IMG/VR virus record: IMGVR_UViG_3300032093_000013 | Source of the DNA: a virus | Length of the DNA stretch: 64,000 bases | Direction: 5' to 3' (one strand) | Shown here: positions 1 to 64,000 of the stretch, piece after piece | Numbering within the stretch: position 1 is the first letter of the stretch | Layout of the letters: the number at the start of each line of letters is the position of its first letter | Position numbers and translations under genes: made by a program | The notes under the pieces: generated by a model | Told to the model about the DNA's origin: nothing | The model's input: only the letters and a program-made list of their open reading frames with translations | Database searches by the model: none

Positions 1-153
1 GACGGTGTTGCTGGCACGTTCCCACATTGGCAGGGTCAGCACACGGGTATGAACATTAAAGCAGGCAGTCTCCACCTTCTTGTGCTCAACCACAAGGTCT
101 TCGGTAGCAAGAAGCTTTGCGAGTTGGGACTTGATTTCGTGGCGGACAGTCAT
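1..153 (-). CDS. 5' part of conserved cyanophage peptidase/VWA-like protein (usually upstream of cobS); truncated by window edge
   Basis: Manual translation MTVRHEIKSQLAKLLATEDLVVEHKKVETACFNVHTRVLTLPMWERASNTV; LAKLLATEDL..VEH N-terminus is typical of this T4-like family. Confidence 0.7.
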   Translation of the reverse strand, partial: MTVRHEIKSQLAKLLATEDLVVEHKKVETACFNVHTRVLTLPMWERASNTV

Positions 154-323
154 TTGATTTGAATCGTATGTGTATATGATACAAAAGAACCTCCCTTTTT
201 GGGGGAGGTCATGTGCCGCTTCTTGAAGTGGCTCAGTCGTGCCTTTGCTTGTCGGAGTGCTTGCGGTTTCAGTTTCCGCTTCTGCTCCTTCTTGGAATGG
301 TGGTAGCGGTTGGGGACTTGCAT
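150..323 (-). CDS. small basic hypothetical protein (57 aa)
   Basis: Manual translation MQVPNRYHHSKKEQKRKLKPQALRQAKARLSHFKKR...; start overlaps the gp46 stop and stop overlaps the next ATG. Confidence 0.55.
   Translation of the reverse strand: MQVPNRYHHSKKEQKRKLKPQALRQAKARLSHFKKRHMTSPKKGGSFVSYTHTIQIK
176..235 (-). promoter_or_regulatory. early-type promoter: -10 TATCAT, GC stem-loop and upstream inverted-repeat motif
   Basis: GCCACTT-caag-AAGCGGCAC ends 31 bp before TATCAT, the same geometry as the early promoters at 51.6-63.2 kb. Confidence 0.6.
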
Positions 324-2050
324 TACTCTTGTGCTTGTAAGGACATCATACGGGAAAAACCTTTGACTTTCTCAAACCTTATGACACTTTCAAATTTGTC
401 ATGCAGGTCTGCCTTATGAGAGATGACAAATATATTAGCATCCTTAATGACATAACGAATAATCTTAAGAAACTCATCAGTTCCAAATCCGTCAAGTGAG
501 GAATCAAATACCTCATCCATAATCAGCAGATTTGTATTGACGGAATTTTTGACTCTCGCCACTTCTCTCCAGGTGAAGAGTAGGGCAAGGTCAATTCTCA
601 TTTTTTCACCCTCACTAAAAGAACTATAAGAAAAGTCTTCGTGAATGGGTGACTTTACAGTTTCGTTAAACTCTTCATCAAGATGGAAGTTAATATAAAA
701 ATCCATCATCTGAAGATAACGATTCACCTGCTGATTTATGAACGGAAGATACTTCTTGATTATCTTCGTTTTAACGCCATCGTCCTTGAGTAAGGAATAG
801 GCAAAATCGTAATAAACGATTTCTTCTTTTTTCTTTGAAAGGTCTTCGAATGTTTTTTGGAGATTGGTTTGAAATTCTTCTAACTTCTCATGCTCAGTAT
901 TTCTGTTTGCAAGGTTTTGGGTAATAGTTTGAATTTCAGATTCAAGGTCTCGTATTTGTCTCTGGTTGAGGGAAATCCGAGTATTGTTTTGAGAAATCTC
1001 ATGGTTGAGTTTCGTAATCTCCTTAGAAAGTGCGATGAATTGACGCTCTCTCTCCTGTTCTATTTTTATAGTCTCCTCTAGGTCTTGATAACCTTTCTGG
1101 AGTTCCTTTGCCTTATTTTGAGCGTCTGTAATTCTATTTAACCGAAACTCTTCTTCAATTGTTTGTGTGCAGGTAGGGCAGACCGTATTTTCTGTGAAAA
1201 ACTTATGCTCTTTGGTAATAGCAGATACTTTCTGCGAGATCTTACCCTTCAGATTGTTAAGTTTTACTAACTTATCAGCGGACCCAATGACTTCTTCTTG
1301 TTCCTTCGTATATTTAAAAATATCTTCCTCAATCTTGGCATTTTCGGTCATGTAAATGCCAACTTCGGAATCTAGATTGGTAATCTTTTCTTTATTGGCA
1401 TTGATGTTGGCATTACCACGATTCTCAAGTTCTTCAATAAACTCTTGCTGCATTTTCATCTTATCCTTAAGAGTTTCTTTCTTAAGTTCAAGAGATTTAA
1501 TTTGGTCCTTTTTCTCACGAATCTTATCCTTAATAAGATTATTCATCGCAGAAAAAATACGAATATCCAGAAGGTCCTCAATCACCTCACGACGATGTGA
1601 AGTAGCGAGTTGCATAAACGGCACAAAAGTACTAGAACCCAGAATCACAATCTGAGTAAAAGACTTATAGTTTACCTTAAGAATATTCTCTTCAAGAATT
1701 CTTTGATTGGCACGATCATCTGCTTCTTTATGAAGTGGATTACCATTTACCTCAATATCAAAAATATTTGGTTTGATTCCCCGGCGAACAAGATAATCTC
1801 TATTGTTCACAGAGAATTCAATTTCCACAAGACAATCTTTTTCGTTAGTCGTATTGACTAACTGTGGTTTATTAATCTTACGAAAAGGTTTATTAAACAA
1901 AACAAAAGTAAGTGCATCCAGGATTGTAGATTTACCTGCACCATTTGTTCCAATAATTAAATTTGTATTGTGTTTTTCAAAATCAACTTCCGTCCACTGA
2001 TTCCCAGTGGAAAGAAAATTTTTCCATTTAATCTTGTGAAATACTAACAT
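323..2050 (-). CDS. gp46: recombination endonuclease subunit (SbcC/Rad50-like ATPase)
   Basis: Walker A GTNGAGKST, CPTC zinc hook, FSEGE signature, IMDEVFD Walker B, coiled coil. Confidence 0.97.
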   Translation of the reverse strand: MLVFHKIKWKNFLSTGNQWTEVDFEKHNTNLIIGTNGAGKSTILDALTFVLFNKPFRKINKPQLVNTTNEKDCLVEIEFSVNNRDYLVRRGIKPNIFDIEVNGNPLHKEADDRANQRILEENILKVNYKSFTQIVILGSSTFVPFMQLATSHRREVIEDLLDIRIFSAMNNLIKDKIREKKDQIKSLELKKETLKDKMKMQQEFIEELENRGNANINANKEKITNLDSEVGIYMTENAKIEEDIFKYTKEQEEVIGSADKLVKLNNLKGKISQKVSAITKEHKFFTENTVCPTCTQTIEEEFRLNRITDAQNKAKELQKGYQDLEETIKIEQERERQFIALSKEITKLNHEISQNNTRISLNQRQIRDLESEIQTITQNLANRNTEHEKLEEFQTNLQKTFEDLSKKKEEIVYYDFAYSLLKDDGVKTKIIKKYLPFINQQVNRYLQMMDFYINFHLDEEFNETVKSPIHEDFSYSSFSEGEKMRIDLALLFTWREVARVKNSVNTNLLIMDEVFDSSLDGFGTDEFLKIIRYVIKDANIFVISHKADLHDKFESVIRFEKVKGFSRMMSLQAQE

Positions 2051-2303
2051 TCTTAGGAGGAATAACGATATCGTCAGGAGTGATCACAGCATAGCGATAA
2101 TTATACATCTTACACGTCTTTATGGCAAGTTCGTCATCAACCTCTACAACATCCATTACAGTTTTTTCTTGGTCCTCCAACATTAAAGCATATCGAGTCG
2201 CATCGTCTTCTTCTTCAAAGAGAAATAAGACTTTTTCACCATATCGATTTTGCACTGCATATGCACCATCATCTTTTCTGTCTTTGAGTGTGAGAAGAAA
2301 CAT
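2028..2303 (-). CDS. conserved cyanophage hypothetical protein
   Basis: 91-aa ORF coupled between gp47 and gp46; LFEEEDDA.RYA motif. Confidence 0.8.
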   Translation of the reverse strand: MFLLTLKDRKDDGAYAVQNRYGEKVLFLFEEEDDATRYALMLEDQEKTVMDVVEVDDELAIKTCKMYNYRYAVITPDDIVIPPKNVSISQD

Positions 2304-3341
2304 TTACTCTACCTCGCAAGCTTGTCTATAGAGATCTTGAAAAATACCTTTGATAATATTTTTATCAAACTCAAATTCTGCTTCGTCAATATAACGATTT
2401 AGAATTGACATTGTATTTTCTTCTTCATCAATTTCAAAATCTTCACTTTCTTGAATATCAAAGTTTTCAACAATTTTAAGATCTTGAACACCTATGGTGT
2501 AAAGTTTATCAATGAATTTTTCAAAGTCTTTTGGTTTGGTCTTCTTACGAACAATTACCTTGACAATTTTATTTTCATAATCTGTAGCATCAAACATTTG
2601 ATGTGGAGTATCCTCATAATAAATGTTATAGAATAATTTATAAGGATTGTTAATTGGAGTATGCTCTAGAGTTTCTGTATCAAAAATATGAAATCCACGA
2701 GTGTCATTTACATCATTCCAATACATCTCATAAGTATTACCCAGATAAAAGATTTTTCCATTGTCAGAGCGAGTATGATAATGTCCAGAAAATACTTTCT
2801 GAAACTTATCAAAAATCTTTGGATCAGTTCCATGCTCTTCCATTACAAGATTTCGATTTACACGGAAACCTTGTAACTCCAGATGACCCATTGCAATTTT
2901 TGCTTTGGATTTTTTGATTTGCTTTATCGTTTCATCATAGTTATCACTGCAAATCCAAGGCACCATCATAATGTCAAGACCACCAACTTTGATTGTTTGT
3001 GGATAACTATAGGTTTTAATATTGGAGTAATTCTGAAGAAGAAGCGATGGTGAATTGACGTGATTGGTATTTTTAAAGTAACAATCGTGATTGCCCACAA
3101 TCATATGAACTTCGTGATTTTTAAGAGGTTCAAATACTACACGCTTTGCCCATTCTAAACTTTGATAATCAATTGACTTGCGACTATCAAAGGCATCACC
3201 CATATGAATGACTGTTTTAATTCCATGCTCCTCTAAAGCAGGAAAGAAGACATTCTTATAGAAGAGTTCAAAGTGATCGTGGAGATACTTTGATCCTTTG
3301 CGACACCCGTAGTGAGTGTCAGTTAAAATTGCTACCTTCAT
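2304..3341 (-). CDS. gp47: recombination endonuclease subunit (SbcD/Mre11-like)
   Basis: Metallophosphoesterase motifs DTHYG, GDAFD, GNHD, GHYH; adjacent to gp46. Confidence 0.97.
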   Translation of the reverse strand: MKVAILTDTHYGCRKGSKYLHDHFELFYKNVFFPALEEHGIKTVIHMGDAFDSRKSIDYQSLEWAKRVVFEPLKNHEVHMIVGNHDCYFKNTNHVNSPSLLLQNYSNIKTYSYPQTIKVGGLDIMMVPWICSDNYDETIKQIKKSKAKIAMGHLELQGFRVNRNLVMEEHGTDPKIFDKFQKVFSGHYHTRSDNGKIFYLGNTYEMYWNDVNDTRGFHIFDTETLEHTPINNPYKLFYNIYYEDTPHQMFDATDYENKIVKVIVRKKTKPKDFEKFIDKLYTIGVQDLKIVENFDIQESEDFEIDEEENTMSILNRYIDEAEFEFDKNIIKGIFQDLYRQACEVE

Positions 3342-3814
3342 CGGTTATTTCTGTATTGAATAGCATCTTTCATACTATTATAATCGGAATTGCTTCCAGA
3401 AAGCAAGTTGTCATCAATCATCATAACCTCATCATAACCAGTGCGTTCGATGATCTTGGTTTTAATTTCCAGTTGCTTCTTCTCCTTCTGAATACGACGA
3501 AGAAATGCATAGTGAATAATTTGAGTAAAGTAGGCAAAAGGATTACTTGATTTTTGTGGATCAAAATTGTGAATATATTGAACGCAATTTTCTATGCCAT
3601 CAGAAATCATATCATCCCGAAACATATAATTCACAAAGTTAGGTTTATAAGAAAGATGCGTGGCAATCTTAAGAAAACACTCTCCCAAATAATTTGTAAT
3701 ACGTGGTTTTGGAAGTCCTTGCTCTTTAGCAGCAGCAACCTTTGTCCTATAAACAATCAATGCTTCAAGTAACTCTTTGTTATTTACATAATGTTCTGAT
3801 TTCTTTTTTGGCAT
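3338..3814 (-). CDS. gp55: late-transcription sigma factor
   Basis: HYVNNKE, NFVNYMFRDDMISDG, NPFAYFTQI motifs. Confidence 0.97.
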   Translation of the reverse strand: MPKKKSEHYVNNKELLEALIVYRTKVAAAKEQGLPKPRITNYLGECFLKIATHLSYKPNFVNYMFRDDMISDGIENCVQYIHNFDPQKSSNPFAYFTQIIHYAFLRRIQKEKKQLEIKTKIIERTGYDEVMMIDDNLLSGSNSDYNSMKDAIQYRNNR

Positions 3815-3850
3815 AACAAGTCCATCTTTTACTTAATATAAGTTGAATTA

Positions 3851-3880
3851 ATTATACCACATAAATCAAGGGCTTGACAA
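3851..3880 (-). promoter_or_regulatory. sigma70-type promoter for gp55
   Basis: TTGTCA-18-TATAAT with extended TG. Confidence 0.65.
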
Positions 3881-3902
3881 GTATCAAAAATATGTGTAGA
3901 CT
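3874..3902 (+). promoter_or_regulatory. antisense sigma70-type promoter
   Basis: TTGACA-17-TAGACT, overlapping and divergent from the gp55 promoter. Confidence 0.55.
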
Positions 3903-3928
3903 AGGTTTGTCTCCATTGAAGATAAGTT

Positions 3929-4345
3929 TTAGCTTTCTTTATTATCTTTAAGGTCTTTGAGAAAAATATCTTCGAGTGACTTACGAGAATTCTCTACTGA
4001 CCCCAGATATCCCATTTTATCAGATATTGAAACTTTACCGTTAGATTCAATTTCAATATCACTATCATCTTCAAGATATCGTAGATAAAAATCAATTGTA
4101 GATTGATTTTTAATTTCAGTCATTGTAATGATTCTATCAAACTTAATAAAAAAGATATCATCATTAGGTATTTCCATCCAAGGTTTTATTTTTACATACA
4201 TACCAACATAATTTGTATATACTTTCATTATAACTGGATTTTGAAGAATGATAATTGGATCTCCATTATTTTCATCGACAGAAATAAGAGAAAATATTTC
4301 TTCGCCACTAATTAATTTGATTGCTGCGTAAAACTCATCTCCCAT
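3929..4345 (-). CDS. conserved hypothetical protein (possibly Sm-like fold)
   Basis: IKLISGEEI...KPWM motif; conserved position downstream of uvsW. Confidence 0.8.
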   Translation of the reverse strand: MGDEFYAAIKLISGEEIFSLISVDENNGDPIIILQNPVIMKVYTNYVGMYVKIKPWMEIPNDDIFFIKFDRIITMTEIKNQSTIDFYLRYLEDDSDIEIESNGKVSISDKMGYLGSVENSRKSLEDIFLKDLKDNKES

Positions 4346-5808
4346 TAGTTTTTAAGCGGTATGTTTACAATATCATAATTAAAGTTTTCTTCATTGTAAA
4401 TTTTAATTCTTTCGATTAAATGATTGAGCGTATAATTTTTTCTTGACTTATAACTGATATCATCGGCAATGTCATATAGAGTTGCTTTTGTCTTATTATC
4501 GGATTTTCTTAAGACTCTTCCGATTGATTGGAGGTTTCTGATTCTTGATTTACTAGGGGAAGCAAAGATGACATTATGTAGATTTCTGATGTTAATACCA
4601 GTAGAAAAAGTCCCGTAAGAAGCAACAATGATAGCATTGTTTTCTTTTTCAGTAATTTCTCTGACTTTTTCTCGGTCCTCAGTATTCACTCCACCATGTA
4701 CAAAAAACACTTGTCTGGTTTCAGTTTTGCTATTATTTATGAGTTCGTATAATGGTTGTCCATGACCCTCAACTCTTGAGAAAAGAATTAATGTATTTCC
4801 TTTTAAATCAAGAGCAAGATTTCGAATGAATTTATTTCTCTTTTCATGATTGATAATATATTGCACTTCATCTTCAAAAGTTTCAAATTTATTTGGTGAA
4901 TGCTTAAGTAATAAAATATTGATGTCAAGTGTTGCTACGTGCCCTTTCTTCATTAACTCATCAGTTTTAATGATTTTATAAGAGGGACCGAATAGACCTT
5001 CTAAAACCCATTTGTGCGTTTGTGTGCCATCTAAAGTTCCTGTGAATCCAAAACGATATTTTGCATCGAAAAGTTTTGTCATTATAGATACTAATGACTT
5101 GGATTTAAAATTATGAGCTTCATCACCAACTACTACATTAAATCTTGAAAAATATTGTTTAGGTAGTTTATAAATCGATTGCCAAGTTGTAATAATTACT
5201 TGAGAATCAGTTTCCCTTTCTTTTCCGGCGTAGATTTTGTGGCAAAATGATCCCACATCCCATCCATAATCTGCAAAATCTTTATACATCTGCTCTACAA
5301 GGGATGTCGTTGGAACGACTATCAAAATATTTTGTTCTTTCTCAACGTAATATCTTACAATCGAATATATCATCAACGACTTTCCAGAGGCAGTTGGAGA
5401 TATCAACAACTTTCGATTATGTCTTAAAGCGTCGTATACTCCCTCAACTTGGTAATCGCGGGGAGCATACTTGCAAATAGAATTCATATAGTCTTTTACA
5501 CCTTCTTTTGAAATCATCTCATTGACTTCAAAAGGAAGACCATAGTACTTATTGTTTCTAAACTCATAAGTATAATTATGTTGCTCACAAAATCTTATAA
5601 GTTTATCTAATAGACCAACGTATATTTCTTGAGTATTAATATTAAACAAATAAATGTGACCATCCCACCACCTATTCTTATAAGCGGGAGCAAACTTTGC
5701 ATTTGGTACTTCAAACTGAAATGCATCTCTTAATTCATAATAGACGTGTGCTTCTGCCTCAACTTGAAGATATACCTCATTCTTTTTTGATATGACCAAA
5801 TGTGACAT
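4345..5808 (-). CDS. uvsW: RNA-DNA/DNA helicase UvsW
   Basis: SPTASGKS, DEAH, GFTGT, QSIGRVLR SF2 motifs. Confidence 0.97.
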   Translation of the reverse strand: MSHLVISKKNEVYLQVEAEAHVYYELRDAFQFEVPNAKFAPAYKNRWWDGHIYLFNINTQEIYVGLLDKLIRFCEQHNYTYEFRNNKYYGLPFEVNEMISKEGVKDYMNSICKYAPRDYQVEGVYDALRHNRKLLISPTASGKSLMIYSIVRYYVEKEQNILIVVPTTSLVEQMYKDFADYGWDVGSFCHKIYAGKERETDSQVIITTWQSIYKLPKQYFSRFNVVVGDEAHNFKSKSLVSIMTKLFDAKYRFGFTGTLDGTQTHKWVLEGLFGPSYKIIKTDELMKKGHVATLDINILLLKHSPNKFETFEDEVQYIINHEKRNKFIRNLALDLKGNTLILFSRVEGHGQPLYELINNSKTETRQVFFVHGGVNTEDREKVREITEKENNAIIVASYGTFSTGINIRNLHNVIFASPSKSRIRNLQSIGRVLRKSDNKTKATLYDIADDISYKSRKNYTLNHLIERIKIYNEENFNYDIVNIPLKN

Positions 5809-5840
5809 TCATAAAATATCAGTTATGAATATTTATTTCG

Positions 5841-6272
5841 TCAGTTAAACCCCGATTGAAACCTGTGCCATTCCAGAGCGTTCTTTATTTGAAACGTTCT
5901 ATTTGATATACACTTAATAATCTCTTCCAAAAACTTTAACATAATGTCATAGTATCTAATTTTGAGTTCTACTTTATTCAGTCTCTCATCAGCGTCCATA
6001 TGCCTCTGTAACGCTTCTTTGTCTCTAACTTTATACGGAAATGGTTCTTCTATATAAACCTCTGCAGGTGCCTTTCCCGTGTAATAGTTGTATCGTTCAA
6101 GTTTAACTCTATTGAAAGTTTCTCTTGCTTTCTCACGAAGAAGAGTAATTGTATTGTAAATGGTATAATATTTGGAATGAAGTTGGGGAATTTTTAAAGA
6201 TTCATCGTGCAAATTATCAGGGTCAATGACAGCATCTCTCTGCCACATTTCCTGAATTTCATCAAGTGTCAT
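5841..6272 (-). CDS. uvsY: recombination mediator UvsY
   Basis: LHSKYY, YYTGKA, RTFQIKNALEW motifs; synteny. Confidence 0.93.
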   Translation of the reverse strand: MTLDEIQEMWQRDAVIDPDNLHDESLKIPQLHSKYYTIYNTITLLREKARETFNRVKLERYNYYTGKAPAEVYIEEPFPYKVRDKEALQRHMDADERLNKVELKIRYYDIMLKFLEEIIKCISNRTFQIKNALEWHRFQSGFN

Positions 6273-6814
6273 AGAGGTTGTCCAGTTTCGCTCAAGATAT
6301 TGTAGATAGTATACTTGAAAGATACCTCTGCTGTAAAGTACTGGATGTCGGTTTGTGTGGAGTCAAATTCCAACGATGTCAAAGAGACCGGAAATAAATC
6401 TTTAAATTTTACTATTGAGTTTGTATTATAATTGCTATCTAAAATATAAAGACTTCCATCACTAAATGCTCTTTTAGAATCTTGCAGTCCATCATCATTT
6501 GTAATTAATTCTTTATATTGCCCCGTGGTTTCTGGAAATCCCAATCCAGTTAACCAATTATGGACAACCATATAATTCATCATATCTTCATCGACTAAAA
6601 ACCTTAAAGATAAGTCGCCGTATTGAAGTTTGCCGCCTGGAACATCAATATCCTTAAGATATGATGGTTGCTGAACCAATGAAAGTGTAATTTCTGGTAT
6701 TCTTGCCGAGTTGCAAAAGAAACTTACCTTTGGTTCTTTTGCAAGAGTAAAATTAAAACCAACTGGTGAAAGAAAGTTTCGGTTTTGTATCTGATTTCGA
6801 TAAGCAGACGCCAT
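6269..6814 (-). CDS. gp3: tail completion / tube terminator protein
   Basis: NFLSPVGF, FLVDEDM.NY, FPVSL motifs; follows gp23. Confidence 0.88.
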   Translation of the reverse strand: MASAYRNQIQNRNFLSPVGFNFTLAKEPKVSFFCNSARIPEITLSLVQQPSYLKDIDVPGGKLQYGDLSLRFLVDEDMMNYMVVHNWLTGLGFPETTGQYKELITNDDGLQDSKRAFSDGSLYILDSNYNTNSIVKFKDLFPVSLTSLEFDSTQTDIQYFTAEVSFKYTIYNILSETGQPL

Positions 6815-6836
6815 AATGTTTTATTGATATTTAGAT

Positions 6837-6865
6837 AAAAAAAGAGGGTCCCGAAGGACCCTCTT
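6837..6865 (-). terminator. intrinsic terminator after gp23 (cUUCGg tetraloop)
   Basis: AAGAGGGTCC-TTCG-GGACCCTCTT followed by a T-run. Confidence 0.92.
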
Positions 6866-6884
6866 GAAAGAGTTGTAAACTAAC

Positions 6885-8279
6885 TCACATTAAGTTAGCA
6901 ACCTTAACTCTTCTGTAGTAGGTGTTTGCATTGGTGGTCAGAGCACCAGCGCCAGCGGTAAGACCCTCAGCGAATGGGTTTGCAACCATTCCGTAACGGG
7001 TCTTAAAGCCGATTTTAGGCTGGAAGGTGTTCTCGCCAACAGCACGTACCATCTGCAGAGGAACGTATGGGCAGTAGAAGAGACCAGCGTCATATGGGCT
7101 AGAACCCTTATAACCGACAACGTAGAACTGGTTAGCAGAAACGTTTGCCGAATATGGGTCAATGTAGACGCGATACTTACCTTGAAGAACTCCAGCAAAA
7201 GTATTGCCGGTGTCATCAACGTTGAGGTTTGCGTTGAGTGCAGGGGTGTAATCGAGGACACCTGCCATTGCAAGTGCTGAAGCAACGTCAGCAGAGCAAA
7301 GGATGGTGTTACCCTTTCCTCTACGAGTTTGCTGGGCGATTGCGTTTGCATCGCGCTCGATTTGGAAAATCAGACCCTTGAACTTCTCAACCGACCAACG
7401 ACCGTTGGAGTCAACGTCGAGGTCAAAAGTACCTGCGGTAGCGGTATTAACTTGAGCACCAGGCTTAGCAATCTTGTAGATGGTTCTGATAACTTCGCGG
7501 TTGATTTCAGCAAGAATCTCAGTTGAGAGAATGTTTGCTAATTCCGCTTCAGCATTCAGACCATGGATTGCCTTGAGGTCCTGAGCAAGCTCAAGTGAGT
7601 ACTCGGCTTTCAGAGCACGTGACTTTGCAGTAACAGTGACTTTCTCAATCGAGAATGCCATCTGGTTAAACTGGTCAGATTCGCCAAGCGATTCTGATTC
7701 GTCAGTTCTCATTCCTTGACCAACGTTATACTGGTTAGCGCCAGTAGCGTTGTTTGCTTGGTTGGTTGGGTCAAGTACTGATGGGTTGGTGCCGCCTTGA
7801 GCGGTAGTACCCATACCGACTGAACCACCGGTCCAACCGTTGGTGTTATTGAATCCGGAATCCTGACCAGAGAATGCTGAATCAACTTCGTTATAGAAGG
7901 TCTCGTTTCCAGCCTGGCTGGTGTAACGTGAGCGCATTGCGAAGATGAGTCCGGTAGGACCATTCATTGGTTGAACGCCACAGAGATCGTAGGCGATCAG
8001 GTTAGGCATTGAACGTCTGATTAGTGAAATCAGAACGGGGTCAAAACCTTGCATAGCACCGGTTGTTGCAGCACCCAGACCAGGATTTGCGCCTGAAGCA
8101 GTGCTGTTGGTTGGTGATTCGTAGAGAAACTCACGCTCTTCACGGAGTGCTCTTTCTTGGTTTTCTAACAGGATAGCGGTTACAGCTCTACGATGTGAAT
8201 CTTTGAAAGAATCAAGACCTTCGTAGTCAAGGAGCGGAGCCCACTTCTCCTGCAGTGATTCTAGGTTGAATCCTTGCAT
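6885..8279 (-). CDS. gp23: major capsid protein
   Basis: GVQPMNGPTGLIFAMR, KSRALKAEYS, YCPYVPLQM, GFKTRYG motifs. Confidence 0.99.
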   Translation of the reverse strand: MQGFNLESLQEKWAPLLDYEGLDSFKDSHRRAVTAILLENQERALREEREFLYESPTNSTASGANPGLGAATTGAMQGFDPVLISLIRRSMPNLIAYDLCGVQPMNGPTGLIFAMRSRYTSQAGNETFYNEVDSAFSGQDSGFNNTNGWTGGSVGMGTTAQGGTNPSVLDPTNQANNATGANQYNVGQGMRTDESESLGESDQFNQMAFSIEKVTVTAKSRALKAEYSLELAQDLKAIHGLNAEAELANILSTEILAEINREVIRTIYKIAKPGAQVNTATAGTFDLDVDSNGRWSVEKFKGLIFQIERDANAIAQQTRRGKGNTILCSADVASALAMAGVLDYTPALNANLNVDDTGNTFAGVLQGKYRVYIDPYSANVSANQFYVVGYKGSSPYDAGLFYCPYVPLQMVRAVGENTFQPKIGFKTRYGMVANPFAEGLTAGAGALTTNANTYYRRVKVANLM

Positions 8280-8328
8280 TTGTGTTTACCTCTTTAAAAG
8301 TGTTGTTGTTTGATTTATGATTTAAAAA

Positions 8329-9483
8329 TCACTTTTTAGAAACTCTTTGGAGAGTCTGAAGATATGCACCCATTGTGCCACTAACCGATTGAATATTCAG
8401 ATTAGTTTCTTCCGACAGATTTTCACTAGCGTTTCTTTGAGTACCAGCGGTTCTGGTTGGGAAATAAGATTCCCTCAGAGTTACTAGTTTCTCACGATAG
8501 CTCTCTTCACCATCAAACTCAACATTTTCGGCAAGAGAAGCGAGTTTGTCCTTTTGAGAAAGTGCAAGACCCTCAGCGACTTCAGCAAAAATTACATCAG
8601 AAACTGACTCGGCTAATCTTTTATTTAGAGCAACATTTCTTTCAATTTGCTCGTTGAGTTTTTCTTCCATTTCATCAAGTTTATCTACCATGCTCTCGAT
8701 GACATCATATCTATCTTCAGGGATTGTTACATAATGATCTTCAAAAAGACCCTTCATTCCTTGGAGGAATGATTCGGTCATTTCGGTCTTAAGACCGTGC
8801 TCAACTGCGAGTGCATTTTCTTGAATCCACTCGTCAGCAACATACTCAAGGTATGCGTCAACACGCTCTACAAGACCTTCTTTAATTGATTGAATTTCTT
8901 CTACAAGAGTCTGCTCATATGCCTCTTCAAGTTGCTCTTTAATTTCAGCAACTTTTGATCTGATAGCAGATTCAAAAATGATACGTGCCTTTTCTTGGAA
9001 TTCTTCGGAGAGTTCTTCACCTTCAAGAAGAGCATTGACATCTTCTTCGATATCAAATTCTTCTTTCATTTCATCTTCATCATCTTCTTCACCAGGCTCT
9101 TCTTTGCCTTTTTTATGCTTACCCTCTTTATGCTTGCCACCCTCATCTTTTCCTTTTTCGGGTGCCTCATCCTCATCTTCTTCAGCAGCTTCGGAAACTA
9201 CTTCCTCTTCATCTTCTGCTTCCTCTTTGACTCCTTGCATAGGCATTGCTGCTTGTGCTTTCGCATTAACAACATCCTTTACTTGAGCAAGAGTTGCAGC
9301 AGGAGTCTTTAATTCTGCTGAACTATCATCGGGCTTGTAATTTTCTGGAGTAGGACCACCGAGATCTTCCCAACCAGCAGTTTGACCAGGAGTAGTCCCA
9401 GTCAGTTTGTGCATTGGCTCGGCAGGTGCAGCCCCTTTGGTTACTACGTTTTCCATTTCTTGTAAATTGCTACCAACGGACAT
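8329..9483 (-). CDS. gp22: prohead core scaffold protein
   Basis: Acidic, LSEEFQEKA..IFE, YLEYVADEW motifs; between gp21 and gp23. Confidence 0.93.
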   Translation of the reverse strand: MSVGSNLQEMENVVTKGAAPAEPMHKLTGTTPGQTAGWEDLGGPTPENYKPDDSSAELKTPAATLAQVKDVVNAKAQAAMPMQGVKEEAEDEEEVVSEAAEEDEDEAPEKGKDEGGKHKEGKHKKGKEEPGEEDDEDEMKEEFDIEEDVNALLEGEELSEEFQEKARIIFESAIRSKVAEIKEQLEEAYEQTLVEEIQSIKEGLVERVDAYLEYVADEWIQENALAVEHGLKTEMTESFLQGMKGLFEDHYVTIPEDRYDVIESMVDKLDEMEEKLNEQIERNVALNKRLAESVSDVIFAEVAEGLALSQKDKLASLAENVEFDGEESYREKLVTLRESYFPTRTAGTQRNASENLSEETNLNIQSVSGTMGAYLQTLQRVSKK

Positions 9484-9513
9484 TTTTTTTAGATCTTGTA
9501 TTTAATCTATATT

Positions 9514-9521
9514 TATTTATA
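9514..9521 (-). promoter_or_regulatory. T4 late promoter
   Basis: TATAAATA upstream of gp22. Confidence 0.85.
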
Positions 9522-9523
9522 AT

Positions 9524-10174
9524 TTACAGATTTGAAAGAAATTCGTTGAATAGATTCAACTTATGCTCTTCAAGTCTTTTTTGGTCAACAAGAGTGTTAA
9601 TTCTTCTTTGTGTTTGTTCGGCAAGTTTTTCACGAAGAATACCACCTTCCCAAATCCACTCTTTACCCTCCATAATTCCAGAAACAAAAGCATCTGGAGC
9701 AGAAGGATCTGCTACAATATCAGCAGCAGTTGCAAGCATAAAATCTTCACCAACAATTTTGTGACCCTCATTGGTCATTCTCAATGATCCAACTCCACGA
9801 GAAGAAACACCGAGACAAACTCCCTCACTAATGAGAGACTTTGCAATCTTACCCATAGGAGTTTCAAGAACCAATGCTTTTCCTTTAAAATTGTTTCCTT
9901 CGCGGGTAAGAGAAACAATTTTATGAGAAACGCGATCAAGATTTACAGTTGGTCCATCAGGGTGACCAAGTTCTCCGAGAGCACGACCCTTTTGAATAAA
10001 GTTTTCATTGTATCTGCCAACCTCTTTACTCAGAGTTGCCATCGGATACATTCTTCCATTACGATTGCAAATATCACCTTGAAGGAAAATACCCTCAATG
10101 TATAGATTTTTTTTATTACCTACTTTTTCGGTAATAAACTCTACTTTTTGAATTTCTTCTGTGATGAGTTTCAT
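9524..10174 (-). CDS. gp21: prohead protease
   Basis: NRNGRMYP, GELGHP, GVSSRGVGS, DIVADPSAPDA. Confidence 0.97.
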   Translation of the reverse strand: MKLITEEIQKVEFITEKVGNKKNLYIEGIFLQGDICNRNGRMYPMATLSKEVGRYNENFIQKGRALGELGHPDGPTVNLDRVSHKIVSLTREGNNFKGKALVLETPMGKIAKSLISEGVCLGVSSRGVGSLRMTNEGHKIVGEDFMLATAADIVADPSAPDAFVSGIMEGKEWIWEGGILREKLAEQTQRRINTLVDQKRLEEHKLNLFNEFLSNL

Positions 10175-10175
10175 T

Positions 10176-10703
10176 TTATTCGGAAACTAATTGTACTACT
10201 TCTGTGATGGTCACATTTGTGGTGTTATCAAGAGCAAGAGCTGAAACTCTTACGCTTCTGGATAAAGTAGATCCAGTTGCAGTAATTACTCCAACAATTG
10301 ATGATGTATTTGCAGCAATAGTAACTGTTGAATCAGTTGTAGCAGTTACTAATCTATGAACTGTATTAATTCCTACAGGTTGGGCGTTTTCAATTGTTAC
10401 ATAATCACCAACCAAGAAAGGATTCCCTGCATTATTATCAAAAGTAATTACAGTTGATGCTCCTGTAGTAATTCCTACTATCTGCTGCTTTGCAAGTCTT
10501 TCCTTTAAAACTTCATTTCCAAAAGGAGAAATCAAGAAAGAATTAACAGTAGCTACAGGTTCTCCCCCAGTTTCTACATATACTGCTGTTGAAGCACAAG
10601 CAACACGAATATATCCGCTTTTGAGTGCAATTGGATTGCTAGTAGCGGCTACAGAAACTGTAGGGGAAATTCTATTTACATTTTGGACAATTTTTATTGC
10701 CAT
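10176..10703 (-). CDS. hypothetical virion protein
   Basis: 175-aa beta-rich ORF in the head operon. Confidence 0.75.
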   Translation of the reverse strand: MAIKIVQNVNRISPTVSVAATSNPIALKSGYIRVACASTAVYVETGGEPVATVNSFLISPFGNEVLKERLAKQQIVGITTGASTVITFDNNAGNPFLVGDYVTIENAQPVGINTVHRLVTATTDSTVTIAANTSSIVGVITATGSTLSRSVRVSALALDNTTNVTITEVVQLVSE

Positions 10704-10870
10704 TATTCGTTATCTCCAGTAGAATCATCTTCACCAAACATCACTGCAGCAATTTCTGGACGAGCAGCATCTACTCTATCAGCAGCTTTTGCATACAAAA
10801 ATTCTTTAATTCTGTCGGAAACATCTGCTGGAGCACCATCAGATGCAATCAAATCGATAAGTTCTTCCAT
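10703..10870 (-). CDS. small acidic prohead core protein (gp67-like position), 55 aa
   Basis: Manual translation MEELIDLIASDGAPADVSDRIKEFLYAKAADRVDAARPEIAAVMFGEDDSTGDNE; TAATG coupling; own late promoter. Confidence 0.75.
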   Translation of the reverse strand: MEELIDLIASDGAPADVSDRIKEFLYAKAADRVDAARPEIAAVMFGEDDSTGDNE

Positions 10871-10894
10871 AAATTTATTTTATTATTATAGGAC

Positions 10895-10902
10895 TATTTA
10901 TA
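10895..10902 (-). promoter_or_regulatory. T4 late promoter
   Basis: TATAAATA. Confidence 0.85.
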
Positions 10903-12598
10903 TTTTGCCACCTTTAGGTTCTTTTATCTCTACCTGCGACACATCTACTGTTGGTTCAATTGGCACCTCTCCTCCAGCACCTTGCTCAATTGCTTGTCCA
11001 GCACCTTCCTCACCTGCAGGGGGTAATGGATTTCCCATTTCATCTACTGGTGCATTTGGATCTGGGAGTATACCTTTTTCAATTTCATCATCAATTTGTA
11101 AATCAATATCGATAATTTCGGAGTCTGTTTGGCGAAGAATTTTCTTACGCACATACTCTGTTGAATAATATTTACCGATATAAGGTTCTACCGTAGTCAA
11201 AAGTGTCAAACGATTTGTGAGAAGTTCTGCTTCTTTCAATTCTGAAAAATGATTGTCGTAAAGGAAGTCATATTGAATATGATCTTCCATCTTTTCCCAA
11301 TCTTCGGGAGAAACTATATTCTTCAGAAGAAGTTGGGTACGAAGCATATCATTAAACATCTGAGCAAATCTTTTTCTCAGACGACCGACAAATTTAGAAA
11401 ACTTTAATTCATCTCTCAGAATCTCTGAAGAACGACCCATATTAAATCCTTCTCCACCCCCAGCAATTCTGGTTTCGGGTACATTCAAAGATCTATAAAG
11501 TTTCTTTTGGAAATATTCAATATCAGACAATTCTCCAAGATTTTGACCACCTGGAAGAGTAGTAATTTCCGTTCCTCTACCACCTTCACGACGAGGGAGC
11601 CAGAAATCTTCAAGCATACTCATAAATTTACGATCGTCACGGATTTCTCCAGTATTAGCATCGTAAACTAATTTATTTCTATAGCGAGACATAACCTCTT
11701 TGAGATATTGCTCTGCTTTTACCTTTGGAAGATTGCCAACATCAATATAAAAAATACGACGCTCTGGTGCTCTTGATAATCTGTAAATGACAAGAGAATC
11801 CTCAATCATTCGGAGTTGATTGAGTGCCTTAATTGCTTTATGTAGATATGAAAGAACTGTGCCTTTATTTCTATCAACCAATCCTGAGGTGCAATATGTA
11901 ATTGAATCTTTAGCGATTTTAAGAGAACCTTTAGAAGCGCCACTTAAATTACCCATCGGGTAACTTGGAGTTGAAGAGTAGATAAAGTATTCTTCCATTT
12001 CAGAATACATTGTATCTAAATTATTTGCCGAATTTCCATTATAATTTAATCTATCTACAATATCTGTGCCATTTTTTCCCTTCGTTCTCTTTTCTTGACG
12101 AACGTGCTTCATCTTCATTGGATCAATATATCTCAATTCTTGAATACCATCTTGAGGTTTTTTCATATCAATCACTTTTAGATAATAAAGTCTTCCATCA
12201 ACATACCAATTTCTAAAAATTTCATGAGATTTTCTATCAAAATCCATCATCTCTTTGATGGACTTAAACTCTTTTCTAATTATATCCTTTAACTTGTCGC
12301 TTGCGTTTAGATTTGTTAATTCAATCTCAACGGGAGAATCGTAAAGGTCGCTTACGATTGCTTCATTTACAATATCTTCAATGGCACTATCACACTCTGG
12401 ATGAAGTGCCATCTCACGATAACGGCGCATTAAATCAAATTCAGTTCTATAAACACCTTCAATGTCTACATATTGACCATAAAATCCAGATTGAATATAA
12501 TAATCAACCCCGTCCTCATCGGTTTGAGGTACGGGGGAAACTATTGATTTGGATTTTTTTTCATTATCCTCAATCGAAAAACCAAAAAGTTTCGCCAT
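10898..12598 (-). CDS. gp20: portal vertex protein
   Basis: IYRLSRAPERRIFYIDVGNLP, EDFWLPRREGGRGTEI. Confidence 0.99.
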   Translation of the reverse strand: MAKLFGFSIEDNEKKSKSIVSPVPQTDEDGVDYYIQSGFYGQYVDIEGVYRTEFDLMRRYREMALHPECDSAIEDIVNEAIVSDLYDSPVEIELTNLNASDKLKDIIRKEFKSIKEMMDFDRKSHEIFRNWYVDGRLYYLKVIDMKKPQDGIQELRYIDPMKMKHVRQEKRTKGKNGTDIVDRLNYNGNSANNLDTMYSEMEEYFIYSSTPSYPMGNLSGASKGSLKIAKDSITYCTSGLVDRNKGTVLSYLHKAIKALNQLRMIEDSLVIYRLSRAPERRIFYIDVGNLPKVKAEQYLKEVMSRYRNKLVYDANTGEIRDDRKFMSMLEDFWLPRREGGRGTEITTLPGGQNLGELSDIEYFQKKLYRSLNVPETRIAGGGEGFNMGRSSEILRDELKFSKFVGRLRKRFAQMFNDMLRTQLLLKNIVSPEDWEKMEDHIQYDFLYDNHFSELKEAELLTNRLTLLTTVEPYIGKYYSTEYVRKKILRQTDSEIIDIDLQIDDEIEKGILPDPNAPVDEMGNPLPPAGEEGAGQAIEQGAGGEVPIEPTVDVSQVEIKEPKGGKI

Positions 12599-12629
12599 TT
12601 TATAAGTTAAACGTTATATGATACTCTAT

Positions 12630-13220
12630 TTAGTTAATATCTTCACCGCCTGCTGCTGGCGAAGATCCTTTAATTGCTTCCCACCAATGTACTTGCATTT
12701 CAACAGTAAACTCTTGAATTGCTTCAGTCTCGTATGCCAAGTTAATTGCACTTACGCTAGTTGGGAATAAATCATAGAAGTGATAAGCTCTTAAGATGCT
12801 TCCATCACGATTAAGTTGATAAACAAATGCATCTGCTTGATAAAGTGCTGGATCTGTAGTGCCAGTTGCATCAGAAAGGCGATTCATGTAGTTGGTCCAC
12901 TTTTCAAATGCAGAGCGAATTGCAAAGTCAGTATCGTTAATAACAGTAATCGTCCAGCTTTCGAATGTGCGATCTCCAGCAAGTCTTAAAGTTCTTCCTC
13001 TGAATGCTACTTCAACAGGAGTAACATTTGATGCGGGAAGATTTGCTGCTTTGACAAGAAATCTACTCTTGTCTAGGGTATTTGAGTCAATACCAAGTGC
13101 TGCTGGGAAAGCAAGCTCAACTTCAAAGAGGTTACTTCTGGTGCCACCACCCGACAGCTTGCTCTTGAAGTCTGTAATTTTTCTTAATGGAATTGTGTTA
13201 AGTTGGGTTCTGGTTGCCAT
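12630..13220 (-). CDS. gp19: tail tube protein
   Basis: GGGTRSNLF, AGDRTFESWTITVIND. Confidence 0.96.
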   Translation of the reverse strand: MATRTQLNTIPLRKITDFKSKLSGGGTRSNLFEVELAFPAALGIDSNTLDKSRFLVKAANLPASNVTPVEVAFRGRTLRLAGDRTFESWTITVINDTDFAIRSAFEKWTNYMNRLSDATGTTDPALYQADAFVYQLNRDGSILRAYHFYDLFPTSVSAINLAYETEAIQEFTVEMQVHWWEAIKGSSPAAGGEDIN

Positions 13221-13239
13221 TTTGTGTTAAACCTCTAAA

Positions 13240-15417
13240 TTAAAAGTTTCCGATTACTTCTTCAAAATCAACACCAGTCTTGGTGGCAATAAAGTTGAGT
13301 CCAATGAAGTTGATGGACCTTGCTGGTTTGATGTAAATGTCTGCAATGAATTCATTATTATCTATCACAGCAGCAGTGTTATTTGTCTCATCGCAAATAA
13401 CAACATAATCAAAGATTCCTCTCTTGGCTTGGACATCGCGCAAGAATGGTTCGATTGTATTTACGAAGTTTGTTCTAGTGATTTCGTCATTGAATTCAAA
13501 GAGAGCATCCTTTGCTGCTTGAGAAATTGCATCCTCAAGATAAACAAACAAACGACGTACGTTGATTCTATCAAATGCAGATGCTTTAGCTAGACCCGTC
13601 TTGTCGCCAAAGAGAATGATTCCAGCTCCAGGTGAGAATATCACCGGATTGACTCTATTTGAGTAGAGTTTATCTCTTTGAACTTTTGATGGATTGTATG
13701 CAAGTTTAACTGCATTTAAGATTGCACCTCTGGAAGTTCCTGCAGGTGAATACCAAGCAAAGTTATTAATATCATTACGAGCACAAAGACCGGCAATATC
13801 TCCATTTAATGGCACATATCTAAAGGTATTTGCAAATCTATCATACATGTATTTGTATCCACTATCAAAGATTGCATAAGAAGAAGATGAAACCGGAGCA
13901 TAAAACTCAATTACGTTATCAGTAATATCGGCAGCAGATCTTACAGTTACTGCAGTTTGTACCGAAGTATCCGAGAGAGCAGCACCTCTGTATGGCGAAA
14001 TGAATGCAATTGCATCCTTTCTCAATTCTGCAACAGAAATCAGTTTATTGGCAAGTGCCTGTGCAGTTGAAATATCATATGCGGCAGATCCCATCAGAAG
14101 GAAATCTACTTTGAAGTTTTCTGTATTTTCGAATAAATCATATCCGTCAGACAACTCTCCAAGAGTCGCTGTCAGAGATCCTGCAGTATCAAGGTTTGCC
14201 ACACCACTGTAGTCTTTACCGCCAGTGAGGGTGTTTGTAGATGCTCCAGCAGCAGCAAAGGTAATTCCCTCTGCTTCTTGATCCCAAGCAACGTCCGATT
14301 CTAAATTGAAACCACTACTATATCCTGTGGTTACAATACCGGTTGGTGATCCTAGACCGAAGATATACTGCGAATTATTTGCAATATACTTTCTCCAGTA
14401 AGATGGATTGCCCACAGAAAACTCTGCATCAGATGCCTTCGACAAACTTAAATGCTTTTCAAGAATTGTTCCAGCATTTCCAGTTACAGTTCCAAAAGCA
14501 TCAATTACTACTACATGGACTTCATCAAATCTAGAATCTCTTGCTGCAGCATATGCAGAAGTTCCTGGTCTTGGAGCAATATTATTCCAAGAAATAGAAG
14601 AAGTACTTGTGAGACCTAAAGTTTGTTGATCAAACCAATCTAGTCTAGAAGTATATGAAGTTGATCCTGCTGCAACAGATTGACCAGTTGCATGAATTGC
14701 AACACTTCCAGTTGAAGAGAAGGCATAAACTCCAGAAGGTTGATAGTCAACTTGCGTTTCGGTACCTGCCGCAGAAACGTGTGAAAGTACTTTAACGTAT
14801 ATGCTGCTTCCAGAAATTTCGGTGATAATTCCTTTTAAGTGACCATCAAGTACTGAAGTTGTACCAGCACCAGGATTAATTCTACCTGCAACTGATTGGG
14901 TGACACCAAATCCAACTGCAATTGTAGTAATACCCGATGCTACTGATGTGTTAACACCAACTAAAATTTGATCTGCTTCAGAATCGATTATGGCGACTTT
15001 AATACCATTTGACCAAGATCCTGGATTTCTTGCTGCAACTACAACACCAGCAAGAGTATTTTCATCATATCCTAATGCATTATAATGATCTAAACTATCA
15101 ATTTTTACACTTGATGCAGTTCCAACAAATCCATTTCTTAAATCATTATCATTTGCTCTTACAACTCGGAGTGCTCCACCATATGCCAAATATGAAGAAG
15201 CAGACAACCAATGCTCATAATGTTTATCTGTTGAGTATGGCTCTCCAAAATTGTTGAGCAAATCATTTTCATTTTCAACTAAAGTTGGCGAGTCTACAGG
15301 TCCCTTCGCAAAAGGTGCTACGATTGCGCCAATCTTATTTGACGAAGGAGTAGCTCTTCCAAGAGTTAAATCAACTTCTCTAACTACAATTCCAGGAGAT
15401 GCTAAATTAAGCGGCAT
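13240..15417 (-). CDS. gp18: tail sheath protein
   Basis: SPGIVVREVDLT, SAFDRINVRRLF, IKPARSINFI. Confidence 0.98.
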   Translation of the reverse strand: MPLNLASPGIVVREVDLTLGRATPSSNKIGAIVAPFAKGPVDSPTLVENENDLLNNFGEPYSTDKHYEHWLSASSYLAYGGALRVVRANDNDLRNGFVGTASSVKIDSLDHYNALGYDENTLAGVVVAARNPGSWSNGIKVAIIDSEADQILVGVNTSVASGITTIAVGFGVTQSVAGRINPGAGTTSVLDGHLKGIITEISGSSIYVKVLSHVSAAGTETQVDYQPSGVYAFSSTGSVAIHATGQSVAAGSTSYTSRLDWFDQQTLGLTSTSSISWNNIAPRPGTSAYAAARDSRFDEVHVVVIDAFGTVTGNAGTILEKHLSLSKASDAEFSVGNPSYWRKYIANNSQYIFGLGSPTGIVTTGYSSGFNLESDVAWDQEAEGITFAAAGASTNTLTGGKDYSGVANLDTAGSLTATLGELSDGYDLFENTENFKVDFLLMGSAAYDISTAQALANKLISVAELRKDAIAFISPYRGAALSDTSVQTAVTVRSAADITDNVIEFYAPVSSSSYAIFDSGYKYMYDRFANTFRYVPLNGDIAGLCARNDINNFAWYSPAGTSRGAILNAVKLAYNPSKVQRDKLYSNRVNPVIFSPGAGIILFGDKTGLAKASAFDRINVRRLFVYLEDAISQAAKDALFEFNDEITRTNFVNTIEPFLRDVQAKRGIFDYVVICDETNNTAAVIDNNEFIADIYIKPARSINFIGLNFIATKTGVDFEEVIGNF

Positions 15418-15451
15418 CTTTATTCTCCGTGTTACCAGAATATTCTAAAAG

Positions 15452-15459
15452 TATTTATA
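15452..15459 (-). promoter_or_regulatory. T4 late promoter
   Basis: TATAAATA upstream of gp18. Confidence 0.85.
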
Positions 15460-15477
15460 AATTCCTGCTTCTTAAAG

Positions 15478-17172
15478 TCACCTATAATCCCACATATAAG
15501 ATCTGTCCCCATATTCATCCACATTCCAAATTTCCATAGACTCCATAGAATTATTATTTGCCGCAACTAACCATCTATCGCCTGTTTCTTTTTCTACAAA
15601 AATATCCATATCTTCTAATCCATCCGAAATAAACCCAAATGGGGACATATCTTGCTCAATTTGATTTTTTTGCTCTTCATAAATTCTTTTGCGAACGTCG
15701 TTGTCCGTCATTTCTTTGAAGTAGTCTTGAGCGACTAACCAAGAAAAAATAACCAAACACATCGCTAGGTCGTCATTACATCCCTCTTCAGCTTCAAATG
15801 AATTATGTTTCTGTGCAAATGTTGTGAGCTCAGATATGATTTCATAATCAACTGTAAGTAACTTGTCATCTTCTAATAATGTTTTTAAGTTAGAGCACCC
15901 AAGTTTTTTAACGGCAGCAGTCATTCTCACACCAAGTTGTGATTTTTTACCACTAAATCCTGATCCAACAATTTGACCGGCACGACCACGCATTGCACAC
16001 ATCAAAACATTATCATATTCTAGGTCAAAATGAAGAATACTCGCTACTTGGTCCCCAATATCATTAACTTCAATCAATAACCAAGCATCATTATAACCTT
16101 TTGCTACTTCGTAAATGATACTTGGAAAAAGCATAGGTTTAATTTCATTATTCCTATATTTTGCAACAACTTTATATGGAAACTCTGTAATGTCAAAGAC
16201 AATAAAAGCTGAGTAGTCGTTGCCAAGACCACGGGCAACGTCTACCGTAATCAAATAATTATTTTCTTCCTTTGGGTGTTGGTAAACATCTAATCCAGCA
16301 TTTCTTTTGATCGGATCTTCATATACAAAATTTCTCAACTTGGAGGGGTTAATCAGTGTATTGACTGATCCTAAGAATTCGCACTCAAACTCAACTTTGA
16401 ATTGTTGTTCTGAAGTGTTGGCAATTGTTTGTTCTTTCCAAACCTGATCTCTGCCGGGTACTTCTGACCAATGGACATCTGTAGGTACATATTCGTTTTT
16501 GCCACGTTCAGAGTCGTGCCACATACGGTAGAAGTGATTCATACCGCGTGGCGTTGATACAATAATTACCTTCGTGCTCTGTCCAGAAGAAATAGTAGGA
16601 TAAACAGAGGCAAAGAAGTCATCAGCAATGTGATTCGGGATGAAAGCGAACTCGTCAAGAAAGATGACATTATAGGATCCGCCTCGGACAGCAGATGAAG
16701 AAGTAGAGTTAGATGAAATCTTGGAGCCATTTTCTAATTCTAGACTACCTTTATTCCAGGATATAATACCCTGTTGCATCCACTTAGGCAAATTTTCATA
16801 AGCAAGTTGTAATCTTCCAAGTAGGTCTCTCGCAGTGGATGCTTTGTTTGCCAGAATAGCTATATTGACATTATCGTTGAATACGGCATAATGTAACAGA
16901 TATGAAACACAAGTTGTAGATTTACCTGTCTGACGGGGCATCTTACAAATATTAAATCTGTTTTCGTGGAAGTTTCTTACAAGTTTCTCTTGAAATGGAT
17001 ACATCTCAAAAGGAACAAGACCGTGATCCAGAGAAACGATTTTAATATAATTTTTTGCAAAATATACAGGATCTTCTTTACACTTTAAGAACTCAATAAT
17101 TTGTTCTTCTGTAAACTCAATTTGTGTATTTGCCTTCTTAAGGTTTGGGTTCCCCAAATAGACTTCACTCAT
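15478..17172 (-). CDS. gp17: terminase large subunit
   Basis: YLGNPNLK, PRQTGKST Walker A, FLDEFAF, DDLAMC nuclease motif. Confidence 0.99.
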   Translation of the reverse strand: MSEVYLGNPNLKKANTQIEFTEEQIIEFLKCKEDPVYFAKNYIKIVSLDHGLVPFEMYPFQEKLVRNFHENRFNICKMPRQTGKSTTCVSYLLHYAVFNDNVNIAILANKASTARDLLGRLQLAYENLPKWMQQGIISWNKGSLELENGSKISSNSTSSSAVRGGSYNVIFLDEFAFIPNHIADDFFASVYPTISSGQSTKVIIVSTPRGMNHFYRMWHDSERGKNEYVPTDVHWSEVPGRDQVWKEQTIANTSEQQFKVEFECEFLGSVNTLINPSKLRNFVYEDPIKRNAGLDVYQHPKEENNYLITVDVARGLGNDYSAFIVFDITEFPYKVVAKYRNNEIKPMLFPSIIYEVAKGYNDAWLLIEVNDIGDQVASILHFDLEYDNVLMCAMRGRAGQIVGSGFSGKKSQLGVRMTAAVKKLGCSNLKTLLEDDKLLTVDYEIISELTTFAQKHNSFEAEEGCNDDLAMCLVIFSWLVAQDYFKEMTDNDVRKRIYEEQKNQIEQDMSPFGFISDGLEDMDIFVEKETGDRWLVAANNNSMESMEIWNVDEYGDRSYMWDYR

Positions 17173-17178
17173 AATAAT

Positions 17179-18453
17179 TTACCTCTGTTCAATCCAGTTC
17201 AATACTGCAAGTGCTTTTTTGTTAGTATTAGGACTTGCACAAACAAGTGTATAAGTATCACTAATTGTTCCAATGCCACTTCTACCTAACTGAAGTGCTG
17301 CTTTAATATCAAGATCAACTAACGCACCACTACCATTAATTACAAAACCCTGCAAAAGAGGATTTCCACCAGATACTGCAGTTTGAGTGATATTATACTG
17401 CATAAAAGAGTTTGGATCTGGATGATTTACCCAAGTTCCTCCAGTCAGTGTTGCATTCTCAACAAGTTCCCAATAGATATTTGTATTATCATCAGTTGCT
17501 GCCTGTAATGATCTCAAAAGCATCACCGCACCTAAATTACTAGACTTTAGACGAAGACTTATAATTGGATAGAATGTGTTTGCGGATGGCATCGTTGTCC
17601 CTGTGATGGGATTTGATATGCTCAAAAGAGTTCCAAGTTTCTCTGGTTCTCCTTCCTGAATAAGAGAATTAGAACCTTGATAGATGTAATGAGTTCCTGC
17701 AATACCAGTTACATTTTCTATCTCAATTCTAATAGGCAAGAAAGGAGTGGAACACCAAACTCCTGGATTGGTATTTGAATTATCAAAAGTATGAGATGCA
17801 ACAGTCTCATTCTTCATTAACCAAGCAAATTGAATTATACCTGCACCATACCATTCATAATTGATGGAAATCATTTGTTGTTTTGTTGGGTCTGCAGTTA
17901 CTCCAGTCCACCCATTACCATCAAACTTTTCACCATTCCATTCATCTCTGAATACTCTGGTTTCTGTAACAATTCCAGTTACACTACTGCGAATTACATA
18001 AGAATATGTTCCGCCATTATCCTCAAAGAAAACACCATTATTGTCATCAAACAATCCAAATCTTCTGCGAATACCTACCTGTGGTGTATCAAGACGAATT
18101 GCAAATGCAAGAGTTGCACCTCTACCAGGAATGTATCTCATCACATTCTTGGTTTGACGAATTACTTTACTTCCTGCAGTAGATCCAACTTGCATAACAA
18201 CATTACTGGCATTTACATTAAATGTTGCAGTTCCAACTCCAACGATTCTCTCATCCCAAACATCAGTCTCTTTACCATACTGAAAGGTGTTAAAGAATAC
18301 TGTTTGGAACGGAGCAACTTTTAATCTGTTGTTATTGGAAAACTGAGGTCTCCAATCTGTCTGATTACCCCAGTGATCTGCAATATTAAAAACTTCAAAA
18401 AGTGTCCTTTCCTGATTTAGAAAGTCCTGCGTACTCTTATTCCACTGTGCCAT
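17179..18453 (-). CDS. hypothetical beta-rich (probable virion) protein, 424 aa
   Basis: Long ORF in the late operon between gp16 and gp17. Confidence 0.75.
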   Translation of the reverse strand: MAQWNKSTQDFLNQERTLFEVFNIADHWGNQTDWRPQFSNNNRLKVAPFQTVFFNTFQYGKETDVWDERIVGVGTATFNVNASNVVMQVGSTAGSKVIRQTKNVMRYIPGRGATLAFAIRLDTPQVGIRRRFGLFDDNNGVFFEDNGGTYSYVIRSSVTGIVTETRVFRDEWNGEKFDGNGWTGVTADPTKQQMISINYEWYGAGIIQFAWLMKNETVASHTFDNSNTNPGVWCSTPFLPIRIEIENVTGIAGTHYIYQGSNSLIQEGEPEKLGTLLSISNPITGTTMPSANTFYPIISLRLKSSNLGAVMLLRSLQAATDDNTNIYWELVENATLTGGTWVNHPDPNSFMQYNITQTAVSGGNPLLQGFVINGSGALVDLDIKAALQLGRSGIGTISDTYTLVCASPNTNKKALAVLNWIEQR

Positions 18454-18456
18454 AAA

Positions 18457-18765
18457 TCAATCACTCCAAGATAATCTTTCTGGTCTATATCGTTGTGCGT
18501 CTTTAATTTTTAAAGAATTTGATGTTGCTGGGTAAATATTATGAACTATTGCTCCGGGATATTCTCCCTGAAGTTGTTCAGCAAGTTCATTTTTATCTAT
18601 CATTTTACCTTCAACTTCCATACGATAAAGTCTTCCTTGCCAAACTACGTCAGCAAGAAAAGATTCATTTGCCGCCTCTGGTTGAGATGCATTCATGTAA
18701 AGATTTCCATTGAAATCTCCGGCAATGTTGATGCTCTCTGAAATAAACTGTTGAAATGATTTCAT
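18457..18765 (-). CDS. putative internal head protein with capsid-targeting sequence
   Basis: N-terminus MKSFQQFISE resembles the T4 internal-protein CTS MKTYQEFIAE. Confidence 0.7.
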   Translation of the reverse strand: MKSFQQFISESINIAGDFNGNLYMNASQPEAANESFLADVVWQGRLYRMEVEGKMIDKNELAEQLQGEYPGAIVHNIYPATSNSLKIKDAQRYRPERLSWSD

Positions 18766-18766
18766 T

Positions 18767-20506
18767 TTAATTACAGTTCCAACGACGAAGGGCTTTGTTA
18801 ATTCTTGAATCTGGGTCTCTTGCTGTTTCTGCTGATGTATTCTTTGCTTTGTGACCTTTCATCCTACTACAAAAGTTTTTACGACGACCTGCTCTTTTAC
18901 CTGTTGGATTCTTTTCAGTTACCGCAGTTTGGAGTTTTGATCCAGGATTCTCACGACGATAAGCATCTACTGCTTTTTGACTTAAACCATCAGTCTTATC
19001 TTTACGATTTACTGATTGCCAGTCTTCCATAAATTGAGAGAATGACTTGAGATGATACTCATCCGCAAGAGGGAGTTTTGGACCTTGCAACTTTCTTTCT
19101 GCTGCTGCTTTTTCACCAGAATTAGTATTTCCTGTGGCAAGATTTCTAATTTTTGCCATTTTTTGTGCTTGTCTATGACCTGCACCAATTTCAAAACTAA
19201 TCTGTTCTTTTTGCATCTCACCACTATCTACATAATCTGCTGCAGCATCAAGATAATCTGCCGCTTTAGTAATTTTTGATTGAACCCACGCTTCAATATT
19301 ACCTTCACCTTTCATTTTCTTACGAAGTCTTTTTGCAGCAGAAATAATTGTGGAAATTTCTGAGCGAGCCATTGAATACTCATGATCATATGACTCTGGA
19401 AAATTTCCAGGATGCACAGTAGCAATGCTATATTTCTTTTGATTTGGAGAGAGGGGTTCGGGTATGGAAAACATATCCCAATATTTTGGACCATATTTAC
19501 ATTCCGCTCTCGTTTCTGTTTTTTCACATTTGGGGCAGTATCTTCTCATTTCCATTTCCTCATTTGCCTTTACACAATTATTGTATGTTTTTCCAAACAT
19601 TTTCTTTGTGCCCTTCTTTTTATACCCAGGCCAACACTTTTGACCTTCATCAATAACAGTCTCTTCAGACTTTGTGCCCCAACTTGCAGCACCTACTTTG
19701 CGACATTTAACCAGTGCTCCAGATGCATATGCACTTGGCCAAACGTCATATCTCGACTTTACTTTATGGTAGCAGGCATCTTTTTTTCCACTACCCTTTC
19801 CTTTAATGTCTCTTTGAGCTTCGTTGATTTCCATCGTTTCGTTAAGTCCTGGTTCTGGTTTAATGTAATTTGGATCTTTTTTACCTTTGGCAAAAGTTTT
19901 AACCAACGTTGGCTTTGCACTACCACTTTTTGCCTGTTGCCCCGGATCTTCCTGTCTTTTTCTACGCACTGCTGCTTTAATAATTGCTTCTCCCTTTTTT
20001 CCTTTTGCTCTGAGAGAAGAGAGTCTTGCACTACTAAAACACTTTGGAGTTTTGGTTTCTCCGGGATCATTGGCACATGGAGAACCGTCTGCTTGCACCC
20101 AACCAGGTTTTCCTTCTTTTGATTTTGATCCCTTAAACCACTGGTGCAATGACCCACTTCGCTCTTCAGTAACATCCTTAAATTTTTTGTGTTCTTTTTT
20201 GGCGGATGCTTCCATTTTCTTGAGTCGAGTATAATAATCAGGAATTTCGTCTAGATGTTGAAGAGCAATTTCTTTAGCAAGAGTATGATTTTTAGTATGC
20301 TCATGCTCAATAGGTTCACCCATATCCAATTGCTTTTGGATGAAAGAAACCTCCATACGATGCTTCTTCGCAATTTGCTCAACAGTCTTAAATGGTTTCA
20401 ATTGCTCTTTCAATTTCTTTTTACGACCTTGACAATGAGCTCTTTGTGAAAACCCCTTTGGATTGTCGCAGTCAATAGATTTTTTATATTTATCTGACCA
20501 ACCCAT
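18767..20506 (-). CDS. modular Lys-rich putative internal head polyprotein, 579 aa
   Basis: About 9 short basic/Cys-paired modules separated by hydrophobic-x-Glu sites; internal LKSFSQFME. Confidence 0.7.
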   Translation of the reverse strand: MGWSDKYKKSIDCDNPKGFSQRAHCQGRKKKLKEQLKPFKTVEQIAKKHRMEVSFIQKQLDMGEPIEHEHTKNHTLAKEIALQHLDEIPDYYTRLKKMEASAKKEHKKFKDVTEERSGSLHQWFKGSKSKEGKPGWVQADGSPCANDPGETKTPKCFSSARLSSLRAKGKKGEAIIKAAVRRKRQEDPGQQAKSGSAKPTLVKTFAKGKKDPNYIKPEPGLNETMEINEAQRDIKGKGSGKKDACYHKVKSRYDVWPSAYASGALVKCRKVGAASWGTKSEETVIDEGQKCWPGYKKKGTKKMFGKTYNNCVKANEEMEMRRYCPKCEKTETRAECKYGPKYWDMFSIPEPLSPNQKKYSIATVHPGNFPESYDHEYSMARSEISTIISAAKRLRKKMKGEGNIEAWVQSKITKAADYLDAAADYVDSGEMQKEQISFEIGAGHRQAQKMAKIRNLATGNTNSGEKAAAERKLQGPKLPLADEYHLKSFSQFMEDWQSVNRKDKTDGLSQKAVDAYRRENPGSKLQTAVTEKNPTGKRAGRRKNFCSRMKGHKAKNTSAETARDPDSRINKALRRWNCN

Positions 20507-20519
20507 TAGGATAGTAAAA

Positions 20520-20942
20520 TTATTCCTTATTATTTAGAAAACCTTGCTTGAGTAATTTTGATAATTCGGATGTTGACCCAACAAAAACTGCATTATTTGT
20601 CACATTATTAGTTGTCTTTACAGATTCATCTTCAACATCTTTGAGTTTTTTCTGCAAATCTATAAGTTTATCTGTCACATCTCCAACACTTTTAATTAAC
20701 TGTCCAGCAACTTCGTACGCTCTTGGACTTCCACCTTCTCCTGCAAGCTCCATTATCCCATTAATTGCTTCTTGCCCCTTTTCAATTAAGGAGTATAGAT
20801 TTGCTCTGGTGTATTCATAATCTTTTTGAATATCATCCACTTTTAAAGGAGATATCTTTAAATCATCTTTTACCTTTTCTACTTCAACAATATTACTTTC
20901 AATATTAAGAGCAGAATCTAAACTGTCAAATGTATTACTCAT
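20520..20942 (-). CDS. gp16: terminase small subunit
   Basis: DYEYTRANL, PRAYEVAGQLIK, FVGSTSEL motifs. Confidence 0.93.
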   Translation of the reverse strand: MSNTFDSLDSALNIESNIVEVEKVKDDLKISPLKVDDIQKDYEYTRANLYSLIEKGQEAINGIMELAGEGGSPRAYEVAGQLIKSVGDVTDKLIDLQKKLKDVEDESVKTTNNVTNNAVFVGSTSELSKLLKQGFLNNKE

Positions 20943-20948
20943 ACTAGG

Positions 20949-21746
20949 TTAAATATCCCTTTGTTGTGTTGGACTATAAGTTTTAGAGTCCTCAAAACTT
21001 TGCCAAGTTTCATTAAACCCAAAGTCATCATCTGGATTTGCATCAATAGGATCTGGAGTAAGTGTATATCTCATCTCTCTCTTTGCTATTGCAGTATCTG
21101 TTGAATTATAGTAATCAACCTGAACCTTACGAATAAGACCATCTGTAGAATCTGCAATAGGACCAAACAGATATGTTTTTACTGTAAAGTTAAAGGTATA
21201 AATTAATATTCTTCTTGTTGAAAAGTCTCCTTCATAATCATCAGTAAATGATACATTATCCAAAACGATGGGAATATCTCTTTTTTCTCCAATAGAATCA
21301 ATCAAATCTACTGTTAGATTGAATGATGGTTGAAAATAAGGTAGTATTTGTTCAACTACTTGCAGGGCATCATCCTGCAATTTTGTCATTACATTTAATT
21401 GAAATCCAATGTTATATGGAACTGGTAAATAAACTTTTTTTAAATTTGTCCCATCAGATGCTTTAAATGTTTGAGTAATATTTGCTTTCCTAGTCGCATC
21501 ATATTGAATAGATGTCATCTCAAATGCCATTCTGGGTAATGTAATGGCAATTGGTTTATTTAATTCTGGTTGCTGTTGGATTCTGGCAAGAAATTTTTGA
21601 ATTGGACCATATGCCAAAGCAACCTTCATTTCACTTATACTATCACCAGTGGAATCTTTGTGCCTTATGTAAATATCATTGAAAACTGTTCCAAATGCAA
21701 TGACAGTTCTTCTGATAATTTCATGATAGTAATATGTTCCAAGCAT
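20949..21746 (-). CDS. gp15: tail sheath stabiliser/completion protein
   Basis: YYHEIIRRTVIAFGTVF, TLPRMAFE, QILPYFQP. Confidence 0.95.
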   Translation of the reverse strand: MLGTYYYHEIIRRTVIAFGTVFNDIYIRHKDSTGDSISEMKVALAYGPIQKFLARIQQQPELNKPIAITLPRMAFEMTSIQYDATRKANITQTFKASDGTNLKKVYLPVPYNIGFQLNVMTKLQDDALQVVEQILPYFQPSFNLTVDLIDSIGEKRDIPIVLDNVSFTDDYEGDFSTRRILIYTFNFTVKTYLFGPIADSTDGLIRKVQVDYYNSTDTAIAKREMRYTLTPDPIDANPDDDFGFNETWQSFEDSKTYSPTQQRDI

Positions 21747-23137
21747 TAGAATGTACCAAATGGATTTGATTCTGAAAAATCTACGATGCCTTCGGCTGCG
21801 TTTTCAATTTCTACATTTTCACTATATTTATCATATTGGTCCCATGTATCATATGATTGGACAGAATAAATTGCACTTGACGCAGATCCAACAAGAATTT
21901 CTCCTGGATAAAATTCTTTTGTTGCAGCATTATCTACAAAAGACACCTTAAGAACTCTTGTATCAAGATCCCACGATTTGACTCTACCACGAGTTCCAGA
22001 TATGGATCCAAATATTTCCTCATTGAAAATATAATTACCAATTCCGGAAAGAACTGGTGGGGGTGCAATTGTTACGGTTGGTGCAACTGTATAACCAGCA
22101 CCAGGGTTTGCTATTCTCAAAGATGCTACCGTTTGTCCGGTACCTACAATTGCAGTTGCTACAGCAGTCTCTCCGGCACCTGTTGGTCCACTTATTGTTA
22201 CTGTTGGTGAAACAATATACCCAGATCCAAAATTAACCATTGTTAATGTGGAAATGCCGCTCTGGGTGGTTTCGATTGAGCATGTAGCTGCAGCACCAAC
22301 GCCACCACCGCCCGAAATCACAATAGATGGTGCAACTGTATATCCTGCTCCCGCTGAGATTAAAACAATAGATTCTACAGATTTAACTCCACCTCTACTT
22401 GTGGTAATTGCCACTGCCCTTGCAGTTATTCCCCCAACCGGTGCTGATGTAAATTCAACCGTAGGTGTAGAAGTATAACCATATCCGTCATTATTCAAAA
22501 AGACTTTACGAATATATCCAGTTGCTAGTGTAGCACTAGCAACGGCTGTAGATCCTGCTCCAATAAGTTGTAAAGTAGTAATATACCCTTCATCTTTAAT
22601 TTGACTATCAATTTCTTCAATGGTAGTATCAATAATTTCATCCTCATATTCAAACAACTCACACTTTAATTCATACATGTAAAGTTTTCCTAGTTGGTAA
22701 AAATTAACCTCATGCTCAACAAATTTAACTTCGAATAATCTTTGCCCTAAAGGAAAATAAACCAAATCACCTTCCCTTGGTCTAGATGCAAGAACAATTT
22801 CATCATCATCAGACGCTTCTAAAAAGGGCGCTATGAAATCTTCAAATCTTTCTTTTGAAATTACTAAACTTAATTCATCTTTCAAATTTACACCAAATTT
22901 TGAAAGAATATCTCCTTGACCACTATATCCATCATAATTATTAATATATGCTTCAATCGCATAATTATCATCAAATTTTGATGATTGAATTTCCCTAATT
23001 ATGGTTTGCTTTCTGACAAATTTTCTAGGAATGTAGATTACATCTACTCCATAAATTTTTAACTGTTCATTAATTAAATCTTGTACAAGCCTTTGTTCTC
23101 CTGCAGAACCTTGTAAAAAGAAAGGATTAAGTGCCAT
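21746..23137 (-). CDS. gp14: neck protein with Gly/Thr-rich repeat insertion
   Basis: NPFF, RPREGDLVYFP, FSESNPFG. Confidence 0.93.
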   Translation of the reverse strand: MALNPFFLQGSAGEQRLVQDLINEQLKIYGVDVIYIPRKFVRKQTIIREIQSSKFDDNYAIEAYINNYDGYSGQGDILSKFGVNLKDELSLVISKERFEDFIAPFLEASDDDEIVLASRPREGDLVYFPLGQRLFEVKFVEHEVNFYQLGKLYMYELKCELFEYEDEIIDTTIEEIDSQIKDEGYITTLQLIGAGSTAVASATLATGYIRKVFLNNDGYGYTSTPTVEFTSAPVGGITARAVAITTSRGGVKSVESIVLISAGAGYTVAPSIVISGGGGVGAAATCSIETTQSGISTLTMVNFGSGYIVSPTVTISGPTGAGETAVATAIVGTGQTVASLRIANPGAGYTVAPTVTIAPPPVLSGIGNYIFNEEIFGSISGTRGRVKSWDLDTRVLKVSFVDNAATKEFYPGEILVGSASSAIYSVQSYDTWDQYDKYSENVEIENAAEGIVDFSESNPFGTF

Positions 23138-23139
23138 TA

Positions 23140-23982
23140 TTATCCAATAAAATCGTAAGGTGGAAGTTCATAATCCATAGACATTCTTTGCATTATGTCT
23201 GCAATTTCTCTTTCAGCGTCTTCATAAATTTCTCTACCATTTAATTCAATTCCACCGGGGAGTTTGACTCCTCTGAATTTAATTAGATTTTGACCCCATT
23301 GTCTTTTTATTAGAGCAGTTAAGTATCTCTTTAAAAAACTATCATTGTAAACTTTAGTAAACTCATTAGGATCTAAAATTCTATAACAATCAATAATAAT
23401 ATAATTATCTTTTGCTTTTGCAGTCCAATCTATATCTAAATACAATCTATTTTGTCTTTTATTATATCGTATCTGCTTATCTGGTGTAAGTAAGAAATCA
23501 ATATCTTCCAGATATGTTTTAACCATAGAATACTGTAAAAGTTCAACCGAATTAAAATAATATAAATCATTTAAAAATAACTGATACTTAATACTAAACA
23601 TTCCTGCAGAGATAGTGCTAGTATCAAACTTAAAAACTTTTTCAATTCCAATTATTGAGTCTGGTACTTGAATAAAATTGGAATTTTCATAAAAATTAAA
23701 TGTAGTGGTTCCAATTCCACTGATATTAGCCGATCCCGTTGTGGTAACAATACCAGCACCTACACTAGGATCTGCTTGTCCCCTATTTAAGTCTTCTTGT
23801 GTAATTTTATACTTGAGATACATTCTCTCAACACCATCAAAATGCCTCTCTTGAAAGTATTGGAGCGCATCATCAACTAAATCATCGATCTGGTCGTCAT
23901 CAACGTTAATTTCCAGTACAGGTGCTCCTAATCTTCTTAGGCAGTAATCAATTAATTGTTGTCTGGTTGCTGGTTTTGCCAT
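23140..23982 (-). CDS. gp13: neck protein
   Basis: LRRLGAPVLEINVDDDQ, QWGQNLIKF, LPGGIELNG; likely start MAKPATRQ at 23982. Confidence 0.95.
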   Translation of the reverse strand: MAKPATRQQLIDYCLRRLGAPVLEINVDDDQIDDLVDDALQYFQERHFDGVERMYLKYKITQEDLNRGQADPSVGAGIVTTTGSANISGIGTTTFNFYENSNFIQVPDSIIGIEKVFKFDTSTISAGMFSIKYQLFLNDLYYFNSVELLQYSMVKTYLEDIDFLLTPDKQIRYNKRQNRLYLDIDWTAKAKDNYIIIDCYRILDPNEFTKVYNDSFLKRYLTALIKRQWGQNLIKFRGVKLPGGIELNGREIYEDAEREIADIMQRMSMDYELPPYDFIG

Positions 23983-24623
23983 TAGTAAGTACCCCCATCT
24001 ATTGCATTTGACCAAGTAGGAATATTGCTATTATCCGTTGTCATTATATAGTTTGTATAATCTATTCCATTCTGTGGACTATTTGTAGAAACCATTAGTC
24101 CACTGGAATTGAAATATGGCATTCCGTTGGTATAATATGGTCCATAATATAATCCACCAGATACTGTGGCAATTCCAGATATAATCGCGTTTCTGGCAGT
24201 AAATTCATCAAACTTTAGGTCATCACTTACATATAAGTCGCCATCAACATATACATCACTTTTAAATGTTGTCAGACCTACAAATGTAGAAACCCCCGTT
24301 ACATTTAAGTTATTGACGGTGGCAATACCAGTTACATTTAAATTGAATAATGTAGTAATTCCAGTTACTCTACCATTTCTAGCGGTAAATTCGTCAAATA
24401 TTAAATCATCACCAACTCTTAAGTCTCCATCAATAAAGACATCATTTTTAAAAGTACTTACGCCAACAAAAGTAGATATGCCACTTACATGAAGTTCTCT
24501 TATAGAACCAATGCCACCAATTACATTTTCTGCAGTTACGGCTCTACCACCAGCTGATCCGGAAATGCTAGAAATTACTTTTACGGCATTTTGTTGTCCA
24601 ACTCTAACTTTGATATCGGACAT
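23982..24623 (-). CDS. fibre-like virion protein with internal duplication
   Basis: Two copies of G.STFVG..TFK.DV..DGDL.V.DDL.FDEFTARN; C-terminal IDGGTY. Confidence 0.75.
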   Translation of the reverse strand: MSDIKVRVGQQNAVKVISSISGSAGGRAVTAENVIGGIGSIRELHVSGISTFVGVSTFKNDVFIDGDLRVGDDLIFDEFTARNGRVTGITTLFNLNVTGIATVNNLNVTGVSTFVGLTTFKSDVYVDGDLYVSDDLKFDEFTARNAIISGIATVSGGLYYGPYYTNGMPYFNSSGLMVSTNSPQNGIDYTNYIMTTDNSNIPTWSNAIDGGTY

Positions 24624-24967
24624 TAGCGAGTAACTCCTTCTGTTACGATAACCATTCCTTCAATTACTCTATTCTTGACTCCAAATTCATCCGTAATTAC
24701 AACATCATAAATGTATCTTCCTGCCTTTAAATTAGTAGTTTGTGCCGAAGTTAAACGCAGTAAAATTTGACCGATTGTTGGAGGAGATTCAATACTTGCG
24801 GTAAAGGATGTTGAAGTAGTGCTCCCAGCCCATTTTCTCATTTGAGCCGCTACGGTATATCCGGTCAAGTCAAAAGCAGAATTTGTATCGGATCCTTCTA
24901 AAGTAAATGATTGACTGAAATCGGCTCCAGAATTTACGACTAGATTATTTACATATACTGCAGCCAT
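24623..24967 (-). CDS. hypothetical virion structural protein
   Basis: DLTGYTVAAQMRK, AGRYIYDV, RVIEG motifs common in cyanophage structural ORFs. Confidence 0.75.
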   Translation of the reverse strand: MAAVYVNNLVVNSGADFSQSFTLEGSDTNSAFDLTGYTVAAQMRKWAGSTTSTSFTASIESPPTIGQILLRLTSAQTTNLKAGRYIYDVVITDEFGVKNRVIEGMVIVTEGVTR

Positions 24968-24990
24968 TTATTCTTTTAAGCTCTACTTTT

Positions 24991-24998
24991 TATTTATA
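24991..24998 (-). promoter_or_regulatory. T4 late promoter
   Basis: TATAAATA overlapping the stop of the NblA-like ORF. Confidence 0.8.
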
Positions 24999-25170
24999 TT
25001 TCAAGTGCTCCCAAAGATTGAATAACTTCTTGTTGCTTCAAATACAACTTGCAATATAATTTTGAAAAATTTTTAAGTTGCTCATGATTCAGTTCATCAA
25101 TAGTACGTGAATGTTTTTCATACTCAAATAATTTATCTATAGTATTGAGAGTAATTTCATTTGGATCCAT
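24994..25170 (-). CDS. nblA: NblA-like phycobilisome degradation adaptor (58 aa, absent from ORF track)
   Basis: MDPNEITLNTIDKLFEYEKHSRTIDELNHEQLKNFSKLYCKLYLKQQEVIQSLGALEI fits the NblA pattern (F...V..MS.EQ.K.F...L) without gaps. Confidence 0.6.
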   Translation of the reverse strand: MDPNEITLNTIDKLFEYEKHSRTIDELNHEQLKNFSKLYCKLYLKQQEVIQSLGALEI

Positions 25171-25360
25171 TAATGATCTCCTTTAGTAATGACTTAATTT
25201 CATCAATATCTTCCTTAATTTTATTCAATTCATTTTTTTGCGATTCTCTATTGTTTAAACTATTTACATATTGATTATATGCATTACTATCACAATTTAG
25301 AATTGCTCCAGAATTTTCATCACGATATAGATTTGGGTGACCTTTCACTGGTATCATCAT
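25157..25360 (-). CDS. conserved cyanophage hypothetical protein
   Basis: VKGHPNLYRDENSGAILN motif plus C-terminal coiled coil. Confidence 0.8.
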   Translation of the reverse strand: MMIPVKGHPNLYRDENSGAILNCDSNAYNQYVNSLNNRESQKNELNKIKEDIDEIKSLLKEIINGSK

Positions 25361-28300
25361 CTGATTGCAATACCTCTCAAATCTTTAAATCTTGGTGGAT
25401 ATGCTTGATTTGTAGATGACATTACAATTTTAATTGTGAATCCATTAAATTGGTCAAGATTATTTGCAGAAAATTCATATTCTAAGAATTGATTCTGATT
25501 GCTTGCTGGTACAAAAATGTCTGGTAATCCGCTATTATTTGCTGGGTCTACGACATCTGGATATCCATCATTATTGTTGTCTATTGTTAGATTATCATAT
25601 CCTGGGAATAATTCAAATGATTGTTCGACTTCACTAGAATCTGCCCTCAATAAACTATAAAGAACTCTAAAATCTGCAGAAAAATGTCTATATGCAGAAA
25701 GAATAACCTTAAGCGAAGTCGCTGGTTGAGATAACCTTACTGTATTTGAAATGTATATTGCAGCATGTGGGTCATCAAGGATAGAATTGACTCTACCATC
25801 TTGTTGATAATTGCTTATTGGAGAATTGATTCTATTGCTATGAAAATCAGTAAATGATGTATCTAAAAATATTTGCGGAGAAACATATTTATTACTAGTG
25901 CGTAGTGTAATTGCTGTTGTAAATGATTTGTTTCTAGGTAAAGAAGTTAAGAAAGTATCTTCGTTTACTTTTGATGCAACTATTCTAGACGAGGAAAGGG
26001 TATTCAATGAATTTATCTGAATATCTTCGTACCCTAAATCTTGGAAAGAAACTTCATTTCCGCTAACACTAGTGCCACTAACTGACCTAATTTTTGCCAA
26101 TACAGAAGTTTCTGCTCCTGGAGTTCCAATATCATAAAATGGAATAATTGCATCATATTGTATATTTTCTGATGCAAAAACCTTAGACCCCCCAGAAGTC
26201 AGTTCTGAAGAGAATGACAATTGTGGATATCCTGTTGGTGTATTGTCGCTATTTCTATTTACTCCATTAGAAGTTCTATCAATTTCAATGTAATAACTAT
26301 CAATATCTAATCCAGTATCACTAATATCATGTGTTGTATTAATTCTTCTGAGTGATACACCATTGAATTCATACTTATATACAGGAGTATTCGTGGAGTG
26401 TGGAATAGAAAGTGTTGAAGACTGTCCCCTAGTTACAGTTTCTAGAGTGCCGGACCCAATACTCTCATATTTAATAATTTCATTTTCAATAATAGCATAT
26501 CCAGGATTTGTGCCGTTAACGGTTTTTCCTTCAAATGTTACAAAGTTTGCGGTGCTTGCTATAGAAATTGATGTTGAAGATGCTGTTATCGACTGAGAAA
26601 GCGTAGTAGATTCGGTATTTGGAGTGACTCCACTAATCGAAACTTTATTATTGGTAGCATACATTCCATGATTAAAATGGTTTAATTTGGCAAAATTTCC
26701 ACTGTAAATGGAACCAACTGGCGTGGAGCTTCTAACAAATGTTGCTGCCAGAGAAACTGAATTATTAGATGTATCAAAGTAAACCAGACTTGCAGTGCCA
26801 TCTGAAGTAAACGATTCTCCTTGGACGTTACTTAGATAAAGAGTGTCGATACCGTTGTTGTTTCCAGTAATTGTAATTCTGGCATCTCTACCACTATTAC
26901 TTGAAACCGATGAGGTTACAATTCCGACAACATCACCAATTGCATATCCATTTCCGGCACTCACGATTGATGCCGCAGTAATTGCTCCAGATGAAGCAGT
27001 TATGTTTAGTGTGAGACCAGAACCATTTCCAATAATATTGTATGTTGAAACATTTGTATCAGACACATAATTTGACCCTGCAGTGGTAACACCAACAGAA
27101 GAAGCTGAGCATCCAGTGCCAACAATATAACCATAGTTATATGTCTTGGTGCTTTCGCCAACTTTTCTTCCAGTGGTTAAAATTCCCACCATGGTAGAAT
27201 TTGTAGTTGTCGTAATACCAATATTCAGTTTTCTGGGAAGAACTGCAAGTGGATTGTTTTGTAAGTTTGAGATATATCCATTACTTTCATTAAGTGTAGG
27301 ATTATAAAAATATGCAGTAGATGCTGTGTTGGTAACAAAATTTGCTCTATGAAGAGTAAATTTCATATCTTGATATTGGTCTGCAGTCCAAATGGATCCA
27401 TTTTGGGACTTAAACAGACTTCCCATGGCAAACTGTTGCGTATATACAACTGCCTCAGAATCTGGAAGATTTCTTGATTGAATTGTTTTCTTGCCCATTT
27501 CGGCAATGAAGACTTCATATTCAATACTTTCTGGAGCTAGCAATACGATTGCATATTCTAAACCAGGTGCCAAATAAATTGGATAATCAAATATTGCTTT
27601 TGTTACTGCTGTTGCATCGTCTGAAATTTGAATTTGATCTGGTCTTAGAGTAACTGGATTTCCAACTACTGTTGTTGTAGGTGTACCTAACTCAACAGTC
27701 CTTACTTCTACTGTAAGAGGGTTATTTCCACTATCTTTTTTGTAGAAATACAAGTCCACTTCGGTTAAAAATCCACCATCTTGGTCAACTGTAAAAGTTT
27801 GGGCAAGTGGGTCTTTTCCTCCACCTCTATCTTGTTGAGGAAACTGAGTTTGTTCAAAATTTGTTGTTACTCTTGTTATATTTGTAGTAGTTAAACGGGT
27901 ATTTGTTACTGTTGTTGTATTTGTAATTGTTGTCTCATATAATTCTAGAGTTCCGTCTGAGATGTAATTTGTTTCAGCAGATGAAACTGTAGTACTTCCC
28001 GCAACAGCAACTTCATTTGTGGGGCTAGATGTAATTTTATATGTTTTATTTCCGGTATTAATTTTTACATCTGGTGCTGGATTAGTATTAGGATCTCTAA
28101 TAAAGAAAGATCCTATCAAATCGCCATAATTATCAGATATCAATCTAAGGTCCTTTACATATGCTATAGCACCACTTGTTTGCCCAACAAGTTTAGCACC
28201 TTTTACCAAATATCCAGAATAAAGACCTTGTGCCTCCTCTGATATAGAATATGTGTCAAGGTTTAAAATCTTCGATGATGCACTATATGCATCTGGAATT

Positions 28301-31300
28301 GACTCTGTTCTAAAATATGGATTTGTTGTAAATTTGGTCGTTGGAGAATTGAAAGGACCAATTTTATGAGATGGCATTGCCACTCTAAAAGCAATTATCT
28401 TATTGTTTTGATTATCGTAACCGATTACCGTTTCTCCAATCGTAAATGCAGATGATGCTCCATAATTTTCTAATGATTCACTGTTAGCAATTTCAATTAG
28501 TTTAGGAATAAAATCTACAGATCCATTTCCATCTAAGAATTGATAATATCTAGTATAAGGTTTCAGACTAGTAATTGAAAATTCAGTATTTCTAGATCTC
28601 ATATACTCTTCTGCACGCGCTTCTACTAATCTTGTAGAGCTAGTGCTTCTAGTAGATGAACTGCTAGATTCAGTTACAGTTTGAGAGAATTCTGTTGAAA
28701 GTTCAGTTCTACTTGCATTAGCACCATTATCAACCCTAACTGTCCTGTCACCCAAAACAGTATTGTCTCTTTCAACTAAAACAAAGTCGGTTACTGATAT
28801 TGTTTTATTTGGTAATTGTACAGTTCTAACCCAATTATCTCTATCTGGAGATAATTTAATAGATCCTTTATATGAAATTACGTGAAATGGATTAACATTT
28901 TCTACCTGTGTTGCAAGTGGTTGATTAATCCACTTTTCGGAAGTATATTTGAGAGTTACAGTGCTTCCTGTCTTTTGTACATTAGAATCTATCAGAGCAT
29001 AATTAGTTGATAAATCTACTTCTTCATCGGTTATATTCAGTGACGGTGCAAGATAATTTTTAAGACTATTGCGAGCAATAATCGGTCTCATTTCTTGCAG
29101 TTCTGGGTCAATCTCAAGAAGTGAAAGATTTAAATTAACTCTTTCGTAGTCTTTAAAATCATCTACAAAAAATCCAGTTTTAAATCTATTAAATCCCTGA
29201 GAATCTTGTATTTGAAGAGTTTGTGTACTTAATTCTAAAAGCGTTAACGAAGTTACTCTCTCTAGATTTTTAACTCTGTTTTCAATGAGACCAATGTCTC
29301 TCATCGTATATCTTCTGTTATCAACAAGTGATAATGTTGCACTATTCGGAGTATAAAGGTAAGGTGGCAAACTAATGGTCGCTATCTCCATTACATCATC
29401 AATTTTAATCGGAGATTTTGGATTTGAAGATGAATTTCCTTGAATATAAATAAACTCACCATTTTTGTTGAGATAAATTTTATCTATTCTTCCAATATAA
29501 TAATCATATCCAATAATCGTGCTCTCATTTGGTGTTAGATTTAGTTTAATAGAAGAACTAAAGTTTCTATTTGAAAAATCGAATGGAGAAGACGCTACTC
29601 CAGAGAATACTGAAACTCTTGGTCTAAAATCGAGTGTATCTGATGCTCTTAGATTTTTATTGCCGATTAGAGGCACATCATTAGCAAACTGCTCTTGTTT
29701 GTAACTTAATACTGTAAATACATCTCCATTATCTGTAGATGGAACACTGAAGTAATCAAAAACGACTAAAATCCTTCTAGAAGGTTCTGTCTCACCCTCA
29801 TTTTTAACAATTCTAGAATAATCATAGTATTGTTCTTTTTGCCCCTTGTCCAATTTGAATCTATTTGTGATATCGTTATAACTTCCCAGAGTAATAAAAT
29901 CAATTTCTCCACTAATATTCGATTCTTCGAAAGTAACATTTTCATTAGTTAAGAATCTATTTGAATTTAAATAGATTATACCGACGCTATTTGTGGATCT
30001 TGTAACCACTCTAGCTACACAACCACTTTCCGATCCTATAATGTTTTCACCAATAATAGCATTTCCTCCAATGTTCAAAACACTGCTGAAGGATACACTA
30101 TCCAAAGAGGGGTTGGAAGTATTTAAAGATTCATAAACTGCTAAAACTTTCGCAACATCTGGATAATTAAGAGAAATTTCTTGGTCCTGTACTCTCAGAC
30201 CGTAATATGGATTATATTCTAGACCATCATTAATAGAAGTGCTGATTCCACTCCCAGACTCTAGATATTTTGAATAAATTACATTAATTGTTTGACTTCT
30301 ATTATACTGCTTTTCTTTACTTTCTACTCCATTTTTAATAAAAGTTGCATTGATTGACGATGTTGTTTTACCTGATGTGAGATTTGATAAAGTAACCTGA
30401 TTATTAGATAATGAAAATTCGTCTGCTGTTAAAGATTGTGTTGTACCATCGGTATAATGAACTGAGTAACGCTCTTCGTCAAATCCTTGAAATAAAGCAG
30501 TCGTTAAACCGGATGGTAATGAGAAATCGGATACTGATAAAACGATGGGGCTGCTTGATGATTTGGCGCTCGTCGATTGAGCACTAAAGGTTAAGATGGA
30601 ATCGTTTAAATCTATAGATGATAAATTTGAATTTGGAACTTCCGCATACAAGAATCCTTTTTCAAGATTATTAATTGTTGGAGCTCCAATACTGAAAGAT
30701 ACATTTGTGGAGACACCAATAGATCCATCACAAACTCCACTAACACTTGCAACACTTGCAACTGTCATGGAAGATCCTGTTAAACTAACGCTAGTAACTC
30801 TGTTAAAGTTTTCTAAAGACCCTGTTGATGTTTGATATCTAATGATACTTCCGGGTTTGATTGAATTGAAAAATTTTCCTGGAGAAGTTACAACACCACC
30901 AGAAGTAATATTGATTGTATCGGAGGCATTAAAACCGATTGGTAACTGTTTTGATAAAACCGAATCTCCTATAAATGAAGTAGTAAACCCAGAAACTGCG
31001 GTAGATTGGTATACTTGTTTAATATCCTGACTGTCATATACTGTAATATTAGTAATCGATCTAGGATATAATTCTAGTCCATTGATGATAATTTGTTCGC
31101 CCTTTATAAAATTACCAGAAGTTTGTCTTAAACTGACAGTTGTTGTCCCATCTCCAGCAGAAACTGCATATCCACTTGCGCCACTACTTTTTCCTTTGAT
31201 GAATGATGTTGCTGGTAATTGAGATATAGATAGAGCTTGGTTTAAAATTAATGTTGTATATGTTTGAATATCATAAAGATATAAGTCCCAGTTTGTAGAT

Positions 31301-32652
31301 GCTGAGGAATAAGCGGCATCTGTTAATCTGAAATTATAAACCCTAGCATCACCAATTTTTGTTGTAGAGCTTGGATTTCCGGATGCACTTCTTCTAACAG
31401 AGTGTAGTTCTAACGATTGATTTTGTTTTGGAGATCCGGTTATATTATTAATTCTCAGTAAATTTCCCATTTCAAATGGGATACTTACATTTTCTACATT
31501 TTGAGTTTCTCTGGGTTTTGATACGTCTAAAATAGTGGTGGAGATTTTTTCAATATCGTATCCCCTAACATATGCTTTGCCTGGAGATAATTTAACACAC
31601 ATTAAATTATCTGATGGCGTATTTCCGCTTTCAGTTTTTTGATTTTTAAAAAATAGACCATTATTTCCGAGTCTATTGTTTAAAGAGTCGTGTAAAGAAA
31701 TTTTAAAAGGAGTTACCGAATAATTTCCGGATTCATCAAAAGTTCTTTGTGCCAAATAATCTTTAATTAATGAATATTGAGTATTTGTGTTTAATTTTTT
31801 AACCTGACCAACATCTATTCTAAGAAGTTCTATAAAATCTACATCAGTATCGACACTATCGATTGTTTTTTTGGTTAAGGACAAACCTATTTTAAATCTA
31901 TCTGCTCCAGGAGCAGCATAGTTTGTAAATCCTTTTGCGTTATCATAAAGAGAATCATCTTCTTTTGCTGTTATGATTTCTTCAGATACTTTGAGACCTA
32001 CTCTATATGATGGAGTATTTGTGTAATAGTCTAGAATAATTGTTTCTTTAGAAACGTTTACAAAAGTTCCTCTTACAAAATAGATTCCAGCATCGATGGA
32101 GACTGCAGATCCAATAGCAGTAGCATCAGTAGAAATTAAAGATGCAAATGGATTTCCTGCTACGATGGTTGTATTTCCATAAACCACATTCTCACTAGCA
32201 AATAATGATTCACCATCTTGGAATGGAGTAATTGCAAAACTTTCTCCAGAATCAATATATTTTACATATAATGTAATGTATTCTAAATTATTAACCGAAT
32301 CGGGTACTTCAATTTTTTGAATAACTCCAGTTACACCAGAAATTTGTCCGGTAACTTTTTTACCTACAAATTGATTGATGTATAGTGAGATATTTACACC
32401 AAAATTAGTTGGGTTTAACTTAATCGCATTAAACTGCGAATCATATGTTAAATTGCCAGGAATTACTACAGATCCTTCTTTGAAAATATGACTACCGAAA
32501 GATTCAACTTGATTCTGTAATATTGATTGAATATTATTTAATTCTCTTGCTTGGACAGGTCTTCCTGGATTAAAAAGAACCTTGTAAAAGTTCTTTTCGG
32601 CGTCAAAATCATCAAAGTAGGGGCTTACATTTAAATTTGTTTTTTGTGCCAT
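25357..32652 (-). CDS. large virion structural protein (DUF4815/VrlC-like), 2431 aa
   Basis: NVSPYFDDFD..KNFYKVLF.PG.PVQARELN, APGADR, DPLAQTF motifs. Confidence 0.9.
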   Translation of the reverse strand: MAQKTNLNVSPYFDDFDAEKNFYKVLFNPGRPVQARELNNIQSILQNQVESFGSHIFKEGSVVIPGNLTYDSQFNAIKLNPTNFGVNISLYINQFVGKKVTGQISGVTGVIQKIEVPDSVNNLEYITLYVKYIDSGESFAITPFQDGESLFASENVVYGNTTIVAGNPFASLISTDATAIGSAVSIDAGIYFVRGTFVNVSKETIILDYYTNTPSYRVGLKVSEEIITAKEDDSLYDNAKGFTNYAAPGADRFKIGLSLTKKTIDSVDTDVDFIELLRIDVGQVKKLNTNTQYSLIKDYLAQRTFDESGNYSVTPFKISLHDSLNNRLGNNGLFFKNQKTESGNTPSDNLMCVKLSPGKAYVRGYDIEKISTTILDVSKPRETQNVENVSIPFEMGNLLRINNITGSPKQNQSLELHSVRRSASGNPSSTTKIGDARVYNFRLTDAAYSSASTNWDLYLYDIQTYTTLILNQALSISQLPATSFIKGKSSGASGYAVSAGDGTTTVSLRQTSGNFIKGEQIIINGLELYPRSITNITVYDSQDIKQVYQSTAVSGFTTSFIGDSVLSKQLPIGFNASDTINITSGGVVTSPGKFFNSIKPGSIIRYQTSTGSLENFNRVTSVSLTGSSMTVASVASVSGVCDGSIGVSTNVSFSIGAPTINNLEKGFLYAEVPNSNLSSIDLNDSILTFSAQSTSAKSSSSPIVLSVSDFSLPSGLTTALFQGFDEERYSVHYTDGTTQSLTADEFSLSNNQVTLSNLTSGKTTSSINATFIKNGVESKEKQYNRSQTINVIYSKYLESGSGISTSINDGLEYNPYYGLRVQDQEISLNYPDVAKVLAVYESLNTSNPSLDSVSFSSVLNIGGNAIIGENIIGSESGCVARVVTRSTNSVGIIYLNSNRFLTNENVTFEESNISGEIDFITLGSYNDITNRFKLDKGQKEQYYDYSRIVKNEGETEPSRRILVVFDYFSVPSTDNGDVFTVLSYKQEQFANDVPLIGNKNLRASDTLDFRPRVSVFSGVASSPFDFSNRNFSSSIKLNLTPNESTIIGYDYYIGRIDKIYLNKNGEFIYIQGNSSSNPKSPIKIDDVMEIATISLPPYLYTPNSATLSLVDNRRYTMRDIGLIENRVKNLERVTSLTLLELSTQTLQIQDSQGFNRFKTGFFVDDFKDYERVNLNLSLLEIDPELQEMRPIIARNSLKNYLAPSLNITDEEVDLSTNYALIDSNVQKTGSTVTLKYTSEKWINQPLATQVENVNPFHVISYKGSIKLSPDRDNWVRTVQLPNKTISVTDFVLVERDNTVLGDRTVRVDNGANASRTELSTEFSQTVTESSSSSTRSTSSTRLVEARAEEYMRSRNTEFSITSLKPYTRYYQFLDGNGSVDFIPKLIEIANSESLENYGASSAFTIGETVIGYDNQNNKIIAFRVAMPSHKIGPFNSPTTKFTTNPYFRTESIPDAYSASSKILNLDTYSISEEAQGLYSGYLVKGAKLVGQTSGAIAYVKDLRLISDNYGDLIGSFFIRDPNTNPAPDVKINTGNKTYKITSSPTNEVAVAGSTTVSSAETNYISDGTLELYETTITNTTTVTNTRLTTTNITRVTTNFEQTQFPQQDRGGGKDPLAQTFTVDQDGGFLTEVDLYFYKKDSGNNPLTVEVRTVELGTPTTTVVGNPVTLRPDQIQISDDATAVTKAIFDYPIYLAPGLEYAIVLLAPESIEYEVFIAEMGKKTIQSRNLPDSEAVVYTQQFAMGSLFKSQNGSIWTADQYQDMKFTLHRANFVTNTASTAYFYNPTLNESNGYISNLQNNPLAVLPRKLNIGITTTTNSTMVGILTTGRKVGESTKTYNYGYIVGTGCSASSVGVTTAGSNYVSDTNVSTYNIIGNGSGLTLNITASSGAITAASIVSAGNGYAIGDVVGIVTSSVSSNSGRDARITITGNNNGIDTLYLSNVQGESFTSDGTASLVYFDTSNNSVSLAATFVRSSTPVGSIYSGNFAKLNHFNHGMYATNNKVSISGVTPNTESTTLSQSITASSTSISIASTANFVTFEGKTVNGTNPGYAIIENEIIKYESIGSGTLETVTRGQSSTLSIPHSTNTPVYKYEFNGVSLRRINTTHDISDTGLDIDSYYIEIDRTSNGVNRNSDNTPTGYPQLSFSSELTSGGSKVFASENIQYDAIIPFYDIGTPGAETSVLAKIRSVSGTSVSGNEVSFQDLGYEDIQINSLNTLSSSRIVASKVNEDTFLTSLPRNKSFTTAITLRTSNKYVSPQIFLDTSFTDFHSNRINSPISNYQQDGRVNSILDDPHAAIYISNTVRLSQPATSLKVILSAYRHFSADFRVLYSLLRADSSEVEQSFELFPGYDNLTIDNNNDGYPDVVDPANNSGLPDIFVPASNQNQFLEYEFSANNLDQFNGFTIKIVMSSTNQAYPPRFKDLRGIAIR

Positions 32653-32655
32653 TGG

Positions 32656-34224
32656 TTAGAATTCCAGGATAATTTTAATGTCTTCTTTTTGTCTAACATT
32701 ACGAGATACAAGAGGTCTATTGTCAATATAAATTATGTCTCCTGTTTTTTTATTTATTTCAGGATTTGCAAGACCATTTGTAAATGTTACTCCAAGATTT
32801 ATGATTGAATTATTTACTGTTGTAGTAATTCCAGAAAAGGAAGAAATTTGACCAGAAAAACCACTTGTTTCTCCAATTACATTTCCGCCGGTAGAACTAA
32901 AATTGATGTTTGAATTCCCCGATGTTGAAACCCCCACATAATCAGTTTGATCGTGTGTTGACCCATAATATAGAGATCTGTCTCTAAAATACTTTAAAAC
33001 TTTAGTGTCAGAATCATACGACGCAACATATCCAACCGCAATTCCAGTAGAAACTGTTTGGTTAATTTTTTCTCCAACTTCGGGTAAAAAAGAATTAACC
33101 GAATCAAATTTCATTGCATATAAACCAGAAAATTCTCCGCCACTAAAAGTTTCTGTAGATATAAATGTTGTTGGATTTTTTAAGATTCCAATCTGACAAA
33201 ACTTTGTATTTGTTGGAAAATCTCTAGTAGAATCATCAAATCTCGCATATATCATTACTCTATCTGCACCCAACTCTTTGTATAAGTCAAACCCATGCCC
33301 CCTAGAAGGAGGTATAATGGGGATTAATTTTGCGGGGTTACTGATAGTGCTTCCTGGTTGTAGAGGACCCAAATCGACGATTCCATACGTGTATCCGGTG
33401 CCTCCAGACGTTACTGTAGTGTCCGTAATTTCTCCATTGGCATTTGTTTGTACAAATACTCTCCCACCAGATCCATTTCCCAAAATATCAACTTCTCCAG
33501 ATGCATAATTTGATCCTGCATTATCAATGTAAACTGTTTTAATTTGGTTGTTATTTAGTGTTGAGTCTCCATTCTCTCTCACTGCAACAATTTGAGAATC
33601 TGTAGAAGTATTCCAGTTATTTGGTAATGTTACATATTCTGTGGAGTCAAATTTTACAATATCTGCGGGAGAAACAGTAAATAAGTACTTCCAAACATAT
33701 CCGTCCTCTCCGGTACCGGCTACTGTCGGTTCTAAGTCTGTAGAAGTTGGTTCATATTGTGACTGATTACCTGTTGTATTAATTCCGCTGGACCCATTTT
33801 CTATGCAAATATAAACATTATAATCACTATTTAATACGTAATATTCCGAATCATAAAGTCTAGATCTTCTCGATATTGGGGAAAGATTTTCTATACTGTA
33901 ATCATGTCTATACATATCATATTTTTTACCTCTTTCCCAATCAACTCTTTTGATTACTCTTCTTATATTTGAAGAAGTAACTTTCTTTCCAAAAAGAAGA
34001 GTATCTTCATATTGAGTTAGATAATCTAAATTATCTGTGGGATTTGGCACTACGCCGTTAGTTATTCCTGGACCATCCCAATTTATATTTCTACCAAAAC
34101 CAGTATAAAGATTTGGATTAGTAAGACCAACCCAAACATAATAAGAATTAGAAGAATCGTCTATTGATTCTATAAAATTACTGGCATTTAATATTCTAAA
34201 TTGATCTGTTACAAGTGCAGACAT
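32656..34224 (-). CDS. gp8: baseplate wedge subunit
   Basis: YDMYRHDY, DGYVWKYLFT, IYIDNR...QKEDIKIILEF. Confidence 0.92.
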   Translation of the reverse strand: MSALVTDQFRILNASNFIESIDDSSNSYYVWVGLTNPNLYTGFGRNINWDGPGITNGVVPNPTDNLDYLTQYEDTLLFGKKVTSSNIRRVIKRVDWERGKKYDMYRHDYSIENLSPISRRSRLYDSEYYVLNSDYNVYICIENGSSGINTTGNQSQYEPTSTDLEPTVAGTGEDGYVWKYLFTVSPADIVKFDSTEYVTLPNNWNTSTDSQIVAVRENGDSTLNNNQIKTVYIDNAGSNYASGEVDILGNGSGGRVFVQTNANGEITDTTVTSGGTGYTYGIVDLGPLQPGSTISNPAKLIPIIPPSRGHGFDLYKELGADRVMIYARFDDSTRDFPTNTKFCQIGILKNPTTFISTETFSGGEFSGLYAMKFDSVNSFLPEVGEKINQTVSTGIAVGYVASYDSDTKVLKYFRDRSLYYGSTHDQTDYVGVSTSGNSNINFSSTGGNVIGETSGFSGQISSFSGITTTVNNSIINLGVTFTNGLANPEINKKTGDIIYIDNRPLVSRNVRQKEDIKIILEF

Positions 34225-34244
34225 CTATATAATTCTTTTTTTTA

Positions 34245-34252
34245 TATTTATA
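34245..34252 (-). promoter_or_regulatory. T4 late promoter
   Basis: TATAAATA upstream of gp8. Confidence 0.85.
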
Positions 34253-34257
34253 TTGCA

Positions 34258-37200
34258 TTAGAGATCCTTTTTCAGAGACCCATTGCTTCTCAATCCATAT
34301 CCTCTCCTTTGAATAATTGGATATGTAGATAATCCCGCATTATATCCCAGAGTAGTTATTCCTACACTCGAAGTATATCCTGTCACTCCAATTGAGATTG
34401 GAGAGTTAGATCTAGAGAATCCTGACAGTCTTCCCCAAGATAATCTTCCTACAGGATATTTTATAGTTCCTGTCGTAGCAATTCCCACAATCGATGTGTT
34501 TGATGCAATATTACAAGTTACAATTCCTGTCGCAGAATTAATTGCATGAATTCTATAAACATTATTTACGAATGATGTACTTATAGAAACAATATCCGTA
34601 TTAGTCGTATTAATTGATGTTACCCCCTGCCCAACAAAAGTTTGAGAGATATAAATTGGATATCCAACTTGCAAATCTGGGAATGAGAATGGATTTCTAT
34701 CCAGAGTAAATCTAAGTGCTAATGGTGTTCCAATTCCATTTGTAGTCGCAATTCCTATGACAGAAACCGAGTATCCTTCCACATCAGATATATCAGTAAT
34801 TATTTCATACTCTTCTGCAGAATTATTCGAAAGAATAAATGCATCAAAACTAATGGGAGATTCATTCTCGTAATTAAACAGACTGCTATCATCAACGAAT
34901 ATTTCGGTTGCAGTAATGCTCAAATCTCCGATAATATTTGCAGTTGGATAAATTTGAGACTCTAAAGAATCTCTTGATTTATAAATTTTTTCACCATTGA
35001 GTATCAAATCAGTTTTTTGCTTAGTCCAATATAAGGGTTTGTTGTTAACTTCATCAATCCCCTGACCAACATAAAGATTTGTTTCAATTTTATCGGATCC
35101 GGAGATATCATAAATTGTCCTCTTCTCCTGAGTAGTTGTATTTTGAATATTTGAATTATTGCTAAAGATTTGTACGGTATCTCCTACTTTAACTGTTTCT
35201 ATTGCATCGACTTGAATTGTATCTTCACCCCTTGTGCCACGATAGAAAAATACTGATATATTATCTTCTGGTTCTGGAGCAACTGAGAATGTAAATGAAG
35301 TTCCACCACTGAATTGATATGAAACTCCTGGTTCTTGTAAAACTCCATTGATAAAAATGAGAAGAACCGAATCTAAATCAATCAACTGAGAATCGGGGTC
35401 ATTTTCATCAATTTCGAAGCTGAGTAGTTCTGAATTGTAGAGGAGTGGGAATCTAGTTCTAACTCCGTCTTGATATGGTAGAATAGAATCTATATAATCC
35501 AATTCTCCAAATTGCCAAGAAGAAAAGGAGTCCGTAAAAACATCTAAAACAGTTAATTGGAATTCATTAACTGGAGCAGAAAGACCTTTTGCAGTTACCA
35601 ACCCTACAGGTTTGAATACATCACCAACTCTAAATGAATATCCATTTCTGGTAATTTCAAAGGTTTTAACTTCAAATAAAGTGGATCCAATTCCTGTAGT
35701 GGTAGAGCTAGATCCTACTTCAATGTTTAGAAGTAAACCAACTCCAGTATCTGTTGTAGCCCCTACTCCAAGTCTAGACACTCCAGTTACAGATAAGTTT
35801 TGATACGAGGGAGAAGAAACATTTATTGTTGGATTGGTATATCCTGCCCCAGGATTAACAACATTAAATGATAAAGTTCCACCTGCACCAACATTTGCAG
35901 TTATAACAGCTCCAGTACCAATGTGCCCACTTTCTGTGACTGCAACAGAAACTGGGTATCTATATCCAGATCCAATGATATCCATAGTTCCAATTCCAAT
36001 TGCAACTATAGTTCCCCCAGCACCAACGACGGCAGTAACAGAAGCACCCACAAGAGGAGCTATTCCTAATCCTCCAGTAGATCCAAGAGATACGATTACA
36101 CCTCCACGAGGAAGTTGATTCTGATTAATATCATATTCTGATGTGAATATATTATTATTAGATGATGTTATTCCGGTAAAAGTAATTCTAGTAACACCAG
36201 AATTTTCTGCTATTATATAGTTATTTGATAAATTATTAGATGTCGTTGGAGATTGGAAAATATTATTAATGAATACAATTCCATTTCCGCCAGAAGTTCC
36301 TAATCCGACTGTGTTTATTCCTTGAGATGTTAGTATAAAGGTCTGCCCAATTCCAGTAAATTGATTCGAAATATCATCATAGATTTGATTAGTTGTATAA
36401 TCTTCTCTTAAGAAGACTCTTCCACTGAAAGAAGCCCGTTCTCTTGGCAAATTAGATTCACTCGGACCAAGTAAATCAAGAGAATTTCCTCTAGGAGCTT
36501 CTGTGAAAAAGATTTTATTTTTAGAAATGTTGTAAGATCCTCTGTAAATTCTAGCAATAGAAGTATCAGTATGCACTCCAGCAATGGATCCAAGAAATCC
36601 ACGAGTAACTTCTACAAGAGAAATACTTCCACCAAATGTGATGGGACCGGTGTTTGTTGTACCTAACCCAACATTCTCTACTCTCATATACTCTTCGTCG
36701 ATTTTTAATATATCTGTTGGAGTAATAGAACTAATTCCACTCAAAGCAAAAATTGTAGATGCTGATCCAATTTGACCACCATTTCCAGACAGTGTATGAG
36801 TTATGTAAGAAAATGCAAGAGGACTTTGTACAACGTCATTAATAGAGATTATTGATTTCTCATTCTTTTTATACATTTCTAATTGGTGGGCATTTCCTAG
36901 ACCAACAGACGTAAATGTTACTCCGATTCCTTGAATAGCATATTCTTTTCTAGTAGAAATTCTAAACGAGTCATTGCTATCCTTTATCGCATATACAACA
37001 GATGGAAGTATTGTTGTAACAACACCGACATAATTTGCGGTTGCTCCAATTCCCATTGCAAGAGTTCCAATCCCGATAAAAGTAGATTTTGGAGTATAAA
37101 TCAACTGCTCTCCAGTATTGAAGAAGTGATTTGGAATTGTAAATACACCCGTTGTCAAATTTAAAGCATTACTATCTGACGGATTGAAAGTTTTCATGAA

Positions 37201-40200
37201 AATTGGCACGCCTTCATATTCCGCTTCAAAATCATATTTGTTTACATTGGGAGAATTGGCACCAAAATATTTTGCAACCGCAACTGTTTGCTCTACTGGA
37301 CTGTAACTGAGAGTGGGTGGGATATTAACTGTATCTAAGTCAGTGTAGAAATTTTCGCTAAAAGAAAGTATTTCTAAATTGCCAGATATCGAAGGATCGG
37401 CATAGAATTTAATTATAAAATTGCCTCCAGAAATCTCTGCCCCAAATGTTCCTATTCCGGAGGTGCTGCCAATTGATAAGAATGGATATTGAATAGAATA
37501 TGCATCATTCCCATCATTAATTGCCATTATTTGGTGCAATGCGCTAGTTTGTCCAAGTCCAACTCTAATTGTCGATTTTGATGATGTGAATAAAGACTTA
37601 TCTAAAACTAAAATACTAGTAGATCCCGATGAGATGTTATTAAATTTTGATTGGAAAACAACAGTTCTTTCCGCCTCATCAGATTGACCTGGAAGTTTAA
37701 ATCTATATGTGCCTACACCAACAGCAGTAGTACCAAATCCAACATTTTTTGTTCTAACTGTGATGTTTTCTGCCGATGTATTGGTATAATTTAATGATAG
37801 GATTCCTCCACTAATAGATGCCCCAAAAGACCCAATAAATCCGGAGCTAGTTTCTGTTAGATTGTCGTCGAAATAGTATTCACTTATGTAAGTGTTGGTG
37901 CCATCATGAGTCAAATATATTTCAACATAATTCATATCCGAAGTATCATCATTTAGAATGTGAATATTCGAATATATTGCAGAATACTTAGAAGAATTTA
38001 AACTAAAGATAGATGTCGTTATTCCACTAGAGACAATTTTATTTTGCGATATCAAATCTATAAATCCGACAGATTGTGTGGTTCCGACCCCGGTTTTAGA
38101 AATAAAAGTATCTTGTAAAATTTTAATATCAAAATCAGAATTGGAAGTGTCTTCCGGATTAAATTTCAAGTAAAAATTTGATTCAGTATCAATATATCCC
38201 TCAATGTCTACTATTACATCCTCATCATTTATAGAAGTTAATTGTGCTTTTTGTAAGGTAAAAATATTTTCATCATTATTAATTGTTATAATTTCATTGA
38301 ATTGAGTTTCATTTGTAAAAATATTTCGAGTTTGAACCAAAAATTTATTGTAATTATTTCCGGAATTAATTTGGAATATATTAGAAACTTCAGATGATTC
38401 ATCATTTTCACTTGAGAATTCTGAACTTATATCATCGATTTTTAAAACCCTATTGGTTTTACACAAAATATAATCAGTGAGAGAAAGATTATTAAACTTA
38501 ATAAATTTTGATTTGCTATCTAATGTATCTACATCAATAACTAAATCTAAATTATTAATTGTATCTACTCTATTGTCACTTTCAAATACATTTAATAGCG
38601 TCAATGGAGATTCGGTAGTTCCTATTCCAGACTGAACACTTTGTAGAATTTGCGTGTCTGCAAAGTTTTTCATTCCGCTAATATGTAATAAGTTATTAAC
38701 AGGAGTTACGATTTCTTCCCAAGTTTTACTACTCTTTACTGAATAAGATAAATTTTGGTAGTAATCATTATCTGGTGTTACTTGATAATTTTCATTAAGT
38801 TTTCCTGTTTCAAATTTCCACCCAAATTTTTGCAAATTAAAGTAATCTACATCATAATACCCATCAGTAATCTTAACCGAGTCAATGGTCGCTTCATTAA
38901 AAGACTCTAATCCTCTTATTTTTTCTCCACTAGAAAGATTATAGTTACCAGATACTCTCACAAAATTTTCATCACAACTGACTACAGTTAAATCTCTATC
39001 TACAAATCCACTACCAGTATTTGACGACAATCCCTCCCCAATCTGAAAAGGTGAAAATTTCTGTATAGCTTTAAATTCCGGATAATTATTAAAATTAACT
39101 ATAGTGGCGTAAGATTCTTGAATCGTTTTTGCTACTCCGGGATTTGTAGTTAATCCAGAAAGACTGAATTCTAATTTTGCTGGATTAATATTTTGGAAGT
39201 TAGTAATAGTAAAGAATTGATATCCATAGTCAGAAGAATTAAATCCATCACCAGAAGAACCACTTTTTTGAATTCCCTCAACAAAAATTTTATCTCCGGT
39301 TGAAAATGGTGCAGATGTAAAACCAGACAATGGAGTTGTTAGGAAACAAGTAACCACTCCCGAAGAAGATTGAATAGTATCAATTGAAATTCCATTAGAG
39401 TTGTTTATTGCTCTAATTGTAACTGGTTTAATTGGGAGACCTTTTGGATTATTTTCGACAATTACAGATACAATGGAAGACCCAGATAAATTAGATCTAA
39501 GTAAACCGGAGTTAATTAACTCTCCAGTATCAGTATCAACACAAATTAAATCGGGTGCAGATGTATAATTTTGACCTCCATTTAATACATCTACGCTTTC
39601 AATTGTATTGGATGCTGATATGTAAGCAAGAGTTGGTATAGTAGCAGTTGGTCTAAGAGTTTTGTCTGATGCATATTCAAATCCCTCATTAATAATTCTG
39701 CTTTGTTTAATTTTGCCAATCGTCGCTGAAACTGGAACGATAAAAGCTCCATTTCCATTATCGGAATCAACCCCATCAAATAGTGGAAGAGATGAATACG
39801 AATAACCACCAGATAAAAGTTTTACCTTATGAATTCCACCAACTTCTGTCGAAGACGATGTTGAATATTCAAGAATTTCACAATCTCCTCTCTCATAGCG
39901 TGTATTTTCTGGAATTTGCCTTAGAGATATTGTAAAGGTTGTGTTTCCTACGCCTACAATATTATAATTTCCATTATATAAACTATTTTCAAATACTATC
40001 TCAGAATAATTTGTAACATCAGTATCAGACGTGCTAATATATCCAGATTTTTCTATATTGTAATAAAGTTTTTCTGGCACCCCATTGGAGTAATTTAGTG
40101 TTAATGTAGATGTTGAAGATAATCCGATAGTTCCAACTCCAATGACAGAAAGAGAACTAGTGGACGCTATAGAAACAAATTCTTTTTCAAATTTTTGGTC

Positions 40201-43200
40201 ATAGTAAAGTTTAAAATCATACCCTAACAATGAAGAATCTGAAAGATTGAAGACTAAATTGTTATTCTTAATAACCTTGATTTGGGGATTGACAAGACTG
40301 ATTTTTTGATTTCCTGCACCAGTTCCGCCAATTGAAACTGTAGTTGGAGGAGAATTGAGAGAATCTAATAATGTATCACACAACTTTATAGTGTTTTCAT
40401 CAATTCGATAAACAAAGTAGTTTTCGGTTGTCAAACCTACAGGTAAAGTTCCCGAAGACTCATATAAAATTTTGTCTCCAGTTTTTAAATTGTGTGAGTT
40501 TACTGAGATTGAATTTGTAAGTGTATTGATTCCGGTTGAATTAAATATCAGTGGATTTATTACTATTTTTTGAGTTGAGGGGTCTAATCTAACATGTATT
40601 GCTGTGGATGTGCCGATTCCTACAGATACGTCTGGTTTAACCTCTAAAGATATTTTATCTCCGACTCTTAACTGGTGAGATGTCGATACAGAAACAGCAG
40701 AAATTATTCTGTCAATTTTTGCCCTGACTTGAGGTAAATTCGATTCTATAGAATAATGATAATCATTTGTACCAGACGAGAGGAAGAATAGACCACCCGT
40801 AGTTGTAAGTCCGACATTCGTTACAATACCGATATAATCTTTTGACTTATTGACAATATAAACGATTTCAGAATTTCCACTCAATATGTTAAATGAAAGT
40901 CCTCCAGATGTATTAGAAACAGATAATGCCCCACCGCCTGATGGTTTTCTTAAGATTGCTTGTTGATTAGTTTTAAATGGGTGGTTTGGTAAAAATATAC
41001 TTTGTGTCGGTACAAATGCACTATATGTTGTAATTCCAATTTGATAATTTATATTTTTGCCGGACCCCGATGTTGTACCAACACCAACAGATTCTGCAGG
41101 ATTAAAATATATTTTCGAATTCTTCTGAGAATCAAAATAATTTGTTGATTTATTTACTATAAATGAATCCGGAAGATAATATACCGGTGTTGTTTGAGAA
41201 TGGGCTACTCCGGCACTAGATCTATCTACTCTCAATATTCCAAAATTTGGGTAGATATTTAAGATAGAAAAGACTTCATTTTCTATTTGAATACTACTAC
41301 CAATTGAAATATTTTCTGGAATAGACGTTAAATAAATGTCTGTAACTATTCCAGTCGAAGCAAAATTTGGTATATTCTTATCAAGAATTGTTGTGTATGT
41401 TGTAAGACCTATTTCATAAGACCCATTTAAATTGGAAACTTGAGTAGATAATCCGGATATATTGATATTATCTCTGTTTTTAAAGACATGATATGGTGAA
41501 ATATAGACTTTTACTTGATTTCCACCTTGCCATTCAATAAGAGAGTCAGTATAAGAATTTACTGTAGTGTTGACATCAACAATATCTCTTCCTGTTATTT
41601 CGGATATTTCTGCACTAATTCCTCCTCCACCACTCTTAGTGTCATCAAAAATTATTGAATCTCCCACAGCATAATCTGAGCCTGACTTAACAATTTCAAG
41701 TCCGGATACACTTCCAGAAGACACCGATTCTACTAAAGTTTTTTGCTCTATTATTTCATTTGATTCAGTAATAAAGTCATTATCGGCATATTGATCATTT
41801 ACTTTATATGGTAAAGTATTTCTAATTAGTTTAGAATTATTAAAATCAAAAGATTGGTCTAATTCAATATTTTCTTCTAGATATGGAGATCTATATTCAT
41901 TTCCAATAAAATATGGAAACTTACTAACAATTTCTCCATCAAGATTGGTTTCAGTAGTGGCAAAATAAGCATAAACTCCATCAGGAAAATCTTTGGTTTT
42001 TCCAAATCTTCCATTGTATTGATCTAAGTCTCCATTTCCAGTATATTTGTAATCTTCAACAAAATATCCATATGGAAAATCTGTGGTTGATGGTCTATTT
42101 TCCAAGTCAACTAAAGAATATCCAGGTTGTAGTTGTTTTATAGAAGAATTGATATTATTTGAATCGGTGTATCCAAAAGATCCATAAATTGGGTTTCCAT
42201 CATATGCCCACCCAATAATATCCGAATGCTGCCCGGATAAATCACCATTATCACTAAAGTTAGTTTTTATATTTTGAGAATATCCAATAACCGCATACTG
42301 CAACCCACTATGATTTTCAATTAGCACTTCGCTCGATGGATTTCTATAAAATTCATTTTGAATTCCATATTTGAAAGAATTGTTGAGAGTAAGTGCTCTA
42401 ACATTTACTCTCAATACTTCATCCTTTCCTGCAGATACGACTTTAATCTTAGTATTTGTTGAAGTATATCCTACTCCAGAATTGACAACAATTACATCTG
42501 TTATCCTATTGTCAGAAACCACAGGTCTAAGAATAGCACCTATTCCACTACCACTAATAACTAAATCTGGTGTGGAATAATATTCTAGTCCACCATATAA
42601 AACTTGTACGTCAGTTATTCTTCCATTTGTAATTGTCGGTCTAAGTTGAGCATTTTTTCCATTCTTAATGGTAACTTGGGGTCTTTTGTGGACGTTTAGT
42701 GTCGTTGTACCATAATCGGAACCCTTATCATAAACATAAATTTCAGAAATTTTACCTCTAACAATTGGGGTTGCGTTAATAACTCCTCTAACTTGAGTAC
42801 TTCCTAATCCAACAGATGAGTACTCTACTGACAGAGAAATATTTGGATATTTGAATATTTGATATCCGCTTCCTATCGAATTAAATTTTACATAGTTTTT
42901 TCTTTGATAATTTGAAGTATCGGTGCCGCCTACTCCTGCATTACAGAGTCTGAATGTATCTGAATCCAGTTTCAAAACTACATAATTGTTGGATGTCGAT
43001 AACCCAGAGATTGGTGCGGTATCATAGTCATAAGAAATAATTTCACCATCACCAAATCCATGATTTTTAAAACTAATTGTGTTGTTATACGTGGATACTC
43101 CTACCGGAGATACTCTTAAAACTCTGTTTGCATATCCAGATCCACTATCGATTACTGAAATTCCAGTAAGTTTATTTTTAGGTTCAGTTTTAAATTTCTG

Positions 43201-45942
43201 AATACCAGAATTTCCCACAGTAGTAAATCCTACTGTATTGATACCAACATTATAATCAGAAAGTGATTGATATAATTCAATTGTCCTATCATTTACAACC
43301 TTAGTATAATATGTTGCACCACTTATTAGAGTTTTTGATTGGTCTAGATTAGATCCATTAAATGTGCCGACTCCAATGGCAGAATTAAAGTTACTATTAT
43401 ATACAATTGGTTGCCCATTAGATAAATTATGTGTCGATGCAAATGAAATTCTATCATTGATAGTATCTAATCCACCGCCGTTGGAAGTTGATCTTGCATC
43501 AAATTCCAATTCTCTTGCATACTTTTCAATAATTGGTTTAAAACTAGCTCCAGACCCATTGCCGCCGGTAAGAGCAATTGAGACGATAACATCAATATCA
43601 AAATCTTGCGGGTCAACAAATATTTTTTCAACAGATCCAATTATTACTGGTTGAATGAGTGCAGATCCATAAGATAATTGTAAGCGAGGGGGATTGATTA
43701 CATCAAATTCGCTACCGCCATTTAAAACATCAATATTTTCGATTGGACCATAATAAATCTTATCGTTTGTTTTAAAGTTGTATATTTCAACACCATTTTT
43801 TAACATTCCAACTGGACCTGGAAGTGTGGTATGAGTTTCATTGCTTCCCAACTCAGGATTTAGTTTAAATTTTCTAAATGTTTTTTGTCCAGAAATTTTA
43901 TTTGATCTTTGAGAATACAATGTAAAATTGTGAGTCCCTGTTGGTGTTGATGATTCTCCCGCTCCAAAATAAACAAAGTCGCCATTTCCAACTACAGGAC
44001 CACTTAAGTATAATTTGACTTGTCTTTTATTGCTTAATACTTCAACAAAATAACTTCCTTCCTCTAATCCAGCAATAGGATTATCTGCAGAATAAAAAAC
44101 CCTATCTCCCGTTATGAAAGAAACTTCCGTATTAAAATCAATTATTGAATATGATTCATTACTAGCATCATATCCAGTTAATTCAAAAACATCATATCCA
44201 AAAACATCAACTTGTATTTCATATGATGGTAAAGAATTCGATGCAACGTATAAGTTATCGGGTCTTTCAACATAAACATTTTGAACATCAGATATTATTT
44301 TATTGTTTCCAAAATCAATTGGAACAATCGAAGATGATGCTTTATTAAGAATTCTTCTAATATCATATTTGTCTAAAGGATTTAATAAAGATGTACTTAC
44401 ATTAATAGTAACAGTATTTGCTGAAATTAAACTAACATTTGCATTTTCAAATCCAGTGACTACGATTTCTGTATTTCTTCTTAAAATTTCAACGGCATCT
44501 CCTACTTTTAAGCTTGATGCATCTATATCAGATTTAGTTGTTACAGTATTTCCTACAAAGGAATCAATCTGATATCTTGAACTTGTATTATAAATCCAAG
44601 AATTTGCAAATATCTCTTTGGTTGTGTTGCCCTGCTCTATTACTTCTCCAAGATTTTTTGGATAGATGATGTCATTATCCAATAATTCATAATTTGTAGT
44701 TTCAATGTTGAGATTGGATAATACTCCAGTAATTCTAAATTCTACCTTTTTAGATAAATCTCCATCTTCATATCCATAGTAAGTTTCATTTGAAATTAAG
44801 AATGATGTTTTTGGTATCGTTATTGAAGATGTGGATTTTACATAGCATCCCAAAAATTGATTTACACTTTTATCAGAATAAACAATTTCATAAGACCCAA
44901 AAAAGATGCTTCCGGAATTTTCAAATCCGATTGTAGAATCAACACTGATAACGGTTGTTCCAGCATCTAACGGAGTTACAGTTACTTCTTCAACAACTTT
45001 TGTATTTGGTGTGATTGAAAATGTTCCAGTAACGTTAGGATAGGTATCATCGTATCCAACAAAAAAATTAAGTTTATAATAAGTTATACCATTTCTAGTG
45101 ATGGTTTCTACTTCAGATACGGCAGCAGTAGTGCCAGTTTCATCCGTTGATTTATAAATTGTTTGACCAACCAACTTAGTTGGATTTCCAGAAATATTAC
45201 TTATGATTGCAACATCTCTTCTAATATATCCGGCATCTGATGGTTTAATTAAGAATTGTTCAAGATCAATTACACTTGGAGTTTCTCCATACAGGACATT
45301 GAATAAAATTCTAAAAGATTCTGCAGTTCCTTTGGATTCGTATAATGTCCTTGCTTCTTTTATAAAATTCCCAGCATTAATGTCTTCTGTAAAATTTAGA
45401 CCTTCTAGTCCAGGAGTTAGACTAAACTTTATCTTTTTATAAAATTCTTGTAAAAATAAAGAACTAAGATTTTGTACAGAAGCTCCTGAGGTATGTGAAT
45501 CTGCAGAAGACTCGCTAAAAACTAGTTCGCTGTATTGTAAGTCTTTATGATAATTTGTAACTCCACTAAATCCTCTTACGCAACCTGTAAAAGTATTTCC
45601 TGACAAATCTGTATATGTAATAATTTCATCATCAATTTTTAAAAGACCATATTTTGCAGGAAATCCTTTAGTATTTGATACAGTAATAGATGTTGACGAT
45701 GAAGTAATATCTCCTACAAGAGTTGTATATCCAGAAACTACCTCCTGAGTAAGATTATCAAGGTTTATATACTGATCCAGATTCTCAGCAACATCTACAG
45801 GACCACCCTGATATTCTTGGGAGATATAATACTGTTTTAAAAACTCTGCAGCCTTTGGACTTTCATCTAAGATAAACTCTGGAAGTTGACTGTCGATTAT
45901 TTGTTGTATTTTTACCCTAGACTCAAAACCCGTTTGTATCAT
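34258..45942 (-). CDS. gp7: giant baseplate wedge initiator (gp7-like), 3894 aa
   Basis: QLPEFI..EFLKQYY, YESKGT..SFRILF, DNDYYQNLSYSVKS, LLHISGMKNF; lies between gp6 and gp8. Confidence 0.85.
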   Translation of the reverse strand: MIQTGFESRVKIQQIIDSQLPEFILDESPKAAEFLKQYYISQEYQGGPVDVAENLDQYINLDNLTQEVVSGYTTLVGDITSSSTSITVSNTKGFPAKYGLLKIDDEIITYTDLSGNTFTGCVRGFSGVTNYHKDLQYSELVFSESSADSHTSGASVQNLSSLFLQEFYKKIKFSLTPGLEGLNFTEDINAGNFIKEARTLYESKGTAESFRILFNVLYGETPSVIDLEQFLIKPSDAGYIRRDVAIISNISGNPTKLVGQTIYKSTDETGTTAAVSEVETITRNGITYYKLNFFVGYDDTYPNVTGTFSITPNTKVVEEVTVTPLDAGTTVISVDSTIGFENSGSIFFGSYEIVYSDKSVNQFLGCYVKSTSSITIPKTSFLISNETYYGYEDGDLSKKVEFRITGVLSNLNIETTNYELLDNDIIYPKNLGEVIEQGNTTKEIFANSWIYNTSSRYQIDSFVGNTVTTKSDIDASSLKVGDAVEILRRNTEIVVTGFENANVSLISANTVTINVSTSLLNPLDKYDIRRILNKASSSIVPIDFGNNKIISDVQNVYVERPDNLYVASNSLPSYEIQVDVFGYDVFELTGYDASNESYSIIDFNTEVSFITGDRVFYSADNPIAGLEEGSYFVEVLSNKRQVKLYLSGPVVGNGDFVYFGAGESSTPTGTHNFTLYSQRSNKISGQKTFRKFKLNPELGSNETHTTLPGPVGMLKNGVEIYNFKTNDKIYYGPIENIDVLNGGSEFDVINPPRLQLSYGSALIQPVIIGSVEKIFVDPQDFDIDVIVSIALTGGNGSGASFKPIIEKYARELEFDARSTSNGGGLDTINDRISFASTHNLSNGQPIVYNSNFNSAIGVGTFNGSNLDQSKTLISGATYYTKVVNDRTIELYQSLSDYNVGINTVGFTTVGNSGIQKFKTEPKNKLTGISVIDSGSGYANRVLRVSPVGVSTYNNTISFKNHGFGDGEIISYDYDTAPISGLSTSNNYVVLKLDSDTFRLCNAGVGGTDTSNYQRKNYVKFNSIGSGYQIFKYPNISLSVEYSSVGLGSTQVRGVINATPIVRGKISEIYVYDKGSDYGTTTLNVHKRPQVTIKNGKNAQLRPTITNGRITDVQVLYGGLEYYSTPDLVISGSGIGAILRPVVSDNRITDVIVVNSGVGYTSTNTKIKVVSAGKDEVLRVNVRALTLNNSFKYGIQNEFYRNPSSEVLIENHSGLQYAVIGYSQNIKTNFSDNGDLSGQHSDIIGWAYDGNPIYGSFGYTDSNNINSSIKQLQPGYSLVDLENRPSTTDFPYGYFVEDYKYTGNGDLDQYNGRFGKTKDFPDGVYAYFATTETNLDGEIVSKFPYFIGNEYRSPYLEENIELDQSFDFNNSKLIRNTLPYKVNDQYADNDFITESNEIIEQKTLVESVSSGSVSGLEIVKSGSDYAVGDSIIFDDTKSGGGGISAEISEITGRDIVDVNTTVNSYTDSLIEWQGGNQVKVYISPYHVFKNRDNINISGLSTQVSNLNGSYEIGLTTYTTILDKNIPNFASTGIVTDIYLTSIPENISIGSSIQIENEVFSILNIYPNFGILRVDRSSAGVAHSQTTPVYYLPDSFIVNKSTNYFDSQKNSKIYFNPAESVGVGTTSGSGKNINYQIGITTYSAFVPTQSIFLPNHPFKTNQQAILRKPSGGGALSVSNTSGGLSFNILSGNSEIVYIVNKSKDYIGIVTNVGLTTTGGLFFLSSGTNDYHYSIESNLPQVRAKIDRIISAVSVSTSHQLRVGDKISLEVKPDVSVGIGTSTAIHVRLDPSTQKIVINPLIFNSTGINTLTNSISVNSHNLKTGDKILYESSGTLPVGLTTENYFVYRIDENTIKLCDTLLDSLNSPPTTVSIGGTGAGNQKISLVNPQIKVIKNNNLVFNLSDSSLLGYDFKLYYDQKFEKEFVSIASTSSLSVIGVGTIGLSSTSTLTLNYSNGVPEKLYYNIEKSGYISTSDTDVTNYSEIVFENSLYNGNYNIVGVGNTTFTISLRQIPENTRYERGDCEILEYSTSSSTEVGGIHKVKLLSGGYSYSSLPLFDGVDSDNGNGAFIVPVSATIGKIKQSRIINEGFEYASDKTLRPTATIPTLAYISASNTIESVDVLNGGQNYTSAPDLICVDTDTGELINSGLLRSNLSGSSIVSVIVENNPKGLPIKPVTIRAINNSNGISIDTIQSSSGVVTCFLTTPLSGFTSAPFSTGDKIFVEGIQKSGSSGDGFNSSDYGYQFFTITNFQNINPAKLEFSLSGLTTNPGVAKTIQESYATIVNFNNYPEFKAIQKFSPFQIGEGLSSNTGSGFVDRDLTVVSCDENFVRVSGNYNLSSGEKIRGLESFNEATIDSVKITDGYYDVDYFNLQKFGWKFETGKLNENYQVTPDNDYYQNLSYSVKSSKTWEEIVTPVNNLLHISGMKNFADTQILQSVQSGIGTTESPLTLLNVFESDNRVDTINNLDLVIDVDTLDSKSKFIKFNNLSLTDYILCKTNRVLKIDDISSEFSSENDESSEVSNIFQINSGNNYNKFLVQTRNIFTNETQFNEIITINNDENIFTLQKAQLTSINDEDVIVDIEGYIDTESNFYLKFNPEDTSNSDFDIKILQDTFISKTGVGTTQSVGFIDLISQNKIVSSGITTSIFSLNSSKYSAIYSNIHILNDDTSDMNYVEIYLTHDGTNTYISEYYFDDNLTETSSGFIGSFGASISGGILSLNYTNTSAENITVRTKNVGFGTTAVGVGTYRFKLPGQSDEAERTVVFQSKFNNISSGSTSILVLDKSLFTSSKSTIRVGLGQTSALHQIMAINDGNDAYSIQYPFLSIGSTSGIGTFGAEISGGNFIIKFYADPSISGNLEILSFSENFYTDLDTVNIPPTLSYSPVEQTVAVAKYFGANSPNVNKYDFEAEYEGVPIFMKTFNPSDSNALNLTTGVFTIPNHFFNTGEQLIYTPKSTFIGIGTLAMGIGATANYVGVVTTILPSVVYAIKDSNDSFRISTRKEYAIQGIGVTFTSVGLGNAHQLEMYKKNEKSIISINDVVQSPLAFSYITHTLSGNGGQIGSASTIFALSGISSITPTDILKIDEEYMRVENVGLGTTNTGPITFGGSISLVEVTRGFLGSIAGVHTDTSIARIYRGSYNISKNKIFFTEAPRGNSLDLLGPSESNLPRERASFSGRVFLREDYTTNQIYDDISNQFTGIGQTFILTSQGINTVGLGTSGGNGIVFINNIFQSPTTSNNLSNNYIIAENSGVTRITFTGITSSNNNIFTSEYDINQNQLPRGGVIVSLGSTGGLGIAPLVGASVTAVVGAGGTIVAIGIGTMDIIGSGYRYPVSVAVTESGHIGTGAVITANVGAGGTLSFNVVNPGAGYTNPTINVSSPSYQNLSVTGVSRLGVGATTDTGVGLLLNIEVGSSSTTTGIGSTLFEVKTFEITRNGYSFRVGDVFKPVGLVTAKGLSAPVNEFQLTVLDVFTDSFSSWQFGELDYIDSILPYQDGVRTRFPLLYNSELLSFEIDENDPDSQLIDLDSVLLIFINGVLQEPGVSYQFSGGTSFTFSVAPEPEDNISVFFYRGTRGEDTIQVDAIETVKVGDTVQIFSNNSNIQNTTTQEKRTIYDISGSDKIETNLYVGQGIDEVNNKPLYWTKQKTDLILNGEKIYKSRDSLESQIYPTANIIGDLSITATEIFVDDSSLFNYENESPISFDAFILSNNSAEEYEIITDISDVEGYSVSVIGIATTNGIGTPLALRFTLDRNPFSFPDLQVGYPIYISQTFVGQGVTSINTTNTDIVSISTSFVNNVYRIHAINSATGIVTCNIASNTSIVGIATTGTIKYPVGRLSWGRLSGFSRSNSPISIGVTGYTSSVGITTLGYNAGLSTYPIIQRRGYGLRSNGSLKKDL

Positions 45943-45943
45943 A

Positions 45944-47908
45944 TTACGACCTCATTAATTTTCCGTTTGAATAGCTTGAACGATAAGAATTTTTTGTGAA
46001 AACAACGCCAGATATATCTTCTCCAGATGCAATTGTATCCTTTACCATATTTATTTCACTTTCTGAAACATCAAATGATATATAAAGGTCCTTAAGACCA
46101 ACTACATCATTTGACTCTGGATATGCTTGAATTTCTATTAAATCGTTTGATAAATCAGTATTTCTAATTGTAATGGTATTGAGAGTTATCTCACCATTTT
46201 TATAATTTACAATGCCAGCAGACTGTACGACAATAAAAGGAGATAATGATGTTGTAGCGGCACCGACTCCAGAAGATTTGATTGGTTTTACAATTGAAAT
46301 TACACCAGTAATCCCATCATCATTTGGAGTATCCGTCAAATATACGGTATCTGGTTCATCTTTGATATTAAATCCAGTGGATTTGATATTATATCCAATT
46401 TTGTTGGATTTTTCATTAATGTGAAATTGATTACCAAAACATATTTCATACTGTGCTGGACGATTTATTAATGCTTTCAAATCTCTTCTAATTCTAACTC
46501 TGGTAATATTTGAGGTAATTGCTGTATCCGTATTGTCAATTACCTGAAGTAATTTACTATACTTAAATCTTCCCCCAAATTTGTTTAAGTCTACAGATTG
46601 AGAGTATTTGTTAAGGGAATTAGTTACTCTTGTTTTTAAATCGGAAACGCTTCCAACTTGGTTGTAATTATAATAAACATAAGATTCAACTTCAACGTAG
46701 AGTATTTTAAGATCAACTATCTTGGGGCGTATTCCAGAAACACTATATTGAGTTAATTTGGAAAGTATTTGCTCTTTGTCAAAATCCGAAACGAATGTGC
46801 CATTTTTTGGTTTGATGCTAATTGACACAGATCCATACTCTGGAGGACTTAACTCTTCTCCTCCCACAACAGAAACTGATTCTGCATTTCTATAAATCTT
46901 AGATTTAATAATCGATTCATAATCACTTGCAGTTACTGCTCTATACTGTGAAGAATATAGTCGTGGAGCAAAATAACGAATCGAATCAATAGTTTCTATC
47001 TCAGATCCATTTTGAGCACTTTGATTTGTGGTAACAGTGATTGTATTCGTTACAACAACATTTCTATCATCGGCATCTTTAAATGACCCCGCAAATGAAA
47101 ATGTATCAGCACCATTTCCATCTTTACCACTTGTTACAATGTAATTTGCAGTAATCACTGCAGAGTTTTCAAGTTTTTTACCAAATCTACCATCTCCAAA
47201 AAGAAGTTGGTATTTTTCATCTTGAACCTCTTGGATTAAAAAGACTTCTGAATTTGAGTTTACTTCAAAAATATTATCTACTAGAGAGTATAAAGAACCG
47301 AGTCCGCTATCACTCAATCCTTTCACATATACTCTAATTGTTGAGGTATCGATAAAAGAATTATCTAATATAAATTTTTGGTCTAATGATGCATTTACAG
47401 TAAATTTCTTTGTTAAGAATGTTCCTTCTCGAATTATAATATTATTAAATGAAGCAACACCATTTACAACAGGAACTGTAATACTTTCTGGAATTGAAAA
47501 TACATATGAAGATCCTCTCACAAGACCTGTGCATACAAGACCCGCTTGTAGTGTGACTGACGGAGTATAAACGGGAGTGCCGTCTTGCAATATTTGATCT
47601 GGATCTACGGTTATACTGAATGAAACCGTTGCACTAGCAGCATTTCTTGAATAAGGAACGTATCCAATATTCCTAGACAAAGAAACGACATTTTCTCTTA
47701 CAGTTGCAGAATCCAAAAAGGATTCGTTGACAATCATGTTAGAGTTAAATGCCGTAATGTAGGTATTATACGCTAACGTATCAATTAAAACAGAAAAATT
47801 AGATCCTTCAAAATCAAAGTCCGTAAATGTAGAGTTAGCACGGAGATAATCTTTGATTGAAGTTTTTATCTGATCGAAATCTAGATTTGTAAATTGAGTA
47901 AAAGGCAT
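45944..47908 (-). CDS. gp6: baseplate wedge subunit
   Basis: LDFDQIK, DFEGSNFSVLID.LAYNT, QYRAVTASDYE. Confidence 0.96.
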   Translation of the reverse strand: MPFTQFTNLDFDQIKTSIKDYLRANSTFTDFDFEGSNFSVLIDTLAYNTYITAFNSNMIVNESFLDSATVRENVVSLSRNIGYVPYSRNAASATVSFSITVDPDQILQDGTPVYTPSVTLQAGLVCTGLVRGSSYVFSIPESITVPVVNGVASFNNIIIREGTFLTKKFTVNASLDQKFILDNSFIDTSTIRVYVKGLSDSGLGSLYSLVDNIFEVNSNSEVFLIQEVQDEKYQLLFGDGRFGKKLENSAVITANYIVTSGKDGNGADTFSFAGSFKDADDRNVVVTNTITVTTNQSAQNGSEIETIDSIRYFAPRLYSSQYRAVTASDYESIIKSKIYRNAESVSVVGGEELSPPEYGSVSISIKPKNGTFVSDFDKEQILSKLTQYSVSGIRPKIVDLKILYVEVESYVYYNYNQVGSVSDLKTRVTNSLNKYSQSVDLNKFGGRFKYSKLLQVIDNTDTAITSNITRVRIRRDLKALINRPAQYEICFGNQFHINEKSNKIGYNIKSTGFNIKDEPDTVYLTDTPNDDGITGVISIVKPIKSSGVGAATTSLSPFIVVQSAGIVNYKNGEITLNTITIRNTDLSNDLIEIQAYPESNDVVGLKDLYISFDVSESEINMVKDTIASGEDISGVVFTKNSYRSSYSNGKLMRS

Positions 47909-47909
47909 T

Positions 47910-48311
47910 TTATCTTGTTGCCTCTAATATGAATGAAAACTGTTGTGTTGGTACTTCTTGCCCAATAATATCAAAAATTACAGTCACTTCAAATTCATTT
48001 GTATCTGGACTTGGATTGACTTCAATATCCACATTATCAACTCTAGGCTCATAATTGGAAATTGTATTGATAATTTGCTCTCTAATTACAGATGCTGTTG
48101 CAAAATCAACAAAATCAAACAAGCTAGAACGAACATCAGATCCCAAATTTGGATTAAAAAATCTTTCGTTTGGAATTGTTTCTACAAGGTTGCGAATAGA
48201 GCGAGTAATCGCATTTTGATTTTTCAAAATTGGCAGGTCTTTTGTCACTGGATGTGGATCAAAAGACAGACTAATATCCTTAAATGATCTAGATATTCGT
48301 GTGACTGCCAT
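47910..48311 (-). CDS. gp25: baseplate wedge subunit / sheath initiator
   Basis: FKDISLSF, ERFFNPNLGS, NYEPRV. Confidence 0.95.
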   Translation of the reverse strand: MAVTRISRSFKDISLSFDPHPVTKDLPILKNQNAITRSIRNLVETIPNERFFNPNLGSDVRSSLFDFVDFATASVIREQIINTISNYEPRVDNVDIEVNPSPDTNEFEVTVIFDIIGQEVPTQQFSFILEATR

Positions 48312-48341
48312 TGGATATGAAATTTCTTGGATTATTTATGT

Positions 48342-48584
48342 TTATTTCCAGGAAGAACCATATCCAGGTTCAGTGCCATATTCCCAATCATCATAATCTT
48401 CATCATTGCGAATTTTTTCATGCAATTCTTGTTGTTTTTTTAAGTCATGCTTGGGTGCCAAATCGTGCATAACCTCTTGAATGACTCTTTTTGGTGATAC
48501 GGTATCATAATCTGTAATCAGGCGGGTAGTGCCCCACATTTCTCTCATATAATTTGAATCACGATCGACTGGTAAATTTGACAT
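48342..48584 (-). CDS. hypothetical protein
   Basis: 80-aa ORF with AGGAG RBS. Confidence 0.7.
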   Translation of the reverse strand: MSNLPVDRDSNYMREMWGTTRLITDYDTVSPKRVIQEVMHDLAPKHDLKKQQELHEKIRNDEDYDDWEYGTEPGYGSSWK

Positions 48585-48650
48585 TTTAGCTCCTGTTTTA
48601 AAAATAAAACAGAACTTTTATAAAGGAGGTTGCTATCTCCTTATTTCTAT

Positions 48651-48992
48651 TTAACGATCGACTTCACGTAGAGAATAATTGTCAGAATTGAGGTATTTTA
48701 ACATTTCTAGAGCGATTAATTTAGGATTTCCTTCCCCACAAGTATAAACATCTACCGCAATACAACCTTCCTCTGGCCAAGTATGGCAGGAAACATGACT
48801 TTCCGCAAGGGCAATGACCACTGTGCATCCCTGTGGAATGAAACAATGTGAAAAAATATTTAAAATCGTCATATTGGCACGTTTTATACCTTTCACCATT
48901 GCTTCTTGGAGAGAAGTTACATCATTAATGATATCAAATTTTACATCATACACCTCTAAAAGTAGGTGTCTGCCCATCGAAAACTGTTTCAA
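48651..48992 (-). CDS. speD: S-adenosylmethionine decarboxylase proenzyme
   Basis: GRHLLLEVY, LAESHVSCHTWPE (pyruvoyl self-cleavage E-S), DVYTCG. Confidence 0.93.
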   Translation of the reverse strand: MKQFSMGRHLLLEVYDVKFDIINDVTSLQEAMVKGIKRANMTILNIFSHCFIPQGCTVVIALAESHVSCHTWPEEGCIAVDVYTCGEGNPKLIALEMLKYLNSDNYSLREVDR

Positions 48993-49015
48993 TTCATTTT
49001 GCGGTAAAAATTTAT

Positions 49016-49606
49016 TTATTTTATATAAAAACCTTTACGATGATAGTCATTGTCTTCAATGAATTTCATATTTTTGATTTTTTTATCATCCCAAACGGGA
49101 ATCGCAACAGAATTTCCATAACGAAAATCAGGATTTCTACGAAAATGAACTTCTATTAGATTTTCCCCGATAAATTCACAATTAATCCATTCGTAATTGC
49201 CTACTAAATTGTTTAAAATATCCGGAAAAGAAATATCTTTATCTATTTTTTGCCACTTTTTCCACTTATAAAGAGGTTCATGATCATCCCGAGTTCCAAT
49301 TACGACTAATTCTGCTTTTTTATGATAAAAATCAACACTAATGTGCTCGCCTTCAAAAATTTCACACCAAAATTCTGCAGGATGAATATTATCGGTGTGT
49401 TTTTCAATCCATTCTTTACGAGCAAAACGCCCCATTCCAAGTAAATTAAAAGAAGGTCGAACAATATAAAAGTCGGGTTTGAAAACTGTAGTCCCAACAG
49501 GACCACATGTATACCCCAACATCCGACTTAAAAATAATTTATTGTATACCCAAAGATCTTCAGGATGTATATGATTCCATTCATCATTTCCATCTAAATG
49601 ATACAT
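49016..49606 (-). CDS. conserved hypothetical protein, ATP-grasp-like
   Basis: YIVRP.NLLGMG, EIFEGEHISVD, INCEF...IEVHFR.NPD resemble ATP-grasp motifs. Confidence 0.55.
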   Translation of the reverse strand: MYHLDGNDEWNHIHPEDLWVYNKLFLSRMLGYTCGPVGTTVFKPDFYIVRPSFNLLGMGRFARKEWIEKHTDNIHPAEFWCEIFEGEHISVDFYHKKAELVVIGTRDDHEPLYKWKKWQKIDKDISFPDILNNLVGNYEWINCEFIGENLIEVHFRRNPDFRYGNSVAIPVWDDKKIKNMKFIEDNDYHRKGFYIK

Positions 49607-49615
49607 CTTGGTTGA

Positions 49616-49762
49616 TTATCCTTTCCCTTGCCCTCTGTATTTTTTACGAGCTTTGTTACGAGAAGACGCTGCATACTTGGTATTAGACCCACATCCTTGC
49701 CGAGTATTCTTTGGATGAGACTCGATGATTTTATTGCCGCTGAGTGATTTTTTAATTGCCAT
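49616..49762 (-). CDS. small basic conserved protein (48 aa)
   Basis: Manual translation MAIKKSLSGNKIIESHPKNTRQGCGSNTKYAASSRNKARKKYRGQGKG. Confidence 0.7.
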   Translation of the reverse strand: MAIKKSLSGNKIIESHPKNTRQGCGSNTKYAASSRNKARKKYRGQGKG

Positions 49763-49929
49763 TAATCTAATTCTCCAATAATTTCTGTTTCAATATCTTC
49801 AGGGCGTGGAGAACCTGTCTGATAATATTCAATCGACAGATCCTCCATTACATTGAAATATTCTTCTTCAGTGAGTGAGGAATAAATCTTTCTTCCCTTG
49901 CAGATGATGTTATACGTTTCCTCTGCCAT
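49762..49929 (-). CDS. hypothetical protein (55 aa)
   Basis: MAEETYNIICKGRKIYSSLTEEEYF...; start reassigned to 49929. Confidence 0.7.
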   Translation of the reverse strand: MAEETYNIICKGRKIYSSLTEEEYFNVMEDLSIEYYQTGSPRPEDIETEIIGELD

Positions 49930-49933
49930 TTTC

Positions 49934-50692
49934 TCAGATGATTCTTGTTTTTTCATGCCCAACACGAATGCGTGGATCGCACCAGATTTCAAATCCTGCC
50001 TCCTTTGCATCCAGACAGAAAGATACGTCCTCACCGCACATATCCTGCACTTCTCCTGATTCGAAAACCTGCATCTTTGGTGCGAACCAAGGATACTTCA
50101 TTTCAGAGTGCTCAAAGACACCGTGCTTAATCAGCAACCAACCAAAACCTGCATAATCCACAGTGAATGGTTTACGACGCTTTGAGATGCTCTCAACGGT
50201 TTCATGATTCATCACACCACCATTGTTTCTAAAGTCATCTTCTTCCATCCAATGAGCAACCGAAGTTGTGTGACCATCTTCTGTTGCATACCAACCAGAA
50301 GCAATATCTTTGTCCATTAGCACCAGTTGCCAGAATTTTTCAGTGTTGAATACAATGTCAGAATCAATCCACAACTGCCAATCATAATTCAGTTTACCAT
50401 CCCATGGCACCTGATCTGGTCCACGTAATACGTTTGCACCTAAACACTTGCAACGGGCAAAGTTGACCATTGAAGAGTAGTCTTGTGAGATTTGAATGCT
50501 TGCCCCGCTCTGCACCAAATCAAAACAGAGTTGTACAAAGTTTTTAAGATATGTATATGAAACTCCCCGCCCTGGGAGACAGAAAACAACAGATTTTCCT
50601 CTTACCATTTCTCTTGCAAGATTATAATCCCATTCTTCTGTTGCTGTTTGAGTGACGGGCGATTTTGCTTTTACCGTAAATCCTTTAGCCAT
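49934..50692 (-). CDS. glycosyltransferase-like (GT-A fold) protein
   Basis: WIDSDIVF DxD motif, GEDVSFC, C-terminal GHEK. Confidence 0.75.
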   Translation of the reverse strand: MAKGFTVKAKSPVTQTATEEWDYNLAREMVRGKSVVFCLPGRGVSYTYLKNFVQLCFDLVQSGASIQISQDYSSMVNFARCKCLGANVLRGPDQVPWDGKLNYDWQLWIDSDIVFNTEKFWQLVLMDKDIASGWYATEDGHTTSVAHWMEEDDFRNNGGVMNHETVESISKRRKPFTVDYAGFGWLLIKHGVFEHSEMKYPWFAPKMQVFESGEVQDMCGEDVSFCLDAKEAGFEIWCDPRIRVGHEKTRII

Positions 50693-50714
50693 AATAGAAA
50701 GTAGTTACTTCAGT

Positions 50715-50743
50715 ATCATACAACATTATGTATTCAATGTCAA
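50715..50743 (-). promoter_or_regulatory. sigma70-type promoter
   Basis: TTGACA-17-TATGAT. Confidence 0.8.
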
Positions 50744-50916
50744 TCTTCCTTTCTTTCAGATAGAATAATATCATTACCATCTAAAGTAAAAGAAATCTCA
50801 GTATCTTCATACCAAGAAAGTTCATTCATAATCTCACCTGGAATTTTGATGTAATAATCACCGCTAACTGGATCAACCTCTATGGTCTCAAAAATTTCCC
50901 CGGAATTTTTTTTCAT
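50740..50916 (-). CDS. AbrB/MazE/SpoVT-like DNA-binding protein (58 aa)
   Basis: YYIKIPGEIMNELSWYEDTEISFTLDGNDIILS fits the swapped-hairpin pattern. Confidence 0.65.
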   Translation of the reverse strand: MKKNSGEIFETIEVDPVSGDYYIKIPGEIMNELSWYEDTEISFTLDGNDIILSERKED

Positions 50917-51113
50917 ATGTGTAAAACAAACAACCTTTTTCGTTTTTATATATGGCAAAAAAATTTTTAATCTTCAATGTAATAATTAGCTTGCTTCCGT
51001 AACACTTTGTAGGTTACAGGGACCCATCGATTTTATATACGGGGGTTTAACCTTTATAATATTATAACACGCCGCCCGACGGGGCGGGCATAAATCCCGG
51101 ACCCCTGCCAAAC

Positions 51114-51145
51114 ACGCACGAATGACTGCCGACGCACGAATGACT
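51114..51145. repeat. direct repeat ACGCACGAATGACT x2 (18-bp period)
   Basis: Copies at 51114-51127 and 51132-51145. Confidence 0.8.
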
Positions 51146-51411
51146 CAGAAGCGGGCAGCGAGCGGCGAATGACCCACCCGATTCAGCAGGCGGTCACGGG
51201 CAGCAGCGATACGGTCAGCACGTGCCTGCTCTGCAAAGCGGCGGGCGTTGGCGTCCTTATCACCGACCCATTGACGCCCCAACCCAACGACGGGGGTAAT
51301 GGTGAAGGCACGACCCGAACCAGCACTGCCATTCACGGGGCACGTGCCTTTCAGTGCGCCATCACCTTTGGCGATTTGTCCTTTGGTCTGGCGGGCGTTG
51401 GGGCGAAGCAT
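51145..51411 (-). CDS. early hypothetical protein (88 aa, GC-rich)
   Basis: MLRPNARQTKGQIAKG...; own TGcTACAAT promoter at 51435-51443. Confidence 0.65.
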   Translation of the reverse strand: MLRPNARQTKGQIAKGDGALKGTCPVNGSAGSGRAFTITPVVGLGRQWVGDKDANARRFAEQARADRIAAARDRLLNRVGHSPLAARF

Positions 51412-51451
51412 GGGGGTTGGTTGCGGTTGAGAGTATTGTAGCAGATCGGGG

Positions 51452-51640
51452 TCACCCCCACTGCGCCTGACGAACGTCGTTACGGTGTGCCTCAGCATAC
51501 TGGGCAGCGATGGTGGCAGCGGGCACTCCCCAGTGAATGTAGGGGGAAGGGCGGGAACCGTTCTTCAACTGGTCAGCGCGGGAGATCCATTTGATTTGGC
51601 GGGTCTCCAGGTCAGAGCACATGGCAAGGGGGAAACGCAT
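51452..51640 (-). CDS. early hypothetical protein (62 aa)
   Basis: MRFPLAMCSDLETRQIKW...; -10 TACACT at 51672-51677. Confidence 0.6.
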   Translation of the reverse strand: MRFPLAMCSDLETRQIKWISRADQLKNGSRPSPYIHWGVPAATIAAQYAEAHRNDVRQAQWG

Positions 51641-51716
51641 CGGTCGTCTGTCGGTTGCTTTGGTATGCCTTAGTGTAAACCCCCCACCCGCGACAGCAGG
51701 CAGGGGGTGTGCGATT

Positions 51717-51869
51717 TCAAAACTGGATTTCCTGCAGCGTGGCAGCATGGGCAAGAAAGTCAGCGATGTTCTCCTGTTCGACCTCAGCGGTCAGGGTCTC
51801 CAGAATCTCCAGGATCTGGGTGCCGTTGGCGCCACGGCGGAGCAGGGAGATGGCAAGGTCAGCGGTCAT
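51717..51869 (-). CDS. early hypothetical protein (50 aa)
   Basis: MTADLAISLLRRGANGTQILEILETL...; TGcTACAAT promoter at 51896-51904. Confidence 0.65.
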   Translation of the reverse strand: MTADLAISLLRRGANGTQILEILETLTAEVEQENIADFLAHAATLQEIQF

Positions 51870-51906
51870 GATGTCGGGGGGTGTGGGGTGAGAGTATTGT
51901 AGCAGG

Positions 51907-52068
51907 TCAGCGGGCGAACTGCGCCAGACTGCTGGGGGCAACGTGAGCAGGCGACCCACAGGACCGGTAGAAGTCTACCATACGCTCTGCCTCCTGCAGG
52001 GTGGGGAACCACTGCGAGCGCCACTCGGTGTGGTTGTAGGGGGTCTGGTAACGGACTTCGATTCTCAT
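51907..52068 (-). CDS. early hypothetical protein (53 aa)
   Basis: Manual: MRIEVRYQTPYNHTEWRSQWFPTLQEAERMVDFYRSCGSPAHVAPSSLAQFAR; -10 TAGAAT at 52092-52097. Confidence 0.7.
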   Translation of the reverse strand: MRIEVRYQTPYNHTEWRSQWFPTLQEAERMVDFYRSCGSPAHVAPSSLAQFAR

Positions 52069-52102
52069 GGGTCGGTTGCGGTTGTGAGAGAATTCTACAG
52101 GG

Positions 52103-52249
52103 TCAGCGGTCAGGGTCAGCGTTGCCGTGGGTCACCTTCACGAGTGGCACATATTCTACCGGGGAGTAGCGGGGTCCATGCATGAGCACCGCGCGGATCT
52201 GGTGACTGTTGCAACGGAGACTGTGAGTGTGGCGTTGCTGGCGGGACAT
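52103..52249 (-). CDS. early hypothetical protein (48 aa)
   Basis: Manual: MSRQQRHTHSLRCNSHQIRAVLMHGPRYSPVEYVPLVKVTHGNADPDR; TGcTACAAT at 52272-52280. Confidence 0.5.
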   Translation of the reverse strand: MSRQQRHTHSLRCNSHQIRAVLMHGPRYSPVEYVPLVKVTHGNADPDR

Positions 52250-52282
52250 CGTGACTCGGATGGGTGAGAGTATTGTAGCAGG

Positions 52283-52459
52283 TCAGGCGGCAACCAAAAC
52301 GTCGTTCTCCCAACGGGCAAAGCTCAGCACCTCATCATAGATACGGTCAGCGACCTGCTCAACGTGCTGGCGCTCTGCCTTCAGGATGGCAGCGCGGCAC
52401 TGGGCAGCAATCTCATCGATGGTATAGAGGGCGCGGTCGGTGGCGGGGTTGTAGCGCAT
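52283..52459 (-). CDS. early hypothetical protein (58 aa)
   Basis: Manual: MRYNPATDRALYTIDEIAAQCRAAILKAERQHVEQVADRIYDEVLSFARWENDVLVAA; -10 TACACT at 52484-52489. Confidence 0.7.
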   Translation of the reverse strand: MRYNPATDRALYTIDEIAAQCRAAILKAERQHVEQVADRIYDEVLSFARWENDVLVAA

Positions 52460-52538
52460 GGGTCGTTTGCGGTTGACTTGTTAAGTGTAAGGGGTCGGGT
52501 GGGGTCTCAGGGGGCAGGGTGTGCCACCTGGTGAATTG

Positions 52539-53126
52539 TCACCCCAGCAGGACGGCAGTGGGCAGGGGCAGGAACTGCAACCACTTTTGAGCAGGTTTCA
52601 CAATGCCCATTTGCGACAGAATGCAGTTATCTTCACCGATAGAAAGTTGCAACTGAGAGAAGGAATCTTTGCGACCAGAGGAAGACTTCCAAACGTTAGA
52701 TTTGGTGAGATTGGTATCAATCAAAACCATACCAAAGTTGTCGATTTGATTATCACTGAAGGTGTACTTAATCGACCACACAAGGTTAGTCTTTTTGCCA
52801 CCAAAGTGAGAGGTTTTGTTACCAGTGGCAAAGGACGATTTAGACTCGCCGCCCATCAATTTGAACTCAACAGGTTGACCTTCGATGATGTAATCATACC
52901 CGGCAACTTCCTCACGGCGACCATCAATCCCAAGGCGACGGATTCCTTCCTCAATCACCTCATTTACAATGTATTGAAAGATTTTCGTAAAGTCTGCAGT
53001 TTCCATGCCGCTATCTTTAATCTGTTGCAGAGTCTTACCATACAGGCGGAACTCTTCACTAACGTAGCGGTTGGTTTCAGTCACCACAAAAGCGGTGAGT
53101 TTCTCAAGGGTGGCGGTCAGAGTCAT
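52539..53126 (-). CDS. putative PD-(D/E)XK restriction-like endonuclease
   Basis: GYDYIIEGQPVEFK = (P)D-x8-ExK motif preceded by a helix bearing Glu; own early promoter. Confidence 0.55.
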   Translation of the reverse strand: MTLTATLEKLTAFVVTETNRYVSEEFRLYGKTLQQIKDSGMETADFTKIFQYIVNEVIEEGIRRLGIDGRREEVAGYDYIIEGQPVEFKLMGGESKSSFATGNKTSHFGGKKTNLVWSIKYTFSDNQIDNFGMVLIDTNLTKSNVWKSSSGRKDSFSQLQLSIGEDNCILSQMGIVKPAQKWLQFLPLPTAVLLG

Positions 53127-53216
53127 CAGGGGGAATGCTGTGGAGGGTCGTTTCCCCTCCGATGCCCTTAGTATAGGGTATCGGTGCGGGCACCCTGGTG
53201 GGGTTGTGCCACCTAT

Positions 53217-54113
53217 TCAACTGGCACACTGAAAGCGACCGCTGTTGAAATTATGATAGGAGAATGCCTCACGATTCACCAACTTAAACATACCAAACTC
53301 ATTGGTGAGTACGTAACCTTCGGAGTCGATTCTCTCCTGCCCGATGTAAGCGGCAGGACCATCATTGCGGCACAGATAGAGACAATCTGCCTTGATAGAT
53401 TTCACCAGTGCCCACAACCCCAGCAGGTTAGGATCGCAGTCGAATTCACTATTCACAACAGGACGATTCTCACGGATGCAAGCATTCAGTTGCTGCTTAA
53501 TCTTTGCCGCTTCTTTATCAGTTGCAAAGGTCACAACAGTTGCCATTTGACGGGCAAACTTGCAGACTTCCTCTACATCAGCGAAGGACGTTTGACCGTG
53601 CTGAATGTATGCTTGAGGTTGCACGAACTTCACCGTCTCAGTATCATTCCAGATGCTACGATCGGGGAATGCTTGAGCGTCACGAAGATCGCTCTCAGCA
53701 TAATAGCAAGTGTGCGGTGCAATGATAATTTGCTGAGAAACTACCTCAGGAAACTTGTAAGTGATCGTGTTGGGAGTATACTCATCACTACCACCAAACC
53801 CAATAAAATCACCTTGGTAGATAGTATCGAAGCGAGGCAGATAATCAAAGCAAGCGTGAAGAATACGCGCAACTTCACCCTGATAGAATGAATCAATTTC
53901 TTCATGATTGTGAGCAATACGAATCTTTTTCTTGTTAAAGACTGCTTTGGTTCCTACAAAGAACTCACCATTGGCAGGATTCACACCCCAGACAATCGCA
54001 GGGGCGCCATCAATCTTGACGCTCAAGTTGCCAGGATTCACGAACCAATCCAGGGCAGAAAGGTCACCCGTGAGAATAGAATCTTCGGGGTGCTCAAGGT
54101 GGGTGTTTTTCAT
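53217..54113 (-). CDS. RNA-ligase-like nucleotidyltransferase (DUF6267-type)
   Basis: Motif I SVKIDG, YQGDF, motif IV SEGYVL, motif V FKLVNR. Confidence 0.65.
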   Translation of the reverse strand: MKNTHLEHPEDSILTGDLSALDWFVNPGNLSVKIDGAPAIVWGVNPANGEFFVGTKAVFNKKKIRIAHNHEEIDSFYQGEVARILHACFDYLPRFDTIYQGDFIGFGGSDEYTPNTITYKFPEVVSQQIIIAPHTCYYAESDLRDAQAFPDRSIWNDTETVKFVQPQAYIQHGQTSFADVEEVCKFARQMATVVTFATDKEAAKIKQQLNACIRENRPVVNSEFDCDPNLLGLWALVKSIKADCLYLCRNDGPAAYIGQERIDSEGYVLTNEFGMFKLVNREAFSYHNFNSGRFQCAS

Positions 54114-54119
54114 GCTTTT

Positions 54120-54180
54120 AGTATTGCAGGGATTGGTGCCGATTGCAAGGGGGTGTGTGCCACTCTCTCAACTGGCACAC
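54120..54180 (-). promoter_or_regulatory. early promoter TTGCAA-17-AATACT with upstream inverted repeat
   Basis: GTGTGCCAGTTGAGAGAGTGGCACAC ends close to the -35; the -10 is only 6 nt from the ATG. Confidence 0.75.
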
Positions 54181-54231
54181 GAGCAGCCGACTTGAGTATA
54201 AAAAAAGGGGAGCATATTGCCCCCCGATTCT

Positions 54232-54579
54232 TTATGCAAACATGAAACCATTGCTGAAATCGTATTCATTGTAGACAGGAGAAGTTCCTGCCTGCCCGAT
54301 GAACTTGTGGACGAACCACTTAAAGTTCTTTTGAAACACACATTCACCCTTGATTCCATGCTCTTGAAGAATCGCATTCAGGCGGGATTTGGTGGTCACA
54401 GACTGCCATCCACCGTCAAAGATTTGCACGAAGTTGTCACCAATGGTAGCAATGTGATTGCCGAAAAGAAACACTTTCGACTCGTTAGTTTCAGCGTCAA
54501 AGGTAACCTCAGTGTTGCCAGACTTCCAATTGCGGGAGTCACGAATGGCAGCATTCATCTGGGATTCAATCTTACGCAT
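54232..54579 (-). CDS. conserved cyanophage early protein
   Basis: MRKIESQM..AI, TTKSRLNAIL motifs; own promoter at 54606-54666. Confidence 0.8.
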   Translation of the reverse strand: MRKIESQMNAAIRDSRNWKSGNTEVTFDAETNESKVFLFGNHIATIGDNFVQIFDGGWQSVTTKSRLNAILQEHGIKGECVFQKNFKWFVHKFIGQAGTSPVYNEYDFSNGFMFA

Positions 54580-54649
54580 TTGGGGGTTTCCCTCTCAACA
54601 AATGTAGTATGGACCAGATCGGGGGGACTTGCAACCCCCCTTGTGCCAC

Positions 54650-54865
54650 TTACTGAACTGTCACACTCTCAATCAATTCTTCGACAACATCCTCATCATA
54701 AACATAGGCAATCTCACCGAGCACATCTTCTTCAGATTTACCTGCCAAACTCTCAACAAGCGTATCGTACACAAATTGCATCAAACATTTGGTGTCCATC
54801 TCATCAACAATACGCTCAGCGTAGTTTTCAATCAGTTGGTCAAGTTGTTGGGTAGTAAGGGTCAT
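54650..54865 (-). CDS. acidic early hypothetical protein (71 aa)
   Basis: MTLTTQQLDQLIENYAERIVDEMD... Confidence 0.7.
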   Translation of the reverse strand: MTLTTQQLDQLIENYAERIVDEMDTKCLMQFVYDTLVESLAGKSEEDVLGEIAYVYDEDVVEELIESVTVQ

Positions 54866-54866
54866 T

Positions 54867-55016
54867 TCAGAACTCATCAAGACAGTGACGGGAAGTTTGA
54901 TTCAGACGAATGAGAATGTCATTCCAAAACTCTTTATCCTCATCATCATTGTATTGGTTGTTATCTTCAACCAAACGAATCAGATTGTTAAGATCGTCGG
55001 GAGTGAGATAGTTCAT
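54867..55016 (-). CDS. acidic microprotein (49 aa)
   Basis: Manual: MNYLTPDDLNNLIRLVEDNNQYNDDEDKEFWNDILIRLNQTSRHCLDEF. Confidence 0.65.
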   Translation of the reverse strand: MNYLTPDDLNNLIRLVEDNNQYNDDEDKEFWNDILIRLNQTSRHCLDEF

Positions 55017-55141
55017 CAGTAATCGTAGTTTGCGTTCAGGTACTCATTCACATCGAACTTCTCATCACGAAGTTCGGGAATGTCAAGGTCAAAGATTTCA
55101 CCAGGAGCATCTTGAATCTCAGACCAGAGTTCGTCAAACAT
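55016..55141 (-). CDS. acidic microprotein (41 aa)
   Basis: Manual: MFDELWSEIQDAPGEIFDLDIPELRDEKFDVNEYLNANYDY; own promoter at 55166-55225. Confidence 0.7.
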   Translation of the reverse strand: MFDELWSEIQDAPGEIFDLDIPELRDEKFDVNEYLNANYDY

Positions 55142-55232
55142 GGTTTGTCTCTCAGGGACGAATGTAATGTATCAGGGATCCTGGCGCACCACAACCCCCT
55201 GTGTGCCACTCTCTCAACTGGCACAAGGTTTC

Positions 55233-55367
55233 TTATACAAACTCCGCGAGATAGTAATCTAAAGGCAACTCAAGTTCTGCTGCTTTAGATTCCCATTCAT
55301 CCCATTCTTCCTGAGAAGCATCATTGAAGAAATCCTCACGAGAATATTCAAAAACAGGACCACACAT
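55233..55367 (-). CDS. acidic microprotein (44 aa)
   Basis: Manual: MCGPVFEYSREDFFNDASQEEWDEWESKAAELELPLDYYLAEFV; promoter TTGATA-17-TACATT. Confidence 0.7.
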   Translation of the reverse strand: MCGPVFEYSREDFFNDASQEEWDEWESKAAELELPLDYYLAEFV

Positions 55368-55452
55368 TCGAATTAATTGCGACAACGAAGGTAATGTAAA
55401 CCATCACGTGGCAGATATCAACCCCTACTGTGCCAGATTCTCAACTGTCCTC

Positions 55453-55482
55453 ATTCTCAATAACGAGGACCTTATTGAGAAT
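55453..55482. repeat. 11-8-11 inverted repeat site A
   Basis: ATTCTCAATAA-CGAGGACC-TTATTGAGAAT. Confidence 0.85.
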
Positions 55483-55506
55483 AGGTCCAATCTTTAAACT
55501 GCCACA

Positions 55507-55656
55507 TTACTTGAATGGATCGAGATGCATGATGGTAGAATGCACAGTCTCATCACCTTCGAGCTGCAATATTTCTGCCCATTCATATACATCTAGATCT
55601 AGATCATCATAACACTCTACATCTAGAATGATACGAACGTGTTGCTTATTATGCAT
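55507..55656 (-). CDS. acidic microprotein (49 aa)
   Basis: Manual: MHNKQHVRIILDVECYDDLDLDVYEWAEILQLEGDETVHSTIMHLDPFK. Confidence 0.6.
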   Translation of the reverse strand: MHNKQHVRIILDVECYDDLDLDVYEWAEILQLEGDETVHSTIMHLDPFK

Positions 55657-55789
55657 AATGACGATATGCTAGATCTTGATAATCATGCGAATCTCGTGCA
55701 TAATCATCATCTAGATCTAGTGTATAGTTCTCATCTAGATCTACATAATCATTCGTATACGTATAGTCGAAATCGTAATCGTCGTACAT
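55649..55789 (-). CDS. Asp/Tyr-rich microprotein (46 aa)
   Basis: MYDDYDFDYTYTNDYVDLDENYTLDLDDDYARDSHDYQDLAYRHYA; promoter TTGCAA-18-TACAAT upstream. Confidence 0.6.
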   Translation of the reverse strand: MYDDYDFDYTYTNDYVDLDENYTLDLDDDYARDSHDYQDLAYRHYA

Positions 55790-55792
55790 GAG

Positions 55793-55996
55793 CTCGTCGA
55801 GATTGTGTGATGTGACTTGTATATTGTAGCATAAGGCTCGTCGAGATTGCAATAGGTGTGTGCAGATCTCGACGAGATTCATACGATAATATATATGAAT
55901 CTAGAGCGTTCTAGACGAGTTCTGATGTGGATCTCGTAACAGAATGTCTCGACGAGATTCTATCATGCTTCTAGAAGAATGTCAAGTCTCGTCGAG
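55793..55996. repeat. array of five CTCGWCGAG palindromes
   Basis: Copies at 55793, 55837, 55868, 55948, 55988, plus degenerate CTAGACGAG at 55911. Confidence 0.85.
55957..55985 (-). promoter_or_regulatory. consensus sigma70 promoter
   Basis: TTGACA-17-TAGAAT with extended TG. Confidence 0.85.
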
Positions 55997-56034
55997 TTCT
56001 TGTGAGGGTCTGGGGATTTTTATGGGGGCGGGGG

Positions 56035-56063
56035 TTGACAAACTGCTCTTCTTATGATACGCT
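56035..56063 (+). promoter_or_regulatory. divergent sigma70 promoter with no downstream ORF
   Basis: TTGACA-17-TACGCT with extended TG. Confidence 0.65.
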
Positions 56064-56084
56064 CGCTAAGGTCACAAGTCCTGG

Positions 56085-56140
56085 AGGCATTAAACAAGAC
56101 TCAAAGGCATTAAACAAGACTCAGAGGCATTTATAAGACT
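56085..56140. repeat. 20-bp tandem repeat AGGCATTAAACAAGACTCA(A/G), about 3 copies
   Basis: Units at 56085, 56105, 56125 (last one degenerate). Confidence 0.85.
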
Positions 56141-56186
56141 TATAATCCTCTACATTTATTCTATTCTCAACAATAATACTCAATTG

Positions 56187-56216
56187 ATTCTCAATAATAT
56201 TCATCTTATTGAGAAT
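56187..56216. repeat. 11-8-11 inverted repeat site B
   Basis: ATTCTCAATAA-TATTCATC-TTATTGAGAAT; arms identical to site A. Confidence 0.85.
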
Positions 56217-56276
56217 GTTACAACAAACACATTTATATTTTTTAATACCTTTTTTAATTAAATTTAAGTTAAAACA

Positions 56277-56426
56277 CTATAAAACTGGCATAATCTCAGT
56301 ATTTTGGCATCCTTGAGTCTTTACATACTTCTCCCAATGAGTAGCATCTTCAATCGTATAGAAAACTGCGGTTTGCTTTGAGAATGCTTTCTTTTTGGGT
56401 TTCAGGTAGATGACTTGATACTTCAT
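56277..56426 (-). CDS. hypothetical protein (49 aa)
   Basis: Manual: MKYQVIYLKPKKKAFSKQTAVFYTIEDATHWEKYVKTQGCQNTEIMPVL. Confidence 0.65.
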   Translation of the reverse strand: MKYQVIYLKPKKKAFSKQTAVFYTIEDATHWEKYVKTQGCQNTEIMPVL

Positions 56427-56622
56427 AATAATACAAATTAATAGTTGGTCCGTCGTTCCAATGTCTTATGACCCCTGCGATAATGAATAGATTAGTAAGA
56501 AGATAAGTACCGAATATAACAGTCCGTATATGAGCAACGTGGTCTGATTCTCTGTCATTTTTACTTGCTTTCTCCCCAATCGCTTTTGCCCAGTATCTCC
56601 ACAGTGTTTTTCTTTTCTTCAT
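56350..56622 (-). CDS. hypothetical membrane protein
   Basis: WRYWAKAIGEKA...hydrophobic TVIFGTYLLTNLFIIAGVI...RHW. Confidence 0.65.
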   Translation of the reverse strand: MKKRKTLWRYWAKAIGEKASKNDRESDHVAHIRTVIFGTYLLTNLFIIAGVIRHWNDGPTINLYYYEVSSHLPETQKESILKANRSFLYD

Positions 56623-56845
56623 AGATAGACTCTCTTGATTTGATATAAGTCAGTTCTTTCCATTGATTATGATAACACAGGACCATCAAACGATCATTGC
56701 GATGAATGGAACATGCCTCATAGTTCTCTTCATTTTTTGGTTTGACCCCTATCTCAATCGTAATGTAGTCATTGTCCTTGAAATAGACCCATCCTTCAAT
56801 ATGAGGTTTCCACTTTACATAATGATTAACTTGTGGTTCATACAT
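56561..56845 (-). CDS. hypothetical protein
   Basis: YEPQVNHYVKW..EGWVYF...YITIEIG. Confidence 0.7.
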   Translation of the reverse strand: MYEPQVNHYVKWKPHIEGWVYFKDNDYITIEIGVKPKNEENYEACSIHRNDRLMVLCYHNQWKELTYIKSRESIYEEKKNTVEILGKSDWGESK

Positions 56846-57122
56846 ATGCCGCTTCTAATGGAGTTTGCTTGGGAACCATTGCCGAATAAGGTGATGTTCG
56901 TTCTATACTAACAGCGTTCCCGATCTTTCCTGAGTTGATGGGGGAGTAATAGGTTCTGGTTTTGGTATTATAGAATCCCCAAATACAACGAACGGCATCA
57001 CCCAGATTGTAATCAAACCTACAATCGTAATGAATCCAGATAGCAATAACATTGCGTTTAAACTCTGTCTGCTCATAATACATTCCTTTCGGTGCTTGGT
57101 GTGGAAATTCAATCGTTGTCAT
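56838..57122 (-). CDS. hypothetical protein (94 aa)
   Basis: MTTIEFPHQAPKG...IWGFY...TSPYSAM; start reassigned. Confidence 0.7.
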   Translation of the reverse strand: MTTIEFPHQAPKGMYYEQTEFKRNVIAIWIHYDCRFDYNLGDAVRCIWGFYNTKTRTYYSPINSGKIGNAVSIERTSPYSAMVPKQTPLEAAYV

Positions 57123-57273
57123 AAACAGCACGAAGACGATTGGGGGGATAACCTGCAGACAAATAATTGTTAAGGAGTAGGTCACACTGCTCCTTTGTTA
57201 ATTGCCTTGCATCCTCTTCAATCAATTCCCATCCGGTGGTTGTCAATTCTAAAATGCGATAAAGTTGTGTCAC
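57109..57273 (-). CDS. hypothetical protein (54 aa, GTG start)
   Basis: Manual: (M)TQLYRILELTTTGWELIEEDARQLTKEQCDLLLNNYLSAGYPPNRLRAVYDND; GTGA coupling. Confidence 0.6.
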   Translation of the reverse strand: MTQLYRILELTTTGWELIEEDARQLTKEQCDLLLNNYLSAGYPPNRLRAVYDND

Positions 57274-57500
57274 GTCGTAAATGCCTCCAGAATACCAGAT
57301 TCATAATCATCTTGAAGTATGAATTTTTGAGCATTCACAACTCTTTCCATAATTCGATCCGTATAGCGATCGTCGAAGGATTCTTCATTCGCAAGAATCT
57401 CAAATGCTTCCGTATCAGATTCGGCAATCAAGTTAATCAGACCGCCATACTCACTGGAAGGAAAAGGAACCCAGTAATCGACAATATAAAGAGATTTCAT
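57270..57500 (-). CDS. hypothetical protein
   Basis: YIVDYWVPFPSSEYGG motif; upstream TTGACA-17-TAAAAT promoter. Confidence 0.75.
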   Translation of the reverse strand: MKSLYIVDYWVPFPSSEYGGLINLIAESDTEAFEILANEESFDDRYTDRIMERVVNAQKFILQDDYESGILEAFTT

Positions 57501-57513
57501 TGTTATGTGTAAA

Positions 57514-57693
57514 TTACTCCTCTATTTTAGTGTATTTGCTGTATCCTGTCAAGTTACAAAGTTGTCGCTCAATCTCAAACCTGATGGGAAACAAATGTGA
57601 TGAGAAGAATCCAGCATACTGCCCATCCTTGAGAAGATTGTAAATGTTCTCAACCTGCATCTGTGCCAGAATCAATTTTGTCTTTTCATCCAT
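57514..57693 (-). CDS. hypothetical protein (59 aa)
   Basis: Manual: MDEKTKLILAQMQVENIYNLLKDGQYAGFFSSHLFPIRFEIERQLCNLTGYSKYTKIEE. Confidence 0.6.
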   Translation of the reverse strand: MDEKTKLILAQMQVENIYNLLKDGQYAGFFSSHLFPIRFEIERQLCNLTGYSKYTKIEE

Positions 57694-57875
57694 TACACAA
57701 ACTCCGAAATGTAGTAGTCTACGGTGACTTCCAGTTCTGCTGCTTTTTGCTCATAGAAGTTGTCAGTGTATTGTTTGGCAGAAACCCATGCTTCATGATT
57801 AAACTCTTCAACCTCAGCGTGTTTCATAAAGTCCTCAAATGCAGACATAAATTGTCGAATATCTTCATCGTTCAT
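57693..57875 (-). CDS. acidic protein (60 aa) sharing a C-terminal module with 55233-55367
   Basis: MNDEDIRQF...EQKAAELEVTVDYYISEFV. Confidence 0.7.
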   Translation of the reverse strand: MNDEDIRQFMSAFEDFMKHAEVEEFNHEAWVSAKQYTDNFYEQKAAELEVTVDYYISEFV

Positions 57876-58008
57876 TGGTACATCCAATCGTTTGGCAATA
57901 ATAGGACTCATACAACTTTTGGTCACGTTGTATGAGAAAGGCATTGTATCCAAAGAAAGCAATCAGAAACACAACACCAACAAAAACATATTTGGGTGAA
58001 AGATTCAT
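57865..58008 (-). CDS. small membrane protein (47 aa)
   Basis: Manual: MNLSPKYVFVGVVFLIAFFGYNAFLIQRDQKLYESYYCQTIGCTNER. Confidence 0.6.
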   Translation of the reverse strand: MNLSPKYVFVGVVFLIAFFGYNAFLIQRDQKLYESYYCQTIGCTNER

Positions 58009-58168
58009 TCGCATTCAAGATCGTAAGAAACAGCAGACATCATCTCAGACATTAGTTTTGACCGAAGTTTGTGAACATCATACTCAATCAGTTCGGACAA
58101 GTCATCCCAATCCTGATAATACGTGAACACATTCAACATTGCACCCAGTTCAGTCGTTGAAAGAGACA

Positions 58169-58432
58169 TCAGCAAGCACCATAGAAAGGATTACCCAGTT
58201 GAGGCAGATCGGAGTTGTCACCAGTTTCGGTATAACCCAGTGCCAGACGCTCACGAATCGCAAGAGTCTTCTCAACACGATTCAGAAACTTCTTGGAGAT
58301 TTGATCCACACCTTTCCAAGACAGAACCTGCAGACACCATTCTTGGCTGATGTCACCGTAGGGGGTCTTCACAGGGTAGTATCCGACCAGCATCGTGCCG
58401 TCTGCAGACTGGAGAGTGGGGAAGGTGGTCAT
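58169..58432 (-). CDS. early hypothetical protein
   Basis: 87 aa; TATAAT at 58457-58462 with upstream motif. Confidence 0.7.
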   Translation of the reverse strand: MTTFPTLQSADGTMLVGYYPVKTPYGDISQEWCLQVLSWKGVDQISKKFLNRVEKTLAIRERLALGYTETGDNSDLPQLGNPFYGAC

Positions 58433-58464
58433 GGAGTGTCCCTCGATTACCTTGTAATTATAGG

Positions 58465-58668
58465 TCAGAAGGACGGCACCACGTCGTTGCGTAGACCAGT
58501 TTGCGAACTGTCCATCTGCTCAAAGACCGTGTAAAGTTTGTTGTACAGTGCTGGTACACTTCCATATTCTCTTGCGATTTGATTCTCATCACGGAGATTC
58601 AATAACTGAAGTGCGGATAGAATTACACCAACTTCATGAACATTTAGATTAACATTTGCTTCGGTCAT
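58465..58668 (-). CDS. hypothetical protein
   Basis: LNVHEVGVILSALQLL..YGSVPALYNKL. Confidence 0.7.
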   Translation of the reverse strand: MTEANVNLNVHEVGVILSALQLLNLRDENQIAREYGSVPALYNKLYTVFEQMDSSQTGLRNDVVPSF

Positions 58669-58889
58669 TTCTTTTCAGTCTCCTTTGCTACAGGTTTAGG
58701 TGTTGTGTAAGGAACTCTACCAGTCTCATTGTACATCAGAATGTCGTATTTGAACTTACATTCCAATGGTTTTTGATTACACATTTTCAGTGTGTCATTG
58801 TGTGATGATTGTGAATAAAAACCACCACCAGTGATAAATCCAAGCATTGCGATTAAAGCAAAACTAGGATACAAAACAACTTCTTTCAT
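58665..58889 (-). CDS. small membrane-anchored protein
   Basis: N-terminal hydrophobic helix, Cys pair. Confidence 0.65.
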   Translation of the reverse strand: MKEVVLYPSFALIAMLGFITGGGFYSQSSHNDTLKMCNQKPLECKFKYDILMYNETGRVPYTTPKPVAKETEKK

Positions 58890-58892
58890 GAT

Positions 58893-59276
58893 TCAATCCC
58901 AACTAACATTTTGAAGAAGAAAACCAGGCATCACCATACTCCAGGCACCCTCCTGATTGATACCACCAACTTTATATTCCCACTTATAAGCAAACTTATT
59001 ATGACTGTCCCAAGTCATAAAACCTTTCTCCTTATCAAACCAAGATTTGATAGTCAGACCAAACTTGTTAGAAAAGATATTGCGAGTGCGAAGTGCTCCA
59101 CCAGTTTCGCGGGTTTCTACTACTTTACACACATCATGATAGGTTTGAAGACTTGATTCTAAGGCACAAGGAGTTTCATATGTAAAGGGGCGATATGTTT
59201 TAGGTTTTGCTGGTGCGGTCTGTGCCAATGCAGGAGAGGCAAACAGCAGGGCAGTCAGCAATAGAAGTTTTTTCAT
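58893..59276 (-). CDS. secreted/periplasmic hypothetical protein
   Basis: Signal peptide MKKLLLLTALLFASPALA. Confidence 0.75.
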   Translation of the reverse strand: MKKLLLLTALLFASPALAQTAPAKPKTYRPFTYETPCALESSLQTYHDVCKVVETRETGGALRTRNIFSNKFGLTIKSWFDKEKGFMTWDSHNKFAYKWEYKVGGINQEGAWSMVMPGFLLQNVSWD

Positions 59277-59576
59277 TCTTCAGATTCGTCAAGTGCAAGT
59301 TCCAAATAATTATAACCAATCACTTGTCTTCCTGCATGAGTGGAAGTATCAATTTCCACACCTTGATCAGACAGTTTATTCAGTCGGCGGGCAGTCGCCT
59401 CATTCATTTTTGTGGTCCAATAATAACTCATTGATTTCCTCCGGTTTTGTTATATTCTATCATAGAACGCCGTGCTGCGTAAGCCTCAAATTCAGATGCA
59501 AATGATGCAATGGTGCGTCCAGTATCAGTCCAGACCAGATACCAACGATTCGCAAACTGTTTGATGTAAATGGGTT

Positions 59577-59738
59577 TCATACAGAAAGAGTAACGTCGAT
59601 TTCTTTGATATTCAAACCACAGAGTTGCTCATACACACGCCTACAGATAATATCGGTTGCTTTCTTTGCTTTGGACTTCTCATACCAGATGGTGCGAAGT
59701 CCATCAAAAGTGGTGACTTGAATGCGGTAGTTTTTCAT
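59577..59738 (-). CDS. early hypothetical protein (53 aa)
   Basis: MKNYRIQVTTFDG...; TATAAT at 59772-59777 with motif 31 bp upstream. Confidence 0.65.
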   Translation of the reverse strand: MKNYRIQVTTFDGLRTIWYEKSKAKKATDIICRRVYEQLCGLNIKEIDVTLSV

Positions 59739-59827
59739 CAGAAGCGGGTGTTTCCCCTTGACTACCCTTGTATTATAGGGCAATACAGGAGACAGCGCAG
59801 TGCCCCCTGTGCCAGTTTTTGAATTGG

Positions 59828-60661
59828 TCAGTTCAGGGCGTCAAAGACAGTGCTTTGTGGTGTAATGTCCTGACACAACTCCCAGTAGGTTTGGTCAATC
59901 TCAAATCCAATATACTTACGGTCTGCTTTGATTGCCATTCTTGCCGTTGTGCCACTGCCCATAAATGGATCTAAAACAAGGTCACCAGGATTGGTCCAAG
60001 TGATAATATGATCGTAGGCAAGTTGCTCTGGCATGGTAGCAGGATGCTCATATGCTCTTTTATTGGATTGTCCAAATCCACCACTATTCTTGATTTTCCA
60101 GATATTCGTACGAGCACCAAACTCCTTGATTTCTTTTGTCTTTTCGTCTGTAATCTCCAGACTTCCATCCTTCTTCCGAGCACGTGCATTTCCCCAGGAC
60201 TTATGCCCTGCCCAGGCATTTGGTTTGTCCATGATAATATTCACCGTCTTGGGTTTGCCTTTGCTCAGAATAAAACAATACTCAAATGCCTGCGAATAGC
60301 GCAGCGACTTTTCACCAGCAGCAAAAGCAATTCCTGTCTTTTCGTAAATCATGGTATCATGCAGACGCAATCCGCACTCATCCATAAAGTAAAGTGCCTG
60401 GCGAAAACTACTTCCAGTTTCGCCACCATCAATTGTTGCGTCCCCAACATTCCACATGATAACCCCACCAGGTTTCAATACTCTGGCAAGTGCTTGTGCA
60501 ACATCTTTAAAGACATTAAAATCCCACTTGGAGGAATCGTTATACGTTCTTAAATCATCATATGGAGGAGAGGTTACACACAAATCCACAGATTCTGCAT
60601 TCATGGCATTCATGCCATCAACACAGCTATCATTATAAACTCGGTTTGTCTCCATAGTCAT
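59828..60661 (-). CDS. DNA methyltransferase, beta class (N4-C/N6-A)
   Basis: TSPPY motif IV in the N-terminal part; HPATMP and LDPFMGSGTT motif I in the C-terminal part. Confidence 0.93.
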   Translation of the reverse strand: MTMETNRVYNDSCVDGMNAMNAESVDLCVTSPPYDDLRTYNDSSKWDFNVFKDVAQALARVLKPGGVIMWNVGDATIDGGETGSSFRQALYFMDECGLRLHDTMIYEKTGIAFAAGEKSLRYSQAFEYCFILSKGKPKTVNIIMDKPNAWAGHKSWGNARARKKDGSLEITDEKTKEIKEFGARTNIWKIKNSGGFGQSNKRAYEHPATMPEQLAYDHIITWTNPGDLVLDPFMGSGTTARMAIKADRKYIGFEIDQTYWELCQDITPQSTVFDALN

Positions 60662-60712
60662 CTAAGATTGAAACTACTATTATAGCAGAATGTAAGCATG
60701 AAATGCAACTTA

Positions 60713-61102
60713 TCAACAGGCAAAAGAAAGACCTCCGATTGCAGCACCTGCAGCAGTTGCCCAACCATAATTATCAGGATATGCACTTGCAGCAGCACGA
60801 CCAATCGCCCCACCCAAAACAGTTCCTAACAAAGTTCTTGTAGGATTGCAATTTGGATTTGTTGCTCTGCCATATCCACCCCCACCATAATACTGATTGG
60901 TAGGTCTCCAACCTTGATTGACATTGTTACAGGGCACATTATAAGTTTGCACACTCACACCGCCAGCAACATAGTTGCCAAAGCGATCGTATCCACCAGG
61001 GCGATAAACCTCTTGATTTTGAGTGCAAACTGCAAATTGATTTACCTGCTGAGCAAAAACAGGTGCGGGAAGAAACAAAAGGGCAGAAAGAAGATACTTC
61101 AT
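60713..61102 (-). CDS. signal-peptide protein with glycine-zipper C-terminus
   Basis: MKYLLSALLFLPAPVFA; GTVLGGAIG...AAGAAIGG. Confidence 0.75.
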   Translation of the reverse strand: MKYLLSALLFLPAPVFAQQVNQFAVCTQNQEVYRPGGYDRFGNYVAGGVSVQTYNVPCNNVNQGWRPTNQYYGGGGYGRATNPNCNPTRTLLGTVLGGAIGRAAASAYPDNYGWATAAGAAIGGLSFAC

Positions 61103-61126
61103 GAATCTGATGTGTAATAAGAGTAA

Positions 61127-61600
61127 TTATGCCACCAGTAGGCGGTTGGGGAATAACTGTGCCACTTGCGAATTAGTCCACCCATTCTTCTCAAATAGGT
61201 ACTCAAGATATAGGGTTTCTTCTTGCTCCCGTGCCTCAATTTCGTGTGGTTGATGCCAATAGTCGTAATTTTCAACGGGTTCTTTACCATAATACATTTT
61301 TCCACGCTTGGACCGCAGCGAACCGACTACCCATTGTCGCAGGTGGACCAGTTCGTGTAAAAGAGTTTTTATATACAACTCCTCCTCCATATGGGTCTGA
61401 AGTTCAATCAGAAACTCACGGGGACGATAGGATTCTCCCACATAGTCACAGTATCCATAAACTTCCTCACGTTTCAAACCACGATGAAGAATCTCCACCT
61501 CAATCTTATGACGGGGCAGAAACTTATTCAGAAACCAAGTGGTAACGTCCTCACAGAGGAGTTTAGAATAACCGTATCCAGAATACGTGATGTAAGACAT
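61127..61600 (-). CDS. zincin-like metallopeptidase
   Basis: HELVH (HExxH) and downstream PHEIEA. Confidence 0.75.
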   Translation of the reverse strand: MSYITYSGYGYSKLLCEDVTTWFLNKFLPRHKIEVEILHRGLKREEVYGYCDYVGESYRPREFLIELQTHMEEELYIKTLLHELVHLRQWVVGSLRSKRGKMYYGKEPVENYDYWHQPHEIEAREQEETLYLEYLFEKNGWTNSQVAQLFPNRLLVA

Positions 61601-61734
61601 TGACCCCAGTGCAAAAACCAAACGAAAGATGAAACAAAAAGCAGTTTTTCTTTAGAAGTCATCGGGAGTTTCAATTAACTTTCCAACAATTACTGCAACA
61701 GGAACAGAAAGTAAAATCCATAAAAGTATCCAAG

Positions 61735-61968
61735 TCATCGGGCGATCACATCCAAGGATTCCAACAGCATCATCGCAAGATCCATACGATTGTCTTCATC
61801 AACCACAGGAATGTTATCATCAACAAATTCGGAAGCAAGTTGTCCAAAGAGTTCAATTGTCCGCTCATCAGAAAATACAGATGTGGCAAACTCACTCTTG
61901 AAACCATCACGCAGCAGTCGCAGAGACTTGGTGATGGTCAATTCACGGATTTCGTTAGCGTAGGTCAT
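61735..61968 (-). CDS. hypothetical acidic protein
   Basis: MTYANEIRELTITKSLRLLRDGFK... Confidence 0.7.
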   Translation of the reverse strand: MTYANEIRELTITKSLRLLRDGFKSEFATSVFSDERTIELFGQLASEFVDDNIPVVDEDNRMDLAMMLLESLDVIAR

Positions 61969-61997
61969 TTTAAGGAATTGTTGAGTTGGGATAAACA

Positions 61998-62429
61998 TCA
62001 GCGGGCGTAAAGGTAGGAACCTGCCCAGTCAGCATGTTGAAGCAACCATTCACGCTGCTCAATGATGCGAAGATCGTAGCGAACACCCTTGGCAGGTGCT
62101 TTCCAGGATGCAGACTTGTAGACTTGACCAGTCTTCTTGTCCACAAAAGCGTGGACAGAACGCGAACCATTCGCATTCATAATGATTTTGTGATACTTAC
62201 GACCAGTCTCAGGGTAGAAGTCATAGTCACAAGTGCCCTGCTTCAGATTCTCAATGCAAGCATCGTGATACTCTACATCAGATGTACGAAGTTGATGACT
62301 CCGAATAGAGTAATCAATGTAGTTCTGACGCAGTGCCTCACAGAGGGCATAGGTGTGCCCCAGAACAGCAGCAGCGATGTCTTTCCGTGCCTCAGCAGCA
62401 GCGGCGTAGTCAGCGAAGGTGGTGGTCAT
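61998..62429 (-). CDS. conserved phage early protein
   Basis: GRKYHKI, SVHAFVDKKTGQVYKSASWKAPAKGVRY, DWAGSYLY. Confidence 0.8.
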   Translation of the reverse strand: MTTTFADYAAAAEARKDIAAAVLGHTYALCEALRQNYIDYSIRSHQLRTSDVEYHDACIENLKQGTCDYDFYPETGRKYHKIIMNANGSRSVHAFVDKKTGQVYKSASWKAPAKGVRYDLRIIEQREWLLQHADWAGSYLYAR

Positions 62430-62481
62430 TGCCTGGTTGCGTATGTGCTTATTATAAGGCACCTAGGCGCCTCTCAGAGCG

Positions 62482-62607
62482 TCAGTATGCCAGTTCAGGA
62501 TCTGGCACCCAATAGTCATCATTCTCCAAATAACCCATCCAATCTTGTGGATCAGACTCATACAGAGCGATCTCCCGCAGTTCATCAATCAGTTCAGACA
62601 GGTCCAT
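62482..62607 (-). CDS. acidic microprotein (41 aa)
   Basis: Manual: MDLSELIDELREIALYESDPQDWMGYLENDDYWVPDPELAY; TGcTATAAT at 62633-62641. Confidence 0.6.
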   Translation of the reverse strand: MDLSELIDELREIALYESDPQDWMGYLENDDYWVPDPELAY

Positions 62608-62728
62608 TGGATTGGCGTTCAACTACCTCAGTATTATAGCATAAAACCCGCCTGGTGGGGCGGGTCTTAAAGAATCCTTATAACTTCCAGTTCAACGATA
62701 CCAAAGGTATCTATACAAATTCATATTT

Positions 62729-63109
62729 TCACACAGCAAGAGCACCAGAAGGAATCTCTACACCTTCAAGGTAGGTTTCATGCCAGTCGCAAGTGTCATA
62801 GCACAACCAACCTTCTTCTTGAGTATAAACATAACCATACTCTTCACCGTTTTGAAGAAACTCACCCAGATTAGCATCAAGGCGAGGGGGGCAATCTTCA
62901 CCACGGGCACTATAATACTCGGGTTTCTTATCTTCTGCCCAGCACGTGCTCATATCACCACCGTCAATCAGGTCGGCAGCAAGTTCTTTGCTATTGTAGT
63001 GCGTCTTCAGGATGCGACCCAACCATTCGGGATACGAGTCCCAATGATGATAACTGCTCAAGATGCTTCCATCAGAAAGTTCGATTCCGATTCTTCCACG
63101 AGTTGCCAT
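62729..63109 (-). CDS. conserved phage early protein
   Basis: MATRGRIG...YHHWDSYPEWLG, LIDGGDMS, EEYGYVY. Confidence 0.8.
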   Translation of the reverse strand: MATRGRIGIELSDGSILSSYHHWDSYPEWLGRILKTHYNSKELAADLIDGGDMSTCWAEDKKPEYYSARGEDCPPRLDANLGEFLQNGEEYGYVYTQEEGWLCYDTCDWHETYLEGVEIPSGALAV

Positions 63110-63134
63110 TGAGGTGTCTGTCGATTACCCACAT

Positions 63135-63192
63135 ATTATAAGGGGTCTCCCAGCGAACCAGGAGACCCCTTGTGCCAGTTTTCTAACTGTCC
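63135..63192 (-). promoter_or_regulatory. early promoter: motif, 10-bp GC stem-loop, TATAAT
   Basis: GGACAGTTAGAAAACTGGCAC-a-AGGGGTCTCC..GGAGACCCCT-TATAAT. Confidence 0.8.
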
Positions 63193-63405
63193 TCAGTCAT
63201 CATACACTCTACACTCTAATGCATCAGGATTGGCATCACAATAAAGTTCCAGTGGTGTAGGATCGTGAGAGTCTTCAGGATGGTGTTCTTTATATGTTTT
63301 AAGTGCTTCTAGTTCTTCTTCAGTATGTCTCCTTGATTGTGGAGAAATAGTTGGGTCACTCAAAAGGTCCTCGTCCTTTTGAATATGTTGATCGATGTTA
63401 TCCAT
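63193..63405 (-). CDS. cp12: CP12 Calvin-cycle inhibitor (auxiliary metabolic gene)
   Basis: 70 aa, C-terminal PTPLELYCDANPDALECRVYDD; start MDNIDQHI. Confidence 0.92.
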   Translation of the reverse strand: MDNIDQHIQKDEDLLSDPTISPQSRRHTEEELEALKTYKEHHPEDSHDPTPLELYCDANPDALECRVYDD

Positions 63406-63433
63406 AGTTTTGTAACGTGATGACATATTTATT

Positions 63434-63610
63434 TTATTTTGGTGAGTTATCCTCTTTACCTTCAAGAGAACGAACCATCAATTCAGTGAATTTTTCCATT
63501 TTTTCGGCAGAAACTGTCTGCGGAGCATATGTAATTGCATCTTTCAGTGCTATAAGTTCGCTCCATTCTTCTTTTGTAAGAATTTCAGGTCCAGTTTTTG
63601 CTAGAGTCAT
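63434..63610 (-). CDS. hypothetical protein (58 aa)
   Basis: Manual: MTLAKTGPEILTKEEWSELIALKDAITYAPQTVSAEKMEKFTELMVRSLEGKEDNSPK. Confidence 0.65.
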   Translation of the reverse strand: MTLAKTGPEILTKEEWSELIALKDAITYAPQTVSAEKMEKFTELMVRSLEGKEDNSPK

Positions 63611-63694
63611 AGGTTTTTTGCGGTGTGTCCCAATATTAGCATTTCAATACATTACTATCTAGAAGTTTAATATTTTCTTCGGGATTGGGTTACA

Positions 63695-64000
63695 TTACTT
63701 AATGAAGTCGTCAAGTGCATCAAGATCATCTTGCAAATCCTTCTCCCTCTTCTTATCGTGATAATAAGACCACAGAGCATTATGTACATCCATCAGGTGA
63801 TCAATCCAGAAACCAGCAGGATAAACACCTAGAGCATCTTGAAGACCACGATGGCTCGTTCCTTCACTTTCTGCCTTACACATAATGTAGCAGATTGCCT
63901 GAACCATATCAAGTTTGTCTGATTCAGAAAGCATAAAATACTTTCCTACTGCTCGTTGCTTTGCTTCTTCAGATTCTTTCTGAAGTTGCTTACAGGCATC
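63695..64000 (-). CDS. hypothetical protein, probably truncated at window edge
   Basis: ORF track gives 63695-63934; the frame appears to stay open towards the window end. Confidence 0.6.
   Translation of the reverse strand, partial: DACKQLQKESEEAKQRAVGKYFMLSESDKLDMVQAICYIMCKAESEGTSHRGLQDALGVYPAGFWIDHLMDVHNALWSYYHDKKREKDLQDDLDALDDFIK

Follow-up and report, generated by a model that had tools for sequence, protein, structure and literature searches.

The 579-aa open reading frame lying between the terminase genes of this virus probably encodes a head-packaged precursor from which the prohead protease releases about eight Lys-rich mini-proteins, a reading drawn from the sequence and from comparison with its many relatives. 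Given that a protease-type signal precedes each of the small modules that make up the protein, one gene probably yields several capsid mini-proteins. The simplest account has cyanomyoviruses employing the T4 type of head cargo, led by a capsid-targeting sequence (CTS) and trimmed by a protease; the family to which this protein belongs, T4-GC119, would then be a fusion of cargo modules that has kept the protease sites. T4-like cyanophages are among the most abundant viruses of lakes and oceans. Should the reading hold, a single widespread family with thousands of variants would explain how small proteins get into the heads of these dominant aquatic myoviruses, the T4 system of capsid targeting and gp21 processing would reach far past the T-even coliphages, head cargo would be deliverable as a polyprotein, and the variants would provide a catalogue of mini-domains for DNA condensation or anti-defence activity.

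Gene context and family

The window (the whole stretch of 64,000 nucleotides analysed here) is part of a T4-like cyanomyovirus, i.e. a freshwater T4-like cyanophage, and the genes near the ORF of interest are all on the minus strand and follow the T4 order (Table 1). Among isolates, S-SRM01, a phage of freshwater Synechococcus, comes nearest: 62% of a 7-kb query aligns to it at about 85% nucleotide identity. A preliminary description of the window, made from the letters alone, had placed the ORF between the terminase genes; the ORF is real and does lie there, and the interval between TerS and TerL also holds the 102-aa ORF and the 424-aa virion protein. This g16-g17 interval is known to be hypervariable, and tail-fibre and virion genes are found in it too. 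The late promoter TATAAATA is absent directly upstream of the ORF and its nearest copy on the same strand is at 24991-24998, so that a late promoter of its own was rejected and the ORF is probably co-transcribed with the late genes upstream.

Table 1. Features of the window around the multi-module ORF, with the proposed division of its product. Positions are those of the window, listed in the order of transcription of the minus strand.
Feature	Residues (aa)	Position	Strand	Remarks
gp15		20949-21746	minus	sheath stabiliser
TerS		20520-20942	minus	
579-aa multi-module ORF		18767-20506	minus	T4-GC119 family; candidate head-cargo polyprotein
Module 1	1-34	20405-20506	minus	WSxKYK..C..C; proposed cut after LKE34
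Module 2	35-114	20165-20404	minus	DUF5661, helical; proposed cut after VTE114
Module 3	115-229	19820-20164	minus	LHxWF..GKPGWV..C..PKC, then basic tail; proposed cut INE229 or LNE223
Module 4	230-287	19646-19819	minus	KDACY..WPSAYASGALVKC; proposed cut after IDE287
Module 5	288-316	19559-19645	minus	CWPGY..NC beta-hairpin; proposed cut after ANE316
Module 6	317-371	19394-19558	minus	RYCPKC..EC, three Cys; proposed cut after FPE371
Module 7	372-485	19052-19393	minus	helical DHEYSM..DSGEM domain, then variable linker
Internal T4-CTS-like peptide	486-494	19025-19051	minus	LKSFSQFME; proposed cut after E494
Module 8	495-579	18770-19024	minus	DUF6321, very basic, pI 10.6, Cys546/Cys578
102-aa ORF		18457-18765	minus	start MKSFQQFISE (T4-type CTS), phrog_1742; candidate separate head cargo
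424-aa virion structural protein		17179-18453	minus	
TerL		15478-17172	minus	
Sheath gp18, tube gp19, portal gp20, DUF7243 ORF			minus	beyond TerL, in this order
gp21-type prohead protease		9524-10174	minus	Peptidase_S77; presumed processing enzyme
gp22 scaffold		8329-9483	minus	Pfam T4_CASP; presumed substrate of the gp21-type protease
gp23 capsid protein		6885-8279	minus	

Searching S-SM2 by tblastn with the protein gave a match over 61% of the query at 64% identity to gene SSM2_109, whose note reads 'T4-LIKE GC: 119', and the family is therefore T4-GC119 of Sullivan et al. 2010; besides this homology, the ORF occupies the g16-g17 slot, flanked by TerS and TerL. T4-GC119 is so far annotated only as a hypothetical or structural protein of unknown function. 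It is a large family: homologs occur in 493 phage records, nearly all of them Synechococcus or Prochlorococcus myoviruses, at least 8000 metagenome relatives are near full length, and 11,629 family matches were obtained among 50%-identity representatives at E<=1e-3. The protein itself is strongly basic, with 15% Lys, 120 K+R (21% of residues) vs 73 D+E, and a pI of 9.7.

A modular protein and its rearrangement among relatives

The protein is a chain of small modules. The preliminary description had counted about nine of them, separated by Glu-ending sites; the modular make-up stands, and the count is eight here, since the boundary it placed at MQKE falls in a variable stretch and lacks a hydrophobic P3 that is conserved. 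Its other observation, Lys/Arg-rich modules with Cys pairs, is matched by five modules with one conserved pair each and one with three Cys. The 13 Cys of the protein, at 13/25, 144/156, 245/268, 291/311, 324/327/336 and 546/578, make up five pairs and a triplet. In two alignments, with 28 and 105 relatives, each of them is either invariant or conserved to 90% or more; these alignments consist of near-invariant blocks, Cys pairs included, with indel-rich stretches between them.

Two of the modules correspond to Pfam domains, DUF5661 at aa 43-99 (E=3.7e-13, 50.1 bits vs a gathering cut-off of 27) and DUF6321 at aa 502-576 (E=1.8e-12, 48.1 bits vs 28.5), and no other Pfam domain was found in the protein. 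Several PHROGs families, all function-unknown, each match only part of it, and in the ESM Atlas only viral clusters were matched, either unnamed or labelled DUF5872 or DUF6321. PADLOC and NCBIfam gave no match, nor did a PDB sequence search up to E = 5. The AlphaFold2 model of the whole protein is poor (mean pLDDT 49.9, pTM 0.22), the core of module 2 reaching a pLDDT of 66-79 and module 6 one of 76-79. A VIA-align comparison with about 48,000 PDB chains gave none at Z >=5, the best being generic helices at Z 4.6, and is uninformative on the folds of the small modules.

When module content and order were compared across relatives, modules proved to be present, absent or moved from one homolog to another, in agreement with the shuffling that had been proposed from the single sequence. 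As an example, the CWxGY..NC module comes after module 4 in the phage described here and just before the last module in other phages, and keeps its IDE/LDE/FQE leader wherever it is placed. Some relatives have an extra helical module inserted, marine relatives carry further modules, one of them DUF192-like, and a simple motif parse of 150 diverse representatives gave dozens of module orders.

Glutamate sites and CTS-like peptides at the junctions

The main rival to a processed precursor holds that this basic, multi-domain virion protein stays uncut at about 65 kDa, e.g. DNA-, neck- or tail-bound; the Glu motifs and the CTS-like peptide would then be fusion relics or linker and domain-cap residues. 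We regard this as possible, if rather unlikely. Gene fusion, evident from the existence of stand-alone vs fused forms, fits an intact chain, and so does the raw number of motifs, which is not above chance: [LI]xE occurs 6 times vs 3.6 expected (p=0.15) and [LIV]xE 8 times vs 5.0. Enrichment of hydrophobic-x-E over the whole ORF was thus rejected as not significant, and it is the placement alone that is significant. Each of the seven ten-residue zones ahead of the conserved module cores holds a [LIVMFA]xE (LKE34, VTE114, INE229, IDE287, ANE316, FPE371 and FME494), an outcome matched by none of 20,000 composition-preserving shuffles, although the p-value of this test is optimistic because the zones were set after inspection of the alignments.

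The relatives carry the same signal. Among 150 representatives, [LIVMF]xE stands at a fixed offset before the core in 94% of cases for module 1, 96% for modules 4 and 5 and 89% for module 8, and is weaker before modules 3 (79%), 6 (63%) and 7 (51%); the occurrences scored were 52 for module 3, 84 for module 4 and 112 for module 5. Control zones within modules hold the motif in 0-25%, the random expectation being 20%. The two junctions that are best defined show Glu at P1 in 17/17 and 62/62 sequences and a hydrophobic P3 in 16/17 (V/M/I) and 52/62 (L/I/V/F/M). P2, P4 and P5 are variable, and farther upstream the sequence differs wholly from case to case, being poly-Gly, Lys-rich or another module. 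Where module 1 is internal in relatives, hydrophobic-x-E is found two residues before its Trp in 16 of 17, and the same junction pattern recurs in 65 fused forms from IMG/VR. Module boundaries in homologs thus coincide with xxE sites, as the preliminary description had it for the single protein, the hydrophobic-x-E being position-specific across very different contexts.

This pattern bears directly on the intact chain. Relics should decay, yet among representatives of no more than 50% identity the P1 Glu is kept in 100% and P3 stays hydrophobic while P2, P4, P5 and the context vary, which argues against mere relics but is no proof of cutting; the P1 Glu could also be a conserved residue of each domain and not a cut site. 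The seven sites of the protein all fall in segments with pLDDT <50, as does 54% of the protein. Their location in predicted disordered linkers, together with a protease of the matching type encoded nearby, likewise speaks against a chain that stays whole.

That protease, the gp21 of the window, matches Pfam PF03420 (Peptidase_S77) with 130.9 bits, is 47% identical to T4 gp21 and retains the His of GELxHP and the Ser of GVSSRG, which we take to be the catalytic residues. Sites of the [LIV]xE type number 25 in the gp22 of the window vs 13.1 expected, and 11 vs 5 in gp21. Prohead proteases of the T4 family cut C-terminal to Glu (PMC5694885). The gp23 propeptide of the window could be aligned to T4 gp23 only ambiguously; FLYE before S may match the FLTE before A of T4.

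Head proteins of T4 carry N-terminal propeptides of 10-20 residues called CTS (PMC5694885). In IPIII a stretch as short as the initial 10 residues is enough for targeting, with residues 4 and 7 important for this step and 8 and 10 for processing (PMC9026906). In the T4 record, IPIII and IPII start with MKTYQEFIAE followed by A, IPI with MKTFKEF.. and gp61.1 with MKTFKEFIKE. The LKSFSQFME peptide noticed in the preliminary description before the last module is present and marks a true module boundary. The last module exists also as a stand-alone gene of 94-95 aa, and in 47 of 50 such proteins (<=100 aa, 86-93% identical to the last module of our protein) a 10-residue T4-type CTS, e.g. MINLKEFLNE, MKTLKDFITE or MKTLKQFIAE, directly precedes DWQ, ending at the same E before DWQ and thereby corresponding exactly to the E494/D495 junction. 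Gene 122 of Bellamy (51 aa) is similarly built of MKSFKQFQE followed directly by module 1. Internal CTS-like peptides amount to 18 in multi-module relatives vs 3.5 expected. Against the reading, most close relatives have EYSNWRxDFGLSE in place of the CTS-like peptide. An internal translation start at this peptide was rejected, as codon 486 is CTC and there is no hidden start.

The N terminus is another matter. Our protein starts with MGWSDKYKK and has no N-terminal CTS, and only one of the 150 representatives has one, an absence that favours the intact chain. CTS-type starts are found elsewhere in these genomes: the whole S-SRM01 record gave 11 forward matches to the pattern M-K-x-x-x-[QE]-F vs 1 in the control, about 9 of them at genuine ORF starts that read MK[ST]F.[QE]F(x)xE, and two or three were seen in each of S-SM2, Bellamy and S-SCSM1.

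Virion presence, possible fate of the pieces and related systems

The packaged precursor put forward in the preliminary description has in its favour the shuffling, the junction motif, the CTS boundary, the gp21-type protease and the presence of homologs in virions, and against it the missing N-terminal CTS and the Syn9 virions, in which the homolog went undetected. For virions, the evidence comes from two phages. T4-GC119 is listed as 'Structural protein' with 13 peptide counts in S-SM1 virions (Sullivan et al. 2010, PMC3037559 Table S8), and the S-SCSM1 homolog, ORF29, is labelled 'virion protein', labels there following mass spectrometry of CsCl-purified particles (PMC9602691, GenBank); the neighbouring gene with the CTS start also has a homolog in S-SCSM1, which bears no virion-protein label. 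T4-GC119 is absent from S-PM2, and Syn9 has an annotated homolog, gp114, that went undetected in its virions (PMC3037559 Table S8). Presence in virions, expected of a packaged protein, thus stands for the homologs in purified S-SM1 and S-SCSM1 virions and not for that of Syn9. The high K+R content results in short tryptic peptides, which may explain such patchy detection. Neither virion study distinguishes the full-length protein from fragments, and detection would fit an intact chain too.

A quite improbable alternative is an intracellular late protein, e.g. a DNA-binding or packaging accessory factor, whose detection in virions would reflect the carry-over of a sticky basic protein. The position of the gene between TerS and TerL, the strongly positive charge and the Syn9 virions without a detected homolog would suit such a role, whereas homologs appear in two independent CsCl-purified virion proteomes, the hypervariable slot is shared with tail-fibre and virion genes, and the existence of stand-alone modules with a CTS leader suggests a place in the head. 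Hardly credible is a defensin- or RiPP-like precursor whose cationic, Cys-paired peptides would be secreted or antimicrobial and would leave the cell at lysis. The modules are indeed small, cationic and Cys-paired, yet there is no signal peptide, leader-core organisation or neighbouring maturase, the context consists entirely of virion and packaging genes, and no family match supports it.

Under the processed-precursor reading that we favour, a late-expressed Lys-rich chain of about eight small, independently folding modules would enter the prohead, perhaps helped by the internal CTS-like peptide (aa 486-494) or by contacts with the scaffold core. The gp21-type serine protease would then cut after Glu in the disordered junctions near E34, E114, E229, E287, E316, E371 and E494. 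Cuts at these seven sites would free eight basic mini-proteins, 29-123 aa long and with pI 8.0-10.6, that would remain with the packaged DNA. Judging from composition and analogy, their likely roles would be, first, lysine counter-ions or organisers of the packed DNA and, second, small cargo that might act on the host after exiting with the DNA, possibly as injected effectors. T4 heads contain about 1000 internal protein molecules, of which only the lysines touch DNA phosphates (PMC3012670). A bolder version, which we hold doubtful, is that capsids are loaded with combinatorial sets of disulfide- or metal-stabilised mini-proteins, supplied by single CTS-led genes or by one cut polyprotein, and that shuffling would reflect an arms race in which the modules are injected anti-defence inhibitors, by analogy with T4 IPI against GmrSD.

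Among known systems, the internal proteins IPI, IPII and IPIII of T4 are the closest in kind, being basic proteins of a T4-like phage with a gp21-type protease. They share with this family the 9-10-residue leader M-K-[ST]-[FLY]-x-x-F-x-x-E, present on stand-alone modules 1 and 8 and as an internal copy in our protein. The latter differs in being an eight-module chain without N-terminal leader and in the conserved Cys pairs of its modules, and BLASTP of T4 IPI-III against it gave no significant match. The T4 proteins gp22, gp67 and gp68 offer a parallel for one precursor with several hydrophobic-x-Glu cuts in the prohead (predicted in our case), and the gp22 of the window is rich in such sites; those proteins, however, are acidic or scaffold and their pieces mostly exit the head, whereas the predicted pieces here would be folded, basic, conserved and likely retained.

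Two further comparisons concern proteins with a predicted passage alongside phage DNA or with processing by related proteases. Polyvalent proteins (Iyer et al. 2017, PMC5512222) similarly combine many shuffled domains in one polypeptide, in a late or virion gene setting, and are predicted to accompany the DNA. The modules described here are much smaller (29-123 aa), and their processing would fall to a separate prohead protease and not to a built-in peptidase; none of the catalogued conflict domains (ART, MPTase, ParB-like, PBECR, ArdC-N and others) was found in the protein with Pfam, PADLOC and NCBIfam. The ejection or inner-body proteins of the giant phages phiKZ, 201phi2-1 and SPN3US are cut C-terminal to Glu by a T4-related protease (PMC5694885), as is predicted for our protein. 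In the giant phages P3 is small (A/S/G-x-E) and there is typically one long propeptide, in contrast to a P3 of L/I/V/M/F and many proposed cuts here; the family junctions do not follow the small-P3 motif, which is seen at one site of our protein, ANE316.

The same family in the same g16-g17 slot was described by Sullivan et al. 2010 (PMC3037559), whose account of T4-GC119 reports only its presence in S-SM1 virions and does not deal with modules, junction motifs or CTS leaders. In the open full-text literature we found no paper tying CTS, internal proteins or polyprotein processing to cyanophages, which a T4 review mentions in passing. What would be new here is a T4 system of internal proteins and gp21 processing arranged as a shuffled polyprotein, packaging and processing together being, in our judgement, rather likely.

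One of the modules is also found outside myoviruses. DUF6321 occurs without a leader in T7-like podoviruses that do not have this type of protease, such as P-SCSP1i and pelagiphage HTVC028P, and the module therefore does not depend on processing, a point against the favoured reading. A cryo-EM paper on P-SCSP1u does not mention the product of the DUF6321 gene; in P-SCSP1i this gene sits between the capsid and tail-tube genes.

A putative capsid-targeting leader beside the candidate polyprotein gene

The N-terminus of the 102-aa ORF, MKSFQQFISE, is nearly identical to the T4 capsid-targeting sequence (CTS), and its residues 1–21 show 52% identity over 21 aa to T4 gp61.1 (MKTFKEFIKEDMVAGDSGGN). 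This leader is kept in the homologs of S-SRM01, the nearest isolate, and of S-SCSM1, the latter homolog carrying no virion-protein label. S-SRM01 (L001) is collinear with positions 18700–21800 of the window apart from two extra genes, a homing endonuclease ahead of gp15 and an endonuclease VII gene that separates the polyprotein from the 102-aa ORF, both absent from the window.

Along the whole S-SRM01 record, about nine ORFs of 53–447 aa begin with MK[ST]F.[QE]F(x)xE (loci L008, L018, L022 and L025–L030), against one match in the control. The cyanophages S-SM2, Bellamy and S-SCSM1 have two to three such starts each, among them that of a conserved protein of ~410 aa (MKSFFQFLSE..). The recurrence of CTS-type ORF starts in these four phages suggests that cyanomyoviruses carry an entire set of cargo genes with CTS leaders.

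Coordinates of features in the window and in two podovirus loci
Feature	Locus	Position	Strand	Remarks
Scaffold gp22	window	8329-9483	-
Protease gp21	window	9524-10174	-
DUF7243 ORF, 175 aa	window	10176-10703	-	phrog_682; flanked by portal and prohead protease
102-aa ORF	window	18457-18765	-	phrog_1742
2431-aa single ORF	window	25357-32652	-	late region
TATAAATA boxes	window	9514-9521, 10895-10902, 15452-15459, 24991-24998	-	T4 late-promoter-like; coding strand
Stand-alone DUF6321 protein	L004 (P-SCSP1i)	3459-3713		T7-like podovirus
Stand-alone DUF6321 protein	L005 (HTVC028P)	3450-3698		T7-like podovirus

Modules of the candidate polyprotein in other phages

DUF6321, the last module of the polyprotein, is found in podoviruses as stand-alone, very basic proteins of 82–84 aa without a leader; in P-SCSP1i the gene has the major capsid protein gene on one side and that of tail tubular protein gp11 on the other. 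The marine polyproteins of S-SM2 (L002, SSM2_109) and Bellamy (L003, gene 123) bear additional modules, one a DUF192-like block of ~110 aa and another an N-terminal block linked to DUF5872 by ESM Atlas.

Prohead genes and late region

The DUF7243 ORF, whose product ends in ..LVSE, occupies the same slot as T4 prohead core genes 67 and 68. The putative cut-site motif [LIV]xE is enriched about twofold in both gp22 (25 versus 13.1 expected) and gp21 (11 versus 5.0), a pattern that fits T4-type self- and scaffold-processing.

Immediately downstream of the tabulated TATAAATA boxes are gp22, the DUF7243 ORF, gp18 and an ORF at 24623–24967. Across the window such boxes show no excess (6 versus 6.25 by chance). 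The 2431-aa ORF presumably encodes a baseplate or fibre protein.

Follow-up and report, generated by a model that had tools for sequence, protein, structure and literature searches.

A pair of identical 11-8-11 palindromes bordering an origin-like early unit of a T4-like cyanophage: candidate sites for a host Fur-family regulator

The stretch of viral DNA considered here, a window of 64,000 nucleotides from the IMG/VR record IMGVR_UViG_3300032093_000013, carries two copies of the palindrome ATTCTCAATAA-N8-TTATTGAGAAT, termed sites A and B, that delimit a segment of about 700 bp. As the first-pass annotation of the window had proposed for this segment, it proves to be a defined unit, conserved in many relatives. 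The best explanation for the palindromes, offered tentatively from sequence comparisons and as a real possibility rather than a probability, is that they are twin inverted binding sites for a Fur-family metal regulator of the host that border an origin-like early unit. Three of the observations are new: the palindrome arm is the core of the cyanobacterial FurA box, TGAGAAT boxes of the 7-1-7 form stand at metal genes, and the palindrome occurs on plasmid-like elements of Nostoc.

The window comes from a T4-like cyanomyovirus, in which gp23, the large terminase, a neck protein and gp6 were detected with Pfam and whose major capsid protein shares 82% identity with its counterpart in S-SRM01, a freshwater Synechococcus phage. 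The minus strand carries every long open reading frame (ORF) of the window, and the palindrome locus sits within a run of very small early-type genes. A megablast search found no close DNA relatives of the region among isolate phages, positions 50-64 kb of the window match no Rfam family, and comparison of the ten ORFs around the palindromes with PHROGs and Pfam returned only families of unknown function and no DNA-binding family.

Both palindromes lie exactly where the earlier annotation had placed them (Table 1), with perfect 11-mers as arms and with different spacers, which on the plus strand read CGAGGACC in site A and TATTCATC in site B. They are the sole matches in the 64 kb even when up to three mismatches are allowed, and at the same tolerance 100 dinucleotide-preserving shuffles of the window yielded no match to the pattern. 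Within each palindrome the heptamers ATTCTCA and TGAGAAT are everted, with a gap of 15-16 bp between them; neither A nor B contains a full 7-1-7 box, and no partner heptamer is found outside the arms. Additional half-sites accompany both palindromes. The degenerate half-site that had been noted at 56163 is real, reading TTGTTGAGAAT on the minus strand, and together with TTGAGTAT it trails the coding-strand right arm of B, start to start, by 24 bp (TTGAGTAT by 11 bp). Beside A, the half-site TTGAGAAT is part of the ACAG-N10-TGGCAC module that belongs to the next early promoter; the -35 element of that promoter is 31 nt from the downstream edge of the palindrome. The -35 and -10 elements all fall outside the palindromes; some 200 nt separate B from the promoter P1, and only a weak promoter-like match occurs near B. 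The half-site TTGAGA was also considered as a sigma-70 -35 element, a candidate rejected because aligned relatives show no conserved -10 at 16-18 bp.

Table 1. Features of the palindrome locus, in coordinates of the 64,000-nt window
Feature	Position	Strand	Description
Next early promoter	55393-55421	-	TTGATA-17-TACATT, preceded by a TGGCAC module
Extra direct half-site TTGAGAAT	55437-55444	-	just downstream of A on the coding strand
Palindrome A	55453-55482		11-8-11; begins 24 nt past the gene Y stop codon
Gene Y	55507-55656	-	49 aa; phrog_12516, function unknown
Gene X	55649-55792	-	47 aa; very acidic, rich in Asp and Tyr
Control region	55793-56005	-	P1, P2 and CTCGWCGAG palindromes over and between them
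P2	55852-55823	-	TTGCAA-18-TACAAT
P1	55985-55957	-	TTGACA-17-TAGAAT; 11/12 to consensus
Conserved core	56035-56080	+	TTGACA-N17-TACGCT promoter-like site; 85-87% identical in marine phages
Tandem repeats	56074-56133		three 20-nt copies; copy number and unit sequence differ among relatives
Degenerate direct half-site TTGTTGAGAAT	56163-56173	-	beside B
Extra direct half-site TTGAGTAT	56176-56183	-	beside B
Palindrome B	56187-56216		begins 60 nt past the stop codon of ORF 56277-56426; adjoins the AT-rich tract
AT-rich tract	56225-56275		beside B; conserved in freshwater relatives and in S-SRM01, DSL-LC03, S-SKS1 and Sf-CH5

Read along the coding strand, the locus runs from the AT tract through site B with its half-sites, repeats of about 20 nt, the core with its plus-strand promoter-like site and a C-run to the two strong promoters P1 and P2 with their CTCGWCGAG operator palindromes, and then through the tiny acidic genes X and Y and a GTGCCA-type palindrome to site A and the early promoter. 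The TTGACA-N17-TACGCT site on the plus strand faces the repeats, palindrome B and the AT tract. For gene X the conserved start is at 55792, not that of a longer ORF of 77 aa, and substitutions across relatives are coding-like. Homologues of gene Y are found in S-SRM01, DSL-LC03, S-SKS1, S-T4 and Sf-CH5. The TGGCAC inverted repeat and the promoter that accompanies it represent a dispersed early promoter class, also present in the flanks of many loci. No clusters of DnaA boxes were found in the window or in the viral loci (119 loci among the matches listed).

Comparison of viral contigs illustrates how stringently the arms are constrained and how freely the spacer varies. The earlier annotation had proposed a test of whether arms and spacing are conserved among relatives while spacers vary; the exact 22 arm bases are indeed present in at least 119 IMG/VR contigs, with spacers of about 30 kinds (strands collapsed, among the matches listed) and lengths of 7 or 8 nt. 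A relaxed scan of the loci among the matches listed, with the window included, gave imperfect copies as well as perfect ones, of which 142 have a spacer of 8 nt and 15 one of 7 nt; perfect copies make up about 70% among the matches listed. In the variant copies, of which there are at least 50, arm changes are always one-sided and not a single compensatory change occurs. The inner arm positions, 8-11, vary most, leaving the outer heptamers ATTCTCA and TGAGAAT as the conserved core. Moreover, a further TGAGAAT lies within 150 nt at 59 of 96 unique sites among the matches listed, nearly always repeating the neighbouring arm in the same orientation, with 23-24 bp from start to start, and isolated half-sites with no partner arm are kept at fixed phasing in relatives. 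A symmetric or multimeric protein is the most likely, putative binder of such sites, in line with the initial proposal that they are binding sites.

The distribution of the palindromes within genomes is equally restricted. The perfect palindrome occurs once or twice per contig of 117-175 kb and always at one locus, so that the element must be regarded as locus-specific and not dispersed. In many contigs paired palindromes stand 690-840 bp apart. When 22 distinct versions of the locus were aligned, most proved only about 60-68% identical overall to the window; between the palindromes there are long blocks conserved at 90-100%, whereas conservation falls outside them and flanks differ among contigs. 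The spacers follow a pattern of their own. That of site A is reverse-complemented between the window and an 88%-identical relative (L006), and unrelated spacers occur despite 40-nt flanks that are 100% identical, as with TATTATGC and CAAGATCC, the latter resembling the spacer of an adjacent degenerate copy. These flips and swaps indicate that the arms behave as short substrates for recombination or template switching, a by-product to be expected wherever a palindrome is perfect.

The same unit is found in isolate phages, with different sites at its borders. In the unit of the freshwater myovirus S-SRM01, site B is imperfect and A is represented by just a half-site, which overlaps the stop codon of gene Y. 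In the freshwater phage DSL-LC03, a B-like site and copies of TTGAGAAT are flanked by seven TTTTCCACA motifs, the sequence of the cyanobacterial DnaA box. The marine phage S-SKS1, of the genus Llyrvirus and not of Kyanoviridae, retains the same backbone of repeats (six 22-nt units, in the same place as the tandem repeats of the window), core, CTCGWCGAG palindromes and genes X and Y; it carries three DnaA boxes (two TGTGGATAA and one TGTGGAAAA) at the position of B and a different, unrelated long palindrome at the position of A. In the marine myovirus Sf-CH5 the AT tract, the core and both genes are present and the palindromes are absent. As the unit is shared across isolate phages, it can be considered old and widespread, and its occurrence in Sf-CH5 implies that the palindromes are dispensable for its core function. 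The site arrays of the unit are exchangeable between phages, consisting of Fur-like heptamers, CTCGWCGAG palindromes or DnaA boxes, and the 11-8-11 palindromes are an addition in a freshwater lineage. The DnaA boxes at this locus in S-SKS1 and DSL-LC03 would fit an origin-like reading of the unit, as support and not as proof.

The palindrome is not confined to phages. When 185,579 species, each represented by one genome, were searched, the exact pattern was found in 48 stretches, against a chance expectation estimated at about 0.03, and all 48 are cyanobacterial (45 from Nostoc and one each from Mojavia, Oscillatoria and Moorena), with 13 copies in one genome of Nostoc flagelliforme. The Nostoc copies are located on plasmid-like mobilisable elements. 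There a nikA-like gene and a gene for a MobA/VirD2 relaxase with DUF3991 and Toprim domains are followed, after about 115 nt, by the palindrome and three ATAGCAGACATTTTG iterons; a second palindrome stands 426 bp from the first, and a ParB gene lies further on. A design of two identical palindromes around iterons thus recurs on an element unrelated to the phage. Searches for a protein common to the Nostoc elements and the phage loci gave only spurious low-complexity matches, the Nostoc proteins p166 and p189 gave no match in five phage records, and the Nostoc palindrome region matches no Rfam family. The presence of the palindrome on elements with no detectable protein in common with the phage loci suggests a conserved host factor. 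One short Nostoc ORF that terminates in the left arm was rejected as a gene, its substitutions not being protein-like. Elsewhere among cyanobacteria, Oscillatoria has two tandem copies of the palindrome upstream of a transposase-like ORF, a few everted sites in host genomes have longer perfect arms with different inner bases, and a related hairpin is present in five copies in one genome.

The arms had initially been read as those of a tyrosine recombinase site; what they match instead is a cyanobacterial Fur-family box. The heptamer TGAGAAT is one base off the classical Fur/Zur heptamer, TGATAAT. In Anabaena PCC 7120, the footprint-based consensus for FurA is AAATAAATTCTCAATAAAT, and ATTCTCAATAA and ATTCTCAATTA are part of the top-scoring natural FurA sites, those of the furA promoter (PMC4005646). 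The palindrome arm ATTCTCAATAA agrees with the core of this consensus over all 11 contiguous positions (PMC4005646), and ATTCTCAATTA is the commonest variant arm in phage contigs among the matches listed. For Zur, a 7-1-7 box and its regulon have been published, and Zur is reported to bind the furA promoter too (PMC3323870, PMC10957091). The 7-1-7 form of the heptamers found here, TGAGAAT-N-ATTCTCA, is present in 39 of 401 cyanobacterial genomes, some of them of 1.7-2.6 Mb, compared with 7 for the reversed control. Its neighbours include genes for ZnuA, the ABC ATPase of ZnuA, two CobW/COG0523 proteins, TonB, two porins, an M20 peptidase and an Rrf2 regulator, a set that, as annotated, matches the published Zur regulon. 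The everted form seen in the palindromes, ATTCTCA-N15/16-TGAGAAT, is enriched as well (23 of 151 genomes, 7 for the control), and one chromosomal case of it is made up of two complete, adjacent 7-1-7-like boxes. In one picocyanobacterial genome, of 1.7 Mb, an exact TTATTGAGAAT precedes the best Fur homologue by 26 nt; in the regions upstream of fur in higher-GC picocyanobacteria, the likely host type, the motif is not clearly present. Searches of the window, of phage loci and of five records of related phages found no Fur gene, so that a Fur-family protein binding here would have to come from the host. A literature search found no paper that connects cyanophages with Fur or Zur boxes.

An invariant 11-mer, a free spacer, the lack of compensatory change and the helix-phased copies are most simply accounted for by a conserved host protein. 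What the sequences show is the identity of the arms with the Fur-family box, the conservation, layout and placement of the sites, and their occurrence on unrelated mobile elements of cyanobacteria; we infer that A and B are bound by Fur or Zur and that such binding has an effect there. Each palindrome would then be an inverted pair of the core recognition sequence of a Fur-family protein (the iron sensor FurA or the zinc sensor Zur), with ATTCTCA and TGAGAAT two helical turns apart and more direct copies at one or two turns. Metal-loaded dimers of host Fur or Zur would occupy both borders of the unit, possibly spreading to the extra heptamers, and could insulate it or road-block transcription into and out of it, thereby coupling the activity of this origin-like unit to the iron or zinc state of the host. 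The bound protein might block transcripts of the plus strand or read-through from upstream, spread onto the next early promoter or play an architectural role at an origin. Several features fit this reading poorly. The everted heptamers, 15-16 bp apart, are not the canonical 7-1-7 arrangement, and the sites are outside core promoters, both of which are weak points. The near-perfect palindromy, with about 70% perfect copies, is stricter than in usual Fur boxes and would suit a hairpin too, as would the longer host arms with other inner bases, which also fit selection for a hairpin. The missing fur-upstream copy in higher-GC picocyanobacteria and the Sf-CH5 unit with no palindromes likewise count against it.

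Of the other explanations for such sites, one would have the palindromes act as structural boundaries, in the form of hairpins or cruciforms, serving either as RNA 3'-end or processing signals that insulate in both directions or, where the DNA of an origin is single-stranded or supercoiled, as priming or loading signals like the ssi hairpins on either side of IncQ plasmid origins. Both strands are predicted to form hairpins (-10.7 to -20.4 kcal/mol, z-scores from -1.7 to -4.1), A and B begin 24 and 60 nt past the stop codons of minus-strand genes, and the loops are free, flipped or replaced as those of stem-loops would be. The few host sites with longer perfect arms and different inner bases, the Nostoc palindrome pair around three iterons downstream of a Toprim-bearing relaxase, and the unrelated long palindrome of S-SKS1 at the position of A are also consistent with a structural role. 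However, the stems have just 3 G-C pairs per 11, the hairpins are not followed by a T run on either strand, and no terminator-like site was found in 54900-56700, which together rule out intrinsic terminators. The zero compensatory changes in at least 50 variant copies and the conservation of partnerless half-sites at fixed phasing (S-SRM01 keeps a mere half-site at A) also count against a structural role, and an 11-mer identical from Nostoc plasmids to picocyanobacterial phages needs a reader of sequence and more than a fold; a structural role is on balance rather unlikely. A reader other than Fur, such as an origin- or partition-type protein for which the sites would be iteron- or operator-like and would license or delimit an origin, in the role of the DnaA boxes of sister phages, is unlikely to a slightly greater degree. 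The phasing of the half-sites at one and two helical turns would suit such a protein, and so would the position of B, which adjoins the conserved AT tract downstream of a conserved promoter facing that tract. S-SKS1 has its three DnaA boxes exactly at the position of B, DSL-LC03 places its B-like site amid seven TTTTCCACA boxes, and in Nostoc the palindromes stand around iterons between relaxase and parB genes. Yet no candidate protein was found, nothing is common to the Nostoc and phage loci, the neighbouring phage ORFs include no DNA-binding family, the origin function is itself only putative, and the 11/11 identity with the Fur box would have to be coincidence.

Two explanations that invoke DNA rearrangement fare less well. 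The palindromes could be ends of mobile elements (IS200/IS605-like, or MITE/PATE-like hairpins), relic or active, or the unit could be shuffled by cassettes of the PeSL type, a possibility we judge very improbable. It would account for conservation that ends at the palindromes with flanks that differ between contigs, for the exchange of spacers between otherwise identical contigs, for the tandem Oscillatoria copies upstream of a transposase-like ORF and for the related hairpin in five copies in one genome, and PeSLs are indeed stem-loops beside early promoters. Against it, there are only one or two copies per 117-175 kb contig, whereas PeSLs are clustered in series in variable regions, and no transposase is present in or near the unit. 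Since the unit exists with no palindromes in Sf-CH5 and with other sites in S-SKS1, it is not a passenger of palindrome ends. The original suggestion of Xer, cer or dif tyrosine recombinase sites now has hardly any likelihood left. It draws on the 11-8-11 geometry (11-7-11 too in relatives) and on ATAA/TTAT inner bases only. The arms match E. coli dif at 5/11 and 7/11 positions; the 7/11 figure given earlier for the XerD arm is arithmetically right and carries no weight, as only those inner bases are common. Tyrosine recombinases need matching central regions, yet the spacers here are unequal within a genome and 7 or 8 nt long between relatives; as had been anticipated, their inequality rules out simple excision between A and B. 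The inner arm bases beside the spacer, where Xer enzymes cut, are the least conserved. A phage has two of the sites, at an early locus rich in promoters, and one Nostoc genome has 13, unlike the single dif. No recombinase of family PF00589 was found in S-SRM01, DSL-LC03 or three contigs of 146-175 kb, with the control positive in 14 of 14 genomes; a Xer recombinase might still come from the host.

The Fur-family reading can be extended to a more general proposal, in which the palindrome is a cis-module common to T4-like cyanophages and mobilisable plasmids of Nostoc that brackets their origin regions, with a host Fur-family sensor as boundary or licensing factor. This wider proposal is decidedly unlikely as it stands. 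Were it true, the iron or zinc state of the host would gate replication or early expression of such elements, with DnaA boxes substituting in sister phages.

Comparison with known systems helps to place the palindromes. They share with dif and cer an 11-(6 to 8)-11 layout; unlike those sites, they have arm homology restricted to ATAA/TTAT, unequal spacers, multiple copies and constraint on the wrong positions, and no recombinase was found in the phage relatives. The PeSLs of T4-like phages are stem-loops directly upstream of early promoters that are clustered in series in variable regions (PMC2839356, PMC4122927). The palindromes resemble PeSLs as stem-loops between small early genes that border on variable sequence and, in the case of A, lie near an early promoter of the sigma-70 type. 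Unlike PeSLs, the stems of which vary, the palindromes have invariant arms and occur once or twice per genome, and identity of A and B with PeSLs was rejected on account of their single locus and their number (one or two copies per 117-175 kb contig, two in the 64-kb window). The true PeSL analogue in the phage of the window is the dispersed GTGCCA-N10-TGGCAC module with its promoter.

Iteron-type origins with hairpins or initiator sites include IncQ oriV with ssiA and ssiB and oriLambda, and the T4 origins oriF and oriG consist of a promoter and an unwinding element. The phage unit resembles these in its repeats, its AT tract, the promoter facing that tract and the palindromes on both sides, as do the Nostoc elements in their palindromes around three iterons beside a relaxase-Toprim gene. 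It differs in that no initiator was found and that Sf-CH5 lacks the palindromes. What is defined is a compact non-coding unit kept by phages of different families, by cyanomyoviruses of fresh and marine waters as well as by the very different S-SKS1, and it is at present the best candidate for a replication origin or early control centre in cyanophages. The exact 30-bp design around the iterons of Nostoc plasmids offers a second, genetically tractable system for tests of function.

With Fur-family boxes (FurA AAATAAATTCTCAATAAAT and the Zur 7-1-7 box; PMC4005646, PMC3323870, PMC10957091), the palindromes share the same core and the same TGAGAAT/ATTCTCA heptamer, whereas the phage and plasmid sites border an origin-like unit and do not stand in front of metal-homeostasis genes. 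The extra adjacent AT-rich copies at A and B recall the binding of multiple dimers described for Fur. Cyanophages read the phosphate and nitrogen status of the host through borrowed Pho boxes (PhoB) and NtcA sites. HLR1/RpaB motifs have also been mentioned in cyanophage genomes (PMC6525291). As with these host-factor sites, the sequence of a host regulator would have been borrowed and phage expression would follow the nutrient state of the host; unlike them, A and B flank a non-coding control unit and not an auxiliary metabolic gene. A borrowed Fur or Zur site, if that is what the palindromes are, would add iron or zinc, often limiting for aquatic cyanobacteria, to what these phages sense.

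At the two palindromes bordering the early, origin-like unit, the 11-nt arms are conserved in relatives and the spacers they enclose vary. Four viral contig loci (L019, L026, L073 and L074) have identical 40-nt flanks around unrelated spacers, either TATTATGC or CAAGATCC, at a site whose adjoining context is ATTCTCAACTA-CAAGATCT-TATTG, and the spacers of the window and of the viral contig locus L006 are reverse complements of each other. Because identical flanks hold unrelated spacers and one pair of spacers is reverse-complemented, comparison of the sequences indicates that palindrome spacers are exchanged or inverted through the arms.

Features of the unit and of related loci in phages and cyanobacteria
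Feature	Location	Strand	Composition or setting
Conserved core, ~46 nt	window 56035-56080	+	TTGACA-N17-TACGCT plus CGCTAAGGTCACAAG
CTCGWCGAG palindromes	window 55793-56005		over the start site of promoter P1, within the spacer of promoter P2, just before the gene X start codon
Genes X and Y	window 55649-55792 and 55507-55656	-	two very acidic proteins, 47 and 49 aa
Early-promoter module	window 55180-55232 and 55408-55452, and many phage loci		in order: GTGCCA-N10-TGGCACA inverted repeat, GGGG or CCCC, -35, N17, TACATT
DnaA-box-like cluster	L121 (DSL-LC03) about 2150-2660		seven TTTTCCACA; locus homologous to the window unit
DnaA-box-like cluster	L122 (S-SKS1) about 860-935		two TGTGGATAA and one TGTGGAAAA; locus homologous to the window unit
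Nostoc palindrome-iteron region	L136 4638-5093, and 17 other Nostoc loci		on plasmid-like elements
Two tandem 61-nt units	L167 4977-5066		one palindrome each (8-nt and 7-nt spacers); Oscillatoria sp. SIO1A7

In Sf-CH5 and AG-345-L05, both marine, the plus-strand core between the palindromes retains 85-87% identity by sequence comparison, and S-SKS1 and DSL-LC03 carry it as well. Conservation on this scale is more than a weak promoter alone would explain. A non-coding or primer RNA may begin here on the plus strand, crossing the tandem repeats and entering the AT tract, with the core as its 5' end.

The CTCGWCGAG palindromes, of which repeat alignment gives up to four per repeat family and counting by eye gives seven, look like an operator array for a repressor, judging from sequence and placement. 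They are kept in relatives and in S-SKS1, and in DSL-LC03 their place is taken by DnaA boxes. Because DnaA-box-like clusters occupy the homologous locus in two isolate cyanophages, recruitment of host DnaA is suggested; our literature search found no paper describing this.

Freshwater and marine cyanomyoviruses share both tiny acidic proteins, and their conservation extends to S-SKS1. The conserved start of gene X lies at 55792, so that its annotated 77-aa ORF is probably overlong. Elsewhere in the window, positions 50900-52500 have ~50% G+C, compared with 31-43% in the rest of the phage; the ORFs there are all short and overlapping and lie on both strands, and Rfam returned no match in this stretch.

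The same palindrome also occurs in Nostoc and Oscillatoria. On the Nostoc plasmid-like elements, a relaxase-Toprim gene is followed by a non-coding region of ~1.3 kb. This region contains three ATAGCAGACATTTTG iterons enclosed by two palindromes 426 bp apart, with repeated CAACTGGTAGC hairpins nearby, and is a candidate oriV or oriT. Immediately downstream of the Oscillatoria tandem units come a promoter-like site and an ORF whose N-terminus is transposase-like. In a 3.5-Mb cyanobacterial genome (G084), ATTCTCAATTACTCTTGGTTAATGAGAAT is found in five near-identical copies scattered over the 2.13-2.96 Mb interval of contig 1; these may represent a family of dispersed hairpin repeats that shares the outer heptamers of the palindromes.

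The early-promoter module, in which a TTGAGAA-like sequence is frequent in the loop of the inverted repeat, is dispersed and is this lineage's counterpart of the promoter-early stem-loop (PeSL) cassettes of T4-like phages.
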